In this document: positions 1 through 64,000 of the stretch, in pieces
How positions within the stretch are numbered: position 1 is the stretch's first letter
Layout of the letters: every line of letters begins with the position of its first letter
Translations under genes and position numbers: made by a program
Source of the DNA: an uncultured Prevotella sp.
Lineage (GTDB): Bacteria; Bacteroidota; Bacteroidia; Bacteroidales; Bacteroidaceae
NCBI GenBank assembly: GCA_946541195.1
Contig: CAMNJE010000115.1
Coordinates: 2,392 to 66,391, forward strand
Reading direction: 5' to 3'
Length of the DNA stretch: 64,000 bases
The notes under the pieces: generated by a model
Told to the model about the DNA's origin: nothing
Database searches by the model: none
What the model saw: the letters and a program-made list of their open reading frames with translations, nothing else

Positions 1-1110
1 CTCCTTGTAGTCGCAGTAGGAGATGAGGGGTGCGCACTCTGTAGTGCCATAGCCCACGGTCAGTGGGAAATTGATGGATAACAGGAATTCCTCAACCTCC
101 TTTGACAGTGCGGCACCACCCACGATGACCTCGTAAGCCTGTCCACCGAAGGCGTTATACACTTCCTGGTAGATGCGCTCCTTCACCTTCTTCGATACCA
201 CGGGCATCGCCAGCAGCAGGCGGATGCGGTTGTCTTGTATCTTTGGGAATACTTTCTTGCGGATGATCTTCTCGATGATCAGGGGCACCGTCACGATCAG
301 TGTAGGCCTGATGTCAGCAAATGCCTGCGCGATGATGGCTGGAGACGGCAGGCGGGTGAGGAAGAAAAGGTGGCAGCCATGGCAGAAGCCAAAAAGGAAC
401 TCTACAGCCATGCCGTACATGTGGGCCATGGGGAGGATGCTTAGCAGATTGTCTCCTGCCCTTACCTGCCTGCCGAGGCGATTGATGATAAACTCGACGT
501 TACCCCACAGGGAACGGTAGGGCAGCATCACTCCCTTGGAGAAGCCTGTGGTGCCACTGGTATAGTTGATCAGTGCCAGTTCGTCGGCCTCGTCATGATA
601 ATAGTTGACATGCTCCTGGCGGAAGGCTCTTGGGAACTTACTGCCAAATAGCATGTTTAAATGTTCGCGTGCGTAGGTGACCTTCTCCGAGCGTGAGATA
701 AGGAGGGAGAAGTCGGGCAAGTTGATGATGGCCTCCAGTCCCGGCATCTTTTCCGGGTCAATGGTCTTCACGGCATAGTCGCCGATGAACAACAGTTTGG
801 CTCCCGAGTGGTTGACGATGTTCTGAATCTGCTCACCGTTGAACTCATGGAGGATAGGCACCGCAACGGCTCCGTAGGTCAGTGTGGCGAGATAGGCCAC
901 CGCCCAGTGGGCAGAATTACGGCCGCAGATGGCGATCTTGTCGCCACATCTCACTCCGCTATTCTCAAATAGGATATGTATCTTCTCTATCTTGCGGGCT
1001 ACGTCATGGAACTGTAGGGTGATGCCCTGATAGTCGGTCAGAGCATCCTGATCCCAGTTCTCAATGATGGCCCTCTGAATATACGCATTGAAACTGCTGA
1101 ATGTTTCCAT
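1..1110 (-). CDS. Long-chain fatty acid--CoA ligase (AMP-binding family), 3' end runs off the window
   Basis: Not in the ORF track; hand translation from ATG at 1110 gives METFSSFNAYIQRAIIENWDQDALTDYQG...GDKIAICGRNSAHW... and the AMP-binding P-loop INYTSGTTGFSKGVMLP. Confidence 0.9.
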   Translation of the reverse strand, partial: METFSSFNAYIQRAIIENWDQDALTDYQGITLQFHDVARKIEKIHILFENSGVRCGDKIAICGRNSAHWAVAYLATLTYGAVAVPILHEFNGEQIQNIVNHSGAKLLFIGDYAVKTIDPEKMPGLEAIINLPDFSLLISRSEKVTYAREHLNMLFGSKFPRAFRQEHVNYYHDEADELALINYTSGTTGFSKGVMLPYRSLWGNVEFIINRLGRQVRAGDNLLSILPMAHMYGMAVEFLFGFCHGCHLFFLTRLPSPAIIAQAFADIRPTLIVTVPLIIEKIIRKKVFPKIQDNRIRLLLAMPVVSKKVKERIYQEVYNAFGGQAYEVIVGGAALSKEVEEFLLSINFPLTVGYGTTECAPLISYCDYKE

Positions 1111-1139
1111 TGAAACTGCACAATTTTTAAAATTTTGTG

Positions 1140-1170
1140 CAAAGATAAATCATTTCCTGCACATTTCAAA
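1140..1170 (-). promoter_or_regulatory. Bacteroidota sigma-A promoter for the acyl-CoA ligase
   Basis: Minus strand TTTG (1170-1167), 19-nt spacer, TATCTTTG (1147-1140), matching the -33 TTTG / -7 TAnnTTTG consensus; 29 nt upstream of the ATG. Confidence 0.75.
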
Positions 1171-1198
1171 AAAAAATGTGCAGTTTTTTTGCTGCACA
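1168..1198 (-). terminator. Intrinsic terminator of the aminotransferase-lolE operon
   Basis: Minus strand TGTGCAG-caaaaaaa-CTGCACA (7-bp stem) followed by 9 T, about 40 nt after the stop at 1238. Confidence 0.7.
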
Positions 1199-1237
1199 GT
1201 TAAAAAGTATGAGATTAGGCGAAAAAAGGAACACATT

Positions 1238-2485
1238 TTATTCGTATCTCATAGACTTGGCAGGATGAATATGGGAAATGAGGTAACTGGGCGCGATGAG
1301 TACGAAGATGCATATTAGGAGGGTTGCGGCATCAAGCAGGAGGATCAGCGGCAAGTTCAGTTCCATGGGCGCCTCACTGACGTAGTAGGTCTGTGGATCC
1401 AGGGCAATGATGCCTGTGTATTGCTGTAATATGACCAGGCCGATGCCAATGATATTGCCCCAGAGCATGCCTTGTCCGATGATGAATACGGAGAACCATA
1501 GGAAGGTGTGGCGTATTGTCTGGTTGCGTGCCCCGAGTGCTTTCAGGATGCCGATCATCTGTGTCCTCTCAAGGATAATGATGAGCAGTCCGCTGATCAT
1601 CGTGAATCCTGCCACGCATACCATCAGGGCGAGGATGATCCAGACGTTGATGTCGAGCAGGCCCAGCCACATGAACACCTGAGGGTATAACTCATAGATG
1701 GTCTGTGAGGTCAGGACGTTGCCCTGGTCATCAGAACTGTGGTTGACATTATTGATGAACTCTGCTTCCGTCTGTGTCATGCGTTCCAGTTGGCTGACGG
1801 TTACGGCAATGCCCGTACAGTTTTCCGCTTTCCATCCATTCAGCCGATTCACGGCATAGAGGTCAGTTAGGCACAGACTTTCGTCGAATCGTGTCATGTT
1901 TGTCTGGTAGATGCCACAGATGGTGAACTTCCTCGTCTTCACGTCATCCTCGTCAATAAAGTAGGCGAACACCCTGTCGCCAACTTTGAGTTGTAGTTTG
2001 TCGGCGATCATCTTTGACATGAGCAGTTGGTAATGACTGGTGGAGTCGCTGAATTGTGGTATTTCTCCCTCCGTCAAGTTCTCCTTCAGGAAGGTGGCAT
2101 CGAATTCTGGTCCCACGCCTTTAAAGGCGACACCCAGGAAATCGTTGTCTGTCTTCAGCAGCCCCTGAGTGATGGAATAGCGTTCGATGTGCTTTACGCC
2201 CTTAATCTGTGCGATGGCATCCATCAGGCTGTCATTGGCGCAGATGGTATAGGGATCGGCCTCGTTGTAGTGCATGACGCTATGCACCTGGATATGTCCG
2301 CCAAAGCCCATCACCTTGTCACGGATGGTATGCTTGAATCCAAGGACGACACTGACGGTGACGATCATCACGATCAGCCCTATAGTGACACCAAGCATGG
2401 CGATGCGGATGGCAGGGCGACTGACCATGCGCTTGTCGCCCTTGTCACTATAGATCCTTCTGGCTATGAATAAGGGAAAATTCAT
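1238..2485 (-). CDS. ABC transporter permease, LolC/LolE (FtsX/MacB-like) family
   Basis: 415 aa; MNFPLFIARR start, N-terminal TM, large periplasmic domain, ILERTQMIGILKALGA motif, three C-terminal TMs, ends PAKSMRYE. Confidence 0.88.
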   Translation of the reverse strand: MNFPLFIARRIYSDKGDKRMVSRPAIRIAMLGVTIGLIVMIVTVSVVLGFKHTIRDKVMGFGGHIQVHSVMHYNEADPYTICANDSLMDAIAQIKGVKHIERYSITQGLLKTDNDFLGVAFKGVGPEFDATFLKENLTEGEIPQFSDSTSHYQLLMSKMIADKLQLKVGDRVFAYFIDEDDVKTRKFTICGIYQTNMTRFDESLCLTDLYAVNRLNGWKAENCTGIAVTVSQLERMTQTEAEFINNVNHSSDDQGNVLTSQTIYELYPQVFMWLGLLDINVWIILALMVCVAGFTMISGLLIIILERTQMIGILKALGARNQTIRHTFLWFSVFIIGQGMLWGNIIGIGLVILQQYTGIIALDPQTYYVSEAPMELNLPLILLLDAATLLICIFVLIAPSYLISHIHPAKSMRYE

Positions 2486-3684
2486 TCATCCACTCTCCCT
2501 GGGTAGGCTTCGAGGGCTTTGCGCAAGACGACGAGAGCCCTTTCAAGGTCCTCTTTCTTCAGCACGTAGGCGATACGTACCTGGTTGACCCCCGCACCAG
2601 GCGTGGTATAGAAGCCCGCAGCGGGTGCCATCATGACTGTCTCGCCTTCGTAGTTGAAGTCGGAGAGGCACCAGCGGCAGAATTCCTCCGCATCATCAAC
2701 AGGCAACTTCGCTACGGTGTAGAAGGCTCCCATAGGAATCGGGGAATAGACGCCAGGAATGCGGTTCAGTCCATCAATCAGGCATTTGCGTCGCTCCACA
2801 TACTCATCATATACGTCTCTGTAATAATCCTCCGGGGCATCGAGGGAGGCCTCAGCCACGATCTGACCGATCAGGGGAGGGGAGAGACGGGCCTGGCAGA
2901 ACTTCATCACGGCTTTCCTTACCTCCACGTTCTTCGTGATCAGCGCGCCAATACGGATACCGCACTCGGAATAGCGCTTGGAAACGGAGTCGATGAGGAT
3001 CACGTTCTGTTCGATGCCCTCCAGATGACAGGCAGATATATAGGGCGAGCCTGTGTAGATATATTCGCGATAGACTTCATCGGAGAAGAGATACAGGTCG
3101 TATTTCTTCACCAAGTCGCGAATCTGGTTCATCTCGCGGCGCGTATAGAGATAGCCTGTCGGGTTGTTGGGGTTGCAGATCATAATGGCGCGGGTGCGCT
3201 CGTTGATGAGTTCCTCGAACTTCTCAACCTTTGGCAGTGAGAAACCTTCGTCGATGGTGGTGGCTATCGTACGGATCTTGGCTCCTGCGGAAATGGCAAA
3301 GGCCATGTAGTTGGCGTAGGCGGGCTCTGGCACGATAATCTCATCGCCAGGATTCAGGCAGGATAGGAATGCGAAGAGCACGGCCTCGCTACCGCCTGAG
3401 GTGATGATGATATCATCAGCCGTGACATTGATATTGTATTTGGCATAATAGTCAACCAGTTTCTCGCGATAACTCAGATAGCCTTGCGACGGGGAGTATT
3501 CCAGTATCTCACGGTCTATCTGCTTCAAGGCATCAAGGCCAACCTGTGGTGTCGGCAGGTCGGGCTGTCCAATATTCAGGTGATATACTTTGGTTCCTCT
3601 TTTTTTGGCGGCTGCTGCCAACGGGGCCAGTTTCCGGATAGGAGACTCAGGCATTTCCAGGCCGCGTACTGATATTTCTGGCAT
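2482..3684 (-). CDS. PLP-dependent aminotransferase, class I/II (aspartate aminotransferase family)
   Basis: 400 aa; LNIGQPD, NPNNPTG, SDEVY, SVSKRYSECGIRIG (PLP lysine); ATGA overlap with the permease. Confidence 0.92.
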   Translation of the reverse strand: MPEISVRGLEMPESPIRKLAPLAAAAKKRGTKVYHLNIGQPDLPTPQVGLDALKQIDREILEYSPSQGYLSYREKLVDYYAKYNINVTADDIIITSGGSEAVLFAFLSCLNPGDEIIVPEPAYANYMAFAISAGAKIRTIATTIDEGFSLPKVEKFEELINERTRAIMICNPNNPTGYLYTRREMNQIRDLVKKYDLYLFSDEVYREYIYTGSPYISACHLEGIEQNVILIDSVSKRYSECGIRIGALITKNVEVRKAVMKFCQARLSPPLIGQIVAEASLDAPEDYYRDVYDEYVERRKCLIDGLNRIPGVYSPIPMGAFYTVAKLPVDDAEEFCRWCLSDFNYEGETVMMAPAAGFYTTPGAGVNQVRIAYVLKKEDLERALVVLRKALEAYPGRVDE

Positions 3685-3715
3685 CTTAATGGGTCTTTTA
3701 TATTAAAAATCGGTG

Positions 3716-3723
3716 CAAAGGTA
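3716..3723 (-). promoter_or_regulatory. -7 promoter box for the aminotransferase operon
   Basis: Minus strand TACCTTTG, 31 nt upstream of the ATG at 3684; no clear -33 TTTG at canonical spacing. Confidence 0.55.
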
Positions 3724-3763
3724 ACACAAATTATCGTAAATCTGTGCAATCTCCGCTCAAAAA

Positions 3764-3795
3764 TTTGCTTTTCTCAGAATTTATGCTTACTTTTG
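3764..3795 (+). promoter_or_regulatory. Sigma-A promoter for the kinase-like/DUF4494/yggS operon
   Basis: TTTG 3764-3767, 20-nt spacer, TACTTTTG 3788-3795; implies the track's TTG start at 3793 is not the real start. Confidence 0.75.
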
Positions 3796-3828
3796 CCCGA
3801 CAATATCAATCAAAAGAGTATAATAGCG

Positions 3829-5163
3829 ATGAATTTTGAGGAAATGATTGAGACTCGTGAAGCCCGTAAGACGACGAAGGTGCGCCTGCCGTATGGTTAT
3901 TTCTACAAAAGGCAGATCGAGGGTAAGTTTTCAAACTTCGTGGAGTTCCACGATGAACTGGCTGACAATATCCTGTTTTCTCAATGTGTGAAGTCAGAGT
4001 ATGAGGCCTTGGGCAAGATAGACCAGAGGGCTCAACTCCATTTCGCACCCAATGAGGGGGATGACGGTATCTATGCAATAGCCGTTGAGGTGGGCAACTA
4101 TATCACCGTGGAACAGTTGCTTAATGACGATCCCTCCATCGTTGCCAGAGGAGAGTTTGTCAAACAGACCCTCAGGGAACTGATGGAGTTTACAAGTTAT
4201 CTGAATGACCAGGGTATTTACCACGTCTGTTTTGCGCCATCCAACGTTCTGCTCCGCAAGAACGACCAGGCAGTGAGATTGCTTAATCATGGCTCTTTCT
4301 ATCAGAAAGTGGATCAGGATGTGCTTTATGAGGGTGTCGAGGAGTATGTGGCTCCCGAGGTGTTCAAGGGAGGTCCTATCGACAGTCGTACGGATGTCTA
4401 TTCCCTGGGTAAGTTTATTGCCTATCTCTATGACTCGTCGGGACTTCCCATAGAGTTGAAGAAAGTCGTGGAGAAAGCAACATCCCAAGATCCTGATAAG
4501 CGTTTTGACTCCGTGGAGTCGATGCAAAAGACGATCAATAACCTGACGAATGCCCGTCGTACAGGTCTGATGGCAGTGGGAGCCATTGCCATTGCAGCAG
4601 CCATCGTCGGACTTTTCTTCTACCTGCTTCCCAGTCCGGAGGTTATCGAGTATGTCAAGCCAGTGGAAGAGCCCGTTCCCGACGAGATGTTGGATGAGGA
4701 TATGGATGCGCTGCTGGGCATCGGTGCTGATGCAGATTCCGCTACTATCGCTCATATTGTAGAGTTGCAAAAGCACAAGCGCGACTCTATGGGAGTGAGT
4801 CCTGCGAAGATGCGGGAGTATAACGCCAAGGCGGAGGCCATCTTCAGGAAGCAGTTCTCGAAGGCAGCAGATGCCATCATTTCAGATGTCTATAATGACA
4901 ATGCCATGAACAGTTCTGAGCAGAATTTCAATGCCAAGAGTAAGATTATGACGGAAAAACTGGGTAAGTTGCAACAGGATCTGCTCAAGACAACAACGCT
5001 CAGTCAGGATCGTGCCTCTGGTATTGCCTCACAGATAATAGAACAGTTGACGGAAAAGAAGAAAGCATCGATGGAGAAGGATTACTACGGCGTCAAGAAA
5101 CAGAAAGACGAGCAGGAATCTGAGGCGAAGAAGGCTGCCGAGCAAGCGCAGAAAAACAAATAA
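3829..5163 (+). CDS. Membrane-anchored Hanks-type kinase-fold protein, probably a pseudokinase
   Basis: ATG 3829 (MNFEEMIETR). C-lobe motifs YVAPEV and DSRTDVYSLG are present; HRD and DFG are replaced by HVC and NHG; one TM (GLMAVGAIAIAAAIVGLFFYLL) precedes a helical, charged C-terminal domain. Confidence 0.75.
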   Translation: MNFEEMIETREARKTTKVRLPYGYFYKRQIEGKFSNFVEFHDELADNILFSQCVKSEYEALGKIDQRAQLHFAPNEGDDGIYAIAVEVGNYITVEQLLNDDPSIVARGEFVKQTLRELMEFTSYLNDQGIYHVCFAPSNVLLRKNDQAVRLLNHGSFYQKVDQDVLYEGVEEYVAPEVFKGGPIDSRTDVYSLGKFIAYLYDSSGLPIELKKVVEKATSQDPDKRFDSVESMQKTINNLTNARRTGLMAVGAIAIAAAIVGLFFYLLPSPEVIEYVKPVEEPVPDEMLDEDMDALLGIGADADSATIAHIVELQKHKRDSMGVSPAKMREYNAKAEAIFRKQFSKAADAIISDVYNDNAMNSSEQNFNAKSKIMTEKLGKLQQDLLKTTTLSQDRASGIASQIIEQLTEKKKASMEKDYYGVKKQKDEQESEAKKAAEQAQKNK

Positions 5164-5183
5164 CAATCAGAATAAGAACAGAC

Positions 5184-5663
5184 ATGAGAAGCAGAACAGC
5201 AATTTGGTTCGAGTGCAAGATCCGCTATGAGAAAGTGATGGAGGACGGCTTGCAGAAGAAAGTGACAGAGAGTTATGTGGTAGATGCCCTTAGTTTCAGT
5301 GAAGCCGAAGAGCGTATCATAGAGGAAATGTCATCATATATCAGTGGTGAATTTGATGTGGCCGATATCAAGAAGGCAGCGTATAAGGAGATATTCTTCT
5401 CCGACGACGAAATGGCTGACAAGTGGTATAAAGCCAAACTCCAGTTTATCACCATCGATGAAAAGACGGAGAAGGAAAAGAAATCGTCAGTCAACTATCT
5501 TGTTCAGGCAGGCTCCTTCAATGGGGCGGTGAAGAACATCGACGAGGTGATGGGAGGTACGATGATTGACTATGTCATTGCCTCTGTGGCAGAGACCACG
5601 TTGATGGATGTCTTTGAGTATGCCAAGACGAAAAAAGACGACAAACCAGAATTTGAACAATAA
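5184..5663 (+). CDS. DUF4494 domain protein
   Basis: 159 aa; WFECKIRYEKVMEDGLQKKVTESYVVDALSFSEAEERIIEEM pattern recognised as this Bacteroidota family. Confidence 0.82.
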   Translation: MRSRTAIWFECKIRYEKVMEDGLQKKVTESYVVDALSFSEAEERIIEEMSSYISGEFDVADIKKAAYKEIFFSDDEMADKWYKAKLQFITIDEKTEKEKKSSVNYLVQAGSFNGAVKNIDEVMGGTMIDYVIASVAETTLMDVFEYAKTKKDDKPEFEQ

Positions 5664-5665
5664 CG

Positions 5666-6340
5666 ATGGACTACGACGTTAAGAGGCATCTTCACCAGAT
5701 ACTCGACAGTTTGCCACAGGGGGTCCGCCTTGTGGCAATTTCTAAGTATCACCCCAATGAATATATAGAGGCGGCCTACGAAGAAGGGCAACGTATCTTT
5801 GGCGAGAGCCATGAACAGGAACTCCGCCAGAAGCACGAGTCACTATCCAAGGATATCGAATGGCACTTCATTGGGCATCTTCAGACGAATAAGGTAAAGT
5901 ATATTGCTCCGTATGTATCTATGATCGAGGCAGTTGACTCCTTAAAACTCCTGAAAGAGATTAACCGACAGGCAGAGAAGTGCGGGAGAGTAATCAAGGT
6001 GCTCCTTGAATTACACATTGCCGAGGAATCCACGAAATACGGATTGACCCTCGATGCCTGTCGTGAACTGCTCGAAGGCGGGGAATGGCGCGAGATGAAG
6101 CATATCCATATCTGTGGATTGATGATGATGGCCTCGTTCGTGGATGACCAAGAGCAAATCCGTCATGAGATGCAGACAGCCCGCGATTTCTTCGACGAAG
6201 TCAAGATGAAATATTTTGCGGATGACGAATCCTTCCGTGAGCGTTCCTGGGGTATGAGTGACGACTATCCCATTGCCGTCGAGACAGGTTCTACAATGGT
6301 GCGTATAGGTACTTCTATTTTTGGTCCTCGCGTCTATTGA
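5666..6340 (+). CDS. yggS: YggS/PLPBP family pyridoxal phosphate homeostasis protein
   Basis: 224 aa; LVAISKYHP, FGES, WHFIGHLQTNKVK, SWGMSDDY, MVRIGTSIFG. Confidence 0.93.
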   Translation: MDYDVKRHLHQILDSLPQGVRLVAISKYHPNEYIEAAYEEGQRIFGESHEQELRQKHESLSKDIEWHFIGHLQTNKVKYIAPYVSMIEAVDSLKLLKEINRQAEKCGRVIKVLLELHIAEESTKYGLTLDACRELLEGGEWREMKHIHICGLMMMASFVDDQEQIRHEMQTARDFFDEVKMKYFADDESFRERSWGMSDDYPIAVETGSTMVRIGTSIFGPRVY

Positions 6341-7124
6341 AGTAATATTGTCCGCGCTTGCGCGTGATATTGCCATAGTTGATGGCATGGACAGGACAAT
6401 AATGGTAACAGGCCAGACAAGAGGTACACCGTCCGTTGTGCAACCATGAGGGCGGTGTACCTTTGATATTATCCACAGGGCAGACCTTGGCACACTTGCC
6501 ACACTTGATACAGACATCCTCATCCACCATGAATTTCTTGTCCGTAATCATCCGCTTGTTGAAATAGCCGCCGATCACGTATGAATAGAGGCGGGGAGTG
6601 GCTCCTTGTTCCAGTTCGGTGACACCTCGCCTGCGCTCCTTGATAAGTGTGGCGATGCGTGGTACCTGATGACTGGCTATATCAATCTTTCTGGCTTCTT
6701 TCTCTTCAGGGTCAGTCTTCATGAATGGCAGACAGACATACGACTCGGGCATGATCACGGAGAAAAGACTCTCAGCCTGGAGCGGTTTGGAATCGCTAAA
6801 ACCTGTCAGCGTTACCTTTTCCAGTTCTTTGTTCAGAATTGTCATCGCCTCGCCCATGTTATCTCCACAGGTAGTCAATGCCCAACAGTAGATAACCTTT
6901 CCACCTGAGATATGAAGTTTGCGGATAAACTCTCTCACAATCTTTGGCGGTTGCCAGCCATGCGTGGGAAAGCAGAAGCCAATCCGCTCGCCATCGCTCA
7001 GCGTAAAACTGTATTGTCCGTTTCTGATAAGGTCAGGGATATAGAGCAATTGCTCACCAATCTCCCTGGCTATCTGTTCTGCCACCCAACGGGTATTGCC
7101 TGTTCCTGAGAAATAGAATATCAT
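6315..7124 (-). CDS. EFR1-type flavodoxin-ferredoxin fusion (flavodoxin + 2x[4Fe-4S])
   Basis: 269 aa; YFSGTGNT flavodoxin P-loop; CIKCGKCAKVCP and CTSCLACYHYCP. Confidence 0.88.
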   Translation of the reverse strand: MIFYFSGTGNTRWVAEQIAREIGEQLLYIPDLIRNGQYSFTLSDGERIGFCFPTHGWQPPKIVREFIRKLHISGGKVIYCWALTTCGDNMGEAMTILNKELEKVTLTGFSDSKPLQAESLFSVIMPESYVCLPFMKTDPEEKEARKIDIASHQVPRIATLIKERRRGVTELEQGATPRLYSYVIGGYFNKRMITDKKFMVDEDVCIKCGKCAKVCPVDNIKGTPPSWLHNGRCTSCLACYHYCPVHAINYGNITRKRGQYYFNRREDQK

Positions 7125-8590
7125 ATTGTCTTCTGTAGGTATAGTGAATTGGTGATGACTGATGGTAGTTCCTCCTGATAGTGTGTCACAAAGATGAGCG
7201 TCTTGCCTGTTCTCTGGCAGAACGCCTCGATAACATCGTTTACCAGGCGACGGTTCGTGTTGTCGAGGCCATGGAGGGGTTCGTCGAGTATCAGCAGGTC
7301 AGGGTCTTTCACAAAGGCCCTTGCCAGCAGCACCAGCCTCTGTTCTCCACTTGACATTTTCAGGAAGGTCCTGTCAGATAAGTGGCCGATGCCGAAGATG
7401 TCCATCCACCAGCGACAAACCTCGTATTCCGACTCCTTAGGCTTCACATATAGGCCCACGGAGTCCTGCAGTCCGCTGGCGACGATCCGGATGGCAGGGA
7501 TGTCCTGCCGGTAACTGCGATGCATCTCCGGTGACACATAGCCTATGTGGCGCTTAATGTCCCATATACTCTCGCCAGAGCCCCGTTTATGTCCAAAGAG
7601 TGATATGTCGTTGGCATAGGCTTGAGGATTATCCGCACAGACGAGTGAAAGGAGGGTGGATTTTCCGCTACCGTTCTGCCCTGAGAGTGACCATCGTTCA
7701 CCTCGTCTCACCGTCCAGTCGAGATCTTTAAGAATTGTGCGCGCGCCATAGCGGATACACACCTTATTGAAACGGATGACCTCCGAGGACGTGTTGATAG
7801 TATGACTTGGGATGGGCAGCGAAAGAATCGCCTGGCGTTTTGATGCCGGGAGAACATGTTCTGGGAAGGACTCGCGTTGTTTCAGATAGTCATCCAGCGC
7901 TATCTTGGGAAGGACGTGCATGTCTTTCACCTCTACTACATGGGTTATGAAGTGTGGGATATCATCCGATTTCGACAACACCAGGATTATCTGTAGGTGC
8001 TGCTCTTTAGAAAGGGATGTGAGAAGCACTTTCAGTTGGTCGCGTGTGGTGGCATCAAGTCCGATGAATGGGTTCTCCATGATAAGTACACGCGGATTGC
8101 AGAAGAGCGACGAAGCGAGTTTGAACTTACGCAGTTCGCCACTCGACAGCAAGATGATGTATTTGTCGAGCAACGGCTCCAGTTGGAAGAGTTCGTAGAT
8201 ATGCCGTCTGAGTGCCTGACGTGCAGGAGTATCTTCGCCAGCCAACTGGTATGCCTCATCTAACTTACTGCCAACGGTGGGAGTCTCCTCGTCGATTTCC
8301 ATCTGGTTCCAGCGCTGCTGGAGGAAATAAGTGCGGTCGTTGTCGCCGCCGTATGTATCGCGGAAAGTGATGTGGCGTATGTTGTTATAAGGTTCATCGA
8401 AACTGTATCTGACCATGTTAGGAAAAGCAGGATGTTTCCCAGTGATCATATCAACGAACATGGACTTTCCGGCACCGTTCCTGCCGATAATAGCGATATG
8501 TTCGCCTTCATCGAGCACGAAATCCACAGGTTCGCTCATCGACCATTCAGGCTTTTTAGCCTTCGCTCGTTGCAGTTCAATCGTCTTCAT
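7121..8590 (-). CDS. ModF-like ABC ATP-binding protein with two nucleotide-binding domains
   Basis: Likely start ATG 8590 (MKTIELQ); Walker A GRNGAGKS and GQNGSGKS, signatures LSSGELRK and MSSGEQR, second Walker B LLILDEP. Confidence 0.85.
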
Positions 8591-9155
8591 CTTTCTTCTT
8601 GCGTTTGGATATTTTGTCTTGGTTCTTGTTGACGAAGTCTTTCCAGCCGCGATACTTGACTTCACTTTCAGGACGTCCCATCTGTAGATAGTGACAGTAG
8701 GCCGCAGCAAGAGCATCAGTTGCATCCATAAACCTACCCATCTCCTCATCAGGAATCTTCAACAAGCGCTGTAGCATGCCTGCTACCTGCTCCTTTGATG
8801 CTGCTCCGTTTCCCGTCAGTGCCATCTTGATCTTCATGGGGGCGTATTCATGAATGGGCACACCATGATGGATGGCTGCCGCAATAGCAGTTCCTTGTGC
8901 CCGTCCTAACTTTAGCATCGATTGAACGTTTTTGCCGAAGAAAGGAGCCTCGATGGCCATTTCGTCAGGCAGGTATCCGTCGATGATACTTGTTACGCGC
9001 TCAAAGATATGGCCGAGTTTCAGATAGGCATCAGGAAACTTGCGCAGGTCAATGACACCCATAGTTATCATCTGTGCCTTTCCGTCAGCGACTTTCAACA
9101 GGCCGTAGCCCATCAGGTTTGTGCCAGGGTCAATGCCCAGTATGATCTTCTCCAT
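8577..9155 (-). CDS. ruvC: Crossover junction endodeoxyribonuclease RuvC
   Basis: 192 aa; [33 protein letters not shown]. Confidence 0.95.
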
Positions 9156-9172
9156 CTCGGGTGCAAAGTTTT

Positions 9173-11593
9173 TTATGACAACAGGCTGCCTATCTGATAG
9201 ATTACCGCTGAGGCTACCCAGGCGACGGCTGTGGTATAGCCGGCAGCAAAGAGAGCCCAGCGCCAGGAACTGGTCTCGTTCTTAATGGCGGCTATGGTTG
9301 CGATACAGGGGAAATAAAGCAATATAAATATAAGGTATGCGTAGGCCACCAATGGCGTGATGCCCTCTGAGAGCATCAAGTGCCGGAGATGGGTGTATTT
9401 CTCGTTGTCATCGCTGAACTCCTCGTCGTCGGCAAAGGAACTGTCACCGCTATAGAGCACACCGATGGTGGAGGCTACAATCTCCTTCGCTCCTACACCG
9501 GCCAACAGGCTGACATCGAGTTTCCAGTTGAAACCCTGTGGAATGAAGATTGGTTCGATGGCCTTTCCCATGCGTCCTAAATAACTCTGTTCCTGTTGTT
9601 CCTGTTGGGAAAGTTCTTCATGGTGGGGGAAATACTCGAGAGCCCAGACGATAATGCTGGCTACGAGTATGATGCCACCCATCTTCTTCAGGTACTCCTT
9701 TCCCTTTTCCCAGGTGTGGCGCCCAATGGCTTTAGGGGTTGGCCAGCGGTAGGGTGGAAGTTCCATCACGAAGGGGGTATCATCACCCTTGATGACAAAG
9801 GTCGAGAATAGTTTGCTGATGATGACTGCCATGAGGATGCCAATGGCATAAAGCGACATCATAACCCATGAGCGGTATTGCAGCGTGAAGAATGTGCCTA
9901 CCACCATGATATATATTGGAAGTCTGGCAGAGCAAGACATGAAGGGCAGGATCATCATCGTGATGATGCGTGATCGTCGGCTCTCGATGGTACGGGTCGC
10001 CATCACGGCTGGCACGTTACAACCGAAACCCATGATCAGGGGGATGAACGACTTGCCATGGAGTCCCATCTTATGCATCAGTTTGTCCATGATGAAGGCT
10101 GCACGAGCCATGTAGCCAGAATCTTCCATCAAGGAAATAAAGAAATAGAGGATGAGAATCTGCGGGAGGAAAACGATGACCGAGCCAACTCCGCCGATAA
10201 CACCATCAATCATCATTGCTTTCAGTGGACCATCGGGCATCATTGCGTTTACTTTGTCTCCTAACCATGCTACCCCAGACTCTATCCAGTCCATGGGGTA
10301 TTGTCCTATAGAGAAGGTCGTCTCGAACATGATGTAGAGCAACAGGAAGAAGATGGGGAAACCGAAATACTTGTTCGACAGGACATTGTCAATGGCATGA
10401 GTTACCTTATATGTATCTTCTTTAGTTCCAGTCTTGTAACCTGCTTCTTGTAGTGCACCGTTGATAAAGCCATATTTGGCATCCATGATGGCCGTTTCGG
10501 AGTCATTCTTCGTTTCCTCTTTCACTCGAGCCGAAGCCGTGTCGCGGGCACTCGTCAACTCATGGAATTCACGGATACGGTTCTCGCCTGCCATGTGGTT
10601 ACCAAGATAATCAAGCACGTGACTGTCATGTTCAAGTAACTTGATGGCCAGATATCGGGTGGAGTAGTGCTGACGGATATGTTCATCGATCTTCAGGTAT
10701 TTCTGAATGTGTGCGATGCCGTTTTCAATCTCATGACCATAGTTGATATGCAAGTGTCGTGTGGATTTGTTGGTGCCCTCATAGACCTGGATGACAGCCT
10801 TGAAGAGTTCCTTGACGCCAGTCCCGTTCTTGAACGATGTGGGTATCATCGGAAGTCCGAAGAGCGTACTAAGGGTATCCAGGTTGATCTGGTCTCCACG
10901 CCTCTCAAACTCATCGTACATATTCATGGCGCAGACCATGCGTATGTTCATGTCCACGAGTTGGGTGGTGAGATAGAGGTTGCGCTCAAGGTTTGAGGCA
11001 TCAATCACGTTGATTACGATATCGGGCATCTTCTCCGTAAGGTGTTCCCTGACATAAAGTTCCTCTGGTGTGTAACAGGAGAGTGAATATGTGCCAGGCA
11101 GATCAACGAGTTTGAACTCATAGCCGAAGAAGGAAGCATGGGCTTCAGAAGCATCTACCGTCACGCCACTGTAGTTTCCCACGTGTCCATGGGCACCAGA
11201 TGCGTAATTGAAGAGTGATGTCTTGCCGCAGTTTGGATTACCCACGAGTGCCACATTGATGGTGCGTCGCTTCTGAAAAGCGATATGTTGAAGATAGTCG
11301 TCCTGGTGGTCGGCGGCATTGATATGGTTCGTTGTCTTGGAATGGTTCTGTTCTTCCTCCAAAGCCTCATCTTCCGTGATGACCTCAATCATTTCGGCCT
11401 CCTGATGGCGGAGAGAGACCTCGTAGCCCATGATTTTATATTTCACAGGGTCCTGTAGGGGGGCATTAAGGAGGACATCCACCTTCTTACCCTTGATGAA
11501 TCCCATCTCAATGATACGTTTTCTGAATCCGCCGTGACCCAGTACTTTTACGATGATACCGCTTTCGCCTGTCTTTAGTTCTGAGAGTTTCAT
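9173..11593 (-). CDS. feoB: Ferrous iron transport protein B with N-terminal FeoA domain
   Basis: Start ATG 11593 ([12 protein letters not shown]...RKRIIEMGF, FeoA); G1 [15 protein letters not shown], multi-TM gate domains with [16 protein letters not shown] and MSCSARLP. Confidence 0.95.
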
Positions 11594-11611
11594 GTCATTC
11601 TGTTTTTGCTG

Positions 11612-11619
11612 CAAAGATA
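11612..11619 (-). promoter_or_regulatory. -7 promoter box for feoB
   Basis: Minus strand TATCTTTG, 18 nt upstream of the ATG at 11593. Confidence 0.6.
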
Positions 11620-11655
11620 CATTAAAAAAGAATGCAATTCAGTTGCAACATCCTT

Positions 11656-12612
11656 CTATTGGTTGAATTTACCTACTAATGGGGATGGGTTATTGATGAC
11701 TTCTGCCAGTAATCTGGACAATTTTTCTGCCCCAGTGACTGTGAGATGACTGGAATCATTGAAGTCATCGGGAAGGAAGTCGGCTGCAAACATATAGTTA
11801 TAGTACTCTATATTGGGATACTTCTGCTGTAACTTCTTGACAAAATCCTGTATGTCGTTCAGGACAGTCTCGTTGACAGCCTCCTGATAGGTCTTATAGA
11901 CGGGGGTGTTGATGAGAATGAGTCTGACGCCTCGCTGGTTGGTCACATGTGCGATGGACTCATAAATTGTCCACAAATGATTATAGGTGTCTTGGTTGAT
12001 AGGTAGAGACGGGTCAAACTCATCAGCCAGATTCCTATACTCCCATCCTGGTCTTCTCTCTTCAAGATTAAGCCCTACAAAACCAAGGGAGTCGCATTCT
12101 TGAAGGACTTCAGGCCCATTCCAGAATCTGGACATGTAGTTCAGTTTGGAATTGAGAATTTCTGACCAATACCAGAACGGAGCAACATGAAGCCTCATAT
12201 ATTTAGTATGCATACAGTGGCATGTACCTATCAGGCTGACACCATTGTTGGTCTCCTTGGGATTGTGTTTCAGGCGTCCATACATAAAGGTCGAATAATC
12301 CATGTGCATCACCAATACCTTGAGACTATCCATTCTCGGAACGTATTTCTCGGCCAAAGCGGCATCGTATTCGTTAAGGCGGGCTGAGATAGCCAGGTTG
12401 AATGCGCCTGTGCCCAGCAATTCTGGCATAACCCCCTCTTCGACATGGGAACTGCCGAGAAGCAATATCCGAATATCGTTGAGGTGATCCTCCATGTACT
12501 GGTATTTATAGGAATAGATGTTGGGACGATAAAGCAGTCCTATTTCTATAATGCAACACATCAGAAACAGGAGGATGCCAAACTTTGATATGGTGATGAG
12601 AAATTTCTTCAT
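11656..12612 (-). CDS. Membrane-anchored SGNH/DltD-AlgJ-like periplasmic protein
   Basis: 318 aa; N-terminal TM, LLLGSSH (block I Ser), FNDSSHL (DxxH); directly follows an MBOAT gene. Confidence 0.65.
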   Translation of the reverse strand: MKKFLITISKFGILLFLMCCIIEIGLLYRPNIYSYKYQYMEDHLNDIRILLLGSSHVEEGVMPELLGTGAFNLAISARLNEYDAALAEKYVPRMDSLKVLVMHMDYSTFMYGRLKHNPKETNNGVSLIGTCHCMHTKYMRLHVAPFWYWSEILNSKLNYMSRFWNGPEVLQECDSLGFVGLNLEERRPGWEYRNLADEFDPSLPINQDTYNHLWTIYESIAHVTNQRGVRLILINTPVYKTYQEAVNETVLNDIQDFVKKLQQKYPNIEYYNYMFAADFLPDDFNDSSHLTVTGAEKLSRLLAEVINNPSPLVGKFNQ

Positions 12613-12616
12613 AATG

Positions 12617-14083
12617 TCAGAATTGGAAATAGATGAATGCCTGACTCCTGCCAGTAAACGTGATGATCAGCAAGATGATTATCAGATAGGTGACAAAGCG
12701 GACTGGCTGTTTGCGGAATATACGATAATCCTGCAGTTGAAGAGCATGCTCTTCCTTACGTTGGATCCATTCCAAGACCAATAGGAACAAACCAAAGAGG
12801 ATATAGAGTTTGCCATAATTGTCGATGATTGATTCACCCGACAATCCATTGCTTGCGAGATGATATATGAAATTGAATGCCTGACTTATGTTCTCAGCAC
12901 GAAATAGAATCAAGCCTACCGCAACTAATACATAGGTGGTTAGCATCTTCCCAAAGTCCTTTAGGAACGGTAAACCGTGATTGTTGGCTTTCAGTTTCTT
13001 ATTCTTGCCAAAAGCCCCAGAGAGGATGAGGGGGATAAACAGTAAACCGTGATAAAGTCCAAAACATGCAAAGGTCCAGTTCGCCCCATGCCAGAGCCCA
13101 ATCAATAGCAGATTGATCATGGCCGCCATCACGATACCCCATGTACCGATGGTTCTGAACGCAATGTTCAATGGCATGAACACATAGTCCGTGATCCATT
13201 GTGTAAGCGATATATGCCATCGGCGCCAGAACTCTGCCATGTTTCGGGCAATGAAGGGATGGTTGAAATTACGTGTCACCCTGTATCCGAGCAATTTTCC
13301 AACACCTATAGCCATATTGGAATAGCCGTCGAAATCAGCATAGAGTTGGATGGGGTAGAGGAGTGCGGCTATCAGAATCGTTGTGGATGATAACGTGTCA
13401 ACGCCCGACCAGGCGTTGTCTGTGATCAAGGCCAAGTTGTCGGCGAAACACATCTTGGTGAACATTCCCCATAGAATCTGCCGGCATCCGTCTGCCGCCA
13501 GAGCATAATCCAGGCGGTGTACATGGCGCATTTGAGGCAGGAACTTATCAGGGCGATCAATAGGTCCAGAGAGAATGGTGGGAAAGAAAGCAATATAGGC
13601 GGAAAATTCCGTCAAATCCTTGCTGGGCATAATATGTTCCCTATGTATCTCAATAATATAACTGATAAGTTTGAATGTGAAGAAACTGACGCCTACAGGC
13701 AGGATGATATTTAATGTACTCCACGATACCTGAAGGCCGATTGCCTGTAACAAGTCTGCTATGGACTGGGCGAAGAAGTTCAGATATTTGAAGTAAAGCA
13801 GGATCCCAATGCCAAGTATCACACTGAAGGTGGTAATTTGGGAGGCAGCCTTTATCTGTCCATTGTCCATCATCTTGCGAAGCCACAGTCCTATTCCCCA
13901 AAAGACAACGGTGGTGCCTAACAATAGGGGAATCATACGCCAATCGGCTATACCATAGAAGACATAACTGACAAACAGGAGCCAAGTATTCTGAAACTTA
14001 GGTGTCTTCAGCCAAACGGGTAGATAATAGATACAGAAAACAACTAAGAAGAATAGTAAGAAACTATAGGAATTGACAATCAT
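12617..14083 (-). CDS. MBOAT family O-acyltransferase (DltB/AlgI-like)
   Basis: 488 aa, polytopic; GVSFFTF, FFPTILSGPIDR, YADFDGYSNMAIG, EFWRRWHISL, GLWHGAN (catalytic His). Confidence 0.93.
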   Translation of the reverse strand: MIVNSYSFLLFFLVVFCIYYLPVWLKTPKFQNTWLLFVSYVFYGIADWRMIPLLLGTTVVFWGIGLWLRKMMDNGQIKAASQITTFSVILGIGILLYFKYLNFFAQSIADLLQAIGLQVSWSTLNIILPVGVSFFTFKLISYIIEIHREHIMPSKDLTEFSAYIAFFPTILSGPIDRPDKFLPQMRHVHRLDYALAADGCRQILWGMFTKMCFADNLALITDNAWSGVDTLSSTTILIAALLYPIQLYADFDGYSNMAIGVGKLLGYRVTRNFNHPFIARNMAEFWRRWHISLTQWITDYVFMPLNIAFRTIGTWGIVMAAMINLLLIGLWHGANWTFACFGLYHGLLFIPLILSGAFGKNKKLKANNHGLPFLKDFGKMLTTYVLVAVGLILFRAENISQAFNFIYHLASNGLSGESIIDNYGKLYILFGLFLLVLEWIQRKEEHALQLQDYRIFRKQPVRFVTYLIIILLIITFTGRSQAFIYFQF

Positions 14084-14087
14084 CCGT

Positions 14088-14330
14088 CTATCTTAGTTTT
14101 TCTTCCATAGAATTGACCATTTCTCCCACATTTCTCCATTTCATAATTTCCAGGGAGGTAAATTTGATGCCAAAAGACTTCTCGATGGCGACAATCAGTT
14201 GAATATGGCTTAGAGAGTCCCATTCCTCTATGTCATTGGCACTGGTCTCTTCTGTCAGATCCACATCATCAAGATCAAGCACATCGATAAAAATCTCATT
14301 TAATCTTTTAAAAATTTCTTGTCTTTCCAT
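14088..14330 (-). CDS. Acyl carrier protein
   Basis: 80 aa, acidic; EEWDSLSHIQL phosphopantetheine Ser motif. Confidence 0.9.
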   Translation of the reverse strand: MERQEIFKRLNEIFIDVLDLDDVDLTEETSANDIEEWDSLSHIQLIVAIEKSFGIKFTSLEIMKWRNVGEMVNSMEEKLR

Positions 14331-14353
14331 ATTTCTTTCAAATTATTGTTCTT

Positions 14354-15073
14354 TCAAATCATGTGTTGTGCAGCGTTAATGGGTATCTCCACTCCATTCA
14401 GTTGCTGACTGGCATTCATGAGCATGACAACAACCTGTGCCACTTCATCCGGCTCCAATAGTCTTTTGAGTGGATGGGCATTCTTCATCTGCTCTATCTG
14501 GAAATCTTCCACTTTACTGAAGTTTGTCTGCATATAATCTGGTAAAATGCAGTTTGAACTAATGTTAAAGCGACCACACTCCTTGCTGATGCTTTTGGAA
14601 ATCTGCAGGAGATAGGCTTTTGTGGCCGTATAGACAGAAAACCCTGTTGGGGGAACATCCATGATATAAGAGGTGATGATATTGATAATCTTGCCAAATT
14701 TGCGCTTTCTCATACCTGAGATGCATGCCTGTGTTATTTTAATAAAAGGTATGACGTTCCATTCAAAGGCCTTAGAGAAGTCTGCCACATCAGTCTTGTA
14801 AAAATGAGTGCCCTGCGGGTTGCCTGAATAGGCATTGTTGATAAGCACGTCAACTTGTATGTCTGATAGCATTTTGACAAAATAATCCACACTCTCCGCA
14901 CGGCAGAAGTCAACTGCCACAGCCTGGACATTGGCAAATCTACCAGCAAGTGCCATAGCCTCGTCCTCATGACGATGATAGGTAAAAACGACATGATTGT
15001 CTCTTGAAGCGGCACATTCTTCAACAAGTGCTTTGCCTAATCCAGAAGATCCTCCAGTAATGATAATATTCAT
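14354..15073 (-). CDS. SDR family oxidoreductase (FabG/ketoreductase-like)
   Basis: 239 aa; TGGSSGLG, LINNA, YTATK (YxxxK). Confidence 0.9.
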   Translation of the reverse strand: MNIIITGGSSGLGKALVEECAASRDNHVVFTYHRHEDEAMALAGRFANVQAVAVDFCRAESVDYFVKMLSDIQVDVLINNAYSGNPQGTHFYKTDVADFSKAFEWNVIPFIKITQACISGMRKRKFGKIINIITSYIMDVPPTGFSVYTATKAYLLQISKSISKECGRFNISSNCILPDYMQTNFSKVEDFQIEQMKNAHPLKRLLEPDEVAQVVVMLMNASQQLNGVEIPINAAQHMI

Positions 15074-15088
15074 TGTATTCTCGTCTGT

Positions 15089-15505
15089 TTATAATAACCC
15101 AACCTGAACATGGCCTTTTGCCACCAGTTGTCTGTCAGATTCTTGGACTTTGTAAAATTTCATCTTATAGGCCACCACGTTAACAGCCTCCGACACAGTA
15201 TCAATGCTTGATTCGAGCAGGATTTCGTCATTGAGGAAAACGGGCTTGTGGAAACTAATGTCCTGAGACTGTATCATGACTTCTCTGGAAGGCAGTAGCA
15301 TACCAACGAAATGGGAGATGAATGCGTTGAGGATATTGCCATACATCACTGGCGCGATGAATCCCTTCTGCTTAGCAAAAGCAGCATCAGTATGCAGGGG
15401 GTTATAGTCCCTGCTGCAACGCTGGAAACTATCATATACATCTGGTGTGACATGATAATGATAGGTTATATGAGCAGATTGTTCAGCAAATTCTTTTATC
15501 GTCAT
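15089..15505 (-). CDS. MaoC family (hot-dog fold) dehydratase
   Basis: 138 aa; DYNPLHTD hydratase-2 motif, FHKPVFLND. Confidence 0.85.
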   Translation of the reverse strand: MTIKEFAEQSAHITYHYHVTPDVYDSFQRCSRDYNPLHTDAAFAKQKGFIAPVMYGNILNAFISHFVGMLLPSREVMIQSQDISFHKPVFLNDEILLESSIDTVSEAVNVVAYKMKFYKVQESDRQLVAKGHVQVGLL

Positions 15506-17244
15506 GGTTTTCTTGATTCAATATAACATGTTCTGGGTTGATAGGACTCTACATCAAGCACATACTGTGAGGTGGAAGAACCTTTCAATGGTACAAAACC
15601 AAGTTGTGGGTAGTGTTGTTCCACCATCTTGTTTTTCGGTGTAGGGAGATATTCTCCGATGATGCGTTTGTAGCCAGCAGCCTTAGCATGTTCCACCATG
15701 GTGTTAAGGGTAAAGTTTTCCATGCCCCGTTTCAATACGCGGCAACTCATGAACCAAGTATCAACGAAGAGGGTCTGGGCATCCTGTTCCTTCATGATGA
15801 TGACGGCTATCAGACCGTTGTCACCAAATTTGTCACTTAGGGTAAAACTGAGGTCGATTGTTTTGGAATCATTAGCAAGAGCCTCAATGTCTGCCTCTGT
15901 ATAGCGAATGGTACGTAAGTTGAACTGGTTACTACGTTGGGAGAGTTGAGCAACACGAGGGGTATTGAACTTTGTAAATCCACTGACGACGGATACCATA
16001 TTGAGTGACTTCAGAAAGTCGTCCTCATTAGTGTATGTCTTGGAGAGAGACACACGCTTTGCCTCAACCTGATATTGCTTGGTACGGTCTTTGTCTGCCA
16101 TACTGTATGAAGCGGTCTCAAAAAGATTAAGACTATAAAGGTATTCCAGGTATTCTCCCGGATCCTCAGGTAATTCTGGGACCATTATGTCTGGAATATT
16201 ATCCCGCACAATATTCCGCTCGAAAGGATTGTCATCCAGAAAGACCATAGAGTCGAATCCGATATTTAGGATACTCTGAATAGTACGGATATTGTCAACC
16301 TTTGTTTCCCAGTTCGCTTGGAAGACTGCAATGTCATCAAGTCTCAATATCATGTCTGGATGCTTTTCAAAAGGCTCCTTGGCTGTTTCTTCGTTATTCT
16401 TGGAAGCCACGCAGATGATAATGCCACGCTGCCTAAGTTTTCTCACCCACATCTGAAATTCTGTGAATGCCTTCCCGATGCCTAATCCATGGCCTAATTG
16501 GATGCCTTCAAGACCATCGTCACCAATCACACCGCCCCATATCGTATTGTCCAAGTCAAGGATGAGGCACTTCTTGAACTTTCCCTTGACGGCACAAATG
16601 ATATCCATTACACGCGAAGCCACATAGGGGAGAGCATCCATAGACAAGATCATCTCCGTACTGACATAGACATTCGGCGCAAACATGAAGTCTCTACCTA
16701 ACTTGTTCTGCAGGGCCGCTATATCACAAATAAAGAGGTTCGGGTACTGCTGGGCAAGATTCATCAGTTCGTAATTCAGTTTACGTAACTGATATGTAAA
16801 AGATGAGCGGACTTTGTTGCTGTAACTGCCAAATACAGTATCTTCAATCTCTGGGTAGTTGAAATAGATGATTTTCTTGTTAGAGAGCGCAGGGTTATCA
16901 CAGATGGATAAAACGAATCGCAGACGTTCGTCAGCCAGATCATTCTGTTGCTCCTGACTTAGTGAACTGTGCAACTCACCTAATTTATGGGTGCTTTGGA
17001 ATACTACGATAAAGTCGGCATCGAACTGATACAACTCACTTGTGGGATCGAGAAACTGTCGTTCTACCTGATTGAACTCTGCTTCAAAGAGGTTGATATT
17101 ATAGTCTCTTGTTACACCAGTCCCTCGGATTGCAATTGCCAGAAACTGGGTAGCAGTATCGCCAAGTAAAGCAACTTTACAGGGTTGTAAACCATCTGGA
17201 ATATGCTTTTGCAACTTCTTGAGTACTTGGAACGGTTGTATCAT
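15502..17244 (-). CDS. FkbH-like HAD-IIIC glyceryl transferase/phosphatase
   Basis: 580 aa; KCLILDLDNTIWGGVIGDDG, SKNN, FLDDNPFER, QRSNQFNL, FMSCRVLKRG (acyl-accepting Cys). Confidence 0.92.
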   Translation of the reverse strand: MIQPFQVLKKLQKHIPDGLQPCKVALLGDTATQFLAIAIRGTGVTRDYNINLFEAEFNQVERQFLDPTSELYQFDADFIVVFQSTHKLGELHSSLSQEQQNDLADERLRFVLSICDNPALSNKKIIYFNYPEIEDTVFGSYSNKVRSSFTYQLRKLNYELMNLAQQYPNLFICDIAALQNKLGRDFMFAPNVYVSTEMILSMDALPYVASRVMDIICAVKGKFKKCLILDLDNTIWGGVIGDDGLEGIQLGHGLGIGKAFTEFQMWVRKLRQRGIIICVASKNNEETAKEPFEKHPDMILRLDDIAVFQANWETKVDNIRTIQSILNIGFDSMVFLDDNPFERNIVRDNIPDIMVPELPEDPGEYLEYLYSLNLFETASYSMADKDRTKQYQVEAKRVSLSKTYTNEDDFLKSLNMVSVVSGFTKFNTPRVAQLSQRSNQFNLRTIRYTEADIEALANDSKTIDLSFTLSDKFGDNGLIAVIIMKEQDAQTLFVDTWFMSCRVLKRGMENFTLNTMVEHAKAAGYKRIIGEYLPTPKNKMVEQHYPQLGFVPLKGSSTSQYVLDVESYQPRTCYIESRKP

Positions 17245-17246
17245 TA

Positions 17247-17948
17247 CTATTTATTTTCGAAATAATTCTCAAGTTCCATCTTAGCACTTCCACCTTCATT
17301 GGACAAGTCTTTGATGATCTGTCCTTTCTCAAGGAGGGCAATGCGAGTGGAAATGTCTATTGTATGAGTCAGATTATGACTGGATATGAGGATGGTGGCT
17401 CCTGTCTGCTGACGATACGCTGTCAACTCGTGTTTCAAAACATTCTGGCTGGAAGGGTCGAGGAAGTTGAAGGGCTCGTCAAGGATGACTAACTTCGGGT
17501 GGTTGAAGAGGGCAGAGATAATGCCAACCTTCTGTTTGTTCCCCGCAGAGAGGTTCCTGATCAGTTTCTTCTGGCCGAAGATCTCTCCTGCTGCCAGTCG
17601 TTCAAAATCCTTGAGTCTTGTTTCAACAGCCTCTTGTGACATGTTAGTGATCTTGCCGATAAAGGCAAAATACTCCTCTGGAGTCAGGAAATCTATAAGA
17701 AAGCCCTCATCTATAAATGCTCCAGTCTGGCTCTTCCATTCTTCAGACATAGCGGGGTTAATCCCGTCGAGGGTTATTTGCCCTTCATCGGGCTTCAACA
17801 GGTCAAGGAGCATGCGGAACAAAGTCGTCTTGCCTGCTCCATTATTGCCCACTAGCCCAAGGATATCCCCATCATTAATTGTAAACGAGGGGATATCGCA
17901 GGCTACTGTCTCACCAAATGATTTCTTTAGATTGTCTATGATAATCAT
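17247..17948 (-). CDS. ABC transporter ATP-binding protein (no adjacent permease)
   Basis: 233 aa; GNNGAGKT, LSAGNKQK, VILDEP, SSH. Confidence 0.9.
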   Translation of the reverse strand: MIIIDNLKKSFGETVACDIPSFTINDGDILGLVGNNGAGKTTLFRMLLDLLKPDEGQITLDGINPAMSEEWKSQTGAFIDEGFLIDFLTPEEYFAFIGKITNMSQEAVETRLKDFERLAAGEIFGQKKLIRNLSAGNKQKVGIISALFNHPKLVILDEPFNFLDPSSQNVLKHELTAYRQQTGATILISSHNLTHTIDISTRIALLEKGQIIKDLSNEGGSAKMELENYFENK

Positions 17949-17960
17949 ATAGTGTGGAGT

Positions 17961-20900
17961 TTAAACAATTCCTTTTCCGTGGCAGTTCTTGAACTTCTTG
18001 CCAGAACCGCAAGGACAGGGATCATTGCGTCCAGGAAGTTTGTCCTTGATGATCGGAGCGCGTTGCTGTTGGGCACGGGTATCCTGGGCAGCAGCGGCAG
18101 CCTGGTTGGGATCCGTCAACTGCTCCTCCCCGATATTCTGCTTCGACTCTGTATATTGTTGGCGCTGCGTACGCTGCTCAGGGGCTGCCTCCCTGACCTG
18201 TTGCTGCATCTCAGGAATCTGTGCACGGGTCAAAATCGAGCAGATACGGTTGTACATCTCGTTGATCATATCATCCCAGACCTTGGCTGACTCCAGTTTG
18301 AAGATCAGCAACGGATCCTTCTGTTCGTAACTGGCATTCTGTACAGAGTGCTTCAACTCGTCGAGTTGACGCAGATTCTCTTTCCATGAGTCGTCAATAA
18401 TATGAAGCAGGATGCTCTTTTCGAACTCTTTTACAACAGATTTCGATTCCGTCTCGTATGCCTCTTTCAGATTGCAGGGGATGTTATACATCCGGCGACC
18501 GTCGGTCAACGGCACCATGATGCGCTCATACATCTGTCCCTGATTCTCATAGACCTGCTTGATGATGGGTTGTGCAACAGCCTGGATGCGCTCTGTACGA
18601 CGGTTGAAGTTGCCGATAGCAGCCTGGAAGGCATTTTCTGTCAACACCTCACGCGGTTGATTGATGAACTCCTCGCTGGTGAATGGCACTTCCATCGATA
18701 GTACATGGAGGAATTCCTCCTTGCAGCCTTGGAAGTCGTTGTTCTCAATGATGTTCACCACACGGTCCCAGATGATATTGGCGATATCCATGCCGATGCG
18801 CTCACCCATCAGGGCATGACGGCGTTTCTCGTAGATCACGGTACGCTGTTTGTTCATCACATCATCGTACTCTATCAAGCGCTTACGGATACCGAAGTTG
18901 TTTTCCTCCACTTTCTTCTGGGCGCGCTCGATGCTCTTGGAGATCATCGGGCTCTCGATCATCTCTCCGTCCTTGAAGCCCAGACGGTCCATCACGGAAG
19001 CAATGCGCTCAGAGGCAAACAGACGCATCAGTTTGTCTTCCAAGGAAACATAGAATACGGAAGAGCCTGGATCACCCTGACGACCTGCACGACCACGCAA
19101 CTGGCGATCAACACGACGGCTCTCGTGGCGCTCTGTACCAATGATAGCCAAACCGCCTGCGGCCTTGACCTCGGGCGAGAGTTTGATATCGGTACCACGA
19201 CCAGCCATGTTGGTGGCGATGGTCACGGCACCCAGTCCGTTGGTCGATTGTCCAGCCAGTGCCACGATGTCTGCCTCTTTCTGGTGTAGTTTGGCGTTCA
19301 GAACCTGATGGGGAATCTTTCTCATGGAGAGCATCTTGGACAGCAACTCGGAAATCTCCACAGAGGTCGTACCAACCAGAGTCGGACGCCCGGCATTGCG
19401 CATCTTCTCAATCTCCTCGATAACGGCATTGTATTTCTCTCGGGCTGTCTTATAGACACGGTCGTCCTGGTCATTACGGATGACGGGACGGTTGGTGGGA
19501 ATCTCCACCACATCGAGTTTGTAGATATCCCAGAACTCACCAGCCTCCGTGGAGGCGGTACCTGTCATACCTGCCAACTTATGATACATGCGGAAATAGT
19601 TCTGCAGGGTGATGGTCGCGAATGTCTGGGTGGCAGCCTCCACCTTTACATGCTCCTTGGCCTCAACAGCCTGGTGCAGACCGTCGCTCCATCTGCGGCC
19701 CTCCATGATACGTCCAGTCTGTTCATCGACAATCTTTACTTCACCATCAATGACTACGTATTCGTCGTCCCTGTTAAACATACAGTAAGCCTTCAGCAGT
19801 TGCTGGAGGGTATGCACGCGCTCACTTTGTACGGCATAGTGGTTCAACAACTCGTCCTTCTTGTCCAGTCGCTCCTGATCACTGAGACCAGTCTCTGCTT
19901 CCAATGCAGATAGTTCCGAGGTAATGTCGGGCAGGACGAAGAGTTGACTGTCGTTCACTTGTTTGGCAAGCCATGCCGTACCTTTGTCTGTCAAATCGCA
20001 GGAGTTCAATTTCTCGTCAACCACAAAGTAGAGAGGCTCTACACATTCTGGCATACGGCGGTTATTGTTCTCCATGTAGATGTTCTCTGTATTTTGCATG
20101 CCAGACTTGATACCTTCTTCAGAAAGGAATTTAATCAGAGGCTTGTTCTTTGGCATGGCCTTGTGAGAGCGGTATAATGACAAGAATCCTGCATCGAGTT
20201 TTTCCTGGCCTTCCTTCTTGTTGCCAGCCTCAATGAGTTTATTGCCTTCTCCAATCAGAGTCTTGGCTTCTGCCAGATACTGGGTGGCCAACTGGCGCTG
20301 TACACCCACGAGGCGCTCTACGAGTGGTTGGTATTCCTCGAACATCTGGTCATCTCCCTTGGGCACAGGGCCGGAAATGATCAGCGGTGTACGGGCATCA
20401 TCAATCAGCACGGAGTCAACCTCATCGACGATGGCATAGTTATGACTGCGCTGCACGAGATCGGCAGGTGAGACGGCCATGTTGTCACGCAGGTAGTCGA
20501 AGCCGAACTCATTATTTGTACCAAAGGTGATGTCAGCCTGATAGGCTCTACGGCGAGCCTCGCTATTAGGCTGGTGCTTGTCAATACAGTCAACACTCAG
20601 ACCGTGGAACATGTAGAGTGGACCCATCCATTCGGAGTCACGCTTAGCCAGATAGTCGTTCACAGTCACCACATGGACACCGTTGCCTGTGAGCGCATTC
20701 AGGAAGACTGGCAGGGTAGCCACGAGTGTCTTACCTTCACCAGTGGCCATCTCTGCAATCTTACCCTGATGGAGAACGACACCACCGAAGAGTTGGACAT
20801 CATAGTGAATCATCTCCCATTTCAGGTCGTTGCCGCCTGCTGTCCAGTGGTTGTGATAAATGGCCTTGTCACCATCGATAGTGATAAAGTCCTTGCGGGG

Positions 20901-21323
20901 GTCGGCTGCCAGTTCGCGGTCAAAATCGGTGGCTGTTACAATGGTCTCCTCATTCTCGGCAAAGCGCCTGGCCGTCTCCTTGACAATGGCAAACACCTCA
21001 GGCATCACTTCGTTAAGTGCTTTCTCATAGATTTCAAGCACTTCCTTCTCAATCTTGTCGATTTGCTCAAAGATGGCGGCACGCTCATCGATGGGCGTAT
21101 CTTCTATGGTACCCTTCAGTTCGGCAATCTTTGCCTTCTGCTCCTTGGCTGAATCCTGTACTTGTATCTGGATTTCCTTGGTTCGCTGGCGAAGGGCGTC
21201 ATTATCAAGCGATGCTACCTTTGCCGTAGCAGCCTTGGCCTGTTCTACAAATGGTTGGATTAATTTCATGTCGCGAGTGGACTTATCACCAAACAACGAC
21301 TTGAGAATCTTGTTGAAATTCAT
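17961..21323 (-). CDS. secA: Preprotein translocase subunit SecA
   Basis: 1120 aa; [43 protein letters not shown]-terminal [22 protein letters not shown]. Confidence 0.98.
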
Positions 21324-21351
21324 CTTATTTATGATTTACAATTTATTATTC
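21324..21351 (-). repeat. Degenerate 7-nt periodic array abutting the secA start codon
   Basis: Minus strand GAATAAT AAATTGT AAATCAT AAATAAG then ATG. Confidence 0.45.
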
Positions 21352-21364
21352 TTGAAAACGGGTG

Positions 21365-21395
21365 CAAAGTTACGAAAAAACAAGCGTAAAACAAA
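21365..21395 (-). promoter_or_regulatory. Sigma-A promoter for secA and downstream genes
   Basis: Minus strand TTTG (21395-21392), 19-nt spacer, TAACTTTG (21372-21365). Confidence 0.75.
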
Positions 21396-21469
21396 AGAAT
21401 TTTATTCTTTTTTCTTTAAAAGGACCAACTTTGCCGAAACAGCAGAGTCGTACTACTTGTCGTAACAGT

Positions 21470-22999
21470 CTAGAACAATGGTTCTGCGGTGCAGGCGTTA
21501 GGAGCCCGGATGTGGATAGTCTTTGCAATAGTCGGGGCTATCCTGTCAGTGGTGACTGGCAGTTGTACACGGGTTGCTGGAATGTCTGCACCATAGATGA
21601 TGATAGGGAAGAGTGGGGCAGATGCCTCTGACAATCTGTCATAATTGGTGTCTTCGTTTTGCAGATGCCATCCAGGAGCCACTTCAATCAGTATGTCGCC
21701 ATTGCGCTGGTAGTTGAAACTGTTGCGTAACTTGAGTAGTTGCCCGTTGCTGCCGTTAAGTAGTTGCAGACTGGAATAGACATTCTTGACGCCAGTCATT
21801 TGCGAGATAAACTCCTGAGCCCGCTGAGAGGCGTCAGTCAGACTGATGCGTTTTGACTCCAGCAGTTTGTGATTAAGGAATAACTGGTTGTCATAGCAGG
21901 CCTCCACATACCGTCCTTGTCCCCAAAGGGCACCAAAATACATGTTCAACAGGTTGGCCGTACGATTGACATAAAAGATGCCTGTGGGAATACGGTATCT
22001 TGCATAATCGATGCCTTCTGGGTCACTGTATCCAGTACTGGTGATGACGAAAAGCACTTCTTCTTTTCCAACCCTGCTTTCCAGTCTGGATACGAGGTTC
22101 CCCAGTTCTTTATCCAGACGGATATATGTATCTTCTATTTCTTTCTGACATTCTGTCACAGGCTTGTGGTCGAAGGGCCCTGCATAGTAGGTCAGGCACA
22201 ATAGGTCGGTCGTATCATTCGCGCCCATTTCCTGATAGTTTACGCACGAAAGCGCCAATTCGGTAATGTCAGCATTTATCAATCCTGATGTCTGATATTC
22301 CAGATGTCGCCTATTCCCTTTGAAGACATGCTTGAAGTCTGGCTTCTGATGGATGATTTGTGGCTGCCATTCTGTTTTTTCTTTTTTTCTTTTTGTGTTG
22401 CTTAACTCATTGAAAGACAGAATCCATTGTGGCGTGTTGCTCGAGTGATACTGAGATGATGTCCATTGGCCATTCTTCTCGTTCAGCCAGAAGGCCCCGT
22501 CGGCAGCGTGACCAGCAGCCAGGATAGCCATATCCTCAAAGGGCGCAATGGCAAAAATTTTCGCAGTACCTTGGGAACTGACCTTCATTTCGTCGCCCAG
22601 GGTGGATACCGCCAGTTGGGATGGCGTTGGAACTCCAGGATGTGAGGGGTCTTCCGTACAGTTTATTGGTCTCAGACTATTTCTGTCGAGCCATTGCTCC
22701 CCAATAATACTATGATAGGATGGGGTAGTGCCACTGATGATGGTCGATATGGCAGAGGCTTTGTCTGGGCTGACGAAGGGATAGGCGGCGTTTTCATATA
22801 CCAGTCCTTGTGTCAGTAGTTTCCTAAAACCATTGGTGCCATAATAGGGTGCAAAGTTCTCCAGATAGTCGCTGCGTAACTGGTCGATAGTGATGGCTAC
22901 AACCAGCCGCGGCACTTGTCGGGTTCCGTATTGGGCCTGTGCTTCAACATGCCAGCCAAGCACAGCCAGAAGGGTTATCGAGAGATAATGGTTCCTCAC
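21470..22999 (-). CDS. Alkaline phosphatase (PafA)-family protein, metal ligands apparently lost
   Basis: Likely GTG start 22999 (GTGA overlap), signal peptide, PRLVVAITIDQLRSDYL, GFRKLLTQG, AGHAADGAFW; see findings for the missing residues. Confidence 0.8.
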   Translation of the reverse strand: MRNHYLSITLLAVLGWHVEAQAQYGTRQVPRLVVAITIDQLRSDYLENFAPYYGTNGFRKLLTQGLVYENAAYPFVSPDKASAISTIISGTTPSYHSIIGEQWLDRNSLRPINCTEDPSHPGVPTPSQLAVSTLGDEMKVSSQGTAKIFAIAPFEDMAILAAGHAADGAFWLNEKNGQWTSSQYHSSNTPQWILSFNELSNTKRKKEKTEWQPQIIHQKPDFKHVFKGNRRHLEYQTSGLINADITELALSCVNYQEMGANDTTDLLCLTYYAGPFDHKPVTECQKEIEDTYIRLDKELGNLVSRLESRVGKEEVLFVITSTGYSDPEGIDYARYRIPTGIFYVNRTANLLNMYFGALWGQGRYVEACYDNQLFLNHKLLESKRISLTDASQRAQEFISQMTGVKNVYSSLQLLNGSNGQLLKLRNSFNYQRNGDILIEVAPGWHLQNEDTNYDRLSEASAPLFPIIIYGADIPATRVQLPVTTDRIAPTIAKTIHIRAPNACTAEPLF

Positions 23000-24234
23000 A
23001 CCTTGACTTTTAAGTGAATCATTGCCCTTGACAGCAAAGATAATGCCACAATTATCATCCCTTCTGCGTATTGCTGGAAAATTCCTCCAAGTAGGAATAG
23101 GGCTGTCATCACGATGAGGTTTTTCCACCAGTGGGTAGGCCGTCTCCTAAGTATGGATGGTATAAAGAAGAGGGAAACGGGATTCAGCAGTAGTATCTGG
23201 AGGTTTGTACTGGTCGTCGGGTGCTGGGAGAAGAGCATGATGAAGAGTACACAGCCCGCCAGTCCCTGCAATAGCATAAGCAAAGCGTCCCAGTATTTGA
23301 GGGTTTTCCCGCGTCGCCATTCCCAAACGACAATAATGAGGCAAATAGCCATCAATATCCATGCACATTCTATGGGTGTCAGGGGAAAGTCCTGTTCAAT
23401 GATCTGTACCCCAGGAGGAACCAGAATCCTGCGTTCTTTGACAAGTGGCCGATACTGGCCGTCTGCGTAGATCTGAGCCCTGTCGAAGTCGTACATGAGG
23501 TTGCCCGGCAGGAATTCCTGCTCTCTTAGGCTGGTCTTCATGTCTGCTCTGACACCAAGTAGGATGTCATTGCCAAAAGCAGCCCAAGGATGATTCCTGG
23601 TACATTGGTGGACCATTTCTCTATAGGAAGGCGTATATTCCTCACGCTGAGCATATTCCACTTTCCCGCTAATGCATTTCTCGATGATGTCGCGAGGTCG
23701 TGTAGAACAGTTATCGTAGAAATAATTGTAGCGATAGACCTTATTCTCTGGTCGCAGATTCTCGACGAGGATCTCCTTAAGTCTTATCTTCTCAGCGTTT
23801 GTCAGATTGATGACCTGCTCGACGACAGAACTGCCATATTCTTTGTAATATGGCCAGAAATAGTTATATGGATACGCACCTAATTCGTAGTCCGTCAGGC
23901 CAAAGACAAAGCGAGGTATAAAATAGGGCTTTCTGAAGTCGAATACGCCCCAGTTGAAAACGAAGTCTTCAGTGACCGCCCCCGGGCCTTGTTGGCGCAG
24001 GTTATGCCATCGGATGGCGGAATGGCCATATAGACTGTAGATTTCCTCGTGGGGTGAGCATGTCAGCAGACTCACCTCAATGGAGTCCATCAGGTTATCG
24101 ACTGACTCAAATGTGCTGTTGTCAGCATCAACGGGAACAGCGCCAGATTGCGCGTTTATGGGCGTTATACCACTGATTATCAGGAGTATAAACCATAAAG
24201 AAAGTCTCTGAAAATCTTTTTCTAAATGTTTCAC
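22996..24234 (-). CDS. DUF4105 membrane protein, Lnb-like lipoprotein N-acyltransferase
   Basis: Start uncertain (GTG 24234 gives a signal-like N-terminus); SLLTCSP, YGHSAIR, YRYNYFYDNCSTR (His/Cys pair), four C-terminal TMs. Confidence 0.75.
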   Translation of the reverse strand: MKHLEKDFQRLSLWFILLIISGITPINAQSGAVPVDADNSTFESVDNLMDSIEVSLLTCSPHEEIYSLYGHSAIRWHNLRQQGPGAVTEDFVFNWGVFDFRKPYFIPRFVFGLTDYELGAYPYNYFWPYYKEYGSSVVEQVINLTNAEKIRLKEILVENLRPENKVYRYNYFYDNCSTRPRDIIEKCISGKVEYAQREEYTPSYREMVHQCTRNHPWAAFGNDILLGVRADMKTSLREQEFLPGNLMYDFDRAQIYADGQYRPLVKERRILVPPGVQIIEQDFPLTPIECAWILMAICLIIVVWEWRRGKTLKYWDALLMLLQGLAGCVLFIMLFSQHPTTSTNLQILLLNPVSLFFIPSILRRRPTHWWKNLIVMTALFLLGGIFQQYAEGMIIVALSLLSRAMIHLKVKV

Positions 24235-24238
24235 GATG

Positions 24239-24299
24239 CAAAAATAACTTATATTTTTGAGGAAAAGGCTATTATTTCCATTTTTTTTCAATAATTTTG
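24239..24299. promoter_or_regulatory. Back-to-back -7 promoter boxes
   Basis: Minus TATTTTTG (24246-24239) and plus TAATTTTG (24292-24299) in a short AT-rich divergent intergenic region. Confidence 0.55.
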
Positions 24300-24338
24300 C
24301 ACGCTGAAATGAATTTCTATAGAAATAATTGTCATAAT

Positions 24339-25616
24339 ATGAACAGATATCTCAGTTGTCTTGCCTTCTCGGTGTTGACGACAGTGGGTGCTTTTGCCCA
24401 GAATGGCACCAATTCCCCATATAGTCAGTATGGCCTAGGCGACCTCTCTGATCAAAGTGTAGGTTTTAATAAAGGTATGAGCGGTGTGGGCCTGGCTTTC
24501 CGGAAGGGAAATGAGGTTAATCCTCTCAATCCCGCCTCTTACTCTTCTGTTGATTCCCTGAGCATGATATTTGATGCAGGACTCTCTGGGCAAATCACGA
24601 ACTACAACGAGAACGGAAAGAAGATGAATGCCAAGGGTGGCGGCTTTGACTATGTGACAGCGCTTTTCCGCGTGTATAAGAACGTGGGCGTTTCCGTAGG
24701 CATCATGCCTTTCAGTAATATAGGCTATAGTTATTCCTCCTCTACGACGTTGAAGGAGGTGGATACGACAGTGCCTGTGAAGTACGACGGCAGCGGTGGC
24801 ATGCATCAGTTGTTCCTGGGCGCGGGCATGAAGATCCTCAAGCCTCTGTCCGTAGGCTTTAACTTTGCCTACCTTTGGGGGGAATACGACAGGTCCGTTG
24901 CCAGTACAAATACTCAGATCAATGTGCTTAGCAGGCGATACACTGCCTCCGCGAACAGTTGGAAACTCGACGTGGGACTACAGTATGACCAGCCGATTAA
25001 CAAGACGGACTATATCACGCTTGGTGCCACGTTTACGCCTGGCCATAGCCTGAATGCGGATCCTGAATATATGGTCGTCAGCAAGAATGCATCCATTGCG
25101 AAGTCTGATACGACAACCTTGTCGATCAGTAATGCGCTCGACATCCCGACGGCCTGGGGCCTGGGTGTAGCCTATCGTCATGGTGCCATCCTGCGTGTGG
25201 GAGCCGACTTCCAGATGCAGAAATGGGGCTCCCTTTCCTTCCCTTCCGTAGATGCATATAATGACTATGTGCTGAAGGATGGTCTCCTGAAGGATAATAT
25301 CAAACTGAATGCAGGCGTGGAATGGATGCCTAATCCCATGAGCAGGAAGTTCCTCAGTCACGTACGCTACAGATTTGGTGCAGGCTACAGTACACCTTAT
25401 TATTATATAAATGGGCAGGAAGGTCCCAAGGACTTTCATCTCAGTCTGGGATTCGGTATCCCTATCATGAATGTCTATAATAACCGTTCCATCCTGAACA
25501 TCAGTGCCCAATGGCAGCGTCGCTCAGCAGATAACCTGATTACGGAGAATACGTTCCGCATCAATATAGGACTGACATTCAACGAACGCTGGTTCGCCAA
25601 ATGGAAGATTGAATAA
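24339..25616 (+). CDS. Outer membrane beta-barrel protein (FadL/TodX-like, function unknown)
   Basis: ATG 24339; signal peptide ending AFA-Q, NGTNSPYSQYGLG, NPLNPASYS, alternating beta-strand pattern, ends FNERWFAKWKIE. Confidence 0.7.
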   Translation: MNRYLSCLAFSVLTTVGAFAQNGTNSPYSQYGLGDLSDQSVGFNKGMSGVGLAFRKGNEVNPLNPASYSSVDSLSMIFDAGLSGQITNYNENGKKMNAKGGGFDYVTALFRVYKNVGVSVGIMPFSNIGYSYSSSTTLKEVDTTVPVKYDGSGGMHQLFLGAGMKILKPLSVGFNFAYLWGEYDRSVASTNTQINVLSRRYTASANSWKLDVGLQYDQPINKTDYITLGATFTPGHSLNADPEYMVVSKNASIAKSDTTTLSISNALDIPTAWGLGVAYRHGAILRVGADFQMQKWGSLSFPSVDAYNDYVLKDGLLKDNIKLNAGVEWMPNPMSRKFLSHVRYRFGAGYSTPYYYINGQEGPKDFHLSLGFGIPIMNVYNNRSILNISAQWQRRSADNLITENTFRINIGLTFNERWFAKWKIE

Positions 25617-25632
25617 GCATGGAGGTCCTAAG

Positions 25633-26280
25633 ATGAGGAAGTTCGTCTTTTTCTTTCCACTGCTGTTCCTCGTTTCCTGTTCAGATGTCAAGGAACATAC
25701 GGCACCGCCTATCTATGACCGTGACTCTGTGTCGATGATGACGTCATACGGAGTCAATACGCTGATCAGCGACTCTGGCGTGATTAAATATCGTATTGTG
25801 ACGGAGCGTTGGGATGTGAATACTGTGAAGAACCCATCGCGGTGGACCTTTGAGAAAGGCGTGTTCTTTGAACAGTTCGACGAACAATTCCATGTCCAGG
25901 CCTATATCCAGGCTGACACGGCTTGGTATTTCGACCAGAAGAAACTATGGCATCTCAGAGGCCGTGTGCGTATCCGTAATATCAACGGCCTTATCTATGA
26001 GAGTGAGGAACTCTTTTGGGATGGTCTCAAGCACGAACTCTACTCCAATGTCTTCTCCAAGGTGGTCACGCCTGAGCGATCCATGGAAGGCACGTACTTC
26101 CTGAGTGACGAACGGATGCGGCACTATACTGTCACCAATTCCAAAGGCTCGTTTGAGCGTGAGGATATGACAGGTGAGACGAAAGAGGAGGAGAAGCCCA
26201 AGAATCCCGCGGATACGACGCAGCAGGTGGCTCCCATCCTCCGTCCACAAACACAGAAGCACAGGAAAATAGGCAACTAA
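25633..26280 (+). CDS. lptC: LPS export periplasmic protein LptC (lipoprotein)
   Basis: ATG 25633; lipobox LVSC, TLISDSGVIKYRI, FEKGVFFEQFD, IQADTA, SEELFWD. Confidence 0.8.
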   Translation: MRKFVFFFPLLFLVSCSDVKEHTAPPIYDRDSVSMMTSYGVNTLISDSGVIKYRIVTERWDVNTVKNPSRWTFEKGVFFEQFDEQFHVQAYIQADTAWYFDQKKLWHLRGRVRIRNINGLIYESEELFWDGLKHELYSNVFSKVVTPERSMEGTYFLSDERMRHYTVTNSKGSFEREDMTGETKEEEKPKNPADTTQQVAPILRPQTQKHRKIGN

Positions 26281-26292
26281 ATCACACTCACG

Positions 26293-27579
26293 ATGACTTC
26301 ACTTATTATATGTTTGCTGGTAACCATGCTCTTCTCCGCCTTCTTTTCAGGCATGGAGATAGCCTTTGTGTCGAGCAACAGGCTGCGGGCAGAGATGGAC
26401 CGTGAGAAGAATGGCTTGTCGCAGAAGGCCATCGCCATATTCTATCAGCATCCGAACAACTTTGTATCGACGATGCTGGTAGGCAATAACATAGCCCTTG
26501 TCATCTATGGCATCCTCTTTGCAAGGATCTTTGATGCCACGCTCTTCCACTCGCTCAGCGATGGCATGAGGGTGACGGCAGATACGCTCCTATCGACGCT
26601 CGTCGTCCTGTTTACAGGGGAATTCCTGCCGAAGACCATCTTCAAGAACAACCCCAATACGATGCTCACCTTCTTTGCCATTCCAGCCTATCTCTGCTAT
26701 ATCATACTCTATCCCGTCTCCCGTTTTGCAACCTTGCTCTCCAAGGGGCTCCTCAGGCTTTTCGGCATCCGTATGAACAAGGAGGGCGATGACAAGGAGT
26801 TCACGAAGGTGGATCTTGACTATCTTGTGCAGGCCAGTATCGACAATGCAGACAGTGAGGAGGAGATTGGCGAGGAGGTGAAGATCTTCCAGAATGCCCT
26901 GGACTTCTCTGAGACCAAGGTGCGCGACTGTATGGTGCCACGTACGGAGATTGATGCCGTGGAGGATACGGCGACCATCGAGCAACTCAAGCAGACTTTC
27001 ATCGAGAGTGGGCATAGCAAGATCATCGTCTTTCACGAGGATATCGACCATGTGGTGGGCTATATCCATTCCTCCGACATGTTCCGCCTCGACTCCAAGA
27101 CCGTGGCCAACACCCAACTGCAGGAACTGAATCCAAAGTTGACAAGGGAAATCAGTTTTGTCCCTGAGACAATGCTCGCATCCAAACTGATGCAGATGCT
27201 GATGCAGCAGAAGAGGTCGCTCGCCATCGTCGTCGATGAGTTTGGCGGTACCAGTGGCCTGGTGTCGCTGGAAGATATCATGGAGGAGATAACAGGTGAG
27301 ATAGAGGATGAGCACGACAATTCCAGGCACGTGGCCAAGCAGGTGGGCGAGCATGAGTATGTGCTCTCAGCCCGTCTTGAGATAGAGAAGGTCAACGAAC
27401 AGTTTGGACTCTCGCTCCCAGAGAGTGACGAATATATGACACTTGGCGGCCTGATCCTCCATGAGTACCAGTCGTTCCCCAAACTCAATGAGGTCGTGAA
27501 AATTGGCGATTTTGAGTTTAAGATACTGAAGAATACAGCGACAAAAATCGAACTTGTGCGCCTAAAAGTCAACGAATGA
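26293..27579 (+). CDS. Hemolysin/CNNM (DUF21-CBS-CorC) family membrane protein
   Basis: 428 aa; SAFFSGMEIAF, GEFLPKT, MVPRTEI, VVDEFGGTSGLVSLEDIMEEITGEIEDEHD. Confidence 0.92.
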   Translation: MTSLIICLLVTMLFSAFFSGMEIAFVSSNRLRAEMDREKNGLSQKAIAIFYQHPNNFVSTMLVGNNIALVIYGILFARIFDATLFHSLSDGMRVTADTLLSTLVVLFTGEFLPKTIFKNNPNTMLTFFAIPAYLCYIILYPVSRFATLLSKGLLRLFGIRMNKEGDDKEFTKVDLDYLVQASIDNADSEEEIGEEVKIFQNALDFSETKVRDCMVPRTEIDAVEDTATIEQLKQTFIESGHSKIIVFHEDIDHVVGYIHSSDMFRLDSKTVANTQLQELNPKLTREISFVPETMLASKLMQMLMQQKRSLAIVVDEFGGTSGLVSLEDIMEEITGEIEDEHDNSRHVAKQVGEHEYVLSARLEIEKVNEQFGLSLPESDEYMTLGGLILHEYQSFPKLNEVVKIGDFEFKILKNTATKIELVRLKVNE

Positions 27580-27597
27580 GAGATTTTTCCGTGGAAA

Positions 27598-27629
27598 TTT
27601 GCTCAATTCATTCCTTTTTAGTAATTTTG
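27598..27629 (+). promoter_or_regulatory. Sigma-A promoter for the ppiD-like gene
   Basis: TTTG 27598-27601, 20-nt spacer, TAATTTTG 27622-27629. Confidence 0.75.
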
Positions 27630-27676
27630 CACGCGTTTTATGGAATCAAAATAAAAGAATAAAAATAATAAACAAA

Positions 27677-29812
27677 ATGGCAGCATTAGGAAAAATCAGA
27701 AAAAGAGGCGTAACGCTGGTGATTATCATCGGTCTTGGCCTTTTTGCCTTTATTGCTGAGGAGGCTTTCCGTTCTTGTGAAGCAACCAAGAACCAGCAGC
27801 GTCAGCAGATCGGCGAGGTGTTAGGTAACAAAATCAATGTACAGGAGTTCCAGGCACTCGTTGACGAGTATCAGGATGTGCTGAAGATGACCAATGGCAT
27901 CGACAACCTCTCGGAAGAGCAGTTGAACAGCATCAAGGACGAAGTATGGAACTCGTATGTCAACGAGCAGATTATCAAGACAGAGTGCCAGAAGGTTGGT
28001 CTGACAGTGACTGACGAGGAACTCCAGAACATCATGAAGGAGGGTACCAACCCCATGCTGATGCGCTCACCGTTCGTGAACCAGCAGACAGGCCGCTTCG
28101 ACGTGACCATGCTCACCAAGTTCCTGGCAGACTATAAGAAGAACGCCACCAACCCACAACTCGCCGAGTCTTATCAGAAGATATACAGTTACTGGCAGTT
28201 TATCGAAAAGCAACTCCGTCAGCAGACACTGGCACAGAAATACCAGTCGCTGATTGCCAATGGCCTGCTCTCTAACCCCGTGTCTGCCAAGATGGCCTTT
28301 GAGGGTCAGAATCAGGAGAGCAATATCGAACTGGCTTCCATCCCTTATTCCAGCATCAACGACAATGACGTGAAGGTGGAGGATAAGGATCTCAAGGCTA
28401 AGTACGAGGAGCAGAAGGAGATGTTCAAGCAGACCGTCGAGACCCGTGATATCAAGTACGTTGATTTCCATGTCGTGGCTTCTGCCGCTGACCGTAAGGC
28501 CCTGATGCAGACGATGCAGGACGCATCAGCCAAACTGCAGAGCGGTGCCAATCCTGCTGAGGTCGTGCGCAAGGCCCAGTCTCAGTTCCCCTACACAGGT
28601 ATTGCTGCTACCAAGCGCGCCTATCCTTCAGACATTGCCGCTAAGATCGACTCTATGGCAGTGGGTCAGACCACGGCTCCGTTTGAGACGAAGTCTGACA
28701 ATACCTTCAATGTGGTGAAACTGATTTCCAAGACCCAGATGCCCGACAGTATCGAGTATCGTCAGATTCAGGTGAGTGGCGAGACGCTCGAGGCCATTCG
28801 CAAGACGGCTGATAGTATCTATAACGCCCTGAAGGCTGGTGCCGATTTCGAGGCTCTGGCACAGAAGTATGGTCAGACTGCCCAGAAGCAGTGGCTTACC
28901 TCTGCCATGTATGAGAACAGCAACACGATGGACGAGGAGTCAAAGAACTATCTTAATTCCATCAACAACCTTGGTACCAATGAACTGAAGAACCTCGAGT
29001 TCTCACAGGGTAACATCATCCTGCAGGTCACTGCCCGCAAGGCTATGGTTGACAAGTACGACGTGGCTGTCATCAAGCATACCATCGACTTCTCGAAGGC
29101 CACTTATTCTGACGCCTACAATAAGTTCAGCCAGTACGTCAGCGAGAACAAGACCCTGGAGGACCTGGAGAAGAATGCCGCCAAGTATGGCTACACCGTT
29201 CAGGAGCGTAAGGATCTCTACAACTCTGAGCACAACGTGGCTGGCCTGCGTGCCACCCGCGAGGCCATGAAGTGGATCTTCGACGCCAAGGAGGGTGAGG
29301 TGAGCCCGCTCTATGAGTGTGGTAACAATGACAACCTCCTGGTCGTTGCCATGACCAAGATCCATCCTGTGGGCTATCGTAGTCTCGACGCCGTGAAGGA
29401 TATGGTGAAGGCCACTGTGCTCCGCGACAAGAAGTTTGAGCAGATCAAGGAGAAGTATGCTGGCGTGGCTGATATAGCAGCCGCTAAGGCCAAGGGTGCC
29501 CGCATCGACTCTGTGAACCAGATCACCTTCTCTGCCCCTGTGTTCGTACAGGCTACTGGTGCCAGCGAGCCCGCCCTTTCTGGTGCTGTTGCTGCCGCCA
29601 AGCAGGGCGACTTCAGCAAGGCCATCGTGAAGGGTAATGGTGGTGCCTATCTGTTCAAGGTTCTCAAGAAGGCTGCACGTGATGGACAGAAGTACGATGA
29701 AAAATCGACAGAGAAGATGCTGAAACAGCAGGCCATGCAGGCTGCAGGCCGCTTCATACAGGAACTCTATCAGAAGGCCAACGTAGTGGATAATCGCTAC
29801 CTGTTCTTCTAA
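27677..29812 (+). CDS. SurA N-terminal domain / peptidylprolyl isomerase (PpiD-like)
   Basis: ATG 27677 (MAALGKIRKRG), N-terminal TM, rotamase region (ADSIYNALKAGADFEALAQKY), ends VVDNRYLFF. Confidence 0.88.
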   Translation: MAALGKIRKRGVTLVIIIGLGLFAFIAEEAFRSCEATKNQQRQQIGEVLGNKINVQEFQALVDEYQDVLKMTNGIDNLSEEQLNSIKDEVWNSYVNEQIIKTECQKVGLTVTDEELQNIMKEGTNPMLMRSPFVNQQTGRFDVTMLTKFLADYKKNATNPQLAESYQKIYSYWQFIEKQLRQQTLAQKYQSLIANGLLSNPVSAKMAFEGQNQESNIELASIPYSSINDNDVKVEDKDLKAKYEEQKEMFKQTVETRDIKYVDFHVVASAADRKALMQTMQDASAKLQSGANPAEVVRKAQSQFPYTGIAATKRAYPSDIAAKIDSMAVGQTTAPFETKSDNTFNVVKLISKTQMPDSIEYRQIQVSGETLEAIRKTADSIYNALKAGADFEALAQKYGQTAQKQWLTSAMYENSNTMDEESKNYLNSINNLGTNELKNLEFSQGNIILQVTARKAMVDKYDVAVIKHTIDFSKATYSDAYNKFSQYVSENKTLEDLEKNAAKYGYTVQERKDLYNSEHNVAGLRATREAMKWIFDAKEGEVSPLYECGNNDNLLVVAMTKIHPVGYRSLDAVKDMVKATVLRDKKFEQIKEKYAGVADIAAAKAKGARIDSVNQITFSAPVFVQATGASEPALSGAVAAAKQGDFSKAIVKGNGGAYLFKVLKKAARDGQKYDEKSTEKMLKQQAMQAAGRFIQELYQKANVVDNRYLFF

Positions 29813-29836
29813 TAAGCATAGTGATATGACATCATG

Positions 29837-29874
29837 GAGGGGCTTGCCTATAGGCAGGCTCCTCTTTCTGTTTT
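29837..29874 (+). terminator. Intrinsic terminator after the ppiD-like gene
   Basis: GAGGGGCTTGCC-tata-GGCAGGCTCCTC stem (two G-T pairs) followed by TTTCTGTTTT. Confidence 0.75.
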
Positions 29875-29953
29875 CCTTTCAGCAAGAGGCTAACTTCCTG
29901 AGTATAAGACAGTTCGGCTGAAGGGTGATTATTTGCCCATATCTCTGTATGAT

Positions 29954-29999
29954 AACGTTTGACAATTGTCAAATGATTGTCTGACAATTGTCAAACGTT
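29954..29999. repeat. Nested palindrome: 18-bp inverted repeat whose arms each contain TGACAATTGTCA
   Basis: AACGTTTGACAATTGTCA (29954-29971), 10-nt spacer, TGACAATTGTCAAACGTT (29982-29999). Confidence 0.9.
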
Positions 30000-30202
30000 T
30001 ATTTGCAGCCATTTGATTCTCAAAACAACCCTTTTATGGTATAAGAGCAGCCTTTAGGGGGAATGAGTATAGATACTTGGTGATTGAATTCGCATGGTTT
30101 TATGCAGGAATATGTCCTTTCAGCGTAATCGACTGTATGAAAGGATGTTACGTGTCTGCTGAAAGGAGTTTTGGAAAATTGACTTCAAAATATTTTGTGT
30201 AT

Positions 30203-30236
30203 TTTGAGGTTTATTCATTATAATTGTTTACCTTTG
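30203..30236 (+). promoter_or_regulatory. Probable promoter of the polysaccharide operon
   Basis: TTTG 30203-30206, 22-nt spacer (slightly long), TACCTTTG 30229-30236. Confidence 0.6.
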
Positions 30237-30653
30237 CATGCGACTTGATGCCCGACATGTCTGTAAAAGACGGGTAAGGGTGGGGGTCGATTATTTTGGA
30301 GCAGCGTCTATAAACGCTTGTTTTTGGTTGTTTGAACCTGAGAAATTCAAAAAATCGTAATCAAGGACAAAGCAGAAGTGGATTTCTGTCTGTTATTACG
30401 AGGGTTTTCTCAGGACCTAAACAACGAACGGGCAGGTTGGAGATTCACGCTTTTTGTTTTTTCAACGTCTATCGTGGCGGTTTTCAATTTGCGTTGTGCT
30501 GTCTTCCAAACACAGGATTGTATATGCGAATCATCGTTGTCGCTGGGAACCAGTGCAAGGCATGAGGGAGTGTGTATATCATATAGAATTATCGGGTACT
30601 ACCATGAAATATGGCGGTGTCCCCCTTCTTTGTAATTTATCAGAAGAGGAACA

Positions 30654-33128
30654 ATGAAAGAATCAGACATGAATAAAGAATTGGAGAAAGGACCTGTTGG
30701 GAAAGAAGAGGGCACGCTCGTGTTCCGAGAACTCTGCGATTACTATGTAAGTAACTGGAAATGGTTCTTGGCATCAGTGGTTGCTTTCCTGCTTGCGGCT
30801 TGTATCTATCTGTGGTTCACGCCCACGAAGGTCAATGTGACAGGCAAGTTGCGTATTATGGACAAGTCGAAGCAGAGCGGTCAACTGTCGATGGGCATGT
30901 CCATGCTGAACTCCCTCCCTATGGGCCTTGGCAGTAGTCTTGGTGGCGGTCTTGGGGCAGTCCTTGGGGGCGGCATCGAGTCCGAACAAGAGATTCTCCT
31001 GTCTAATAATCTCTCCAAGGAAGTCGTCAGCGAACTGGGACTTTACACCGAGTATCGCCAGAAGAAGTGGGGTAGGAAGAACTTGTTATACCAGAACCAG
31101 CCCGTGAGCGTGATAGTCGCGCCAGAACTGCTGAAGACGCTTGAAGCCAAACTCCCCTTGAAGAATCTGCAGATCAGGCTCCTTATAACCAAAAGTGGAG
31201 ACAGTTATACAGTGGAAACAGTTGTGAAGGAGAACAAGGAGAAGACGGAACTGCCTGAGGAGACCTTCTCGCACCTTCCTGCGACGATTGAAACAGGTCT
31301 TGGTCCTATCGTGCTGAGCGAGAATACGCAACTGACGGAGCAGGACCGTGAGTCATACCAAGACGGTTACACCCTGCAGGTTACCATTATTCCCCCTTCG
31401 GAGAGAGCGGCAGATTTCCTTGAACATTTGACGGCGGAGCCCTCCTTGAGCAAGGCTCCGGATATCATTGGACTGACGTTGGAAGACGAGAGTGTGGTGA
31501 GAGGGGTCGATTTCGTGAACACCCTGGTGGAACTCTACAACAAGTACATCAATGAAGAGAAGAACGAGGAGGCGCTGAAGACAGACGAGTTCGTCAATAA
31601 GCGCCTGGCGAACCTGGATGTCGAACTGGGCCATTCAGATGAGGCTTGGGAGAAATCGAAGAAGAGTTTCCAAGTAACTGAACCTTCCGTCGATGCCCAA
31701 GAGATTATGACCAAAAGGGGCCAGTATGAAGCCCAGTTGGTCAGTTTCGGAACACAGATTCAGTTGCAGGACTACCTAAATGAATATGTCAACGATCCCA
31801 CGAACCTGTTTGAACTTATCCCTGTGAATGTCGGAGTCTATGGAGGTGATGCCCTGCCGATGATCAGTCAGCATAATACACTGATCACCCAGCGTCGCGA
31901 ACTGTTGAAGAGTGTCAGTGAGCAGTCGCCTGTCGTAAAGAAGATCAACCTATCCATTCAGGAACTCCATCCCAATATCCAGACAGCCATGAAGCGCGAC
32001 CGCCAGTCGCTGTTGATTAAGCGTCAGGCTGTGGAGCGTGAATATGATAGGTACAACGGCCGTGTTACGAATACTCCGCAGGCTGAGCGCGTCCTGACGG
32101 AGATCGGTCGTCAGCGTGAGATCAAGCAGGGCGTCTATCTGCTGATGCTCCAGCAGCGCGAGGAGACTGCCATGCAACTGGCCAATATCACGGACAAGGG
32201 AAAACTCATCGATGCCGTCAGGGCCGTCAGATACAGCAATCACCCCAAGAAAAAGGTCGTACTGCTTGGGGCACTCCTTCTGGGTCTTCTCTTCCCCATG
32301 CCATTCCTGTTCATGTCAGCAACAAGATCCAGACAGATATTTAAGAGTGCCTCTGTGATGGTTTTGGCGCTTTTCATGTTTTCTGCCTGTATGAGCACAA
32401 AGAATGTTCCTTATTTCACCAATATGGACGAGATCTCCACAAGTGATTCCAAAGTGCAATATGAAGCAAGGATCATGCCAAAGGATATTCTTCAGATTAA
32501 GGTTTTCTCGACGACTCCAGGAATGGTTGATGCCTTCAATCTGGAAAAGACCCCTGTCTCTTCATCGTCAACGACTGACCATGTCACCCCCAATTCTGTA
32601 TATAACTATATTGTCGATAGTGATGGTGACATTATCTACCCAGTCATTGGAAGCATTCATGTGGGTGGCTTGACGCGAAAAGAGGCAGAGACCCTGATAA
32701 AATCCAAGGTTGCACCTTATATGTCGCCAACAGAGGATTACCTGGTTCATGTCCGTATGATCAACTACAAGTATTCTGTTCTTGGTGAGGTCAGGTCTCC
32801 TGGAACATTTCATACTCAGAATGAGAAGGTCAATATCATCGAGGCTATAGCCCAGGCAGGTGATATGACTCTTTATGGATTGCGAGACAGGGTTTTCCTG
32901 ATTCGTGAGAACAGTGACGGACAGAAAGAATTTCATCGTCTGAACCTAAACGACGCGAACATCGTCAGTTCACCGTATTACTATTTGCAACAGAATGACA
33001 TCATCTATGTAGAGCCCAACAAGGCACAAGCCAGAAGTTCATTCTTCTCGACGACAAGTTCAATCTGGCTATCCATCACGAGTGCTCTGGTCTCATTAAG
33101 TACTTTGATTATTGCCATAACCAAATAG
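30654..33128 (+). CDS. Fused polysaccharide co-polymerase (Wzc-like, no kinase domain) and OPX/Wza export lipoprotein
   Basis: 824 aa single frame: TM1 + coiled-coil periplasmic region + TM2 (res 1-553), then MSATRSRQIFKSASVMVLALFMFSA-C(579), Poly_export/SLBB motifs (YIVDSDGDIIYPVIGSIHVGGLT, VLGEVRSPG, IEAIAQAGD, YYYLQQNDIIYVEPN) and a hydrophobic C-terminal helix. Confidence 0.85.
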   Translation: MKESDMNKELEKGPVGKEEGTLVFRELCDYYVSNWKWFLASVVAFLLAACIYLWFTPTKVNVTGKLRIMDKSKQSGQLSMGMSMLNSLPMGLGSSLGGGLGAVLGGGIESEQEILLSNNLSKEVVSELGLYTEYRQKKWGRKNLLYQNQPVSVIVAPELLKTLEAKLPLKNLQIRLLITKSGDSYTVETVVKENKEKTELPEETFSHLPATIETGLGPIVLSENTQLTEQDRESYQDGYTLQVTIIPPSERAADFLEHLTAEPSLSKAPDIIGLTLEDESVVRGVDFVNTLVELYNKYINEEKNEEALKTDEFVNKRLANLDVELGHSDEAWEKSKKSFQVTEPSVDAQEIMTKRGQYEAQLVSFGTQIQLQDYLNEYVNDPTNLFELIPVNVGVYGGDALPMISQHNTLITQRRELLKSVSEQSPVVKKINLSIQELHPNIQTAMKRDRQSLLIKRQAVEREYDRYNGRVTNTPQAERVLTEIGRQREIKQGVYLLMLQQREETAMQLANITDKGKLIDAVRAVRYSNHPKKKVVLLGALLLGLLFPMPFLFMSATRSRQIFKSASVMVLALFMFSACMSTKNVPYFTNMDEISTSDSKVQYEARIMPKDILQIKVFSTTPGMVDAFNLEKTPVSSSSTTDHVTPNSVYNYIVDSDGDIIYPVIGSIHVGGLTRKEAETLIKSKVAPYMSPTEDYLVHVRMINYKYSVLGEVRSPGTFHTQNEKVNIIEAIAQAGDMTLYGLRDRVFLIRENSDGQKEFHRLNLNDANIVSSPYYYLQQNDIIYVEPNKAQARSSFFSTTSSIWLSITSALVSLSTLIIAITK

Positions 33129-33157
33129 GGTGATATAAGTATCAATGGTTAGAAACA

Positions 33158-34750
33158 ATGAAGAGTAAGTGGTTTTTATTTTTAGTTTTTATATCCATCG
33201 GCCTGGCATCGGGATGTTCTGGTAGCGATGTGGTTGAGGAACCAGTTCCTGCTCCTTCAGAGCCCAAGGCCAATGGCAAGGATACGACTTCTGATAGTGT
33301 CGAAAACATAAGTCCTTCATTGCTGAGTGTTATCTTCAGATGTGAAGACAATGCTTATCAGTTGAGTGAAGATATAGCCTGTGAGATACTTGATGACAGC
33401 GTTGTAGTATGTAGGATTCCCAATGTCGTAGAAAACAAACAGTTGAAGCCGGCGATTAGATTTGTTGGCGAAAAGTTGTTGATAGACGGTGTCGCCTATC
33501 AGGCGGGGGACCAATATGATTTTCGGAAGCCAGTTAAACTCTCAGTCATAGCAGGACACGAAACGAGGACATATACGGTGTATGTCCATTCCTTCACGGG
33601 TCTTCCTGTGATGTGGATAGAGACAGTAGGTCGGCAGGACATCACGTCGAAAGAAGAGTATCTGAAAGCCAGTTTCAGGTTAGAGGAAGGAGTTGTTTCC
33701 AGGGGTGCAGGTGATGTGATATGTGATAGTATCCAGATAAAAGGACGTGGAAACACGACATGGAGCCTGTTTGACAAGAAGCCCTATCGCCTGAAGTTCG
33801 GCAAGAAGGTCTCTCTCTTAGACATGCCAGCAGATAAAGCCTGGGTGTTATTAGCAAATCCTGCCGATAAGTCGATGCTCCGTAATATGATCAGTTTCTA
33901 TTTGGGTCAACTCAGTAATCTGGATTGGACGCCAAGGGCACACTTTGTGGAACTCATGCTGAATGGGAGATACAATGGGACTTATCTTCTGACAGAAAAG
34001 ATCAAGATTTCAGAGCACAGGGTGAATATTGGTGATAACGGCATCCTGATGGAGTTGGATGCGTATGCGCATAATGAGGCAGATTCACGCTATTTCAATA
34101 CGAATCATTTCAAGCATGAGATAAACATCAAGGCTCCGCATGTTGAATATGGGGATGAGATTTTTAACAAGGCTAAAAACTTGATGTTGACTGCTGAAGA
34201 AGTGTTGTTCTCTGACGATTTCACTGACCCTTTGGTGGGATGGAGGAAGTATCTGGATGAAACCTCGTTTATAGACTGGTATCTGGTCAATGAAATCGTT
34301 AAGAATACAGATGTTGTGGATTGGTCTTCCACCTATTTCAATTGTCAGGCTGGAGGGAAACTCAAGATGGGCCCACTCTGGGATTTTGATCTCACATTTG
34401 GGAATTGTGAGGAAAAATTTGAATCACGGATATCAACACCTGAAGGCTTTTCTGCCATGCATAATCCTTGGATTTCTCAACTTTTCAAGGATTCCTCGTT
34501 TGTAAAGAACGTTAAGGCACGGTACGAGTACTTTTATAGTCAGAAAGAGAGAATCTTCATGGAAATCAATGAGAATAGTCAGTATCTAAAATATGCCGTT
34601 GTAGAAAACGATAACCGCTGGCATACCTTATATGCAAGTGCATGGAGAAATCCAATTATCTGGGGCAGTTACGATAATGAGGTGCAGTTCTTGAAGCAAT
34701 GGCTCAATACCCGTATGGAATGGCTCAAACGGGAATATGAAAACATGTAA
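33158..34750 (+). CDS. CotH kinase family lipoprotein
   Basis: 530 aa; lipobox ASGC, IKGRGNTTW, KKPYRLKF, WVLLAN, FVELMLNGRYNGTYLLTEKI, MGPLWDFDLTFGN. Confidence 0.88.
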   Translation: MKSKWFLFLVFISIGLASGCSGSDVVEEPVPAPSEPKANGKDTTSDSVENISPSLLSVIFRCEDNAYQLSEDIACEILDDSVVVCRIPNVVENKQLKPAIRFVGEKLLIDGVAYQAGDQYDFRKPVKLSVIAGHETRTYTVYVHSFTGLPVMWIETVGRQDITSKEEYLKASFRLEEGVVSRGAGDVICDSIQIKGRGNTTWSLFDKKPYRLKFGKKVSLLDMPADKAWVLLANPADKSMLRNMISFYLGQLSNLDWTPRAHFVELMLNGRYNGTYLLTEKIKISEHRVNIGDNGILMELDAYAHNEADSRYFNTNHFKHEINIKAPHVEYGDEIFNKAKNLMLTAEEVLFSDDFTDPLVGWRKYLDETSFIDWYLVNEIVKNTDVVDWSSTYFNCQAGGKLKMGPLWDFDLTFGNCEEKFESRISTPEGFSAMHNPWISQLFKDSSFVKNVKARYEYFYSQKERIFMEINENSQYLKYAVVENDNRWHTLYASAWRNPIIWGSYDNEVQFLKQWLNTRMEWLKREYENM

Positions 34751-34754
34751 CTTA

Positions 34755-35543
34755 ATGAGTGATTATATTAGTTATCTGGATATACCAAGACAATGGGGGC
34801 TGAAAAGTGGTGACGTCGTCATACTCTCTTCCTATCTCACGAGAGTGGTGATGGATACAAAGAGAAATGGCGAACATTTTGATATGAATCTTTTCCTGGA
34901 ATCAGTACTTGACGTGATAGGAGAAGAAGGTACCTTGCTTATCCCTACATTTAATTGGGACTTCTGCCATGGTGAGACATTCGATTACTATAAGACAAAA
35001 AGTCAGACAGGTGTTTTAGGAGATAAGGCGTTGATGCATCCTAAATTCAGGCGGACTCAACATGCCTTATATTCTTTTGCCGTAGCAGGCAAGGATCAGG
35101 CAATGCTTTGTGGCCTGACAAATCAATCGTCGTTTGGTGCCGACTCACCATTTGCATATTTGGAGAGGTGCCATGCAAAACAAGTCATGATTGATGTTCC
35201 GGAAAATCATATATGGGGTTTCACATACGTTCATTTTGTCGAGGAGAAATATAGGGAGTTCATCCCATACAGGTATATGAAGGAGTTCAGAGGCACTTAT
35301 ATAGATGAAAGTTTGCGGGAATCTATTAGGACATACACCATGTTGGTTAGAAACTTGGATATGGATGTCAGAGTAGAATTGGATCCTTTGGCAGAAGCGT
35401 TTACGAGAGAAGGTGTCCTGACATCGTACCGAATAAACAATGAATATTATACCGTTGTTGATTTGTATAGTTCAACAAGAATAGTTGCAGAAGACATCCT
35501 AACTAATAAAAGTAGATTGTTTACACGTTATAATGGACAGTGA
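34755..35543 (+). CDS. AAC(3)/YokD-family N-acyltransferase
   Basis: Start ATG 34755 (or 34737); GTLLIPTFNWDF, SQTGVL, RRTQHALYSFAVAG, SSFGADSPF, TYVHFVEE. Confidence 0.8.
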   Translation: MSDYISYLDIPRQWGLKSGDVVILSSYLTRVVMDTKRNGEHFDMNLFLESVLDVIGEEGTLLIPTFNWDFCHGETFDYYKTKSQTGVLGDKALMHPKFRRTQHALYSFAVAGKDQAMLCGLTNQSSFGADSPFAYLERCHAKQVMIDVPENHIWGFTYVHFVEEKYREFIPYRYMKEFRGTYIDESLRESIRTYTMLVRNLDMDVRVELDPLAEAFTREGVLTSYRINNEYYTVVDLYSSTRIVAEDILTNKSRLFTRYNGQ

Positions 35544-35549
35544 GTAATA

Positions 35550-35846
35550 ATGGATAAGAAAAGAATTAATGAGATAGTCATCAGTACTTTGAAGGACTAT
35601 TGTGAAGCAAACGGGATTAATGTCGAACTGACAAAAGATACCTCTTTGATAGGTAGTGCAAGAATTCTCGACTCAATGGGATTGGTGAACACTATCGTGG
35701 ATATTGAAACGGCCTTTCTTGATGAGGGCGTTGATATTTCTCTGACCTCTGAGGCTGCCATGTCTGGACGCATCAGCCCCTTCCGTTCAGTCGGATCCCT
35801 TTGTAACTTTATCGCTCGTCAACTTGGTATTGACGAAAAGGAATAG
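35550..35846 (+). CDS. Acyl/peptidyl carrier protein
   Basis: 98 aa; ILDSMGLVNTIVDIE Ser motif, PFRSVGSL. Confidence 0.8.
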   Translation: MDKKRINEIVISTLKDYCEANGINVELTKDTSLIGSARILDSMGLVNTIVDIETAFLDEGVDISLTSEAAMSGRISPFRSVGSLCNFIARQLGIDEKE

Positions 35847-35861
35847 ATTAGGCAGACCTTT

Positions 35862-37391
35862 ATGAAGATTAATCTGATTGAGTTATTCGAGGAGTCTGTA
35901 AGCCAGAGCCCTCAGAAGGTTGCAGTGATTGATCAAGGCAGAGAAATCTCTTTCTCTGATCTCCGAAAGCGAGCAATAGCCTTGGCTCATAGAATCGTAA
36001 AGGCTCGTGACATCGTGAACAAGCCAATAGCAGTATTCCTTGATAAATCGATAGAGAGTGTTTATGTTGATTTGGGTATTATTTACTCAGGTAATTTCTA
36101 CATGAATCTCAATGTCAAGTCGCCTGCAGGGCATATCAACAATATACTGAAATTAGTGAATCCAATTATCATTATTTCAACAAGTAAGTATATAATAGAC
36201 ATAGCAAGTGTCATTCCTGTTCAGACAGATGTGATTCTACTTGATGATAAAGAGCAGGAAACCACTTTCGATGAAACTTTCCTGATTAATAGGATATCCA
36301 GAATAATAGATACTGATCCCTCATGCATTATCAATACGTCAGGATCTACTGGTACTCCCAAAGGTGTTGTTCTCAATCACAGAAGTTTTTTTGACTTTAC
36401 GGAGTGGGCTATTGAAACTTTTAATTTTGGAAACGATTTGGTGATAGGCTCTCTTTCCCCTATCGTTTTTGATATTTATAGTTTTGAATTGTGTTTGTTG
36501 ATGGCCAAGACGGCCACGTTGGTTGTATTACCAGCCCATAAGGCGATGTTTCCTGCTGAAATACTAAACCAACTTGAACAATATAAAGTGAATTTTCTGT
36601 TTTGGGTGCCTTCCATCATGGTAAATATAGCCAACAAGAACCTTCTGGCCACATTTAAATTGGAATCAATGAAAACTATATGGTTTGCAGGGGAAGTGTT
36701 CCCAACCAAACAGTTCAACTACTGGTATCATCATCTACCCCATGTCACCTTTGCCAATCTATATGGTCCGATAGAAATAACGCTCGACTGTACATATTAT
36801 ATTATTGACAAGGATATTCCTGATGAGGAGCCGTTACCAATTGGCCGTCCATGTCGAAATACAGATATCCTCATTTTGGATAGCGAGAATAGGGCAGTGA
36901 CAAAACCAAATATAGAGGGAGAATTGTGCGTTCGTGGAACTTCACTTGCCATGGGTTATTATAATGACGCTGAAAAGACGAAACTTGCTTTTGTCCAGAA
37001 TCCAACAAACCAATCTTATCCAGAGTTAATATATCGGACAGGCGATGTGGTTTGCTATAATGATGATGGCTTGATAATGTTCAAGGGACGCAGGGATAAT
37101 ATAATAAAACACATGGGTTACCGTACAGATTTGGGCGAGATAGAGCATGTCATAATTAATACATTGAAACTTGTAAAAAATGGTTGTGTAGTATATAATC
37201 AAAAGAACAAGGATATTACATTGTTCTACGAGGCAGAGCATGAAATATCTGCTTCTGATTTCCGCAAAGCGATTGGACAACTATTACCCAAATATATGAT
37301 ACCTTCAGTTTATCATCATTTGGATTCTCTTCAACGTAATACAAATGGCAAAATCGACAGGTTGTTCTACAAAAATTCTGTGAATGGATAA
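35862..37391 (+). CDS. Stand-alone amino acid adenylation domain protein (DltA-like)
   Basis: 509 aa; NTSGSTGTPKGV, FDIY, FAGEVF, NLYGPIE, YRTGD, GRRDNIIKHMGYR, NGKIDR. Confidence 0.9.
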   Translation: MKINLIELFEESVSQSPQKVAVIDQGREISFSDLRKRAIALAHRIVKARDIVNKPIAVFLDKSIESVYVDLGIIYSGNFYMNLNVKSPAGHINNILKLVNPIIIISTSKYIIDIASVIPVQTDVILLDDKEQETTFDETFLINRISRIIDTDPSCIINTSGSTGTPKGVVLNHRSFFDFTEWAIETFNFGNDLVIGSLSPIVFDIYSFELCLLMAKTATLVVLPAHKAMFPAEILNQLEQYKVNFLFWVPSIMVNIANKNLLATFKLESMKTIWFAGEVFPTKQFNYWYHHLPHVTFANLYGPIEITLDCTYYIIDKDIPDEEPLPIGRPCRNTDILILDSENRAVTKPNIEGELCVRGTSLAMGYYNDAEKTKLAFVQNPTNQSYPELIYRTGDVVCYNDDGLIMFKGRRDNIIKHMGYRTDLGEIEHVIINTLKLVKNGCVVYNQKNKDITLFYEAEHEISASDFRKAIGQLLPKYMIPSVYHHLDSLQRNTNGKIDRLFYKNSVNG

Positions 37392-38082
37392 AATTATAAT
37401 CATAACGGGTACACGCAAGGGCATTGGAAGATATCTTGCAGAGCAGTATCTTGAAGAGGGAGATGTTGTATATGGATGCAGTCGCAGGAACTGTGATCTT
37501 GAACATCCCAACTACCATCATGTACGATTAGATGTTTCAGATGAAAACGAGGTTGTCAGTTTTGTGCGTCATATATATAAGAATCATAGGCGTATTGATG
37601 TACTAATTAATAATGCAGGCTGTGCATCAATGAACCATTTTTTGTTAACTCCATACGATTCGGCAAAGAAGGTGTTCAACACAAATTTTTTCGGAACTTT
37701 CTTGATGTGTCGCGAGGTGGCCAAGTTTATGGTTAAAGCCAGAAGTGGTCGCATAGTAAATTACTCGACAGTGGCAGTGGCTTTGAATTTACATGGTGAA
37801 TTGGTATATTCTGCATCTAAGGCTGCAATAGAGCAGTTGACTCGTGTATTGGCAGATGAAATCGGAGAAAGTGGTGTAACAGTAAATGCTATTGGGCCTA
37901 CCCCTATAGATACAGACTTGATTAAGAATGTACCAGAAGATAAACTTCAAGATTTGCTCTCTCATCAGTGCATCAAACGGCTCGGAAAGTTTGAGGATGT
38001 GAAGAATGTTATTGATTTCTTCTTAAAGCCAGAAAGTAGTTTTATAACTGCACAAACCATTTATTTAGGAGGAGTCGTCTAA
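37384..38082 (+). CDS. SDR family oxidoreductase (FabG-like)
   Basis: 232 aa; TGTRKGIG, INNAG, YSASK. Confidence 0.9.
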   Translation: MDKIIIITGTRKGIGRYLAEQYLEEGDVVYGCSRRNCDLEHPNYHHVRLDVSDENEVVSFVRHIYKNHRRIDVLINNAGCASMNHFLLTPYDSAKKVFNTNFFGTFLMCREVAKFMVKARSGRIVNYSTVAVALNLHGELVYSASKAAIEQLTRVLADEIGESGVTVNAIGPTPIDTDLIKNVPEDKLQDLLSHQCIKRLGKFEDVKNVIDFFLKPESSFITAQTIYLGGVV

Positions 38083-38083
38083 C

Positions 38084-39421
38084 ATGAACTGGTTTATCGA
38101 AAAAATCAGGGGTGGTATGGACAGGAAGGCAGTCATCTTCTCTGGAAAAGAATATTCTTATGAAATGCTCTATCAAAGTGTCTGTAAGGATTATGAACGG
38201 GTGAAGAAGATGTTTCAGCCAGGTAATGTGATTGCTATTGTATCAGACTATAGTTTTGCGTCCATTTCCCTCTTTTTTGCCCTTTATGAGAATCACAATA
38301 TAATTGTACCTATCACCACTAAAGTAAAGTCGGAAATCGATGATCGCATTAATGTGGCAGGTTGTGACTATGTGGTATCAATCCATGGAGAAGAATGGTC
38401 AATTTCCAAACGTGAGAATACTGATGCTTCCCATCCTTTGGTTGTTCAACTTCAGAAAATATTTCATTCTGGGTTGATATTGTTTAGTAGTGGTACAACA
38501 GGTAAGCCTAAGGCCATGATTCATAATCTGGATAATCTGATAGTTAATTACAGAGAAAAGCGTGGTAAGCGACTGGTTTTTCTCATCTTTCTGATGTTTG
38601 ATCATATCGGAGGCTTGAATACGCTGCTTAATTGCCTCTCAATGAATGTTGAGATGGTGTTTCCAGAAAGCAGAGAGCCAGATCATGTAGCCTATTTAAT
38701 AGAGAAATATAAGGTGAATGTGTTGCCTGCATCTCCTACATTCCTGAACCTGCTGCTGATAGGAGAATGTCAGAATCGTTATGATTTAAATTCGCTTCGC
38801 ATGATAACATACGGAACAGAATCTATGCCAGAGAGCCTGTTGTTAAGATTGAAGGTTGTTTTTCCAAGAGTTAAGTTTCTGCAAACTTTTGGTACTAGTG
38901 AAACAGGTATTTCTGCAACATCAAGTTATTCTTCTACAAGCACTTTCTTAAAAATAGATGATCCAAATACCGAGTATAAAGTTGTCAATGGTGAGTTGTG
39001 GATACATAGTAAAACGCAAATCATGGGTTATTTGAATTCAAGTATGGAACGTTTTACTGATGACGGGTGGTTTAGGACAGGTGATATAGTAGAAGAGAAA
39101 GATGGCTATATTAAGATTATTGGACGTAATTCTGAGATCATCAATGTAGGAGGGGAGAAAGTACTTCCTACAGAAGTGGAATCTGTTATTTTTCAGATGC
39201 CTCATGTCAGTGATTGCATTGTATATGGAGAGAAAAATCCAATTGTGGGACAAATGGTTGTTGCAAAGATTCTATATGACGAAGATATTAAACTATCTGA
39301 ATTGAAGAAATTGGTTACTGCATTTTGTAAGGATAAATTGACTCGCTACAAGATTCCAGCAAAAGTTGTGAAAATGAGTGAGGCTGAATATACTGAGCGG
39401 TTTAAGAAGAAACGAATTTGA
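38084..39421 (+). CDS. Adenylate-forming acyl-CoA/acyl-ACP ligase
   Basis: 445 aa; FSSGTTGKPK, TFGTSETG, WFRTGDIVE, GRNSEIINVGGEKV, YKIP. Confidence 0.88.
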   Translation: MNWFIEKIRGGMDRKAVIFSGKEYSYEMLYQSVCKDYERVKKMFQPGNVIAIVSDYSFASISLFFALYENHNIIVPITTKVKSEIDDRINVAGCDYVVSIHGEEWSISKRENTDASHPLVVQLQKIFHSGLILFSSGTTGKPKAMIHNLDNLIVNYREKRGKRLVFLIFLMFDHIGGLNTLLNCLSMNVEMVFPESREPDHVAYLIEKYKVNVLPASPTFLNLLLIGECQNRYDLNSLRMITYGTESMPESLLLRLKVVFPRVKFLQTFGTSETGISATSSYSSTSTFLKIDDPNTEYKVVNGELWIHSKTQIMGYLNSSMERFTDDGWFRTGDIVEEKDGYIKIIGRNSEIINVGGEKVLPTEVESVIFQMPHVSDCIVYGEKNPIVGQMVVAKILYDEDIKLSELKKLVTAFCKDKLTRYKIPAKVVKMSEAEYTERFKKKRI

Positions 39422-39423
39422 GA

Positions 39424-40188
39424 ATGTTATTTCATAATTTCACGGCTGAAGAACTGTCTGTTGCCCAAAGAACTCTGAAGAGGAATGGGAAGATATTATT
39501 CAATAATCTACCTGTATTGCACGATGTCTCCTTATATCAGATTTCAAAGACAGATGATTCTTTATTGATTAGAAAAAGGGAACATAATTTTTACCGATTA
39601 TTTGTATGTTCCAATAATGATGCAGATATAAAGAAGTCATTAAATTCCTTATATGACGATATTTATCTTCTCAATATACCAACCAAGGAAGATATAATGG
39701 AATCCAAAAGTCTTCTGTATGATTGTGGATTTGAGTTATGTGGTGTTTACAAACGATTTTACAATAAATCTATTGTCCATCGGGATGAAGTTTGTGGGGC
39801 TTTTGCGCATCCGGATGATTTTGACGACATCAAGGCAATGCTTTATGAGACCTTTTCTACATATACAGATTATATACCAGAGGATGAAGAATTGTTGTCG
39901 ATGATAAGTAATCGCCAGGTTTTGGTTAATAGGTATGAGAATGGTCGTGTTGGAGGGTTTGTTATATTTACCATAGAAGCAGCCAGGGGATATATCAACG
40001 TATGGTTAGACAAAACAGGGAATGGCATACCTCTTATGTACAAGACATATAATGTTTTTGAGGAGAATGGTGTCAAATATGTTAATTTTTGGATTAACTC
40101 CCAGAATCGTAATGTCATTGTGCTACATAGGATGATGGGAGCAAAGTCAGACGGTTTGATAGATTATACATTTTTAAAGAATAAATGA
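39424..40188 (+). CDS. GNAT-like acyltransferase
   Basis: ATG 39424 (track starts at TTG 39418); C-terminal half resembles the GNAT fold (VGGFVIFTIE...FWINSQNRNVIVLHRMMG); no diagnostic motif. Confidence 0.5.
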   Translation: MLFHNFTAEELSVAQRTLKRNGKILFNNLPVLHDVSLYQISKTDDSLLIRKREHNFYRLFVCSNNDADIKKSLNSLYDDIYLLNIPTKEDIMESKSLLYDCGFELCGVYKRFYNKSIVHRDEVCGAFAHPDDFDDIKAMLYETFSTYTDYIPEDEELLSMISNRQVLVNRYENGRVGGFVIFTIEAARGYINVWLDKTGNGIPLMYKTYNVFEENGVKYVNFWINSQNRNVIVLHRMMGAKSDGLIDYTFLKNK

Positions 40189-40433
40189 AGAGTGATGTAA
40201 TTATGAGAGAAAAAGTTATTGAAATTCTTGATGGCCTGAGGCCTGAGTTTGATTTTTCAGAGGATGTGAATTTTATTGAAGAAGGAATGCTTGATTCACT
40301 AGATTTGGTGAACTTAGTTGATAAACTTGAACAAGAGTATTCGATTGAAATTGATGGCCTCGATATCGTTACAGAGAATTTCACGTCTCTGGAAAGCATC
40401 TTGAATTTATTGAAGAAGTGTGGCGCAAAATAA
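40185..40433 (+). CDS. Acyl carrier protein (DltC-like)
   Basis: 82 aa (alternative start 40203); FIEEGMLDSLDLVNLV, DIVTENFTSLESI. Confidence 0.88.
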   Translation: MKSDVIMREKVIEILDGLRPEFDFSEDVNFIEEGMLDSLDLVNLVDKLEQEYSIEIDGLDIVTENFTSLESILNLLKKCGAK

Positions 40434-41439
40434 TTTAGATGATTCTTGTATGACGCATCCTCCGAAGGTTTCAGTAATCGTGCCAATCTATAATGTCCAG
40501 GATTATCTTCGGCAGTGTTTAGACAGCGTTATAGGACAGACTTTCTCAGACTATGAACTGATTTTAGTCGATGATGGAAGTACTGATGGAAGTGGCTTAA
40601 TATGTGATGAATATGATAACAAAGACAAAAGAGTCAAGGTTATCCATCAGGAAAATGCTGGTTTGCCAGCGGCAAGGAAAGTAGGGATAGAGCATTCACA
40701 GGGTGAATACGTTCTGTATGTGGATGCTGACGACTGGGTGGACGACAACCATTTAGATATTTTGGTGCGAAAGGCAGAACAAGAAGAAGCAGATGTCGTG
40801 ATTTGTGGATTCTATTTTGAGTTTCCTCGAAAGCAAGTGAAGTCCGTCAATAGTCCTGCCTCATTAACTGGTAAAGGTGTCATCATTGAAAGTTTCAAAA
40901 ACTCAATTCATGCAGGCGTTGTCTTTAAGTTGATAAGGAGGTCATTATTTACTGATTACCATATATCATTCCCTAGGTACAACTATTTTGAAGACATGTA
41001 TTTGTCAACAGGACTCTTGTTGCATACGGAAAAGATTGCTTCAACAGGCTGTTCGACTTATCACTATAGGTACAATCCTTTATCGCTGACAAATATACAT
41101 AATCCTTCTATAAGGTTTGAGAAGTACTATGAATTTATCCATAATATGGAAGACCTTTCGGAAAAATACGCTCTGTTGGATGATAAGGAATTGGAAGATG
41201 CATTCTACGACTTAGTCAATAGGAATAAGATACTTTTGTTGGAACTGCCATTTAGTTCGGGGAGAGATATTCGTCGTGCTTACGAATGTTTTCCTCATTC
41301 TTGGAAATGGTATAAGGTCGGATTCAGTTTAGTGCGCATGCTCTACTATTTTGCCTTGCGATATCATTATCTAAGAGGTGCTCAGATTTACAAACATGTC
41401 AGGGATATCATCAAAAGAATACTCAAAGGGACTCGATAA
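40420..41439 (+). CDS. Glycosyltransferase family 2
   Basis: VSVIVPIYNV, LVDDGSTDGS, GLPAARKVG, YVDADD; start GTG 40420 or ATG 40450. Confidence 0.92.
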   Translation: MAQNNLDDSCMTHPPKVSVIVPIYNVQDYLRQCLDSVIGQTFSDYELILVDDGSTDGSGLICDEYDNKDKRVKVIHQENAGLPAARKVGIEHSQGEYVLYVDADDWVDDNHLDILVRKAEQEEADVVICGFYFEFPRKQVKSVNSPASLTGKGVIIESFKNSIHAGVVFKLIRRSLFTDYHISFPRYNYFEDMYLSTGLLLHTEKIASTGCSTYHYRYNPLSLTNIHNPSIRFEKYYEFIHNMEDLSEKYALLDDKELEDAFYDLVNRNKILLLELPFSSGRDIRRAYECFPHSWKWYKVGFSLVRMLYYFALRYHYLRGAQIYKHVRDIIKRILKGTR

Positions 41440-41444
41440 AGAAA

Positions 41445-42944
41445 ATGAAGGATCTAATCATATCCAGTAGTGATTACAACCATATTACGCGTATGGTTGA
41501 TGAGGCGGAAATATCTGCCAGATTTGGTAATCAAGTGTATTTCTTGTTATGCAACCGCAATTTCGGCTATTGCGCCTGTAATATGCGTGGCAGTCGTTTT
41601 AAATGTCACCGTTGCGAGCGCTATGTCAAAGGCCTGCTGAAGAAATGCTCGCCAGGAATTAAGGTCATCGAAATGGATCAGCAGACGAAAGCATTGCTTA
41701 GTGAAGAGGTAAACAAGTTGGAATTTGATTATCAAACGATTGATGACATCAAATCAATAGAATACAGGGGGGCTATGGTAGGTATGGGATGCCTGTCAAC
41801 ATACGTCACAAACTATCGGAATAATAATCCTTTAATGGATGATGACTTCAGGTCGTATTTTGACAAGTTTTTGAGAACTGCTTGTTATTATGCCGAATTC
41901 CAATACAGGATGATTAACGAAATAAAGCCTGACAGGATACAACTATTTAATGGTCGGTGTCTGGAGAATAGGGCCGCGTCCGATTTTGCGATACAGCATC
42001 ATATACTCCTAAGGACTTGTGAATTCTGGAAGGTCTTTCCACATTATTTCGTAAAGCACACCTTCTATAACTCATTGCCACATAATATAGAGGACAACAA
42101 AAAACGTATCAATAATTTATGGGCAGATGAATATGTGCCATTTGAGGAGAAAGAAAGATTGGGGAGAAGATTCTTTGAAAGTAAGTATAATCACACCTAT
42201 AGTGGTGACAAAGATTATACTGCTCATCAGGTTGCAGAAAAAATGCCCGATAACTGGGATCGTACTAAAAAGAACTACGTTATATTCAACAGTTCTGAAG
42301 ATGAGTTTTCTGCCGTAGGTGAGGATTATGATCAGGGCAAAGTATTCCATTCCCAGTATGAGGGTATCCTACACATCGCAAATCTGTTAAAGGATCGGTC
42401 AGATATTAATGTATATCTTCGTATTCACCCCAATTTGAGCAAGATAAAATATAAGTATCATACGAAACTGCTTGATCTGGACCACCAATATAAGAATTTC
42501 TTTGTCATTCGTGGAGACAGTGATATTTCTTCGTATGCTATCATGCGTGAGGCTTTTCGCGTTATCACCTTTGGATCGACAACAGGCGTTGAAGCATCCT
42601 ATATGGGTAAGCCTGTCATTGCCTTATGTCGCAATTGGTTTTCTTATGTTGATGTCTGTTATGACCCTACAACGATAGAAGAAGCAGAACAATTGATTTT
42701 AGCAGAGGACCTAACTCCTAAGCCACAGATTAATACGATTAAATTTGGGTATTACTGTATGAATCTCTCACTTCCGAGTTTCTCTTTCTTTGACTATAAC
42801 ATCAATGATTTTACTATCTTCGGAAGAAAGTTGCGCCGATATGCCCTGGCAAAATATCTGGGTTCTACTACGCTGTACGCTTTAGTGGGTTGGGTAGGGG
42901 AGTTCTTATGTAAGAGAGATACGATTCCCGTCAAGGAAAGATAA
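41445..42944 (+). CDS. GT-B fold capsule biosynthesis protein (KpsS/KpsC-like), donor unknown
   Basis: 499 aa; FNSSEDE, YLRIHPN, VITFGSTTGVEASYMGKPVI; Cys cluster near the N-terminus. Confidence 0.55.
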   Translation: MKDLIISSSDYNHITRMVDEAEISARFGNQVYFLLCNRNFGYCACNMRGSRFKCHRCERYVKGLLKKCSPGIKVIEMDQQTKALLSEEVNKLEFDYQTIDDIKSIEYRGAMVGMGCLSTYVTNYRNNNPLMDDDFRSYFDKFLRTACYYAEFQYRMINEIKPDRIQLFNGRCLENRAASDFAIQHHILLRTCEFWKVFPHYFVKHTFYNSLPHNIEDNKKRINNLWADEYVPFEEKERLGRRFFESKYNHTYSGDKDYTAHQVAEKMPDNWDRTKKNYVIFNSSEDEFSAVGEDYDQGKVFHSQYEGILHIANLLKDRSDINVYLRIHPNLSKIKYKYHTKLLDLDHQYKNFFVIRGDSDISSYAIMREAFRVITFGSTTGVEASYMGKPVIALCRNWFSYVDVCYDPTTIEEAEQLILAEDLTPKPQINTIKFGYYCMNLSLPSFSFFDYNINDFTIFGRKLRRYALAKYLGSTTLYALVGWVGEFLCKRDTIPVKER

Positions 42945-42949
42945 AGAGT

Positions 42950-44062
42950 ATGTTGATCTATCTCATCTCCTTTCTCTATTGTATTTTCTTCCACTATGTG
43001 GCATATCGGGTGGATAACAAAACGGCAAAATATGTCCTTGTCTTCCTTCCATTGGTATGGCTTGCTGTTCTGGCGGGCATGAGAGATTATGGCGTAGGGA
43101 CGGATACGATGATGTACTCTAAAGCCTATTTTGATGATGCCCGCCATGCTGATGGTATAGGAGATTTGCTGAACAACAATAATGTCACGATCTCCAATAA
43201 AGGCTACCTGTTTCTGAACTACCTTGGGGCCATGATGATGTCGCATATCTTTATTGAATGGTTTCTCACGGAACTATTGATTCTTGTGTTTACCTATCTG
43301 GCTGTGTTGAAACTATCAAGACAATACACCATCAATCTTGCCGTCTTCTCTATGCTATATCTCTTTGCCTTCTATAATCCCTCGTTAAACCTGATGCGAC
43401 AGACGTGTGCCATATCGATTTGTCTCCTGGCATTTGCTTATCTCCTCGAGAAAAGGACGATTGTGGCTGTTGCCCTGATTCTGTTATCTGTCACATTCCA
43501 CACTTCTGCTGCTATATTCCTCCTGGCATTTGCCTATTACTATCTGAGGGATACCAAGCATAAGACGCTCATTCTTTCCATATTGGTTGTCGGAATGGCT
43601 GTAGGCATCCTGCTTTATTACCAGTTATTAAACCTACTTGGGCAGTTTGGACTGTTTTCCAGGGTATATATGGAGAGATACGGTCTTAATTCCCAATATG
43701 CTGGGGAAAGGGTGCCATACGCTTTTGTGGTCGTGTCCATCACTATTTATATTGGAATTTATCTGAGCCATAGGAAAAAGATTCTGAAAGATAGCGAGCA
43801 TTTCTTCATCCTGTTGATCCATACGACTTTCTCCATTTTGATGATGTTGAATGTGCTGGTAAACACGCTCATCAGGATATCGTATTATTTCTATGCTTTG
43901 GATATCGCCTTGATGGCTGTGTTGTTGACTTCAAGGAAAATGTATTTTGGCTATAAAATCGTCTTGCCTACAGTTATCTTCTTGATGTGGCTGTATAATT
44001 TCATGTACCTGAATGGTAATGCGACGTATCCATACAAATCTCAAGTCTTGGGAATATATTAG
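42950..44062 (+). CDS. Wzy/EpsG-family polysaccharide polymerase
   Basis: 370 aa, about 10 TMs; RDYGVGTDT, NLMRQTCA, FHTSA, RISYYF. Confidence 0.85.
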   Translation: MLIYLISFLYCIFFHYVAYRVDNKTAKYVLVFLPLVWLAVLAGMRDYGVGTDTMMYSKAYFDDARHADGIGDLLNNNNVTISNKGYLFLNYLGAMMMSHIFIEWFLTELLILVFTYLAVLKLSRQYTINLAVFSMLYLFAFYNPSLNLMRQTCAISICLLAFAYLLEKRTIVAVALILLSVTFHTSAAIFLLAFAYYYLRDTKHKTLILSILVVGMAVGILLYYQLLNLLGQFGLFSRVYMERYGLNSQYAGERVPYAFVVVSITIYIGIYLSHRKKILKDSEHFFILLIHTTFSILMMLNVLVNTLIRISYYFYALDIALMAVLLTSRKMYFGYKIVLPTVIFLMWLYNFMYLNGNATYPYKSQVLGIY

Positions 44063-44066
44063 TAAA

Positions 44067-45128
44067 ATGGAGAAGTTGCTGACTATTATTATACCAACAT
44101 ACAATATGGAGAAATACCTCCATCGGTGCCTTGACTCACTTCTCGTAAGTAAGGTATATATGGATATGATGGAGGTCTTGATAATTAATGATGGATCGAA
44201 GGATTCTTCTTCTGCTATTGGTCATACATACGAATCCAACTATCCTCGTACCTTCCGCGTGATAGATAAGCAAAATGGTAACTATGGCTCATGCGTGAAT
44301 CGTGGACTGATGGAGGCTTCTGGGAAATTCGTCAAAATTCTTGATGCTGACGACTTCTACCAGACAGCGCATTTAGAACAATTTGTATGTATGCTAAAAG
44401 ATGTGGAAGCAGACCTCGTATTGACGGATATGGTCTTCGTCTATTCTAAAGAGCGGAAGATATACCAGTCATTTGACTTCCCTGCGGATATCGTGCACTC
44501 AGCGACACTGATGGCACATAGCGATTTTATGAATAAAATGGAAATGCATCATGTCACCTACAAGAAAGACGTTCTTGATAGAATCAACTATCAACAGACT
44601 GAGGGCATTTCCTATACAGATCAGGAGTGGATATTCTATCCTATGATGGCAGTGAACTCTATCTCGTACATCCCCATAGACATTTATCAATATATGCTGG
44701 ACAGAGGAGGACAGACGATGGATATGGAGGTTGAAGCGAGATGTGTGGACCATAAGATCACTATCGCCAAACGGATGATAGAATATCTGAAGGAAGGGCG
44801 ATTTGACCATCCTTCTAAAGAAGTCTATGCCAGATGCCGTCTTAGTAGGTTCCTTCGGCTAATATATAAGTTGGTACTTCTATATCAGACGGATAACCAA
44901 TACCGTACGCATCTCAAATTATTGGAAAACATGGATATTATGGTAAAGATCAACTTACCATATTTGTATGATGAATCCAACAGTTACGTCATATCATCAG
45001 AGATTCCGATGAAGTTTGTTAAATACTGGAGGGTGAGACGCTGCAGATATCCCCTGTTTGTGTTAAAGTTACACAGACAGGTTAAGGGATTGGATGTCTT
45101 ACTTAGGAAAATGCATCTGAGAGGATAG
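44067..45128 (+). CDS. Glycosyltransferase family 2
   Basis: ATG 44067; LTIIIPTYNMEKYL, INDGSKD, NYGSCVNRG, LDADD. Confidence 0.92.
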   Translation: MEKLLTIIIPTYNMEKYLHRCLDSLLVSKVYMDMMEVLIINDGSKDSSSAIGHTYESNYPRTFRVIDKQNGNYGSCVNRGLMEASGKFVKILDADDFYQTAHLEQFVCMLKDVEADLVLTDMVFVYSKERKIYQSFDFPADIVHSATLMAHSDFMNKMEMHHVTYKKDVLDRINYQQTEGISYTDQEWIFYPMMAVNSISYIPIDIYQYMLDRGGQTMDMEVEARCVDHKITIAKRMIEYLKEGRFDHPSKEVYARCRLSRFLRLIYKLVLLYQTDNQYRTHLKLLENMDIMVKINLPYLYDESNSYVISSEIPMKFVKYWRVRRCRYPLFVLKLHRQVKGLDVLLRKMHLRG

Positions 45129-45131
45129 GTG

Positions 45132-46097
45132 ATGGTGGAGAAGAATGCACTTATAACCGTTATTGTGCCATGCTATCAGGTAGAGCAATATCTGCCAGCA
45201 TGTATTGACAGTATTCTAAGACAGACTTATCGCCAACTGGAGATACTATTGGTAGATGATGGCAGTCATGATAGAAGTGGGAATATATGTGACGTCTATG
45301 CTAAGAAAGATAGCAGGATCAGGGTGATCCATAAGGAAAATGGCGGTCTTAGTGATGCTCGTAATGTTGCTATTGATCAGGCTAAGGGTGATTGGATTAC
45401 GTTTATTGATAGTGACGACTTTGTAGCAGACTCATATATAGAAGAGTTGTACCAACTGGCTGTTGACAATGGATGTGATTGCGCCGTGTGCCTTTTTTCC
45501 ATGTTTAAGGAAGGTGGAGTGCCCCGACAGTATAATTCCTCTCGACATGTTGAGATTTACAATTCATATAAAGCCGCCAGACAGATGTTTTATCAGGAAA
45601 AGTTTGACAATAACGCTCATTCCAAGTTGTACCATAGGAAACTTTTTGAGAGTGGTATCAGATACCCGAAAGGACTGGTTTTTGAAGATCTTGCCACCAC
45701 TTATAGGCTTCTGCTCCAGAGCAACAGAGTGGTATTTACATCGCAGCACCTCTATTACTATCTGTTGAGAGAGGGGAGTATTGAGGGCAGTTATAGTGTG
45801 AAGAAGATTGATGATGCAATGAAAGTAATGGAGATGATGGATAAAGATATGACTAAGTATCCAATGTTGGAGAAGTCATATCGTTGTAGGAAGTTTAGTT
45901 TTATGATGCACCTATTAATGGGAATCCCAAAGGATGATATGCATCATCAGGAATTAGTCAAGAGGATAAAGAGAATGAGGGCAGATGTCTTGCGGGATAG
46001 GCATGCCAGGAAGAAAGCCCGTATGGCAGCAATATTGTCTTATCTTGGTATAGATATTGTGGAGTTATGTTTCTCATTGGTGAATAAAAGGAAATAG
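45132..46097 (+). CDS. Glycosyltransferase family 2
   Basis: VIVPCYQV, VDDGSHD, ENGGLSDARN, FIDSDD, FEDLAT. Confidence 0.92.
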   Translation: MVEKNALITVIVPCYQVEQYLPACIDSILRQTYRQLEILLVDDGSHDRSGNICDVYAKKDSRIRVIHKENGGLSDARNVAIDQAKGDWITFIDSDDFVADSYIEELYQLAVDNGCDCAVCLFSMFKEGGVPRQYNSSRHVEIYNSYKAARQMFYQEKFDNNAHSKLYHRKLFESGIRYPKGLVFEDLATTYRLLLQSNRVVFTSQHLYYYLLREGSIEGSYSVKKIDDAMKVMEMMDKDMTKYPMLEKSYRCRKFSFMMHLLMGIPKDDMHHQELVKRIKRMRADVLRDRHARKKARMAAILSYLGIDIVELCFSLVNKRK

Positions 46098-46112
46098 ATT
46101 CAATCCGAGGAT

Positions 46113-47213
46113 ATGAAGGTGTTGCATATAGGACAGTTGGTTGGTGGAATTGAGGTATATGTGAGGAATACCATTCTGTATTCATCTTCCGACTTTGAGT
46201 TTGTCATCGTGGAGGGACAAGGGGATAAGCATTTGCCTATCATAAGGAATGGCGTGGAAATAAAGACTTATCGCATTCCCTTGTATCGTGACCTGAACCC
46301 TCTTAAGGATGGTAAGGCCTTGATTCAGACCATTCGGATCATTAGGGAGGAAAAGCCTGGTATCATTCATTGCCATAGCGCAAAGGGGGGATTTATCGGG
46401 CGGTGGGCAGGATTCCTGACAGGTGTCAGAGTACTCTATACGCCTCATGCATTTTCATTCTTAAGTACTGACTCGATAATCAAGAAGCGTATTTATGTTT
46501 GGTTGGAGAGGTTGGCAAGGCTGAACTCTTGTTTATTGGCCTGTTCTGAGTCTGAACAGGGGTTGGGAAGGGCGATGGTCCATTACAGGCCGTCGAGGGC
46601 ATTGGTTTGGCATAATGCCGTGCCTGATGTGGTGGCAGGAAAGTTGGGTTGTATCGACCCTGGGCCCTTTATCTGCTGCATTGGGCGACCATCTTATCAG
46701 AAAAACACTTTCTTCTTGTTGGATGTCGTGAAAAAGGTACATGCAAGATACCCAGAATTGAAATTCTATCTATTAGGTGTGGGCTACTATGCACCAGATG
46801 CCAATGAACTAAGTCTTCAAATAGAGCGAGCGGAGTTGAACGGAACATTTGTGATGGTTCCCTGGCTTAGCCATGAAGAAACCCTCAGGTACGTTAAAGC
46901 CTCATTGATGTATCTGACTGTATCAAGATATGAAGGTCTTCCTCTTGCTGTTCTTGAAGCGATGGCATCAGGCAAGGCCATCATCGCGTCTGATGTGACA
47001 GGGAACAGAGATTGTGTGAGAGACGGGGAGAATGGCTACCTCCTGCCTATGGAAGTGAAGTCGTTCACTGATGCTATCTGCCTCCTGATAGAAGATAAAA
47101 ACAAACGGGAGACTATGGAGAGGAACTCTAGACAATTGTTTGAAAAAGAATTTCTGATCGACCATCAGATAGGATTATTGGAAACCATCTATAAGGATCA
47201 TGCGAAGGAATAA
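46113..47213 (+). CDS. Glycosyltransferase family 4
   Basis: 366 aa; IHCHSAKGG, YTPHA, SRYEGLPLAVLEAMASGKAIIASDV. Confidence 0.92.
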   Translation: MKVLHIGQLVGGIEVYVRNTILYSSSDFEFVIVEGQGDKHLPIIRNGVEIKTYRIPLYRDLNPLKDGKALIQTIRIIREEKPGIIHCHSAKGGFIGRWAGFLTGVRVLYTPHAFSFLSTDSIIKKRIYVWLERLARLNSCLLACSESEQGLGRAMVHYRPSRALVWHNAVPDVVAGKLGCIDPGPFICCIGRPSYQKNTFFLLDVVKKVHARYPELKFYLLGVGYYAPDANELSLQIERAELNGTFVMVPWLSHEETLRYVKASLMYLTVSRYEGLPLAVLEAMASGKAIIASDVTGNRDCVRDGENGYLLPMEVKSFTDAICLLIEDKNKRETMERNSRQLFEKEFLIDHQIGLLETIYKDHAKE

Positions 47214-48594
47214 TCAGACAAATAGGCTTATCAAGTGGATTGTCACATTTGGTGACTTTCTTATTTTGAATGCTATTATTGCGGCGGTTATCCATTGGCA
47301 CCAGCGTGTCGTTTTGGGGGATGATAGTCAGAAGGATGTATTCTTTCTGGCGAATAATCTGGCGCTTCTAATCGCTCAGATACGATTTTCGACCATCATT
47401 CACCTTCGGATGGTAGATGCTGGAGACATCTTGAGGCGGACCTTTGAACTTGCTGTCACTTATGCTGTGATAACATTTGTTATTGTGAACCTTCTTCTAT
47501 ATTCTATTCCTTTGGGAAAACTCCTAATGGAAATTTATTTGGCTTTTGCACCCTTGCTTGTCTTGAAACGTTTCGCAGAACGTCGTGTTATCAGATTGTA
47601 TCGTGAGGCAGGAGGAAATACAAGGTCAGTGGTCTTAGTAGGTTCTGATCATGCATTAGAAGAAGTTTATCATAAATTGATCAATGATCCAACATTAGGT
47701 TACATCGTCTTAGGATGCTATGGAGAAGATGTGCCGGATGGTATTGATAAATTGGGTTCTCTGGAAGATTTTGTAAGGCTATTGGATAATCCAGACAATC
47801 TGATGTTGGGTGACGAACTATATCTCTGTGTCTCTCGTCAGGAAAGTACATTGGTTAGAAAAGTATCGCAGATGTGCGACCATCATCTTATCAGATTCTA
47901 CTATGTACCATTATCCATAGAGTCATTAGGTGTAGAACTGAAACGGGAAATGTTGGATGACATAGAAGTCTATACGACTATTGAGAATCCATTACAGAAT
48001 TCCATTAACAGGATGATTAAGCGTATATTCGACATCCTCCTATCTATAGTATTCTTAATACCTACGATACTCATCTCCCCAATAATATGGATAATTGTCA
48101 AGATTCAGAGTCCTGGCCCCATATTCTTTAGGCAAGAAAGAACAGGTATTGATGGCAAAAGTTTTATTTGTTTGAAGTTCCGTTCCATGCATAAGAACAA
48201 GGAATCTGATGCCTTGCAGGCGACGAAGAACGATCCACGAACATTCCCGTTTGGCCGACTGATGCGCCAGTTGAGCATAGATGAATTACCACAGTTTTGG
48301 AACGTGTTAAAAGGAGATATGAGTATCGTAGGGCCTCGGCCACACATGTTGGTCCATACGGCTATCTACTCGCAATTGATTGATCGTTACATGGTGCGTC
48401 ATTTCGTGAAACCAGGTATTACGGGATGGGCGCAAGTAACTGGTTATAGGGGTGAGACAAAGGAACTATGGCAGATGGAGGGTAGGGTCAAGCGTGACAT
48501 TTGGTATATGGAGCATTGGAGCATCTGGCTTGACATCCATATCATCTGGATGACTGTCAAACTCTTGTTCAAACATGAAGACGATGCCTATTGA
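47200..48594 (+). CDS. Undecaprenyl-phosphate hexose-1-phosphate transferase (WcaJ-like priming transferase)
   Basis: 464 aa; KRIFDI, SPGPIFFRQER, KFRSM, DELPQFWNVLKGDMSIVGPRP, VKPGITGWAQV. Confidence 0.93.
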   Translation: MRRNNQTNRLIKWIVTFGDFLILNAIIAAVIHWHQRVVLGDDSQKDVFFLANNLALLIAQIRFSTIIHLRMVDAGDILRRTFELAVTYAVITFVIVNLLLYSIPLGKLLMEIYLAFAPLLVLKRFAERRVIRLYREAGGNTRSVVLVGSDHALEEVYHKLINDPTLGYIVLGCYGEDVPDGIDKLGSLEDFVRLLDNPDNLMLGDELYLCVSRQESTLVRKVSQMCDHHLIRFYYVPLSIESLGVELKREMLDDIEVYTTIENPLQNSINRMIKRIFDILLSIVFLIPTILISPIIWIIVKIQSPGPIFFRQERTGIDGKSFICLKFRSMHKNKESDALQATKNDPRTFPFGRLMRQLSIDELPQFWNVLKGDMSIVGPRPHMLVHTAIYSQLIDRYMVRHFVKPGITGWAQVTGYRGETKELWQMEGRVKRDIWYMEHWSIWLDIHIIWMTVKLLFKHEDDAY

Positions 48595-48604
48595 TAGCGT
48601 CTGA

Positions 48605-49267
48605 CTATTTGTCTGTATGGAACTCAAAGTGTTGGTAATCCTTCATAGTATGCCATGAACCGCCCCAAGTAAAACCTTGTTCGATGAACAGACGGTGACA
48701 GAGGTCACCCTCTGCAATCTTATACCTGTATTGTTTTTTTCTATCAACATAGGGTCTTCCTGTAGATGGCTGTACGATAGTGGAGCCATCCCTGCGATAG
48801 CGGACATAAGGATTGTAGAGTGTGTTGATGTCGATGGCAAGACCACGGGCGTGATAGGATAATTTTTTCGTGTCAGGCACATTGCGATAGCAGAAACAAC
48901 TGGTATTGTTGTCACGCATCTGACGCTCATCATCTGCATCGTACTCATCTGCTAACCTGATGCGCTGTATAGGGTAGTGGTGAGCGTATAGTTCCTGGAA
49001 GATATAAAGCAACTTATCAGCAATGAGTCTGTTGCAGACAAGTTCTCCATGATGTGCTTTCTCATCATAATCCCAGTGTAATACTTTAAGGTAACGGAGG
49101 TCGTTCCTCCCAATATGAGGATTGGGGCGGTATGTCTTTCCCTGCATCTTCGTCCAGATGCTGTCGGGTATCTCCTGTATGGAGAATCCGTCTGAATAAT
49201 TCTGCCCCTGTGCACATAGCGTGGTGCAAAGCAAGAAGAGGAGAGAATATAATCTGTGAATAGACAT
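48605..49267 (-). CDS. M15 family metallopeptidase (D,D-carboxypeptidase-like), exported
   Basis: 220 aa; signal peptide, SYHARGLAIDIN, WGGSW, DYQHFE. Confidence 0.88.
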   Translation of the reverse strand: MSIHRLYSLLFLLCTTLCAQGQNYSDGFSIQEIPDSIWTKMQGKTYRPNPHIGRNDLRYLKVLHWDYDEKAHHGELVCNRLIADKLLYIFQELYAHHYPIQRIRLADEYDADDERQMRDNNTSCFCYRNVPDTKKLSYHARGLAIDINTLYNPYVRYRRDGSTIVQPSTGRPYVDRKKQYRYKIAEGDLCHRLFIEQGFTWGGSWHTMKDYQHFEFHTDK

Positions 49268-50757
49268 CAGTTGATCCGTTTCTTATTTCCTTCGATATAG
49301 ACGCCTGGACGTGTGGGCTTCCTATCCAGACGGACGCCATTGATAGAGTATATCTGTGGCGCTGTCGTTTCATCCATATTGGCAGAGCGGATGCCAGATG
49401 TTCCGTTGAACTCTTTCTGGGCCCGTTCAAGTTGTTCCAGGAAATCATGATTCGTATGCATACGTGCGTAGGCTGCGGCTCCTGAGAGGCGGCCCATATC
49501 GACGTCGCTTTGCCAGTGATAACCCGTGATGACGCGACCATTGCCATACTGGAAAGCACGTGCCAGGATTTCTTCTTGATAGTCAGGGGCAATCTCGGAC
49601 ATCACCAAGGCATAGAGCCAGGCAGCACAGGCGTGACCAGACGGATATGATCCATTACTCCTAAGTATTTCTTCGTCTGGCGTGTATGCTGTCGATTCAT
49701 TCAATTGAACGTATGGACGCAGTCGCTTATAGTAGGCCTTACACGATTTCGTCGCATCTTCTGCAGATGGATAGATGGTCTTAAACAGTTTGGCCAGTTG
49801 TGGCGTGGAGGATTCTGAGAGCGTCTTTCCGACAACCTGTGAGAATATCTTGAGGAAATAAGTGGCACTGTCATCAACATCGTTAAGCGCGATCTGCCCT
49901 TCGTCCGTAGTTTTATCTGTGCGTTTTTCTACACCTTCTATATAGGCACTCATATCTGTGGCAAATATCGCTGAGACGTTAGACGGCGGTTCAGGGAGAT
50001 ACTTGGAACCATCGGGAAGTTCCTCAAGTTTGAAATAGGCATCACTTATGGTAGAACGCTTATTGTTTGTCACGCCAGACTTCTTCTCATATTCCGAGAT
50101 AGCGGAAGTAATCATCGTGTTAAATCCTGTATGAGAATGGAGACGTGCTACCAGTGCAGAGGCCAGCAGGCATCCTGCATACGAGTCGCTGTCCCAGTGA
50201 TAGCCAGAGATGACGGAACTGGTGCCATAGGCATATCCGCGAGCCAGGATCTCATTCTGCTTGTTAGGACAGATCTCTGTCATCGTCATGGCGAATAGCC
50301 AACCCATCATGGCCTGACTGGAGGGGTAGGAACTGACCCTCATATAAGTGCTCTCCTCACTGGGAATAAGTGTTGGCTCGTTAAAACGTGCATAGGGACG
50401 CCTGTAACTATAAGATGCCTGGGCTTGTCTCTGTGCCTTCTCACCATAAGTCATGATGTAGTCGAAGAGTGTATAGATGTTGGGCGTGTTTCCTGCGGAA
50501 AGTTCTATACCAACGACTTTCGAGAAGGCGTCAAGATAGTTGGCCGTCTGTGCGTAGAAGTCGGTCTTTGCCTGTTTGCCAAGTTCTGTTTCGCGTTCCG
50601 TCTTTCCCCATTCGTATTGGAGGTAATCTTTTATATATTCTACAGAAGTGGACTTAGGAGGTCCCGGAAGGAATTCTTCTGCATTAGGGACCTCCTGTGC
50701 TTGAATACTGCTGCCAAATAGACTGGCGGCCAATAATAATAGCGTTTTACTTTTCAT
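49267..50757 (-). CDS. Secreted tandem PAP2/class A acid phosphatase with Prevotella-type C-terminal secretion tail
   Basis: 496 aa; signal peptide, two homologous domains (LPGPP...YPSSQ...GYHWDSD and LPEPP...YPSGH...GYHWQSD), tail TSGIR...IYSINGVRL...PGVYIEGNKKR. Confidence 0.82.
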   Translation of the reverse strand: MKSKTLLLLAASLFGSSIQAQEVPNAEEFLPGPPKSTSVEYIKDYLQYEWGKTERETELGKQAKTDFYAQTANYLDAFSKVVGIELSAGNTPNIYTLFDYIMTYGEKAQRQAQASYSYRRPYARFNEPTLIPSEESTYMRVSSYPSSQAMMGWLFAMTMTEICPNKQNEILARGYAYGTSSVISGYHWDSDSYAGCLLASALVARLHSHTGFNTMITSAISEYEKKSGVTNNKRSTISDAYFKLEELPDGSKYLPEPPSNVSAIFATDMSAYIEGVEKRTDKTTDEGQIALNDVDDSATYFLKIFSQVVGKTLSESSTPQLAKLFKTIYPSAEDATKSCKAYYKRLRPYVQLNESTAYTPDEEILRSNGSYPSGHACAAWLYALVMSEIAPDYQEEILARAFQYGNGRVITGYHWQSDVDMGRLSGAAAYARMHTNHDFLEQLERAQKEFNGTSGIRSANMDETTAPQIYSINGVRLDRKPTRPGVYIEGNKKRIN

Positions 50758-50777
50758 TATCTTTGTTATGTAACCTT

Positions 50778-52967
50778 CTATGAGAAAGCAACGGTGAGAC
50801 CTGCCATGACGATACTCACCATCGACATCAGTTTGATCAGGATGTTCAGTGATGGCCCAGACGTGTCCTTGAACGGGTCACCGACAGTATCACCTACGAT
50901 ACATGCCTTGTGGGCGAAAGAGCCCTTGCCGCCAAAGTTGCCTTCCTCGATATTCTTCTTGGCATTGTCCCAGGCACCTCCAGCATTAGCCATGAACACA
51001 GCAAGAGTGAAACCGCCTGCCAACCCACCAACAAGGAGTCCGAGGACACCTGCTACACCAAGAATCATTCCGACAACGATAGGGATGATGATGGCTAATA
51101 CTGACGGGACTATCATCTCATGCTGGGCAGCACGGGTGGAGATTTCCACACAACGGCCATAATCGGGCGTACCCGTACCTTCGAGGATACCGGCTATCTC
51201 ACGGAACTGGCGACGCACCTCCTGCACCATCTTCTCTGCTGCACGTCCTACGGCCTCCATGGTCATACCACAGAACAGGAAGGCTGCCATGGCACCAATG
51301 AATGCGCCAACCAGCACCTTGGGGTTCATCAGGTTTACCTGGAAATAGTTCATGAAGTCGGGGATTGTTGCATCTGTAGCAGAGATGACATCACCTGCCA
51401 CGTTTGTCAGAGTCTGTCCTGCACGTGTCATGGCAATCTTTATTTCTTCGATATAGGATGCCAGCAGAGCCAGGGCGGTGAGGGCTGCAGAGCCGATGGC
51501 AAAGCCCTTACCAGTGGCAGCCGTCGTATTGCCCAGAGCGTCGAGAGCATCTGTACGATGGCGCACCTCTTCTCCAAGACCACACATCTCAGCATTACCA
51601 CCAGCGTTGTCAGCGATGGGACCGTAGGCATCAGTAGCCAAGGTAATACCTAAGGTAGAAAGCATGCCCACGGCAGCAATGCCAATACCATAGAGGCCGT
51701 GTGCCAGACTCTCGGATGACATGGAGAGGTCGAATCCGTTGGCGCACAGATAACTGAGCATGATGGCAATACCAATGGTAATCACGGGGATACAGGTGGA
51801 AATCATTCCCGTACCTATACCTTTTATTATAACGGTAGCGGCACCTGTCTGTCCTGCTTCAGAGATCTTTTGCGTAGGTTTATAGGAGTGGGAGGTGTAG
51901 TATTCTGTAGCCTGTCCGATGATCACACCAGCAGCCAGGCCGGAGATTACGGAGAAGGAGAGACCCAGCCAGTTCTCAATGCCCAAGAGATAGAGAATGG
52001 CAAATGAGGCACATGCAATGAGGATGGCACTGACATTGGTCCCTACGGAAAGGGAGTGGAGCAGGTCCTTCATGGTAGCACCTTCCTTGGTTCGTACGAG
52101 GAAAATTCCAAGCAACGAGAGGAATACACCCACGGCAGCGATAATCATCGGGGCAATGACAGCCTTGAGTTGCATGCCATCGGCAGCGCTGACGGCAAAA
52201 GCGGATGCGCCGAGGGCGGCAGTTGACAGTACGGAACCGCAATAACTCTCGTAGAGATCGGCACCCATTCCTGCCACGTCACCCACATTGTCACCTACAT
52301 TATCGGCGATGGTTGCGGGGTTGCGGGGATCATCTTCTGGAATGTCGGCTTCCACCTTACCCACGATATCAGCGCCCACGTCGGCAGCCTTGGTATAGAT
52401 ACCACCACCGACACGGGCAAAGAGAGCCTGCGTGGAGGCACCCATGCCAAACGTCAGCATCGTAGTTGTGATGGAGATCAGTCCGTCGGCATCGAAATAG
52501 TTCAGTACGACAAACCAGATGGCGATGTCAAGTAGTCCAAGTCCAACCACCGTCAGTCCCATCACGGCACCAGAGCGGAAGGCAATCTTCAGACCAGCGT
52601 TCAGGCTCTCTCGAGCAGCATTGGCGGTACGTGCGGAAGCATAGGTGGCGGTCTTCATTCCGAAGAATCCAGCCAGGCCAGAGAAGAATCCACCTGTGAG
52701 GAAGGCAAAGGGGACCCAGGGATTCTGCACGTTAAGCCCGTAGGCCATAAAGGCAAAGAGGGCACAGAGCACAGCGAAGACGATACATACGACCTTGTAC
52801 TGCTGCTTCAGATAAGCCATTGCACCTTTACGCACATAGAGCGCAATCTCTTTCATACGTGGCGTTCCTTCATCGGCAGACATCATCTGCTTGAAGAAAA
52901 ACCACGCCATGCATAATGCCACGACAGATGCGACGGGCACAAGCCAAAATACTGCGGGGATATTCAT
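50778..52967 (-). CDS. hppA: Membrane-bound Na+(/H+)-translocating pyrophosphatase, K+-dependent type
   Basis: 729 aa; DVGADIVGKVE, DNVGDNVGD, DAYGPIADNAGG, GNTTAA (Ala = K+-dependent), GDTVGDPFKD. Confidence 0.95.
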   Translation of the reverse strand: MNIPAVFWLVPVASVVALCMAWFFFKQMMSADEGTPRMKEIALYVRKGAMAYLKQQYKVVCIVFAVLCALFAFMAYGLNVQNPWVPFAFLTGGFFSGLAGFFGMKTATYASARTANAARESLNAGLKIAFRSGAVMGLTVVGLGLLDIAIWFVVLNYFDADGLISITTTMLTFGMGASTQALFARVGGGIYTKAADVGADIVGKVEADIPEDDPRNPATIADNVGDNVGDVAGMGADLYESYCGSVLSTAALGASAFAVSAADGMQLKAVIAPMIIAAVGVFLSLLGIFLVRTKEGATMKDLLHSLSVGTNVSAILIACASFAILYLLGIENWLGLSFSVISGLAAGVIIGQATEYYTSHSYKPTQKISEAGQTGAATVIIKGIGTGMISTCIPVITIGIAIMLSYLCANGFDLSMSSESLAHGLYGIGIAAVGMLSTLGITLATDAYGPIADNAGGNAEMCGLGEEVRHRTDALDALGNTTAATGKGFAIGSAALTALALLASYIEEIKIAMTRAGQTLTNVAGDVISATDATIPDFMNYFQVNLMNPKVLVGAFIGAMAAFLFCGMTMEAVGRAAEKMVQEVRRQFREIAGILEGTGTPDYGRCVEISTRAAQHEMIVPSVLAIIIPIVVGMILGVAGVLGLLVGGLAGGFTLAVFMANAGGAWDNAKKNIEEGNFGGKGSFAHKACIVGDTVGDPFKDTSGPSLNILIKLMSMVSIVMAGLTVAFS

Positions 52968-52999
52968 AAAAATAATAGTTTTTAGTTATGGTTTAATGC

Positions 53000-53836
53000 T
53001 TATTCGTCAACATAGTCAATCATGTTCGCAGCCTCATCATCAGGATCCTCACTACCAAGATCCATCATCGTGGAGTAGTTGTCCTCTGTGATCTCTTCGT
53101 CTTTGGGATCATCTACTTCACTGTCCTCCTCGTCGTGGGAACTGTAGTTGTCCTCCACCTCGTAGTCGTCATCTTCTTCTTCATCGTCCAGGTCGCCATC
53201 GTCATGGTGCTTCTCAGAGAACTGCATCCGTATCTTCTCTTGCTCTGGCTTGACTTTGGCAAAGATAGCCTCTACCCAGCCGCCTTTTTCTACTTCCAGC
53301 ACTTCAAATCCATCTTCAACTTTCTTCTCATACATTCCGCCTTTCTTATGGAGACGGTCCTTGGGGAGTGTCGTCGTGGAAATGTCAAAGCCACAGAGGA
53401 TGATGTCCTGGATAGACTGGGGCAACGAGTCCCAGCCACCACCAAAGTTGCGATCCAGCACCTCAATGAGTTTTGCTGCTGAGATATGGCGGATGTTTTC
53501 GTAGGTAAGGTCGGTAACACGCATGATGGGGCGCTTCTTGATGGCCCAGGCAAACTTCATGCCTTCGTCAAACTTTATCTGGGCAACTTTGTAACCGCGC
53601 TTTTCATAACTTTTCTTGACTAACAGTATATCATCCTTGATTTCTTCAATAAGGAAAGCACTCTTGAAGATGTCAAGATAGTGCTGTACATTCTCTTTAA
53701 CCTCTGCATCCTTTGTGGCTGCTTCCCACATTCGTAGAACATCATTCTCCTGAATGTCCCAAACACTGCTTTTTGTAATTGCCTTGATGGAGAGAGATGG
53801 ATTACTCTCGGGTACTTGTTGTTTTGTTCTTGCCAT
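53000..53836 (-). CDS. Hypothetical protein with highly acidic C-terminal tail
   Basis: 278 aa; own -7 box upstream; 35 of the last 69 residues are D/E (hand count). Confidence 0.8.
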   Translation of the reverse strand: MARTKQQVPESNPSLSIKAITKSSVWDIQENDVLRMWEAATKDAEVKENVQHYLDIFKSAFLIEEIKDDILLVKKSYEKRGYKVAQIKFDEGMKFAWAIKKRPIMRVTDLTYENIRHISAAKLIEVLDRNFGGGWDSLPQSIQDIILCGFDISTTTLPKDRLHKKGGMYEKKVEDGFEVLEVEKGGWVEAIFAKVKPEQEKIRMQFSEKHHDDGDLDDEEEDDDYEVEDNYSSHDEEDSEVDDPKDEEITEDNYSTMMDLGSEDPDDEAANMIDYVDE

Positions 53837-53852
53837 ATTTCTTTTTTTACTG

Positions 53853-53930
53853 CAAATATAGCCACTTTATTTTTTATTAGCAAGTTTTTGACGATATTTT
53901 TTGTAATTTTCGCATTTTACCGTAACTTTG
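53853..53930. promoter_or_regulatory. Divergent promoters (acidic-tail gene/hppA operon and rarA operon)
   Basis: Minus TATATTTG (53860-53853); plus TTTG 53900-53903, 19-nt spacer, TAACTTTG 53923-53930. Confidence 0.72.
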
Positions 53931-53938
53931 TAGCCCGA

Positions 53939-55213
53939 ATGGCACAACCATTGGCTGAAAGACTTCGTCCTCGCACCTTAGATGAGTATATCGGACAACA
54001 GCATCTGGTAGGTGAGGGAGCCGTCCTGCGCAAGATGATAGACGCAGGGCGTATTTCGTCTTTTATCCTTTGGGGACCTCCAGGTGTCGGCAAGACAACT
54101 CTTGCCCAGATCATTGCCCATAAGTTAGAGACTCCTTTCTATACCTTATCGGCCGTTACCAGTGGGGTAAAAGATGTACGTGATGTCATTGAGAAAGCGC
54201 AGAAGGGCAGGTTCTTCAACGAGGCCTCCCCGATACTCTTTATCGACGAGATCCACCGTTTTTCCAAGTCGCAGCAGGATTCACTCCTGGGTGCAGTGGA
54301 AAAGGGAATTGTGACACTGATTGGCGCTACGACAGAGAATCCTTCCTTTGAAGTGATCAGACCGTTGCTCTCACGGTGTCAACTATACGTGTTGAAGCCC
54401 TTGGAGAAGGATGATCTCTTGAAATTATTGGACAGGGCTATTCATACAGATGCCATACTGAAGCAGAGAAAGATAACGTTGCAAGAGACAGAAGCCCTTC
54501 TCAGATTTAGTGGTGGAGACGCACGTAAGTTGTTGAATATCTTGGAGTTGGTGGTCGAGGCTGAAACTTCTGATGAAGTGCTGATTACGAACGAAATCGT
54601 CGTGAATAGACTCCAGCAAAATCCACTGGCGTACGATAAAGATGGTGAGATGCATTATGATATCATCTCGGCTTTTATTAAGAGTATTCGTGGTTCTGAT
54701 CCTGATGCTGCCCTCTACTGGTTGGCACGGATGATCGAAGGTGGGGAAGATCCGCAGTTTATCGCTCGTCGTCTGGTGATAAGTGCTTCTGAAGATATCG
54801 GACTTGCCAATCCGAATGCCCTGTTACTGGCCAATGCAGCCTTTGACGCTGTGATGAAGATCGGATGGCCTGAAGGGCGCATCCCCTTGGCGGAAGCAAC
54901 AGTCTATCTGGCCACTTCGCCCAAAAGCAATAGTGCCTATTTAGGTGTGGATGCAGCCTTGACGCTTGTCAGGCAGACTGGTAACCAGCCAGTGCCTCTG
55001 CCCATCCGAAATGCACCAACCCAACTGATGAAGGATCTGGGTTACCATGATGGCTATAAGTATCCTCATGACTTTCCTGGTCATTTCACAGCACAGCAAT
55101 ATATGCCAGACGCCCTGGTGAATGAGCGCCTGTGGCATGGACAGCATAATCCGACGGAAGAGAAACTGTATCAAAGGATGATCAATTATTGGGGAAAGCG
55201 ATACGAAGACTAA
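53939..55213 (+). CDS. rarA: Replication-associated recombination protein A (RarA/MgsA)
   Basis: ATG 53939 (MAQPLAERLRP); WGPPGVGKTT, FIDEIHRF, GATTENPSFEV, SAFIKSIRGSDPDAA. Confidence 0.95.
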   Translation: MAQPLAERLRPRTLDEYIGQQHLVGEGAVLRKMIDAGRISSFILWGPPGVGKTTLAQIIAHKLETPFYTLSAVTSGVKDVRDVIEKAQKGRFFNEASPILFIDEIHRFSKSQQDSLLGAVEKGIVTLIGATTENPSFEVIRPLLSRCQLYVLKPLEKDDLLKLLDRAIHTDAILKQRKITLQETEALLRFSGGDARKLLNILELVVEAETSDEVLITNEIVVNRLQQNPLAYDKDGEMHYDIISAFIKSIRGSDPDAALYWLARMIEGGEDPQFIARRLVISASEDIGLANPNALLLANAAFDAVMKIGWPEGRIPLAEATVYLATSPKSNSAYLGVDAALTLVRQTGNQPVPLPIRNAPTQLMKDLGYHDGYKYPHDFPGHFTAQQYMPDALVNERLWHGQHNPTEEKLYQRMINYWGKRYED

Positions 55214-55217
55214 GAAC

Positions 55218-55835
55218 ATGGACCAAGAACTTATCATACGTATTATTGAGTTGTTGGGTACCTTCGCCTTTGCCATCTCAGGTATCCGTCATGCCGCAGC
55301 GAAGCATTTCGACTGGTTTGGCGGATATGTGTGCGGAGTGGCTGTTGCCATCGGTGGCGGAACCATCCGCGATCTGATGTTGGGTACGACTCCGTTCTGG
55401 ATGACGACACCTATCTATCTGATATGTACAGCCGTGGCATTGCTGACGGTGGTGTTTTTTGGCAAGTGGATGGAACCCTTGAAGAATGCCTGGTTCGTAT
55501 TCGACACATTGGGCCTGGCTCTTTTCACCATAGCGGGTATTCAGAAGAGCATTGCTTTAGGGCAGCCTTTCTGGGTGGCCATCATCATGGGCTGCATCAC
55601 GGGTTCGGCTGGTGGCGTCATCCGTGATGTGCTGCTGAACAACGAGCCTGTCATCTTCCACAAGGAGATCTATGCCATGGCTTGCGTCTTGGGGGGAATT
55701 GCCTATTGGCTGATGATGGTCATGGGATTTTCTACAGAATTTAGTGCAGTGGTCAGTTTCCTCATCACATGTGTTATCCGCTTCCTCGCAGTCAGGTACC
55801 ACATCTCATTACCAGTTTTAAACGAAGAAAAATAG
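55218..55835 (+). CDS. Trimeric intracellular cation channel family (YadS/UPF0126) membrane protein
   Basis: 205 aa; GTFAFAISG, AIGGGTIRD, FDTLGLALF, GSAGGVIRDVL, EIYA. Confidence 0.9.
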   Translation: MDQELIIRIIELLGTFAFAISGIRHAAAKHFDWFGGYVCGVAVAIGGGTIRDLMLGTTPFWMTTPIYLICTAVALLTVVFFGKWMEPLKNAWFVFDTLGLALFTIAGIQKSIALGQPFWVAIIMGCITGSAGGVIRDVLLNNEPVIFHKEIYAMACVLGGIAYWLMMVMGFSTEFSAVVSFLITCVIRFLAVRYHISLPVLNEEK

Positions 55836-55841
55836 TTATAT

Positions 55842-57398
55842 ATGCCTGAACAACAGAACAATAGCCAAAGAAGGCAAAGGCGTCAACAGCCTGTCGATAA
55901 TACCTATGGACACCTGCAGCCGCAGGCCTTGGAGGTGGAGAAGGCCGTGTTGGGCGCCTTGATGATTGATAAGGACGCATACGCCGTCGTCTGTGAGATC
56001 CTGCGGCCAGAGAGTTTCTACGAACCTCGCAACCAGATGGTTTATACGGCCATCCGTGACCTGAGTATGGCCGAGAAGCCTGTGGATGTGCTGACGGTGA
56101 CGGAGCAACTGGCAAAGTTGGGCACCCTCGATGAAGTGGGAGGACCTGGTTATATCGCGGAACTCAGTTCCCGTGTTGCCTCATCTGCCAATATCGAGTA
56201 TCATGCGAATATCATCGCCCAGAAGTCATTGGCTCGACAGTTGATCTCCTTTGCCAGTGTCATCGAGACCAAGGCCTTCGACGAGACCATCGACGTAGAG
56301 GATCTGATGCAGGAGGCGGAGGGCTCGCTCTTCGAACTCTCCCAGCGGAATATGAAGAAGGATTACACGGCTATCGACCCAGTCATCGACCAGGCCGTTA
56401 AGACTATCCAGGCTGCCGCTGCCAATACGGATGGACTGACGGGAGTGTCAACGGGCTATCATAAACTCGACGACATCACCAGTGGCTGGCAGGCATCTGA
56501 CCTTGTCATCATTGCTGGGCGTCCTGCCATGGGTAAGACGTCATTCGCGCTCTCCATGGCGAAGAATATCGCAGCAGATCTTCGTATTCCCATGGCTTTC
56601 TTCTCACTTGAAATGTCGAATGTGCAACTGGTGAACCGTCTGATCTCAAACGCCTGTGAGATTCGTGGCTCGAAGATCCTGAATGGGCAACTCGACCGTG
56701 AGGAGTGGAACCAACTGGACAAACGTATCAATAGCCTGATGGGTGCTCCGCTCTATATTGATGATACGCCAGGTCTGTCGGTATTTGAACTGCGTACAAA
56801 GGCCAGGCGGTTGGTGCGTGAACACGGTATCAAACTTATCATGATCGACTATCTGCAGTTGATGAATGCCAATGGTATGCGCTTCAGCAGTCGTCAGGAA
56901 GAGGTGTCAACGATATCTCGTTCGCTGAAAGGGCTGGCCAAGGAGTTGGATATACCAATCCTTGCGCTGAGTCAGTTGAACCGTGGTGTGGAAAGTCGAG
57001 AGGGATTGGAAGGCAAGCGTCCACAGTTGTCCGACCTACGTGAGTCAGGTGCCATCGAGCAGGATGCCGACATGGTGATCTTCGTACATCGTCCTGAATA
57101 CTATCATATCTATCAGGATGATAATGGCCGCGACCTGCATGGTATGGCGCAGATTATCATTGCCAAGCATCGTAAAGGTGCCACTGGTGACGTGCTGCTG
57201 ACGTTTAAGGGCGAATATACGCGCTTTGAGAATCCTGAAGACAAGAACCTCGGCAATCATGCTCCCATGGGTGGCGAGATCTTAGGCTCGAAGGTGAATG
57301 GTGGCAATAATACGCCGCCCGACATGCCAGATGGTTATGATCCCTTTGGCAGTTCTCCGATACCACCGCCTTCCAATGACGGACCTCTGCCATTCTAA
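55842..57398 (+). CDS. dnaB: Replicative DNA helicase DnaB
   Basis: 518 aa; AGRPAMGKT, FFSLEMS, IDYLQLM, LSQLNR, SDLRESGAIEQDAD, IAKHRKG. Confidence 0.97.
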   Translation: MPEQQNNSQRRQRRQQPVDNTYGHLQPQALEVEKAVLGALMIDKDAYAVVCEILRPESFYEPRNQMVYTAIRDLSMAEKPVDVLTVTEQLAKLGTLDEVGGPGYIAELSSRVASSANIEYHANIIAQKSLARQLISFASVIETKAFDETIDVEDLMQEAEGSLFELSQRNMKKDYTAIDPVIDQAVKTIQAAAANTDGLTGVSTGYHKLDDITSGWQASDLVIIAGRPAMGKTSFALSMAKNIAADLRIPMAFFSLEMSNVQLVNRLISNACEIRGSKILNGQLDREEWNQLDKRINSLMGAPLYIDDTPGLSVFELRTKARRLVREHGIKLIMIDYLQLMNANGMRFSSRQEEVSTISRSLKGLAKELDIPILALSQLNRGVESREGLEGKRPQLSDLRESGAIEQDADMVIFVHRPEYYHIYQDDNGRDLHGMAQIIIAKHRKGATGDVLLTFKGEYTRFENPEDKNLGNHAPMGGEILGSKVNGGNNTPPDMPDGYDPFGSSPIPPPSNDGPLPF

Positions 57399-57401
57399 TA
57401 A

Positions 57402-57436
57402 AGAAGAAGTCCTGCATGACCAGCAGGACTTCTTCT
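57402..57436. terminator. Bidirectional terminator between convergent dnaB and the TPR gene
   Basis: Perfect 14-bp stem AGAAGAAGTCCTGC / GCAGGACTTCTTCT with 7-nt loop, spanning the intergenic gap. Confidence 0.85.
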
Positions 57437-59131
57437 CTATTTGTATTTCTCGATCAAGGCTTCGGCCTGGGTGTCTCCCATATCCCTGGCTTTTTGCAGG
57501 TTCTGGATGCCTTCTGTCTTGTTGCCCGTCAGGCACTGGCCAAGTCCCAGGAACAGGTAGCCGTCACTGTTGTTGGCATCGATACTGATACACTCCTTAG
57601 CAGTGGATATGGCTTCCTGATAGAGTCCCACACGAATCTGCAAAGAAGCCTTCTCCGCATAGTAGAGAATCTCCTGGGGATTCATCTGGATGGCCTTGTC
57701 AATATCGTTGAGGGCTTGTTGGAAGAGCCGCCCCTGAATCTCTACTTGATGGCGTACATAGTAAAAATTGTCATTGATATTCGCTGCCATCAGTTCCTCG
57801 TAGTCGTTCATGTCGCTGATGGCATCACGATACTTGCCTGCATTGCGACGTGCCTGTGCCCTTTCCCAGAGATAGGGGGCCGCCTCCTTCAGATATGGCT
57901 TGGTGAAGGTGTTTACCGTCGAGTCCATCAATGCGAGCATGGAGGTCGTGTCATTCATCATCTGTTTGCATCTGGCAGCACTGAAGAAGAGTTCTGCGCG
58001 ATTCAGGTTCGTGCTCGTCAGATCCGTATAGATATGATAGGCTTCCTCGTATTTCTGCTGGGCATAGAGGATGTTGGCTTCAAACTGCCGATAGGTGGGC
58101 TGGGGATTGGAGCCGTTGGCGGCCTGGATCTCTGAAAGGGCCTTGTCAAGACTCCATCCGGCGAAAGGCCGATCACTCTGGTATATCTCTTTGTCGTAGA
58201 TCATACGGGCGTATGAGTAGTGGGTCTCGTCTTTCTTGTCAGACAACTTGAGTGCCTGTTCCATGTCTTTCTCAGCACTGGCGAAGTCGCCTCCTGCCGT
58301 CTCTTGCTGGGCACGATAGACGTAGCCGTCGGAGGCACTGGGGAACTGTCTTATGAAATCTTCGATAAGTGTGACGAATTCAGTGGAATCTACCATCGAA
58401 CTCGACAGATAGAGGGCAAGGGTGGCCTCCTTGATGTCTGATGGCAACTCTTTCCTGATCAGTGTCTGCTTCAAGGTGGCATCGTTAAAGGTCAGTCCTG
58501 TGATCTTCAGTGAATCCACGAAACGTGCACTGACGGCATAACTCAGGGTGTCTTTGTCTGAGGCAGGCTGCTGCATCATGCCGATGGCCTCACCAGCATC
58601 ATTGAGCAAGGGACAACTGACTAAGTTGTCAGTCATATCCATCGCCAGGGTGTAATAGGCATATTCGCCAAAGATCGGCTCTGCCTTCCTGACAGGACCG
58701 TTCTTCAGGTTCTTGGTCTCGTGATAGGGGAGTAGCCATGCTTGACTGCCGATGGGGGCCTTCGCCTGGCTGATGGCCAGTGGCTGCGACTTGGGACAGT
58801 TGACACGGAACTTCACCACATCGTACATGTCGTTGGCTCCCAGGATGCCTGTCACCTGCCACTCCTTGCCTGCTGCATCAATCACGGTGGCACGGGCCGC
58901 CCCCTTGAAGGGGGTGAAGTTGCTGACTGCCTCACCATGGCTTCCTGTGAAGAACCCGTTGGTGCTGGCAATCAGGGAACCGTCTGCAGCGAAGGTCTTC
59001 ACCGTGAATACAGCCTTCGAGGCTGACTTCGTCCAACTGGGTTGGGCTGATACAGGTAAAGAGGTGAAAAGGAACATGGGTAGGATACCCAGTATCCACC
59101 TGATTACCATCTTATTATTACATTTCTTCAT
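57437..59131 (-). CDS. Exported protein: trypsin-like (catalytically degenerate) domain + TPR repeats
   Basis: Start ATG 59131 or 59110; signal peptide ending VSA-Q; PLLNDAGEAIGM resembles the trypsin GGPL region; multiple TPR helices (e.g. NSDGYLFLGLGQCLTG). Confidence 0.72.
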   Translation of the reverse strand: MKKCNNKMVIRWILGILPMFLFTSLPVSAQPSWTKSASKAVFTVKTFAADGSLIASTNGFFTGSHGEAVSNFTPFKGAARATVIDAAGKEWQVTGILGANDMYDVVKFRVNCPKSQPLAISQAKAPIGSQAWLLPYHETKNLKNGPVRKAEPIFGEYAYYTLAMDMTDNLVSCPLLNDAGEAIGMMQQPASDKDTLSYAVSARFVDSLKITGLTFNDATLKQTLIRKELPSDIKEATLALYLSSSMVDSTEFVTLIEDFIRQFPSASDGYVYRAQQETAGGDFASAEKDMEQALKLSDKKDETHYSYARMIYDKEIYQSDRPFAGWSLDKALSEIQAANGSNPQPTYRQFEANILYAQQKYEEAYHIYTDLTSTNLNRAELFFSAARCKQMMNDTTSMLALMDSTVNTFTKPYLKEAAPYLWERAQARRNAGKYRDAISDMNDYEELMAANINDNFYYVRHQVEIQGRLFQQALNDIDKAIQMNPQEILYYAEKASLQIRVGLYQEAISTAKECISIDANNSDGYLFLGLGQCLTGNKTEGIQNLQKARDMGDTQAEALIEKYK

Positions 59132-59139
59132 ATTCAAGT

Positions 59140-60804
59140 TTAATTGTTTACCTTTAATAGTTGCTTGGCATTGAGGATGGCTGCTTCCGACACATCGCTG
59201 CCACTGAGCATCTGGGCTATCTCCGTGATACGTTCCTCTGGTGTCAGTTCATGCATACGGCTGATGGTTCCTTCTGCCGTTTCCTCCTTCTCTACTTTAT
59301 AGTGGGCAGTACCCAGGGCGGCTATCTGGGGCAGGTGGGTGATGCTGATCACCTGGCGCTCGTGCTGTCCCATCTCTTGCATGATCTCCGCCATCTTCTC
59401 GGCTATCTTGCCACTGACACCAGTGTCGATCTCGTCGAAGATGATGGTCGGCAGTTTCACGGCACCGCTGATCATGGCTTTCAGGGAGAGCATCACACGG
59501 GCGATCTCTCCTCCTGATGCTACCTGGGAGACTGGCTGGAGTGGGGTAGAACTGTTGGCGCTGAAGAGGAAGGCGACCTTGTCCTGGCCATTGGCTCCGA
59601 GGCCTGTTGGGACCATCTCGATGCTAAAGCGCACATTGGGCATCCCAAGTGGCACGAGTCGCGTCTGCATATCCTTCTCGATCTTCTGTGCGGCTTTACG
59701 GCGCAACAGCGTCAGTCCGTCGGCCTGTTTCTGACAGTCGGCTTTCAGCCGTTGGCTTTTGGCTTCCATCTCTGCCAGCGTCTCGTCGCCGTTCTCTATG
59801 CTGCTGAGTTGGCTTTTCAGTTCATCGCGCTTGGCAATGAGTTGGCTGATGGTCTCTGCGTGGTATTTCTTTTCCAGACTATAGAGCATGTCGAGCCGGT
59901 TATTGACGGCATCGAGTTCCGCTGGGTCGAAGTCTGTATTCTCCAGATGGCTGCTGATATCCTGGGCAATGTCCTTCAGTTCGATATAACTGCTGTCGAG
60001 GCGTTGCACCAGTTCCCTGATGTCAGGGAACACGCTTTCGATACCGCGGAGGGCAGAGACGGCAGTGCGCAGGGATCCTGTGACGCCCGTCTCTTCGGCA
60101 GACAGGGCATGGTCGGCTTCGTAGAGGGCACTCTTGATCTCCTCGGAGTGAGACATGGTATCGCTTTTCTTTTCCAGTTCTTCTTGTTCCCCTTCCGAGA
60201 GATTGGCCTGGGTCAGTTCGTCGCACTGGAACTGTAGGAAGTCCAGGTTCTGGCGGTTACGCTCGATAGCCTCCTTCATGGCCTCGAGTTCCCTTGTAAC
60301 GGTCTGATAGGCCTTGAACGTCTGCTGGTACCTTGCCAGTTCCTGCTGGTCCTTGGCAATGATATCCACCACGCTCAATTGGAAGTCCTGCTTGTTGAGC
60401 AGCAGGTTCTGGTGCTGTGAGTGTACATCGACGAGCCGTTCTCCGAGTTCCTTCAGCATGGTGAGTTGTACGGGCGTGTCGTTGATAAAGGCCCGGCTCT
60501 TGCCCGCGGCAGTCAACTCGCGGCGGATGATACAGTCCGTCGCATCGTATTCGATGTCGTTCTCTTCAAAGAAGGGCTCCATGCCATACCGTGAGAGGTC
60601 GAAGTGCGCCTCGATGATGCATCTCTCCGCACCTTGCTTGATGGTCTTGCTGTCGGCACGCTGTCCCAACAGCAGGGCGATGGCTCCGAGGATGATACTC
60701 TTACCTGCCCCCGTCTCACCAGTTATCACGGAGAATCCTGGATGCAGTACGATGTCCAGTTCATCGATCAGCGTGAAGTTCTTGATATAGATTCTTTTAA
60801 GCAT
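59140..60804 (-). CDS. recN: DNA repair protein RecN
   Basis: ATG 60804 (MLKRIYIKNF); ITGETGAGKS, ASGGEIARVMLSLK, IFDEIDTGVSG, ITHLPQIAA. Confidence 0.97.
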   Translation of the reverse strand: MLKRIYIKNFTLIDELDIVLHPGFSVITGETGAGKSIILGAIALLLGQRADSKTIKQGAERCIIEAHFDLSRYGMEPFFEENDIEYDATDCIIRRELTAAGKSRAFINDTPVQLTMLKELGERLVDVHSQHQNLLLNKQDFQLSVVDIIAKDQQELARYQQTFKAYQTVTRELEAMKEAIERNRQNLDFLQFQCDELTQANLSEGEQEELEKKSDTMSHSEEIKSALYEADHALSAEETGVTGSLRTAVSALRGIESVFPDIRELVQRLDSSYIELKDIAQDISSHLENTDFDPAELDAVNNRLDMLYSLEKKYHAETISQLIAKRDELKSQLSSIENGDETLAEMEAKSQRLKADCQKQADGLTLLRRKAAQKIEKDMQTRLVPLGMPNVRFSIEMVPTGLGANGQDKVAFLFSANSSTPLQPVSQVASGGEIARVMLSLKAMISGAVKLPTIIFDEIDTGVSGKIAEKMAEIMQEMGQHERQVISITHLPQIAALGTAHYKVEKEETAEGTISRMHELTPEERITEIAQMLSGSDVSEAAILNAKQLLKVNN

Positions 60805-60806
60805 CT

Positions 60807-61745
60807 CTAATTCTTGATGATATCCCAACTATTGCTCTGCGAAGCGTTGATGCTCATGAGCAGGTCGTAGATGCGTTCTTTCTCTTTCTGTGTGCCCTTC
60901 CCCTTGTAGATATTCGTCAGTTCGTCCTTTTTATAGTCCGTCCATATCTGTGGAAGTAGGCTCAGCGGCTTGTTCTCGTGAGCGGTCTTCAGGCCGTTCT
61001 CCAGGGCGTCTGAGATCTCCGTGCGCCCACGCTCGGCATTGTTCGTCATCTCGTCGAGCCCCTTACGGTAGTAGTCGTACTGCATCTGCCGCATGGGCTT
61101 CATCGACTCGTCAAGGTAGTCGTTGATGATGGCAAAGCGGTTACGACTGTCCTCAAAGGATTTCCAGCCTGGGAAGCCGAGGTCTTGGGCATTGTTCACG
61201 AGATACATGCAACGCTGTAGGATGTCTGTGCCACCCATGGGGGCAAAACTGTCGAGATCGAGGCCTATGATCAGGTAGGCATAGTAGGCGAAGAGTGCCG
61301 TCAACTGGTTGTCGATCACTTCATCGGTAAAGTTCAGTTGGTCGAACTGTGCAAACTCAAAGTGGAAGTTCTCATCCTTATTATTATATAAGGTGGAAGT
61401 GTAGGAGGCGTTATAGACGGGACGGTTGGCCTGGATCATCGCCGTACACTCGAAACGGTTCTCCTCGCGGTTGTACTTCGTGACGGTGATGTTGAAACTG
61501 CACTGTATGCGCTCGTTCTTCTGAAACTGCAGATTCGTCCATTGGCGTTCGTTGACAAACTGCTCGAGTGTCTGCTGCAGGTTCTCAAACACACTCACGT
61601 CAGTACCTGATATCTGACTGTGGTTGATGTTGATCTTTGCCTGGAGTTCCTGGGCAGAGACAGGTGAGAGTTGACGGTTGAGAATTGGGAGTTGCAAGAA
61701 CAAGACTATAAGCCATAGGGTCCTGTAGTTAATGCCTGTCATCAT
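60807..61745 (-). CDS. DUF4835 family exported protein
   Basis: Likely ATG 61745; signal peptide, AQELQAKININ, QANRPVYNASY, YAYLIIGLDLDSF. Confidence 0.8.
   Translation of the reverse strand: MMTGINYRTLWLIVLFLQLPILNRQLSPVSAQELQAKININHSQISGTDVSVFENLQQTLEQFVNERQWTNLQFQKNERIQCSFNITVTKYNREENRFECTAMIQANRPVYNASYTSTLYNNKDENFHFEFAQFDQLNFTDEVIDNQLTALFAYYAYLIIGLDLDSFAPMGGTDILQRCMYLVNNAQDLGFPGWKSFEDSRNRFAIINDYLDESMKPMRQMQYDYYRKGLDEMTNNAERGRTEISDALENGLKTAHENKPLSLLPQIWTDYKKDELTNIYKGKGTQKEKERIYDLLMSINASQSNSWDIIKN
61659..61693 (+). repeat. 7-nt periodic array inside the DUF4835 signal-peptide coding region
   Basis: GACAGGT GAGAGTT GACGGTT GAGAATT GGGAGTT (5 units). Confidence 0.55.
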
Positions 61746-61760
61746 ATCGCTTTCCTGATC

Positions 61761-61781
61761 TTTCAACTCTCCACTCTCCAC
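61761..61781 (-). repeat. Heptamer repeat immediately after the exonuclease stop codon
   Basis: Minus strand GTGGAGA GTGGAGA GTTGAAA. Confidence 0.65.
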
Positions 61782-62636
61782 TTACTTCATCTGTGCCTCG
61801 CGCAAGCGGATGCGTGTCAGCACCTGCTTGGTGTTATAGGTGAAGTCACCTCCGAGGATCCAACTGTAGTAGCCTGGGTCGATGCGCAGCACGTCGGCCA
61901 CGGGCAGACCCTTGTGCTTGCCGAAGTTGAACACTTCCACGAGCCTCGGGTTACCGTCTTTGTCGAGCAGGGGCTTGCCGTTGCGATCCTTTACTTCGCC
62001 CCAGACGATACGCCCTGCGAAATCCACGTTGCGGTTCATCTTCGAGAATTCGGCCAGTTGGTCCATATCGTTCTCCAGCACCTTCTCTGGGTCCTCATTG
62101 GCACCAGGGGCGTATTTGTCGAGTTCTCCCATCAGCACGCGGTAAGTGGCCTCCGTGTCCTGGTCGGCACGGTGGGCCTCGAAGTCGTCCTCCATCTTAC
62201 GCCCACAATAGAACTTATAGGCGGCAGCGAGATTGCGGCGCTCCATCTTGTGGAAGATGGTCTGTACGTCAATGAGGCGGCATTTCGCAAAGTCGAAGTC
62301 GATGCCTGCACGCAGGAACTCCTCTGCCAGCAGCGGGATGTCGAAGTGGTTGGAGTTGAAACCAGCAAAGTCGCAGCCCGTGAAGATGTCGGCCAGTTTT
62401 TGGCTCAGTTGCTTGAAGGTGGGCTTGTCCTTCACGTCCTCGTTGCTGATGCCCGTCAGGGTCACCACCTCTTCAGGGATGGGCTTCTCCGGGTTCACCA
62501 GTTCATTGCCTCGCAACTCATCCCCGTTGGGGAGCACCTTGATATAGGAAATCTGGATGATGCGGTCCTTCACCAGATCGAGCCCCGTCGTCTCCAGGTC
62601 GAAGATCACCAGTGGCTTCTTCAGATTCAGCCTCAT
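61782..62636 (-). CDS. DEDDh 3'-5' exonuclease (DNA polymerase III epsilon-like)
   Basis: 284 aa; FDLETTG, FNSNHFDIP, HRADQDT, C-terminal FNFGKHKG. Confidence 0.92.
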   Translation of the reverse strand: MRLNLKKPLVIFDLETTGLDLVKDRIIQISYIKVLPNGDELRGNELVNPEKPIPEEVVTLTGISNEDVKDKPTFKQLSQKLADIFTGCDFAGFNSNHFDIPLLAEEFLRAGIDFDFAKCRLIDVQTIFHKMERRNLAAAYKFYCGRKMEDDFEAHRADQDTEATYRVLMGELDKYAPGANEDPEKVLENDMDQLAEFSKMNRNVDFAGRIVWGEVKDRNGKPLLDKDGNPRLVEVFNFGKHKGLPVADVLRIDPGYYSWILGGDFTYNTKQVLTRIRLREAQMK

Positions 62637-62664
62637 AATTATGAATTATGCATTATGAATTAGT
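62637..62664 (-). repeat. Heptamer repeat forming the dnaN-exonuclease junction
   Basis: Plus strand AATTATG AATTATG CATTATG AATTAGT; contains the dnaN stop and abuts the next ATG. Confidence 0.75.
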
Positions 62665-63784
62665 CATTGATGAGCATGGGCATCATCAGCATCAGCACAT
62701 CCTGGTTCTCGGGCTGCTCAGAGGGGAGTACGAGTCCTGCGCGACTGGGGTCGGCCAACTGTATGATCACTTCCGGACAGTCGAAGTTGCTGAGCACCTC
62801 GATGAATGACGATCCCTTGAAGCCAATGGACATCGGCTGACCGTTGTACTCGCACGACATGCGCTCGGTAGCGGTCTTGGAGAAGTCGTAGTCCTCAGCG
62901 TCGAGTTGCAGTGTGGAACCTTCCACATGGAAGCGGATGAGGTTGCTGGAGTCGTTGGCAAAGGGCTGTACGCGACGGAGGGCTGCCAGCAGTCCGAGTC
63001 GATCCACGCGCAGTTCGTTGGGATTATTCTGCGGGATCACGCTGTTATAGTTGGGATAGCGCCCTTCGATCAGTCGGCACTGGATGGTACCGTCGCCGTA
63101 GTTCACTTCCGCATTGCGCTCGTCGAAGCGGATGGTCACGTCGCCACCGTCCTTGCCCAGCAGGTTGCGGAGCAGGTTGGCCGGCTTCTTCGGCAGGATG
63201 AAGGCGGCGGGCTGCTCACTCTTGATGGTGTATATCTTGTTGCGCACAAGTTTGTGGCCGTCGCTGGCCACCACGGCCAAACAGTCGGGTGTCAGGTCGA
63301 AGTAGATGCCGTTCATCACGGGGCGCAACTCGTCCTGGGCCGTGGCGAAGATAGAGCGGTTGATGTTCTCTGCCAGGATGGCATTGGGCAGGGTGATCGT
63401 GTTGGCAAAGTCGCTCACGGGCTGGGCCATGGGGAACTCATCTGCGTTCTCGATAGGCAGGGAGAAGAGTCCGTTCTGGTAGGATATCTTGACGATGTTC
63501 TGTTCCTGGTTCACGTCGAAGGTGATGGGCTGCTCGGAGAATCCCTTCACTGCCTCCAGCAAGTCGTGGTTGCCGATGGCAAAGCGGCTGTTGCCGTCGC
63601 TCTCTGTAAGTTGCAACTGGGTCTTCATCACGTTCTCGCTGTCAGAGGCCGTCAGGTACAATACGTTGTCGCTGATCTCGAAAACGAAGTCGCCAAGGAT
63701 GGGCAGGGCGTTCTTGCTGTTAATCACTCTTGAGAGGGCAGTGAGTTTGGTACTCAGTGCGGTGCTTGATAATGTAAATCTCAT
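62660..63784 (-). CDS. dnaN: DNA polymerase III beta sliding clamp
   Basis: 374 aa; MRFTLSS, RPVMNGIYF, VASDGHKL, LIEGRYPNYNSVIP, LMLMMPML. Confidence 0.97.
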   Translation of the reverse strand: MRFTLSSTALSTKLTALSRVINSKNALPILGDFVFEISDNVLYLTASDSENVMKTQLQLTESDGNSRFAIGNHDLLEAVKGFSEQPITFDVNQEQNIVKISYQNGLFSLPIENADEFPMAQPVSDFANTITLPNAILAENINRSIFATAQDELRPVMNGIYFDLTPDCLAVVASDGHKLVRNKIYTIKSEQPAAFILPKKPANLLRNLLGKDGGDVTIRFDERNAEVNYGDGTIQCRLIEGRYPNYNSVIPQNNPNELRVDRLGLLAALRRVQPFANDSSNLIRFHVEGSTLQLDAEDYDFSKTATERMSCEYNGQPMSIGFKGSSFIEVLSNFDCPEVIIQLADPSRAGLVLPSEQPENQDVLMLMMPMLIND

Positions 63785-63834
63785 AGTTTTATAGTTTTCT
63801 TTTTGTTCTTGATGACATATTTAATATTTGAGTA

Positions 63835-63866
63835 CAAAATTACAAAAAAACGTTGTAATGAGCAAA
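63835..63866 (-). promoter_or_regulatory. Sigma-A promoter for the dnaN operon
   Basis: Minus strand TTTG (63866-63863), 20-nt spacer, TAATTTTG (63842-63835). Confidence 0.78.
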
Positions 63867-63956
63867 ATTTTTGTGAGAAAATGATGGGATTCAAACTATT
63901 TTTAGTAATTTCGCCACGTGAAAACGAAAAAATCAACAAATAAAAACAATTGAGTA

Positions 63957-64000
63957 ATGGAATTAACAGGTAGAATCATTGCAGTACTCCCTGCAAACAG
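63957..64000 (+). CDS. 5' end of a probable DUF3127 family protein (truncated by the window)
   Basis: Hand translation MELTGRIIAVLPAN resembles the N-terminus of Bacteroidota DUF3127 proteins; only 14 codons are visible. Confidence 0.55.
   Translation, partial: MELTGRIIAVLPAN

Follow-up and report, generated by a model that had tools for sequence, protein, structure and literature searches.

A probable carrier-protein-dependent MBOAT-SGNH system for glycerate-derived acylation, most likely lactylation, of the cell envelope in a rumen Prevotella

MBOAT-SGNH pairs are the general machinery with which bacteria acylate envelope polymers, and the known pairs fall, to our knowledge, into two classes: one fed by acetyl-CoA (PatAB, AlgIJ, Wss), the other by a carrier protein, with Dlt as its only member. 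What, then, is the role of such a pair when it is encoded behind an acyl carrier protein and an FkbH-type glycerate loader? The window analyzed here, by which we mean the whole stretch of 64,000 nt from an uncultured rumen Prevotella sp. (GCA_946541195.1, CAMNJE010000115.1, forward-strand positions 2,392-66,391), contains this arrangement at 11656-17244 on the minus strand, where six same-strand genes encode FkbH, MaoC, SDR, ACP, MBOAT and a membrane-anchored SGNH-fold protein. We consider it probable that together they constitute a self-contained MBOAT-SGNH system, dependent on a carrier protein, which acylates the envelope by installing an α-hydroxyacyl ester derived from glycerate, here most likely lactyl. 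The features, in window coordinates, are:

15502-17244, minus strand: FkbH-type loader, 580 aa; FkbH_N, HAD-IIIC phosphatase domain and C-terminal transferase region
15089-15505, minus strand: MaoC-type single hot-dog dehydratase, 138 aa; PF01575
14354-15073, minus strand: classical SDR reductase, 239 aa; adh_short
14088-14330, minus strand: dedicated acyl carrier protein, 80 aa; PP-binding, PF00550
12617-14083, minus strand: MBOAT trans-membrane acyltransferase, 488 aa; PF03062
12620-12637, minus strand: codons of the FXYXXF hexapeptide F483-I-Y485-F-Q-F488 at the MBOAT C-terminus; the translation ends SQAFIYFQF
11656-12612, minus strand: SGNH-fold partner, putative periplasmic transferase, 318 aa; SGNH fold in the AlphaFold model

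A preliminary description of this DNA had listed six co-oriented genes with gaps of -4 to 23 nt and intact catalytic motifs. All open reading frames were found at these minus-strand positions, with gaps, from FkbH to SGNH, of -4, 15, 23, 4 and 4 nt, and every motif was located and is conserved among homologues, which were counted in 81 related loci.

We propose the following route, in which substrates, intermediates and stereochemistry are predicted. FkbH, using its HAD aspartates and Cys501, would take a glyceryl group from 1,3-bisphosphoglycerate and place it on the phosphopantetheine at Ser39 of the ACP; MaoC would remove the 3-OH of glyceryl-ACP to give 2-hydroxyacryloyl-ACP, tautomerising to pyruvoyl-ACP; and the SDR would form lactyl-ACP by reducing the pyruvoyl (or enol) thioester. 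His332 of the MBOAT would then shift the acyl group out of its thioester with the cytoplasmic ACP and onto the protein's own Tyr485 (in FIYFQF) on the periplasmic side, and Ser55 of the SGNH partner would accept it and hand it on, acylating a hydroxyl group of an acceptor outside the cytoplasm, most likely a glycan such as LPS, capsule/EPS, a protein O-glycan or peptidoglycan. A lactyl group is isosteric with the alanyl group moved by DltB; we know of no lactyl or glyceroyl ester on any Prevotella envelope polymer.

Loading of glycerate from 1,3-bisphosphoglycerate is the known activity of FkbH/OzmB enzymes. The product of the first gene scores 302 bits against the curated FkbH domain model TIGR01686 (cut-off 147), matches FkbH_N (PF21211) with E 2e-90 in a Pfam profile search, and over residues 4-382 matches PDB 3SLR ('uncharacterized protein BF1531' of B. 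fragilis) with E 4e-176. Both its HAD DxDxT motif (D230-L-D232-N-T234) and S500-C501-R502 are invariant in 81/81 homologues; C501 we take, by analogy with OzmB and FkbH, to be the catalytic Cys and proposed glyceryl thioester carrier. The above-threshold domain, the DxDxT motif, the conserved Cys and a cognate ACP nearby are together as expected for a glyceryl-ACP loader.

The two tailoring enzymes are stand-alone proteins of fatty-acid type. MaoC matches PF01575 (E 6e-13) and carries the hydratase-2 motif D33-Y-N-P-L-H38, present in 20/20 homologues; the SDR matches adh_short and adh_short_C2 (E 1e-29), contains a T6-G-x3-G-x-G motif, and has Y148 and K152 in 17/17 homologues. The best NCBIfam matches of the SDR are FabG-type 3-oxoacyl-ACP reductases, all below cut-off, and both enzymes score under every curated equivalog cut-off. 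The likeness to trans-AT PKS modules combining FkbH, DH and KR (bryostatin BryA, FR901464), and to FkbH/OzmB, lies in an FkbH with HAD aspartates and Cys that loads an ACP, followed in the modules by dehydration and then reduction, proposed or shown to yield lactyl-ACP; conversion of glyceryl-ACP to lactyl-ACP by DH and KR has reportedly been reconstituted for the FR901464 loading module. The cassette differs in that its enzymes are free-standing, with a MaoC hot-dog protein and a classical SDR that are not domain-family homologues of the lactyl-starter DH and KR, and in that the recipient of its acyl-ACP would be a membrane acyltransferase, not a PKS. The cassette, its flanks and the annotated neighbour families of related loci yielded no ketosynthase, in line with the initial view that this is not a PKS. 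We thus rejected a PKS lactyl-starter loading module on three grounds: the MaoC-type dehydratase, the score of the SDR against the PKS KR model PF08659 (16.8 bits, under the cut-off of 22.6), and the lack of a ketosynthase in cassette and flanks.

Variation among the related loci bears directly on what MaoC and SDR do. The slot between FkbH and ACP can be empty or hold a VOC gene (epimerase-like, closest to methylmalonyl-CoA epimerase), MaoC plus SDR, or MaoC plus a split transketolase, the last with or without an SDR. MaoC is never alone in these loci, being always followed by an SDR or by the split transketolase, a TPP enzyme; SDR and transketolase are never seen without MaoC, and the VOC gene never occurs together with it. 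SDR and TPP enzymes both act on α-keto groups, and so strict an association of MaoC with a subsequent SDR or thiamine enzyme is what an α-keto (pyruvoyl-ACP) intermediate predicts. At the same SecA-ABC...FeoB site, all six genes are present in eight of the related loci (L001-3, L011, L012, L018-20), while three Prevotella genomes (L007, L016 and L053) have FkbH-ACP-MBOAT-SGNH without MaoC and SDR; we suggest that these three are natural "glyceroyl" counterparts of the "lactyl" version in the window, the acyl groups being predicted in both. The preliminary description had read the cassette as converting a glycolytic intermediate to glyceryl- and then lactyl-ACP for export onto a surface polymer. 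Every part of this that can be tested computationally held, and the same-site variants and the obligate SDR or thiamine enzyme accompanying MaoC support it further.

The export machinery might nonetheless work as described with a group other than lactyl in the window, be it pyruvoyl, unmodified glyceroyl or another C3 derivative, and with MaoC and SDR otherwise employed. The sub-threshold scores leave the substrates of both enzymes unassigned by profile, the best matches of the SDR are β-ketoacyl and not α-keto reductases, and the replacement of SDR by split transketolase in related loci indicates that the MaoC product can also be processed in other ways. We regard this as unlikely, however: the MaoC and SDR genes are located between FkbH and ACP and are present or absent together; β-elimination from a 2,3-dihydroxyacyl thioester gives only enol or α-keto species, from which keto or enoyl reduction leads to lactyl; and the same chemistry is documented for PKS loading modules.

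Transfer of the proposed lactyl group to its acceptor would fall to the product of the last gene, originally described as SGNH-like. The window protein has no Pfam match, and PF07611/DUF1574 is carried by some members of its cluster. Its AlphaFold model (pLDDT 94.5) has an SGNH fold behind an N-terminal helix (residues 2-27), in keeping with a membrane-anchored protein, and the Foldseek matches include GDSL esterases, PatB (7tlv) and DltD (6pfx, 3bma), with E about 1e-5. The motifs G53-S-S55 and D286-x-x-H289 provide a putative catalytic set of S55, D286 and H289, plus N72; G53 and H289 are found in 51/51 homologues and S55 in 50/51, N72 is invariant and D286 conserved. A partner of about 300-350 aa lies directly downstream of nearly every MBOAT in the related loci.

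The window cassette lies between housekeeping genes with no adjoining glycosyltransferase, and its context is therefore silent on the acceptor. Many related loci, by comparison, have GT1/GT2, Wzx, GLF and AT3 genes around them and so belong to polysaccharide loci. A gene for an Lnb-like lipoprotein N-acyltransferase and a phosphodiesterase gene are found a few kb from the cassette, in conserved synteny. One may ask whether the acceptor is a lipid or protein (lipid A/core, a lipoprotein or a membrane lipid head group) and not a glycan polymer; the housekeeping setting, the Lnb-like gene and phosphodiesterase, and the uncharacterised status of the partner family would all fit this. Most paralogous cassettes are nevertheless embedded in polysaccharide loci, alongside GTs, Wzx and GLF, and all characterised bacterial MBOAT-SGNH pairs acylate a glycan or teichoic-acid polymer (PMC12148441). 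We thus find a lipid or protein acceptor quite improbable, and a glycan acceptor is what we favor.

Is the MBOAT in fact fed by the ACP? The carrier protein (PF00550, E 1e-8) gives AcpP-like model matches below cut-off and no DltC model match in the NCBIfam profile search; its D38-S39-L40 motif contains the predicted phosphopantetheine attachment site Ser39, conserved in 64/64 homologues. The ACP gene is located 4 nt upstream of the MBOAT in the window; in about 60 of the related loci, nearly all, it directly precedes the first MBOAT, across many contexts. DltB is, as far as we know, the only MBOAT with a carrier-protein donor, and it is also the best PDB match of the window MBOAT (6bug; E 1e-34 by sequence, E 4e-9 by fold), which matches PF03062 and has a G329-L-W-H332-G motif, with H332 and H290 present in 73/73 homologues. 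It is nevertheless not a DltB equivalog, a status we rejected on its score against TIGR04091 (190 bits, under the cut-off of 375) and its length: it is ~70 aa longer than DltB, with two extra C-terminal helices (422-440 and 459-476) in a predicted structure of moderate confidence (pLDDT 71).

All 73 related-locus MBOATs end in FxYxxF, as FIYFQF in 61 of them, and Y485 is invariant (73/73). The FXYXXF motif and its role as an acyl-tyrosine shuttle have been shown experimentally for PatA and DltX (PMC12148441). By its sequence, the window protein is thus of the longer PatA/AlgI type with a fused C-terminal tyrosine shuttle, and not one half of a DltB + DltX pair; there is no separate DltX in the cassette, where the gaps of 4-23 nt are too short to encode one. 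The first proposal of a Dlt-like architecture stands as regards DltB, the closest relative by sequence and fold, while the shuttle is fused in the manner of PatA/AlgI. The FIYFQF ending supports the view that this MBOAT unites two features, a carrier-protein donor as in Dlt and a fused shuttle as in PatA.

Comparison with known systems brings out the same mixture. PatA/PatB (Gram-negative peptidoglycan O-acetylation) and AlgI/AlgJ/AlgX share with the cassette an MBOAT of ~480 aa with invariant His, fused FXYXXF and no DltX, and an adjacent membrane-anchored periplasmic SGNH transferase with a Ser/His/Asp set; in contrast, they are fed by acetyl-CoA without a carrier protein and transfer acetyl, whereas in the cassette ACP, FkbH and tailoring enzymes precede the MBOAT and the group would be lactyl or glyceroyl. 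A carrier protein is absent from MBOAT/SGNH pathways other than Dlt (PMC12148441). With Dlt (DltA/C/B/X/D; teichoic acid D-alanylation) the cassette shares a small carrier protein encoded beside the MBOAT, here AcpP-like and not DltC, whose thioester would likewise be the cytoplasmic donor; an N-terminally anchored SGNH protein as the putative final transferase; and a small C3 acyl unit. It differs in that FkbH takes the place of a DltA-type AMP-binding enzyme, none of which is encoded in the cassette, so that loading would draw on a glycolytic intermediate instead of adenylation, and in that the host is a Gram-negative member of the Bacteroidales without teichoic acid.

The PatA/AlgI-type length and fused shuttle, together with the existence of MBOAT-less FkbH-ACP modules beside cytoplasmic acyltransferases (Antibiotic_NAT-like, AT3, hexapeptide), could also suggest that the MBOAT-SGNH pair is an ordinary PatAB/AlgIJ-like O-acetyltransferase using acetyl-CoA, with FkbH-MaoC-SDR-ACP as a separate cytoplasmic pathway alongside. 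The recurrent position of the ACP directly upstream of the first MBOAT, the carrier-protein dependence of its best solved relative, and the lack of any other acyltransferase or acyl-ACP-using enzyme in the window cassette all argue against this, and we consider it very unlikely. We therefore retain the ACP-fed reading. The MBOAT-less modules have an analogue in Campylobacter jejuni, where the FkbH-domain gene cj1302 and acyl carrier proteins are found in the flagellin glycosylation island (PMC7099621); that locus also places an FkbH-type gene in a glycan-modification setting, but is presumed to acylate nonulosonic acid in the cytoplasm, with no MBOAT-SGNH export step.

Tight spacing alone is not evidence that the six genes are linked, since the unrelated genes on either side share the strand and are no less densely packed (SecA 12 nt, ABC ATPase 2 nt, FeoB 41 nt; RuvC likewise), and the cassette is not set off by any promoter or terminator signal above background. 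The preliminary description had named a neighbourhood survey as a check. Of the related loci, 64 extend 5 kb or more past the downstream end of FkbH; 61 of these have an ACP no more than 6 kb downstream and 55 have an MBOAT nearby, with MaoC and SDR replaceable between FkbH and ACP; the FkbH-ACP-MBOAT linkage is far beyond chance. As a unit, but without its flanking genes, the cassette is found again in many unrelated genomic contexts, and its G+C of 0.37-0.45 is below that of SecA and FeoB (0.49-0.51), so that a chance juxtaposition of non-cooperating genes in a dense housekeeping operon is effectively refuted. The adjacent ABC ATPase reflects local synteny and is not a component of the system.

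Far from being unique, the window cassette belongs to a large modular family, and its putative MBOAT-SGNH acylation variant is widespread in Bacteroidales, including many Prevotella, which are dominant rumen and gut organisms. More tentatively, and with somewhat less confidence than we place in the window reading, we speculate that this is a Bacteroidales family of carrier-protein-fed MBOAT-SGNH systems built on an FkbH-ACP platform, where swappable tailoring enzymes diversify a glycolysis-derived C3 acyl group and one to three MBOAT-SGNH pairs write it onto surface glycans. No description of such a modification system was found in the full-text literature searched. If correct, the cassette would join the two known classes of MBOAT-SGNH systems, as the first MBOAT with a fused tyrosine shuttle using an acyl-ACP donor, and would add hydroxyacyl groups derived from glycerate to their acyl chemistry, next to acetyl and D-alanyl; dominant bacteria of gut and rumen might then display on their envelopes a combinatorial 'acyl code', made up of glyceroyl and lactyl esters and of more elaborate α-hydroxyacyl esters. 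Surface glycans of Prevotella and other Bacteroidales influence how sensitive these bacteria are to phage, how the immune system recognises them and how well they resist glycan-degrading enzymes. The predicted lactate and glycerate esters are base-labile and would be stripped, and hence missed, by routine glycan work-ups. Strains with and without MaoC and SDR at the same locus offer a clean natural experiment, and cultured carriers, among them Prevotella aff. ruminicola Tc2-24 and Prevotella sp. khp7, exist for genetics.

Metatranscriptome coverage of the region is flat and could include DNA carry-over; the region is found at 100% identity in three metatranscriptome assemblies, with contigs that span several cassette genes.

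ORF calling recovered the six co-oriented genes that the preliminary description had placed at 11656-17244, all of them on the minus strand and in the following order:

15502-17244, minus strand: FkbH (FkbH_N, E 2e-90; curated FkbH-domain score 302 against a cut-off of 147 bits)
15089-15505, minus strand: MaoC (Pfam/NCBIfam family match)
14354-15073, minus strand: short-chain dehydrogenase/reductase, SDR (Pfam/NCBIfam family match)
14088-14330, minus strand: ACP (Pfam/NCBIfam family match)
12617-14083, minus strand: MBOAT (Pfam/NCBIfam family match)
11656-12612, minus strand: 318-aa SGNH-fold partner (predicted fold; without Pfam match)

From FkbH to the partner, the ORF coordinates give gaps of -4, 15, 23, 4 and 4 nt, as had been reported. 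This tight spacing is uninformative alone, because the flanking SecA, ABC ATPase, FeoB and RuvC genes are equally tight and on the same strand. Five of the six family assignments were upheld by Pfam and NCBIfam, and the SGNH fold of the partner by Foldseek; the catalytic motifs were all located, and are invariant or nearly so in homologues. Among the matches listed, this holds for FkbH D230/D232/T234 and C501 (81/81), MaoC D33/H38 (20/20), SDR Y148/K152 (17/17), ACP S39 (64/64), MBOAT H332 (73/73), and partner G53, N72 and H289 (51/51) and S55 (50/51). Over its N-terminal 380 residues, FkbH matches PDB 3SLR, a structural-genomics entry from Bacteroides fragilis named 'uncharacterized protein BF1531'; we found no mention of BF1531 in the full-text literature searched.

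By sequence, the only solved relative of the MBOAT in the PDB is DltB (E 1e-34), which is also the best fold match (E 4e-9) of its AlphaFold model (pLDDT 71); the protein exceeds DltB by ~70 residues, its model has two additional helices at the C-terminus, and the sequence ends in FIYFQF. Among the matches listed, all 73 MBOATs of related loci have an FxYxxF end, and in 61 of the 73 it is FIYFQF. PatA auto-acetylates the Tyr of its own C-terminal FXYXXF motif, and PatB then receives the acetyl from this residue (Anderson et al. 2025, PMC12148441); in the Dlt pathway the motif is carried by the microprotein DltX, and MBOAT/SGNH pathways other than Dlt have no carrier protein (PMC12148441). No DltX-like microprotein fits into the 4-23 nt gaps of the cassette. 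Small ORFs called on the opposite strand across the ACP gene (ORF clusters c25 and c52 of the related loci) were rejected as ORF-calling artefacts.

Searching the PDB with the partner sequence gave no match, so a fold search was needed. The partner model (pLDDT 94.5) consists of an N-terminal helix (residues 2-27) followed by an alpha/beta domain, which Foldseek assigns to the SGNH fold, its matches including PatB and DltD (E ~1e-5); the conserved G-[S/N]-S55-H, N72 and D286-x-x-H289 correspond to SGNH blocks I, III and V. From the shuttle motif and the SGNH-fold partner, the export half is therefore of PatA/PatB-type architecture, located directly behind an ACP gene. The membrane anchor of the partner is followed at once by a conserved Tyr-rich stretch, N31-x-Y33-x-Y35-K36-x-x-Y39, at residues 31-39 (minus strand, codons within 12496-12522). 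Y33 and Y39 do not vary across 51 sequences among the matches listed; this stretch may dock the MBOAT shuttle peptide.

That FkbH/OzmB enzymes load glycerate from 1,3-bisphosphoglycerate onto an ACP is established. In the best-supported reading of the cassette, FkbH would likewise transfer glycerate from 1,3-bisphosphoglycerate to the ACP, MaoC would eliminate the 3-OH to give an enol or pyruvoyl thioester, and the SDR would reduce this to lactyl-ACP; the MBOAT would then move the acyl group onto its own Tyr485, from which the SGNH partner would take it onto Ser55 and esterify an extracytoplasmic acceptor, so that the product in the window would be a lactyl ester. A lactyl group would be isosteric with D-alanyl, the group handled by DltB, the closest solved relative of the MBOAT.

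A polyketide or other natural-product role was rejected: no ketosynthase, whose absence the preliminary description had pointed out, and no other PKS/NRPS domain was identified in the cassette or in the annotated neighbour families among the matches listed. The donor half does mirror the FkbH-DH-KR loading modules of trans-AT PKSs, but consists of free-standing, non-PKS enzymes without a ketosynthase. The fused shuttle and the SGNH partner are common to the cassette and PatAB/AlgIJ, whereas the carrier protein and loader of the cassette are absent from PatAB. With Dlt, the cassette would share a carrier-protein donor, but it has neither DltA nor DltX, and its MBOAT scores below the cut-off of the DltB equivalog. 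The cassette is thus strictly a member of neither PatAB/AlgIJ nor Dlt, yet would work like both. Our full-text literature search returned nothing describing an FkbH/ACP-fed MBOAT-SGNH envelope system, in Bacteroidota or elsewhere, and only cyanobacterial aeruginosin clusters were found to be named with FkbH and MBOAT together; we therefore rate the system as a hitherto undescribed form of a known type, and it is widespread in Bacteroidales.

Related loci were collected in one scan with one genome per species, giving at least 80 loci (L numbers) with FkbH 66-85% identical to the query; their ORFs were called and clustered (c numbers), and the cluster representatives annotated. Among the matches listed, FkbH is followed by at least 5 kb of sequence in 64 loci; the ACP is present in 61 of these and an MBOAT in 55. 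Again among the matches listed, the ACP gene directly precedes the first MBOAT, and a same-strand partner of 300-350 aa comes after nearly all MBOATs; these partners belong to the window's own family, the related c29 (hhalign probability 97%) or c21; the last has GDS and DxxH motifs and a weak AlgX match, with an hhalign probability of only 54%. Two to three tandem MBOAT-partner pairs stand behind a single FkbH-ACP in L004, L028, L029 and L039, which suggests that one acyl donor serves several acceptor positions or polymers. The clade to which the window's MBOAT belongs contains a mixture of tailoring sets and partner families among the matches listed.

Interchangeable genes occupy the stretch between FkbH and ACP, with the following tailoring sets among the matches listed:

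none: 23 loci
VOC/Glyoxalase_4 protein of 133 aa: 24 loci (a VOC/Glyoxalase_4 protein of 130-141 aa in place of MaoC and SDR was counted in 31 loci, e.g. L077:11981-12382, L005, L024)
MaoC and SDR: 10-11 loci
MaoC and split transketolase, with or without SDR: 6 loci (L027-L029, L038, L045, L065)

Among curated models, the VOC protein scores best against methylmalonyl-CoA epimerase (53 bits, below cut-off), making it a candidate 2-epimerase of glyceryl-ACP. The split transketolase follows MaoC and comprises an N-terminal TPP subunit of ~277 aa and a pyrimidine/C-terminal subunit of ~321 aa; it implies TPP-dependent elaboration of a presumed pyruvoyl-ACP into a larger acyl group. Among the matches listed, every MaoC has an SDR or a split transketolase with it, every SDR or transketolase has MaoC with it, and no locus combines VOC with MaoC; these rules fit an alpha-keto intermediate, because both types of follow-on enzyme, the reductase and the TPP enzyme, act on alpha-keto groups. 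At the identical SecA...FeoB site, the Prevotella loci L007, L016 and L053 have FkbH-ACP-MBOAT-partner with no trace of MaoC or SDR, and we predict that these are glyceroyl versions.

Predicting the acceptor from the window context failed, because the neighbours of the cassette are housekeeping genes. Most of the other loci, among the matches listed, are housed in polysaccharide loci (GT1/GT2, Wzx, GLF and AT3 genes). FkbH-ACP modules that lack an MBOAT adjoin Antibiotic_NAT-like, AT3 and hexapeptide candidates for cytoplasmic acyltransferases as well as DegT aminotransferases, a setting suggestive of a parallel route for N-acylation. The window also has a capsule/EPS locus, 13 kb from the cassette, on the opposite strand and without demonstrable link to it, which contains a second carrier-protein module:

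30654-48594, plus strand: capsule/EPS locus, G+C 0.36-0.43 (Poly_export/SLBB, CotH kinase-like, GT2, Capsule_synth, EpsG)
34737-35543, plus strand: Antibiotic_NAT-like acyltransferase
35550-35846, plus strand: 98-aa carrier-like ORF with an LDSMG motif, without family match
35862-37391 and 38084-39421, plus strand: two AMP-binding enzymes
37384-38082, plus strand: SDR

This module looks like a cytoplasmic, acyl-carrier-dependent route for sugar N-acylation.

The nearest homologues of FkbH, MBOAT and partner are from rumen and gut Prevotella (82-90% identity). The order SecA-ABC-FkbH-MaoC-SDR-ACP-MBOAT-partner-FeoB-RuvC is also present on a 217-kb metagenomic contig and, with the full cassette, in isolates, among them Prevotella aff. 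ruminicola Tc2-24 and Prevotella sp. khp7; the G+C of the cassette genes is 0.37-0.45 vs 0.49-0.51 for SecA/FeoB. FkbH 70-82% identical to the Prevotella protein was seen on contigs that carry Firmicutes MAG labels (Coprococcus, Oscillibacter, Lachnospiraceae and others; L054, L055, L056, L067, L072, L076, L078), probably mis-binned Bacteroidales contigs; the Treponema MAG contigs L069 and L070, one of 164 kb, may represent real horizontal transfer. The whole region is present in metatranscriptome assemblies at 100% identity, with contigs spanning SecA through ACP and FeoB through MBOAT; this is consistent with transcription of the cassette, the flat depth being compatible with DNA carry-over. 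A promoter and terminator scan of the cassette by sigma-70 rules, which are ill-suited to Bacteroidota, gave nothing above shuffled controls.

The 233-aa ABC-transporter ATPase 2 nt ahead of FkbH (17247-17948, minus strand), which has no adjacent permease gene, was considered as a seventh component; it is probably outside the system, because it is found with the cassette only inside the SecA synteny block, and cassettes at other sites among the matches listed lack it. The longest ORF of a double ABC_tran (ABC-F-like) gene (7121-8749, minus strand) overlaps RuvC (8577-9155, minus strand) by ~170 nt. Judging by its L001 homologue of 487 aa, translation of the ABC_tran gene probably starts further downstream than the listed ATG. 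Starts also need revision for the two longest ORFs at 22996-24291 and 21470-23128 (minus strand), which overlap in the window; these are an Lnb-type (Lnb_N/5TMH_Lnb) lipoprotein N-acyltransferase-like gene and a Phosphodiest-family gene, whose synteny upstream of SecA is conserved (L001:2985-5708).

Follow-up and report, generated by a model that had tools for sequence, protein, structure and literature searches.

In the window, that is, the whole 64-kb stretch of DNA analysed, one continuous open reading frame on the forward strand (30654-33128) encodes an 824-residue protein in which a Wzc-type co-polymerase (PCP) half is followed by a Wza-type exporter (OPX) half. The frame itself, the internal ATG at 32313 (Met554) and the cysteine codon at 32388-32390 (Cys579) lie where an earlier note on this DNA, made from the sequence alone, had placed them. 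A protein 99% identical to the whole product, P0001, is present in JGI data. The gene is best explained as standing first in a Wzy-type polysaccharide locus that belongs to a Prevotella of the ruminant gut (Table 1). The genes behind it encode a CotH-family lipoprotein, an N-acetyltransferase-like protein, an ACP-like open reading frame and two AMP-binding enzymes, and further on a short-chain dehydrogenase, glycosyltransferases, an EpsG-type polymerase and a Bac_transf initiating transferase. A Wzx flippase was not found in the locus, and the assignment to the Wzy pathway is therefore incomplete. Apart from the possible promoter listed in Table 1, no TAnnTTTG motif occurs between 29700 and 33200, including the surroundings of the junction of the two halves; a scan for sigma-70 promoters gave nothing beyond chance, and Rfam found no RNA family in the 64-kb window.

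Table 1. Predicted features of the fused gene and its surroundings (positions in the window; residues of the 824-residue product).
Feature	Residues	Positions	Strand	Basis and remarks
Bacteroidetes -7 motif TAnnTTTG, possible locus promoter		30229..30236	+	Consensus match only
Whole ORF: kinase-less PCP in in-frame fusion to OPX	824 aa	30654..33128	+	Pfam, NCBIfam, Foldseek
N-terminal cytoplasmic stretch	1-36	30654..30761	+	Before TM1; poorly conserved, low pLDDT at 1-22
TM1	37-57	30762..30824	+	Hydropathy peak 2.24; predicted helix 35-55
Periplasmic Wzc/Wzz-type domain	58-530	30825..32243	+	Pfam Wzz and GNVR; Foldseek to Wzc
Basic stretch and TM2 (PKKKVVLLGALLLGLLFPMPFLF)	531-553	32244..32312	+	Hydropathy 2.47; aligns to Wzc TM2
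Cytoplasmic loop (MSATRSRQIFKS)	554-565	32313..32348	+	Starts with ATG 32313
Signal-peptide-like h-region	566-578	32349..32387	+	Lipobox F-S-A at its end
Lipobox Cys579, predicted +1 of the mature lipoprotein	579	32388..32390	+	Nearly invariant in alignment A2
Poly_export (PES, Wza D1)	600-690	32451..32723	+	PF02563
Single SLBB (Wza D2-like)	706-786	32769..33011	+	PF22461, PF10531; matches WzaB 9n9a and Wza 2j58
C-terminal hydrophobic helix	790-823	33021..33122	+	Hydropathy 2.11; helix predicted 790-823
Remaining polysaccharide locus, same direction		33158..48594	+	Pfam on locus genes

Pfam, NCBIfam, a PDB sequence search and Foldseek agree on the identity of both halves, and the topology, which rests on hydropathy and an AlphaFold2 model, is the one first proposed; both readings had been made from the letters and are borne out here. 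Hydropathy gives four hydrophobic segments (residues 37-57, 535-553, 566-578 and 802-823). In the N-terminal half Pfam has two weak matches, Wzz at residues 26-128 and GNVR at 483-553, the latter under the gathering score, and NCBIfam aligns residues 450-560 to Wzc positions 341-451, up to and through TM2 (E 1e-12). The model of the 824-residue protein has a mean pLDDT of 73 and matches solved Wzc structures (9r68/7nhr) at Foldseek E values of 1e-17 to 1e-18 and solved Wza at 1e-9 to 1e-10. As in PCP-2a proteins, two transmembrane helices enclose a large, helix-rich periplasmic domain (hydropathy, AlphaFold2 and Foldseek) and a Pro/Gly-rich GNVR region leads into TM2; across alignment A2, P531 does not vary and G544 hardly does, while P548 is invariant in the 11-sequence alignment A1 only. 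The periplasmic domain, of about 475 residues, is modelled as a beta-rich base with long helical arms (helices 281-339, 344-380 and 426-510).

Class 1 OPX proteins are composed of Poly_export, 1-14 SLBB domains and Wza_C, a helix recognized by HHpred homology to residues 326-359 of 2J58 (Saidi et al. 2022, PMC9603273). In the C-terminal half Pfam detects Poly_export (E 5e-15; 55.8 bits against a cut-off of 28) and SLBB_2 (30.7 bits against 27), so that at least one SLBB is present, as expected of this class. The protein ends in a predicted 34-residue hydrophobic helix, 90% identical to that of the relative P0002, which has no Pfam match to Wza_C and which, on the model, would be a candidate for an outer-membrane-spanning Wza_C-like helix. 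The exporter half shares with E. coli Wza (a Class 1 OPX lipoprotein; 2J58) the lipobox cysteine, Poly_export, SLBB and a C-terminal hydrophobic helix of ~34 residues, but it has one SLBB ring only, a mature length of ~245 residues against 359 in Wza, and a signal peptide that is internal instead of standing at the start of a separate gene product.

The co-polymerase half resembles E. coli Wzc (a PCP-2a protein with a BY-kinase; 7NHR, 9R62) in its two transmembrane helices around a periplasmic domain with long helical arms, in its GNVR/TM2 region (residues 447-560 to Wzc 338-451; fold match E 1e-18) and in being the partner of a Wza-type exporter. Unlike Wzc, it has a larger periplasmic domain, its C-terminus runs into a signal peptide and an exporter, and it is without the cytoplasmic kinase domain, the Walker motifs and the tyrosine tail. 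The BY-kinase domain (Walker A, A' and B) and Tyr-rich tail that mark PCP-2a are absent, and TM2 is separated from the h-region by 12 residues. Pfam matched no P-loop or kinase family in the 824-residue protein and found no kinase among the locus genes. Likewise, a hidden Markov model of the relatives' kinase domain, which reaches Wzc kinases as distant as Mucilaginibacter, found nothing in the six frames of the 64-kb window, in which models of the co-polymerase half and of the exporter half had ORF 30654-33128 as their sole match. The claim that Walker motifs, a Tyr cluster and any other kinase are missing from the window is hence upheld by Pfam and the profile search. Because the kinase domain is absent, the co-polymerase half is not classed with PCP-2a itself but as a kinase-free derivative of a PCP-2a lineage. 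Kinase-independent export, which the earlier note saw as an implication, does follow, but it is not new, since co-polymerases that work without a kinase are established, Wzz among them and GumC/GumB of xanthan export as a further case. Wzz (PCP-1) and GumC/GumB differ from the window gene in being separate polypeptides, none fused to an exporter, and Wzz has no exporter partner. What Wzz shares with the window co-polymerase is the lack of an attached tyrosine kinase: it oligomerises without a kinase domain, via its helical arms alone (Wza-Wzc structure paper, PMC12881504).

The fusion is not an isolated case. The search for full-length homologs that the earlier note suggested returned, from Prevotella of gut and rumen, over 100 protein clusters with the same PCP-lipobox-OPX order in one open reading frame, mostly kinase-bearing. 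In most of these relatives a BY-kinase-like P-loop domain of ~185 residues (Walker A SExxGDGKT, A' DxDxR, B DTP) lies between TM2 and the lipobox, and order and lipobox are the same in 107 fused proteins that carry the kinase domain. The proteins of ~1,010 residues (among them P0006, P0024 and P0047), which appear as "polysaccharide biosynthesis/export family protein" at NCBI and under a double COG name in IMG, stand, as does the window gene, at the head of polysaccharide loci and share its order, internal lipobox and exporter, with 45-63% identity to the window protein over both halves. They differ from it in the P-loop domain and, for most of them, in a K/Y-rich stretch, KKKYxYYYK, ahead of the signal hydrophobic region. 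In alignment A1, the query, P0002 and P0107 have a gap at columns of about 577-765, which correspond to the P-loop domain. P0107 is not a truncated variant but the 3' portion of a gene that a scaffold gap interrupts. A conserved Met in the context NAIDM(T/S)KKK is found in the kinase-bearing fused relatives, in a stretch that the window gene does not have; L011 and L075 suggest that it belongs to the native Wzc tail, and the spacing in the loci with an in-frame stop fits a retained Wza start.

In a neighbour-joining tree the query sits inside the fused Prevotella family, and the kinase-less clade, of three lineages only, is monophyletic, its nearest relatives including the kinase-bearing fused P0003, whose locus has GT2, EpsG and 499-aa genes in common with that of the window. 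Unfused relatives carry wzc followed by wza, and 10 of 18 such loci have both open reading frames in frame with one stop between them. Outside the Prevotella clusters, no fused co-polymerase/exporter was present among the best 150 matches of an all-protein representative search. A scan of species-representative genomes, among whose matches the window's species does not appear, gave only unfused Prevotella loci and, elsewhere, wza followed by wzc, and a plasmid search matched only distant, separate Bacteroides genes. Separate genes in the order wza-wzc, named as the usual arrangement in the earlier note, are indeed what other Bacteroidota loci carry. As most fused relatives keep the BY-kinase-like domain, fusion and kinase loss are separate events. 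The comparison shows a course in which an arrangement of wzc, stop and wza in frame lost its stop and gave rise to a large fused family with the P-loop domain, one subclade of which, the window gene included, then deleted the ~185 residues that followed TM2 and preceded the signal hydrophobic region. The fused architecture and the family to which it belongs can be taken as identified with high confidence. A literature search that covered fusions of PCP with OPX or of Wzc with Wza, capsule export in Prevotella, and lipoprotein signals inside a protein returned no report of such a fusion, which is common in Prevotella and apparently undescribed.

The segment behind TM2 reads as a lipoprotein signal, with an RSRQIFK n-region, a 13-residue h-region and F-S-A-C, but its placement is not N-terminal, the signal being residues 554-578 of the open reading frame. 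The 12-residue loop has three K/R and no D/E. Every one of the 108 fused proteins has a lipobox-type cysteine ([LFIM]-x-[ASG]-C), with 107 matching the strict pattern, and an h-region of 13-21 residues (mean 14), the length of a signal peptide and not of a membrane helix. Because lipobox and h-region are kept throughout, cleavage by Lgt and signal peptidase II into a 1:1 pair would be the favoured fate of the chain. The idea of a polyprotein cut at an internal lipobox, already put forward from the sequence, is favoured by this conservation and by the start-codon context discussed below, whereas the cleavage itself is a step that we infer from topology and conservation. Within the three-lineage kinase-less clade, common descent alone could account for the conserved lipobox. 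No documented action of Lgt and signal peptidase II on a lipobox behind two membrane helices was found in the literature.

We propose, with a probability of roughly 0.55 for the mechanism in full, Lgt/signal peptidase II cleavage included, that the gene encodes a natural polyprotein made as one chain, in the order kinase-less Wzc-like co-polymerase, 12-residue basic loop, lipoprotein signal peptide and short Wza-type exporter. The whole frame would be translated from ATG 30654, TM1 and TM2 would insert in the fashion of Wzc, and the third, signal-like hydrophobic segment would return the chain to the periplasm. Cys579 would then be lipidated by Lgt and signal peptidase II would cut just before it, giving, in a strict 1:1 ratio, a co-polymerase of ~63 kDa with three helices and no kinase and an exporter lipoprotein of ~27 kDa. 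The exporter half would be sorted to the outer membrane, and the two products would assemble as in the 8:8 Wza-Wzc complex of E. coli (PMC12881504) but with no cycle of phosphorylation, in the manner of Wzz-type co-polymerases.

An alternative is that the exporter is made alone from ATG 32313 with its own lipoprotein signal (MSATRSRQIFKSASVMVLALFMFSA-C), the lost stop being incidental. Met554, R, R, K, the hydrophobic stretch and the lipobox do read as a complete lipoprotein signal peptide; in unfused relatives Wza begins with MKK(Y) a few codons past the wzc stop, and the conserved GAT-ATG of the kinase-bearing fused relatives scores 0 to 1.9, in the range of true starts. At Bacteroidetes translation starts, A at -3, -6, -12 and -13 is a positive determinant (PMC6847099), but ATG 32313 has none at these four positions. 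Its 25 upstream nucleotides contain two A, whereas 57 called starts average 10 and never have fewer than 4, and the matrix score of this ATG, -9.6, lies below all 57 and below 98% of internal ATGs. In the sister lineages P0002 (L064) and P0107 the loop has no ATG, only TTG, which in P0002 scores -13, poorer still, and yet the exporter halves are retained and under purifying selection; the frame, moreover, has stayed open throughout a divergence with saturated synonymous sites. Given the poor context and the two sister lineages without ATG, the exporter half is most likely translated within the whole protein, and the internal start at 32313 raised in the earlier note is improbable. The start-context argument is a statistical one, and weak internal initiation at 32313 may occur.

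A second alternative, which we consider equally doubtful, keeps the single chain but leaves it uncleaved: the third hydrophobic segment would be a true membrane helix, and each co-polymerase subunit would be tied covalently to an exporter subunit reaching the outer membrane. The topology permits it, the 8:8 stoichiometry of Wza and Wzc suits a 1:1 chain, and the single-ORF state is maintained in more than 100 clusters. Against this, the segment is just 13-14 residues long and ends in the lipobox kept in 108 of 108 proteins (107 strictly); the unfused Wza lipoproteins compared share this lipobox, and an uncleaved anchor would not need one. In E. coli the Poly_export domain docks atop the tall periplasmic arms of Wzc, in a channel of 360 Å (PMC12881504), and with only ~20-28 residues between Cys579 and Poly_export an inner-membrane anchor looks sterically strained.

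That the gene is a decaying remnant, left without a working export pair by the deletion of the kinase and heading to loss, seems very unlikely. The exporter half is wholly gone in the close relatives P0106/L001 and P0093, and is therefore dispensable in some backgrounds; no downstream exporter is present in L066-L068, and the locus lacks a visible flippase. In P0106/L001 and P0093 the co-polymerase half is still under purifying selection. Both halves of the window gene, however, are under purifying selection: in comparison with L002, pN/pS is 0.24 in the co-polymerase half and 0.16 in the exporter half, at a saturated pS of 0.67-0.77, and of 16 variants within the population 12 are synonymous. 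Frameshifts and stops are absent in four independent samples, and a metatranscriptome contig covers the gene. Nor is the deletion recent, as had been considered, the kinase-less fused form being common to lineages with saturated synonymous sites and with both halves under purifying selection. An assembly or sequencing artefact at the junction, finally, can be set aside, because contigs of four independent public runs from differing hosts and studies (one metatranscriptome, whose contig spans the junction, and gut metagenomes of bovine, goat and sheep) cross 31700-33200 with substitutions only and neither indel nor joint, a check named in the earlier note that rules out assembly error, and other assemblies show the same architecture at 72% identity.

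Bradyrhizobium FbcH (cytochrome b-c1) is a membrane polyprotein cut at an internal signal peptide, and the polyprotein preferred here would share with it one reading frame giving two membrane-associated partners at 1:1, with an internal signal sequence after a membrane domain. FbcH uses signal peptidase I, whereas the window gene has a lipobox (Lgt/signal peptidase II) and one of its products would move to another membrane. We would put the odds at about even that this is a natural inner-to-outer-membrane polyprotein, whose single chain comprises a polytopic co-polymerase together with the lipoprotein that partners it in the outer membrane and is split by Lgt and signal peptidase II at an internal lipobox. 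If so, it would be the first example described in which processing at an internal lipobox delivers two halves of a trans-envelope machine at a fixed 1:1 ratio, and in the kinase-less clade this route would be obligatory, because the deletion removed the ancestral internal start. What is apparently new is the fusion with its internal lipoprotein signal, kinase-free co-polymerases being already known.

Wza and Wzc are the textbook pair of capsule export, and their 8:8 complex was solved only recently; a natural single-chain Wzc-Wza offers a ready test of whether fixed 1:1 synthesis and co-insertion aid assembly. If the chain is cleaved, the substrates of Lgt and LspA would extend to internal lipoboxes behind membrane helices. 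For annotation, proteins of ~800-1,000 residues of this kind would be better named fused co-polymerase/exporter than just "export family protein". Prevotella is dominant in the rumen and in many human guts and its capsule loci are barely studied; in this genus, forms that keep the P-loop domain and sister forms that lack it constitute a natural experiment on the contribution of the kinase cycle.

In the protein encoded by the fused gene, the first two thirds display weak Pfam matches to Wzz (residues 26-128) and GNVR (483-553) and the last third clear matches to Poly_export (600-690, E 5e-15) and SLBB (706-786), no nucleotide-binding family being matched. Residues 450-560 align (NCBIfam) with residues 341-451 of E. 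coli Wzc, the stretch ending in TM2, and hydropathy places four hydrophobic segments (37-57, 535-553, 566-578 and 802-823), the second and third separated by a 12-residue loop with three basic and no acidic residues. An AlphaFold2 model (mean pLDDT 73, input alignment of 68 homologues) matched the solved structures of Wzc (E 1e-18) and Wza (E 1e-10), and a PDB sequence search returned the same families. A hidden Markov model of the relatives' kinase domain, sensitive enough to match Mucilaginibacter Wzc kinases, had no match in the six frames of the 64-kb window, where no second co-polymerase or exporter was found either. All the details checked by these approaches agree with the earlier note, which described a kinase-less Wzc continued in frame into Wza through an internal lipobox.

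Features of the fused gene, its locus and related loci (L-numbers)
Feature	Coordinates	Strand	Details
Fused ORF	30654-33128	+	824 codons
Met554 (ATG)	32313	+	
Cys579 codon	32388	+	
Strong terminator-like hairpin	29836-29865	+	13 pairs, 8 G-C, then T-run; just after ppiD-like gene
CotH-family protein (PF08757, atypical kinase fold)	33158-34750	+	lipoprotein-type signal MKSKWFLFLVFISIGLASGC; directly behind fused gene
Putative decoration cassette	34737-39421	+	aminoglycoside-N-acetyltransferase-like protein, ACP-like ORF, 2 AMP-binding enzymes, short-chain dehydrogenase
ACP-like small ORF	about 35550-35846		LDS motif
EpsG-type polymerase	42950-44062		about 9 helices
Bac_transf initiating transferase	47200-48594		
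CotH-family gene, L001	7713-9308		
CotH-family gene, L002	2764-4110		
CotH-family genes, L146	830-2407 and 5615-7207		

Judged by sequence comparison, the fusion is a family trait and not a singularity. The search for homologs of the same domain order, proposed earlier, recovered, from assemblies of gut and rumen origin, more than 100 clusters at 90% identity whose proteins have about 1,000-1,030 aa; NCBI labels several of them Prevotella. Domain scans and alignment gave the order common to them and the window gene, and they keep the kinase domain. These relatives begin with TM1, a periplasmic domain and TM2, continue on the cytoplasmic side with a P-loop domain some 185 aa long (Walker A SExxGDGKT, A' DxDxR, B DTP), a K-rich, often Tyr-rich stretch and a hydrophobic segment closing with the lipobox Cys, and end with Poly_export, SLBB and a C-terminal helix. 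No other fused co-polymerase/exporter was present among the best 150 matches when 1.8 billion cluster representatives were searched. DNA scans, made without bias to fused forms, counted about 3 fused and 18 unfused wzc-then-wza loci in this Prevotella lineage; in 10 of the 18 (L003, L007, L010, L012, L069, L070, L073, L074, L082 and L083) both genes share a frame with a single stop 2-6 codons before the Wza ATG, so that the fused and unfused states are one substitution apart. Outside the lineage (Mucilaginibacter, Chitinophagaceae, Fibrella, Bacteroides and Phocaeicola) the scans found separate genes in the order wza then wzc, as the earlier note had stated to be usual. A more distant Prevotella-like group (L076, L078 and L079, 46-48% identity) also has this classical order, and gene order was thus inverted within the wider lineage. 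In kinase-bearing fused proteins (clusters P0004-P0111; e.g. L004, ~8251-8326) the signal hydrophobic region is preceded by 12 K/Y-rich residues (KKKYxYYYK), and 65 of the 108 fused proteins have 3-4 Tyr there; most unfused Wzc of the lineage end in '...ILNN' without a Tyr tail, the exceptions being L011 and L075 (both ending '...KKKYKLYY') and L077. This stretch may be the BY-kinase Tyr tail doubling as signal n-region, or an old Wza n-region.

We hypothesize, with a probability of roughly 0.55, that Lgt and signal peptidase II would cut the window protein at the internal lipobox, releasing a three-helix co-polymerase and a lipoprotein exporter, which was the mechanism preferred earlier and is the best supported of the readings. 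The third hydrophobic segment has the length of a signal peptide, the corresponding region spans 13-21 residues (mean 14) among the 108 fused proteins examined, and a Cys in lipobox context ([LFIM]-x-[ASG]-C) is found in every one of them (strict pattern in 107), as well as in the unfused Wza lipoproteins examined. An uncleaved protein tethered to the inner membrane is doubtful, since such an anchor would have no need of the conserved lipobox, and the tether looks strained: the linker from Cys579 to the Poly_export domain is only about 20-28 residues long, while in the 8:8 Wza-Wzc complex of E. coli the Wza D1 ring stands atop tall helical Wzc arms, within a 360 Å channel (PMC12881504). Together, signal-length segment, conserved lipobox and strained tether favour processing.

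Independent initiation at Met554, an alternative raised in the earlier note, would yield a textbook lipoprotein precursor; it is similarly unlikely, as the context of this ATG looks poor. Adenine occurs twice in the 25 nt preceding it, whereas the 57 called starts from this and related loci average 10 and never have fewer than 4. Its position-matrix score (-9.6) lies under that of every true start and of 98% of the locus's 459 internal ATGs, and A is absent from -3, -6, -12 and -13, the positions where it was measured as a positive determinant of initiation in Bacteroidetes (PMC6847099). Moreover, in the related protein clusters P0002 and P0107 the loop holds no ATG and only TTG codons (that of P0002, the one scored, in a worse context still), and their exporter halves are conserved nonetheless. 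No Bacteroidetes promoter motif was found near the junction. From sequence statistics and comparison we infer that translation of the co-polymerase runs straight on into the exporter half. The GAT-ATG of kinase-bearing relatives scores inside the true-start range; their exporters might be made both ways, and the kinase-domain deletion would have taken away the internal-start option in the kinase-less clade.

In the alignment the P-loop block is exactly missing from the window protein, P0001, P0002 (803 aa, 72% identical to the window protein, in L002 and L064) and P0107, which represents the 3' portion of a gene interrupted by a scaffold gap. When the co-polymerase domains were compared in a neighbour-joining tree, the window protein/P0001, P0002, P0093 and P0106 formed one clade; P0107, in which the N-terminal part of this domain is absent, was assigned to it by alignment. 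P0093 and P0106 stop right after TM2, and in L001, where P0106 lies at 6001-7710, the next gene begins 3 nt later, indicating that the exporter half was lost too; the P0106 co-polymerase is under purifying selection relative to the window gene (pN/pS 0.23). Among the clade's nearest relatives in the tree is P0003, fused and with the P-loop domain kept, whose locus shares its GT2, EpsG and 499-aa genes with the window locus; others are L067, which is unfused and kinase-less, and L066/L068, which have the kinase but no exporter downstream. Tree and relatives imply the order adjacent genes, fusion, kinase-domain deletion and, in some lines, exporter loss. L067 and P0122, like P0106 and P0093, are kinase-less co-polymerases that end right after TM2 and are not followed by an exporter gene. 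Synonymous sites are saturated between the window gene and L002 (pS 0.67-0.77), and pN/pS is 0.24 for the co-polymerase part and 0.16 for the exporter part; by this comparison the deletion is old, contrary to the recent event considered earlier, and gene decay is very improbable.

An artefactual junction is almost inconceivable: contigs of four runs from different studies (a gut metatranscriptome and bovine, goat and sheep gut metagenomes), among the 17 of 21 listed public runs in which the sequence is present, cover 31700-33200 with substitutions only, no indel and no joint. Twelve of the 16 variant positions are synonymous, and a 65-kb JGI contig encodes a 99%-identical protein amid the same neighbours. 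The probability left after these readings belongs to an explanation outside those considered.

Upstream of the window gene lie a ppiD-like gene, the hairpin and about 840 nt of non-coding DNA, where the region's sole TAnnTTTG motif is located; from the hairpin to the gene, about 790 nt contain no long ORF. The gene is the first of a co-directional locus whose further part (33158-48594) also encodes four glycosyltransferases and a Capsule_synth-like protein, and in which no Wzx-like multi-helix flippase was found. The GC content falls to 0.36-0.43 at 34000-48000, against about 0.50 in the flanks, as is typical of exchangeable polysaccharide loci, and is intermediate (about 0.46) in the fused gene. 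A CotH-family gene directly follows the fused gene in every kinase-less relative examined, and in L146 such genes lie on both sides. The contents of the cassette at 34737-39421 suggest that the polymer is decorated with acyl or aminoacyl groups; the cassette is absent from L145, a sister locus that bears the kinase.

Wzz lacks a kinase and oligomerises by means of its helical arms (PMC12881504), so a kinase-free co-polymerase poses no conceptual problem; kinase-independent export, put forward in the earlier note, is expected for the kinase-less clade, the principle itself not being new. The object of interest is thus the Prevotella family of single-ORF Wzc-Wza fusions with an internal lipobox, of which our literature search found no published description, and the window gene represents its kinase-less branch, in which single-chain synthesis appears to be obligatory.
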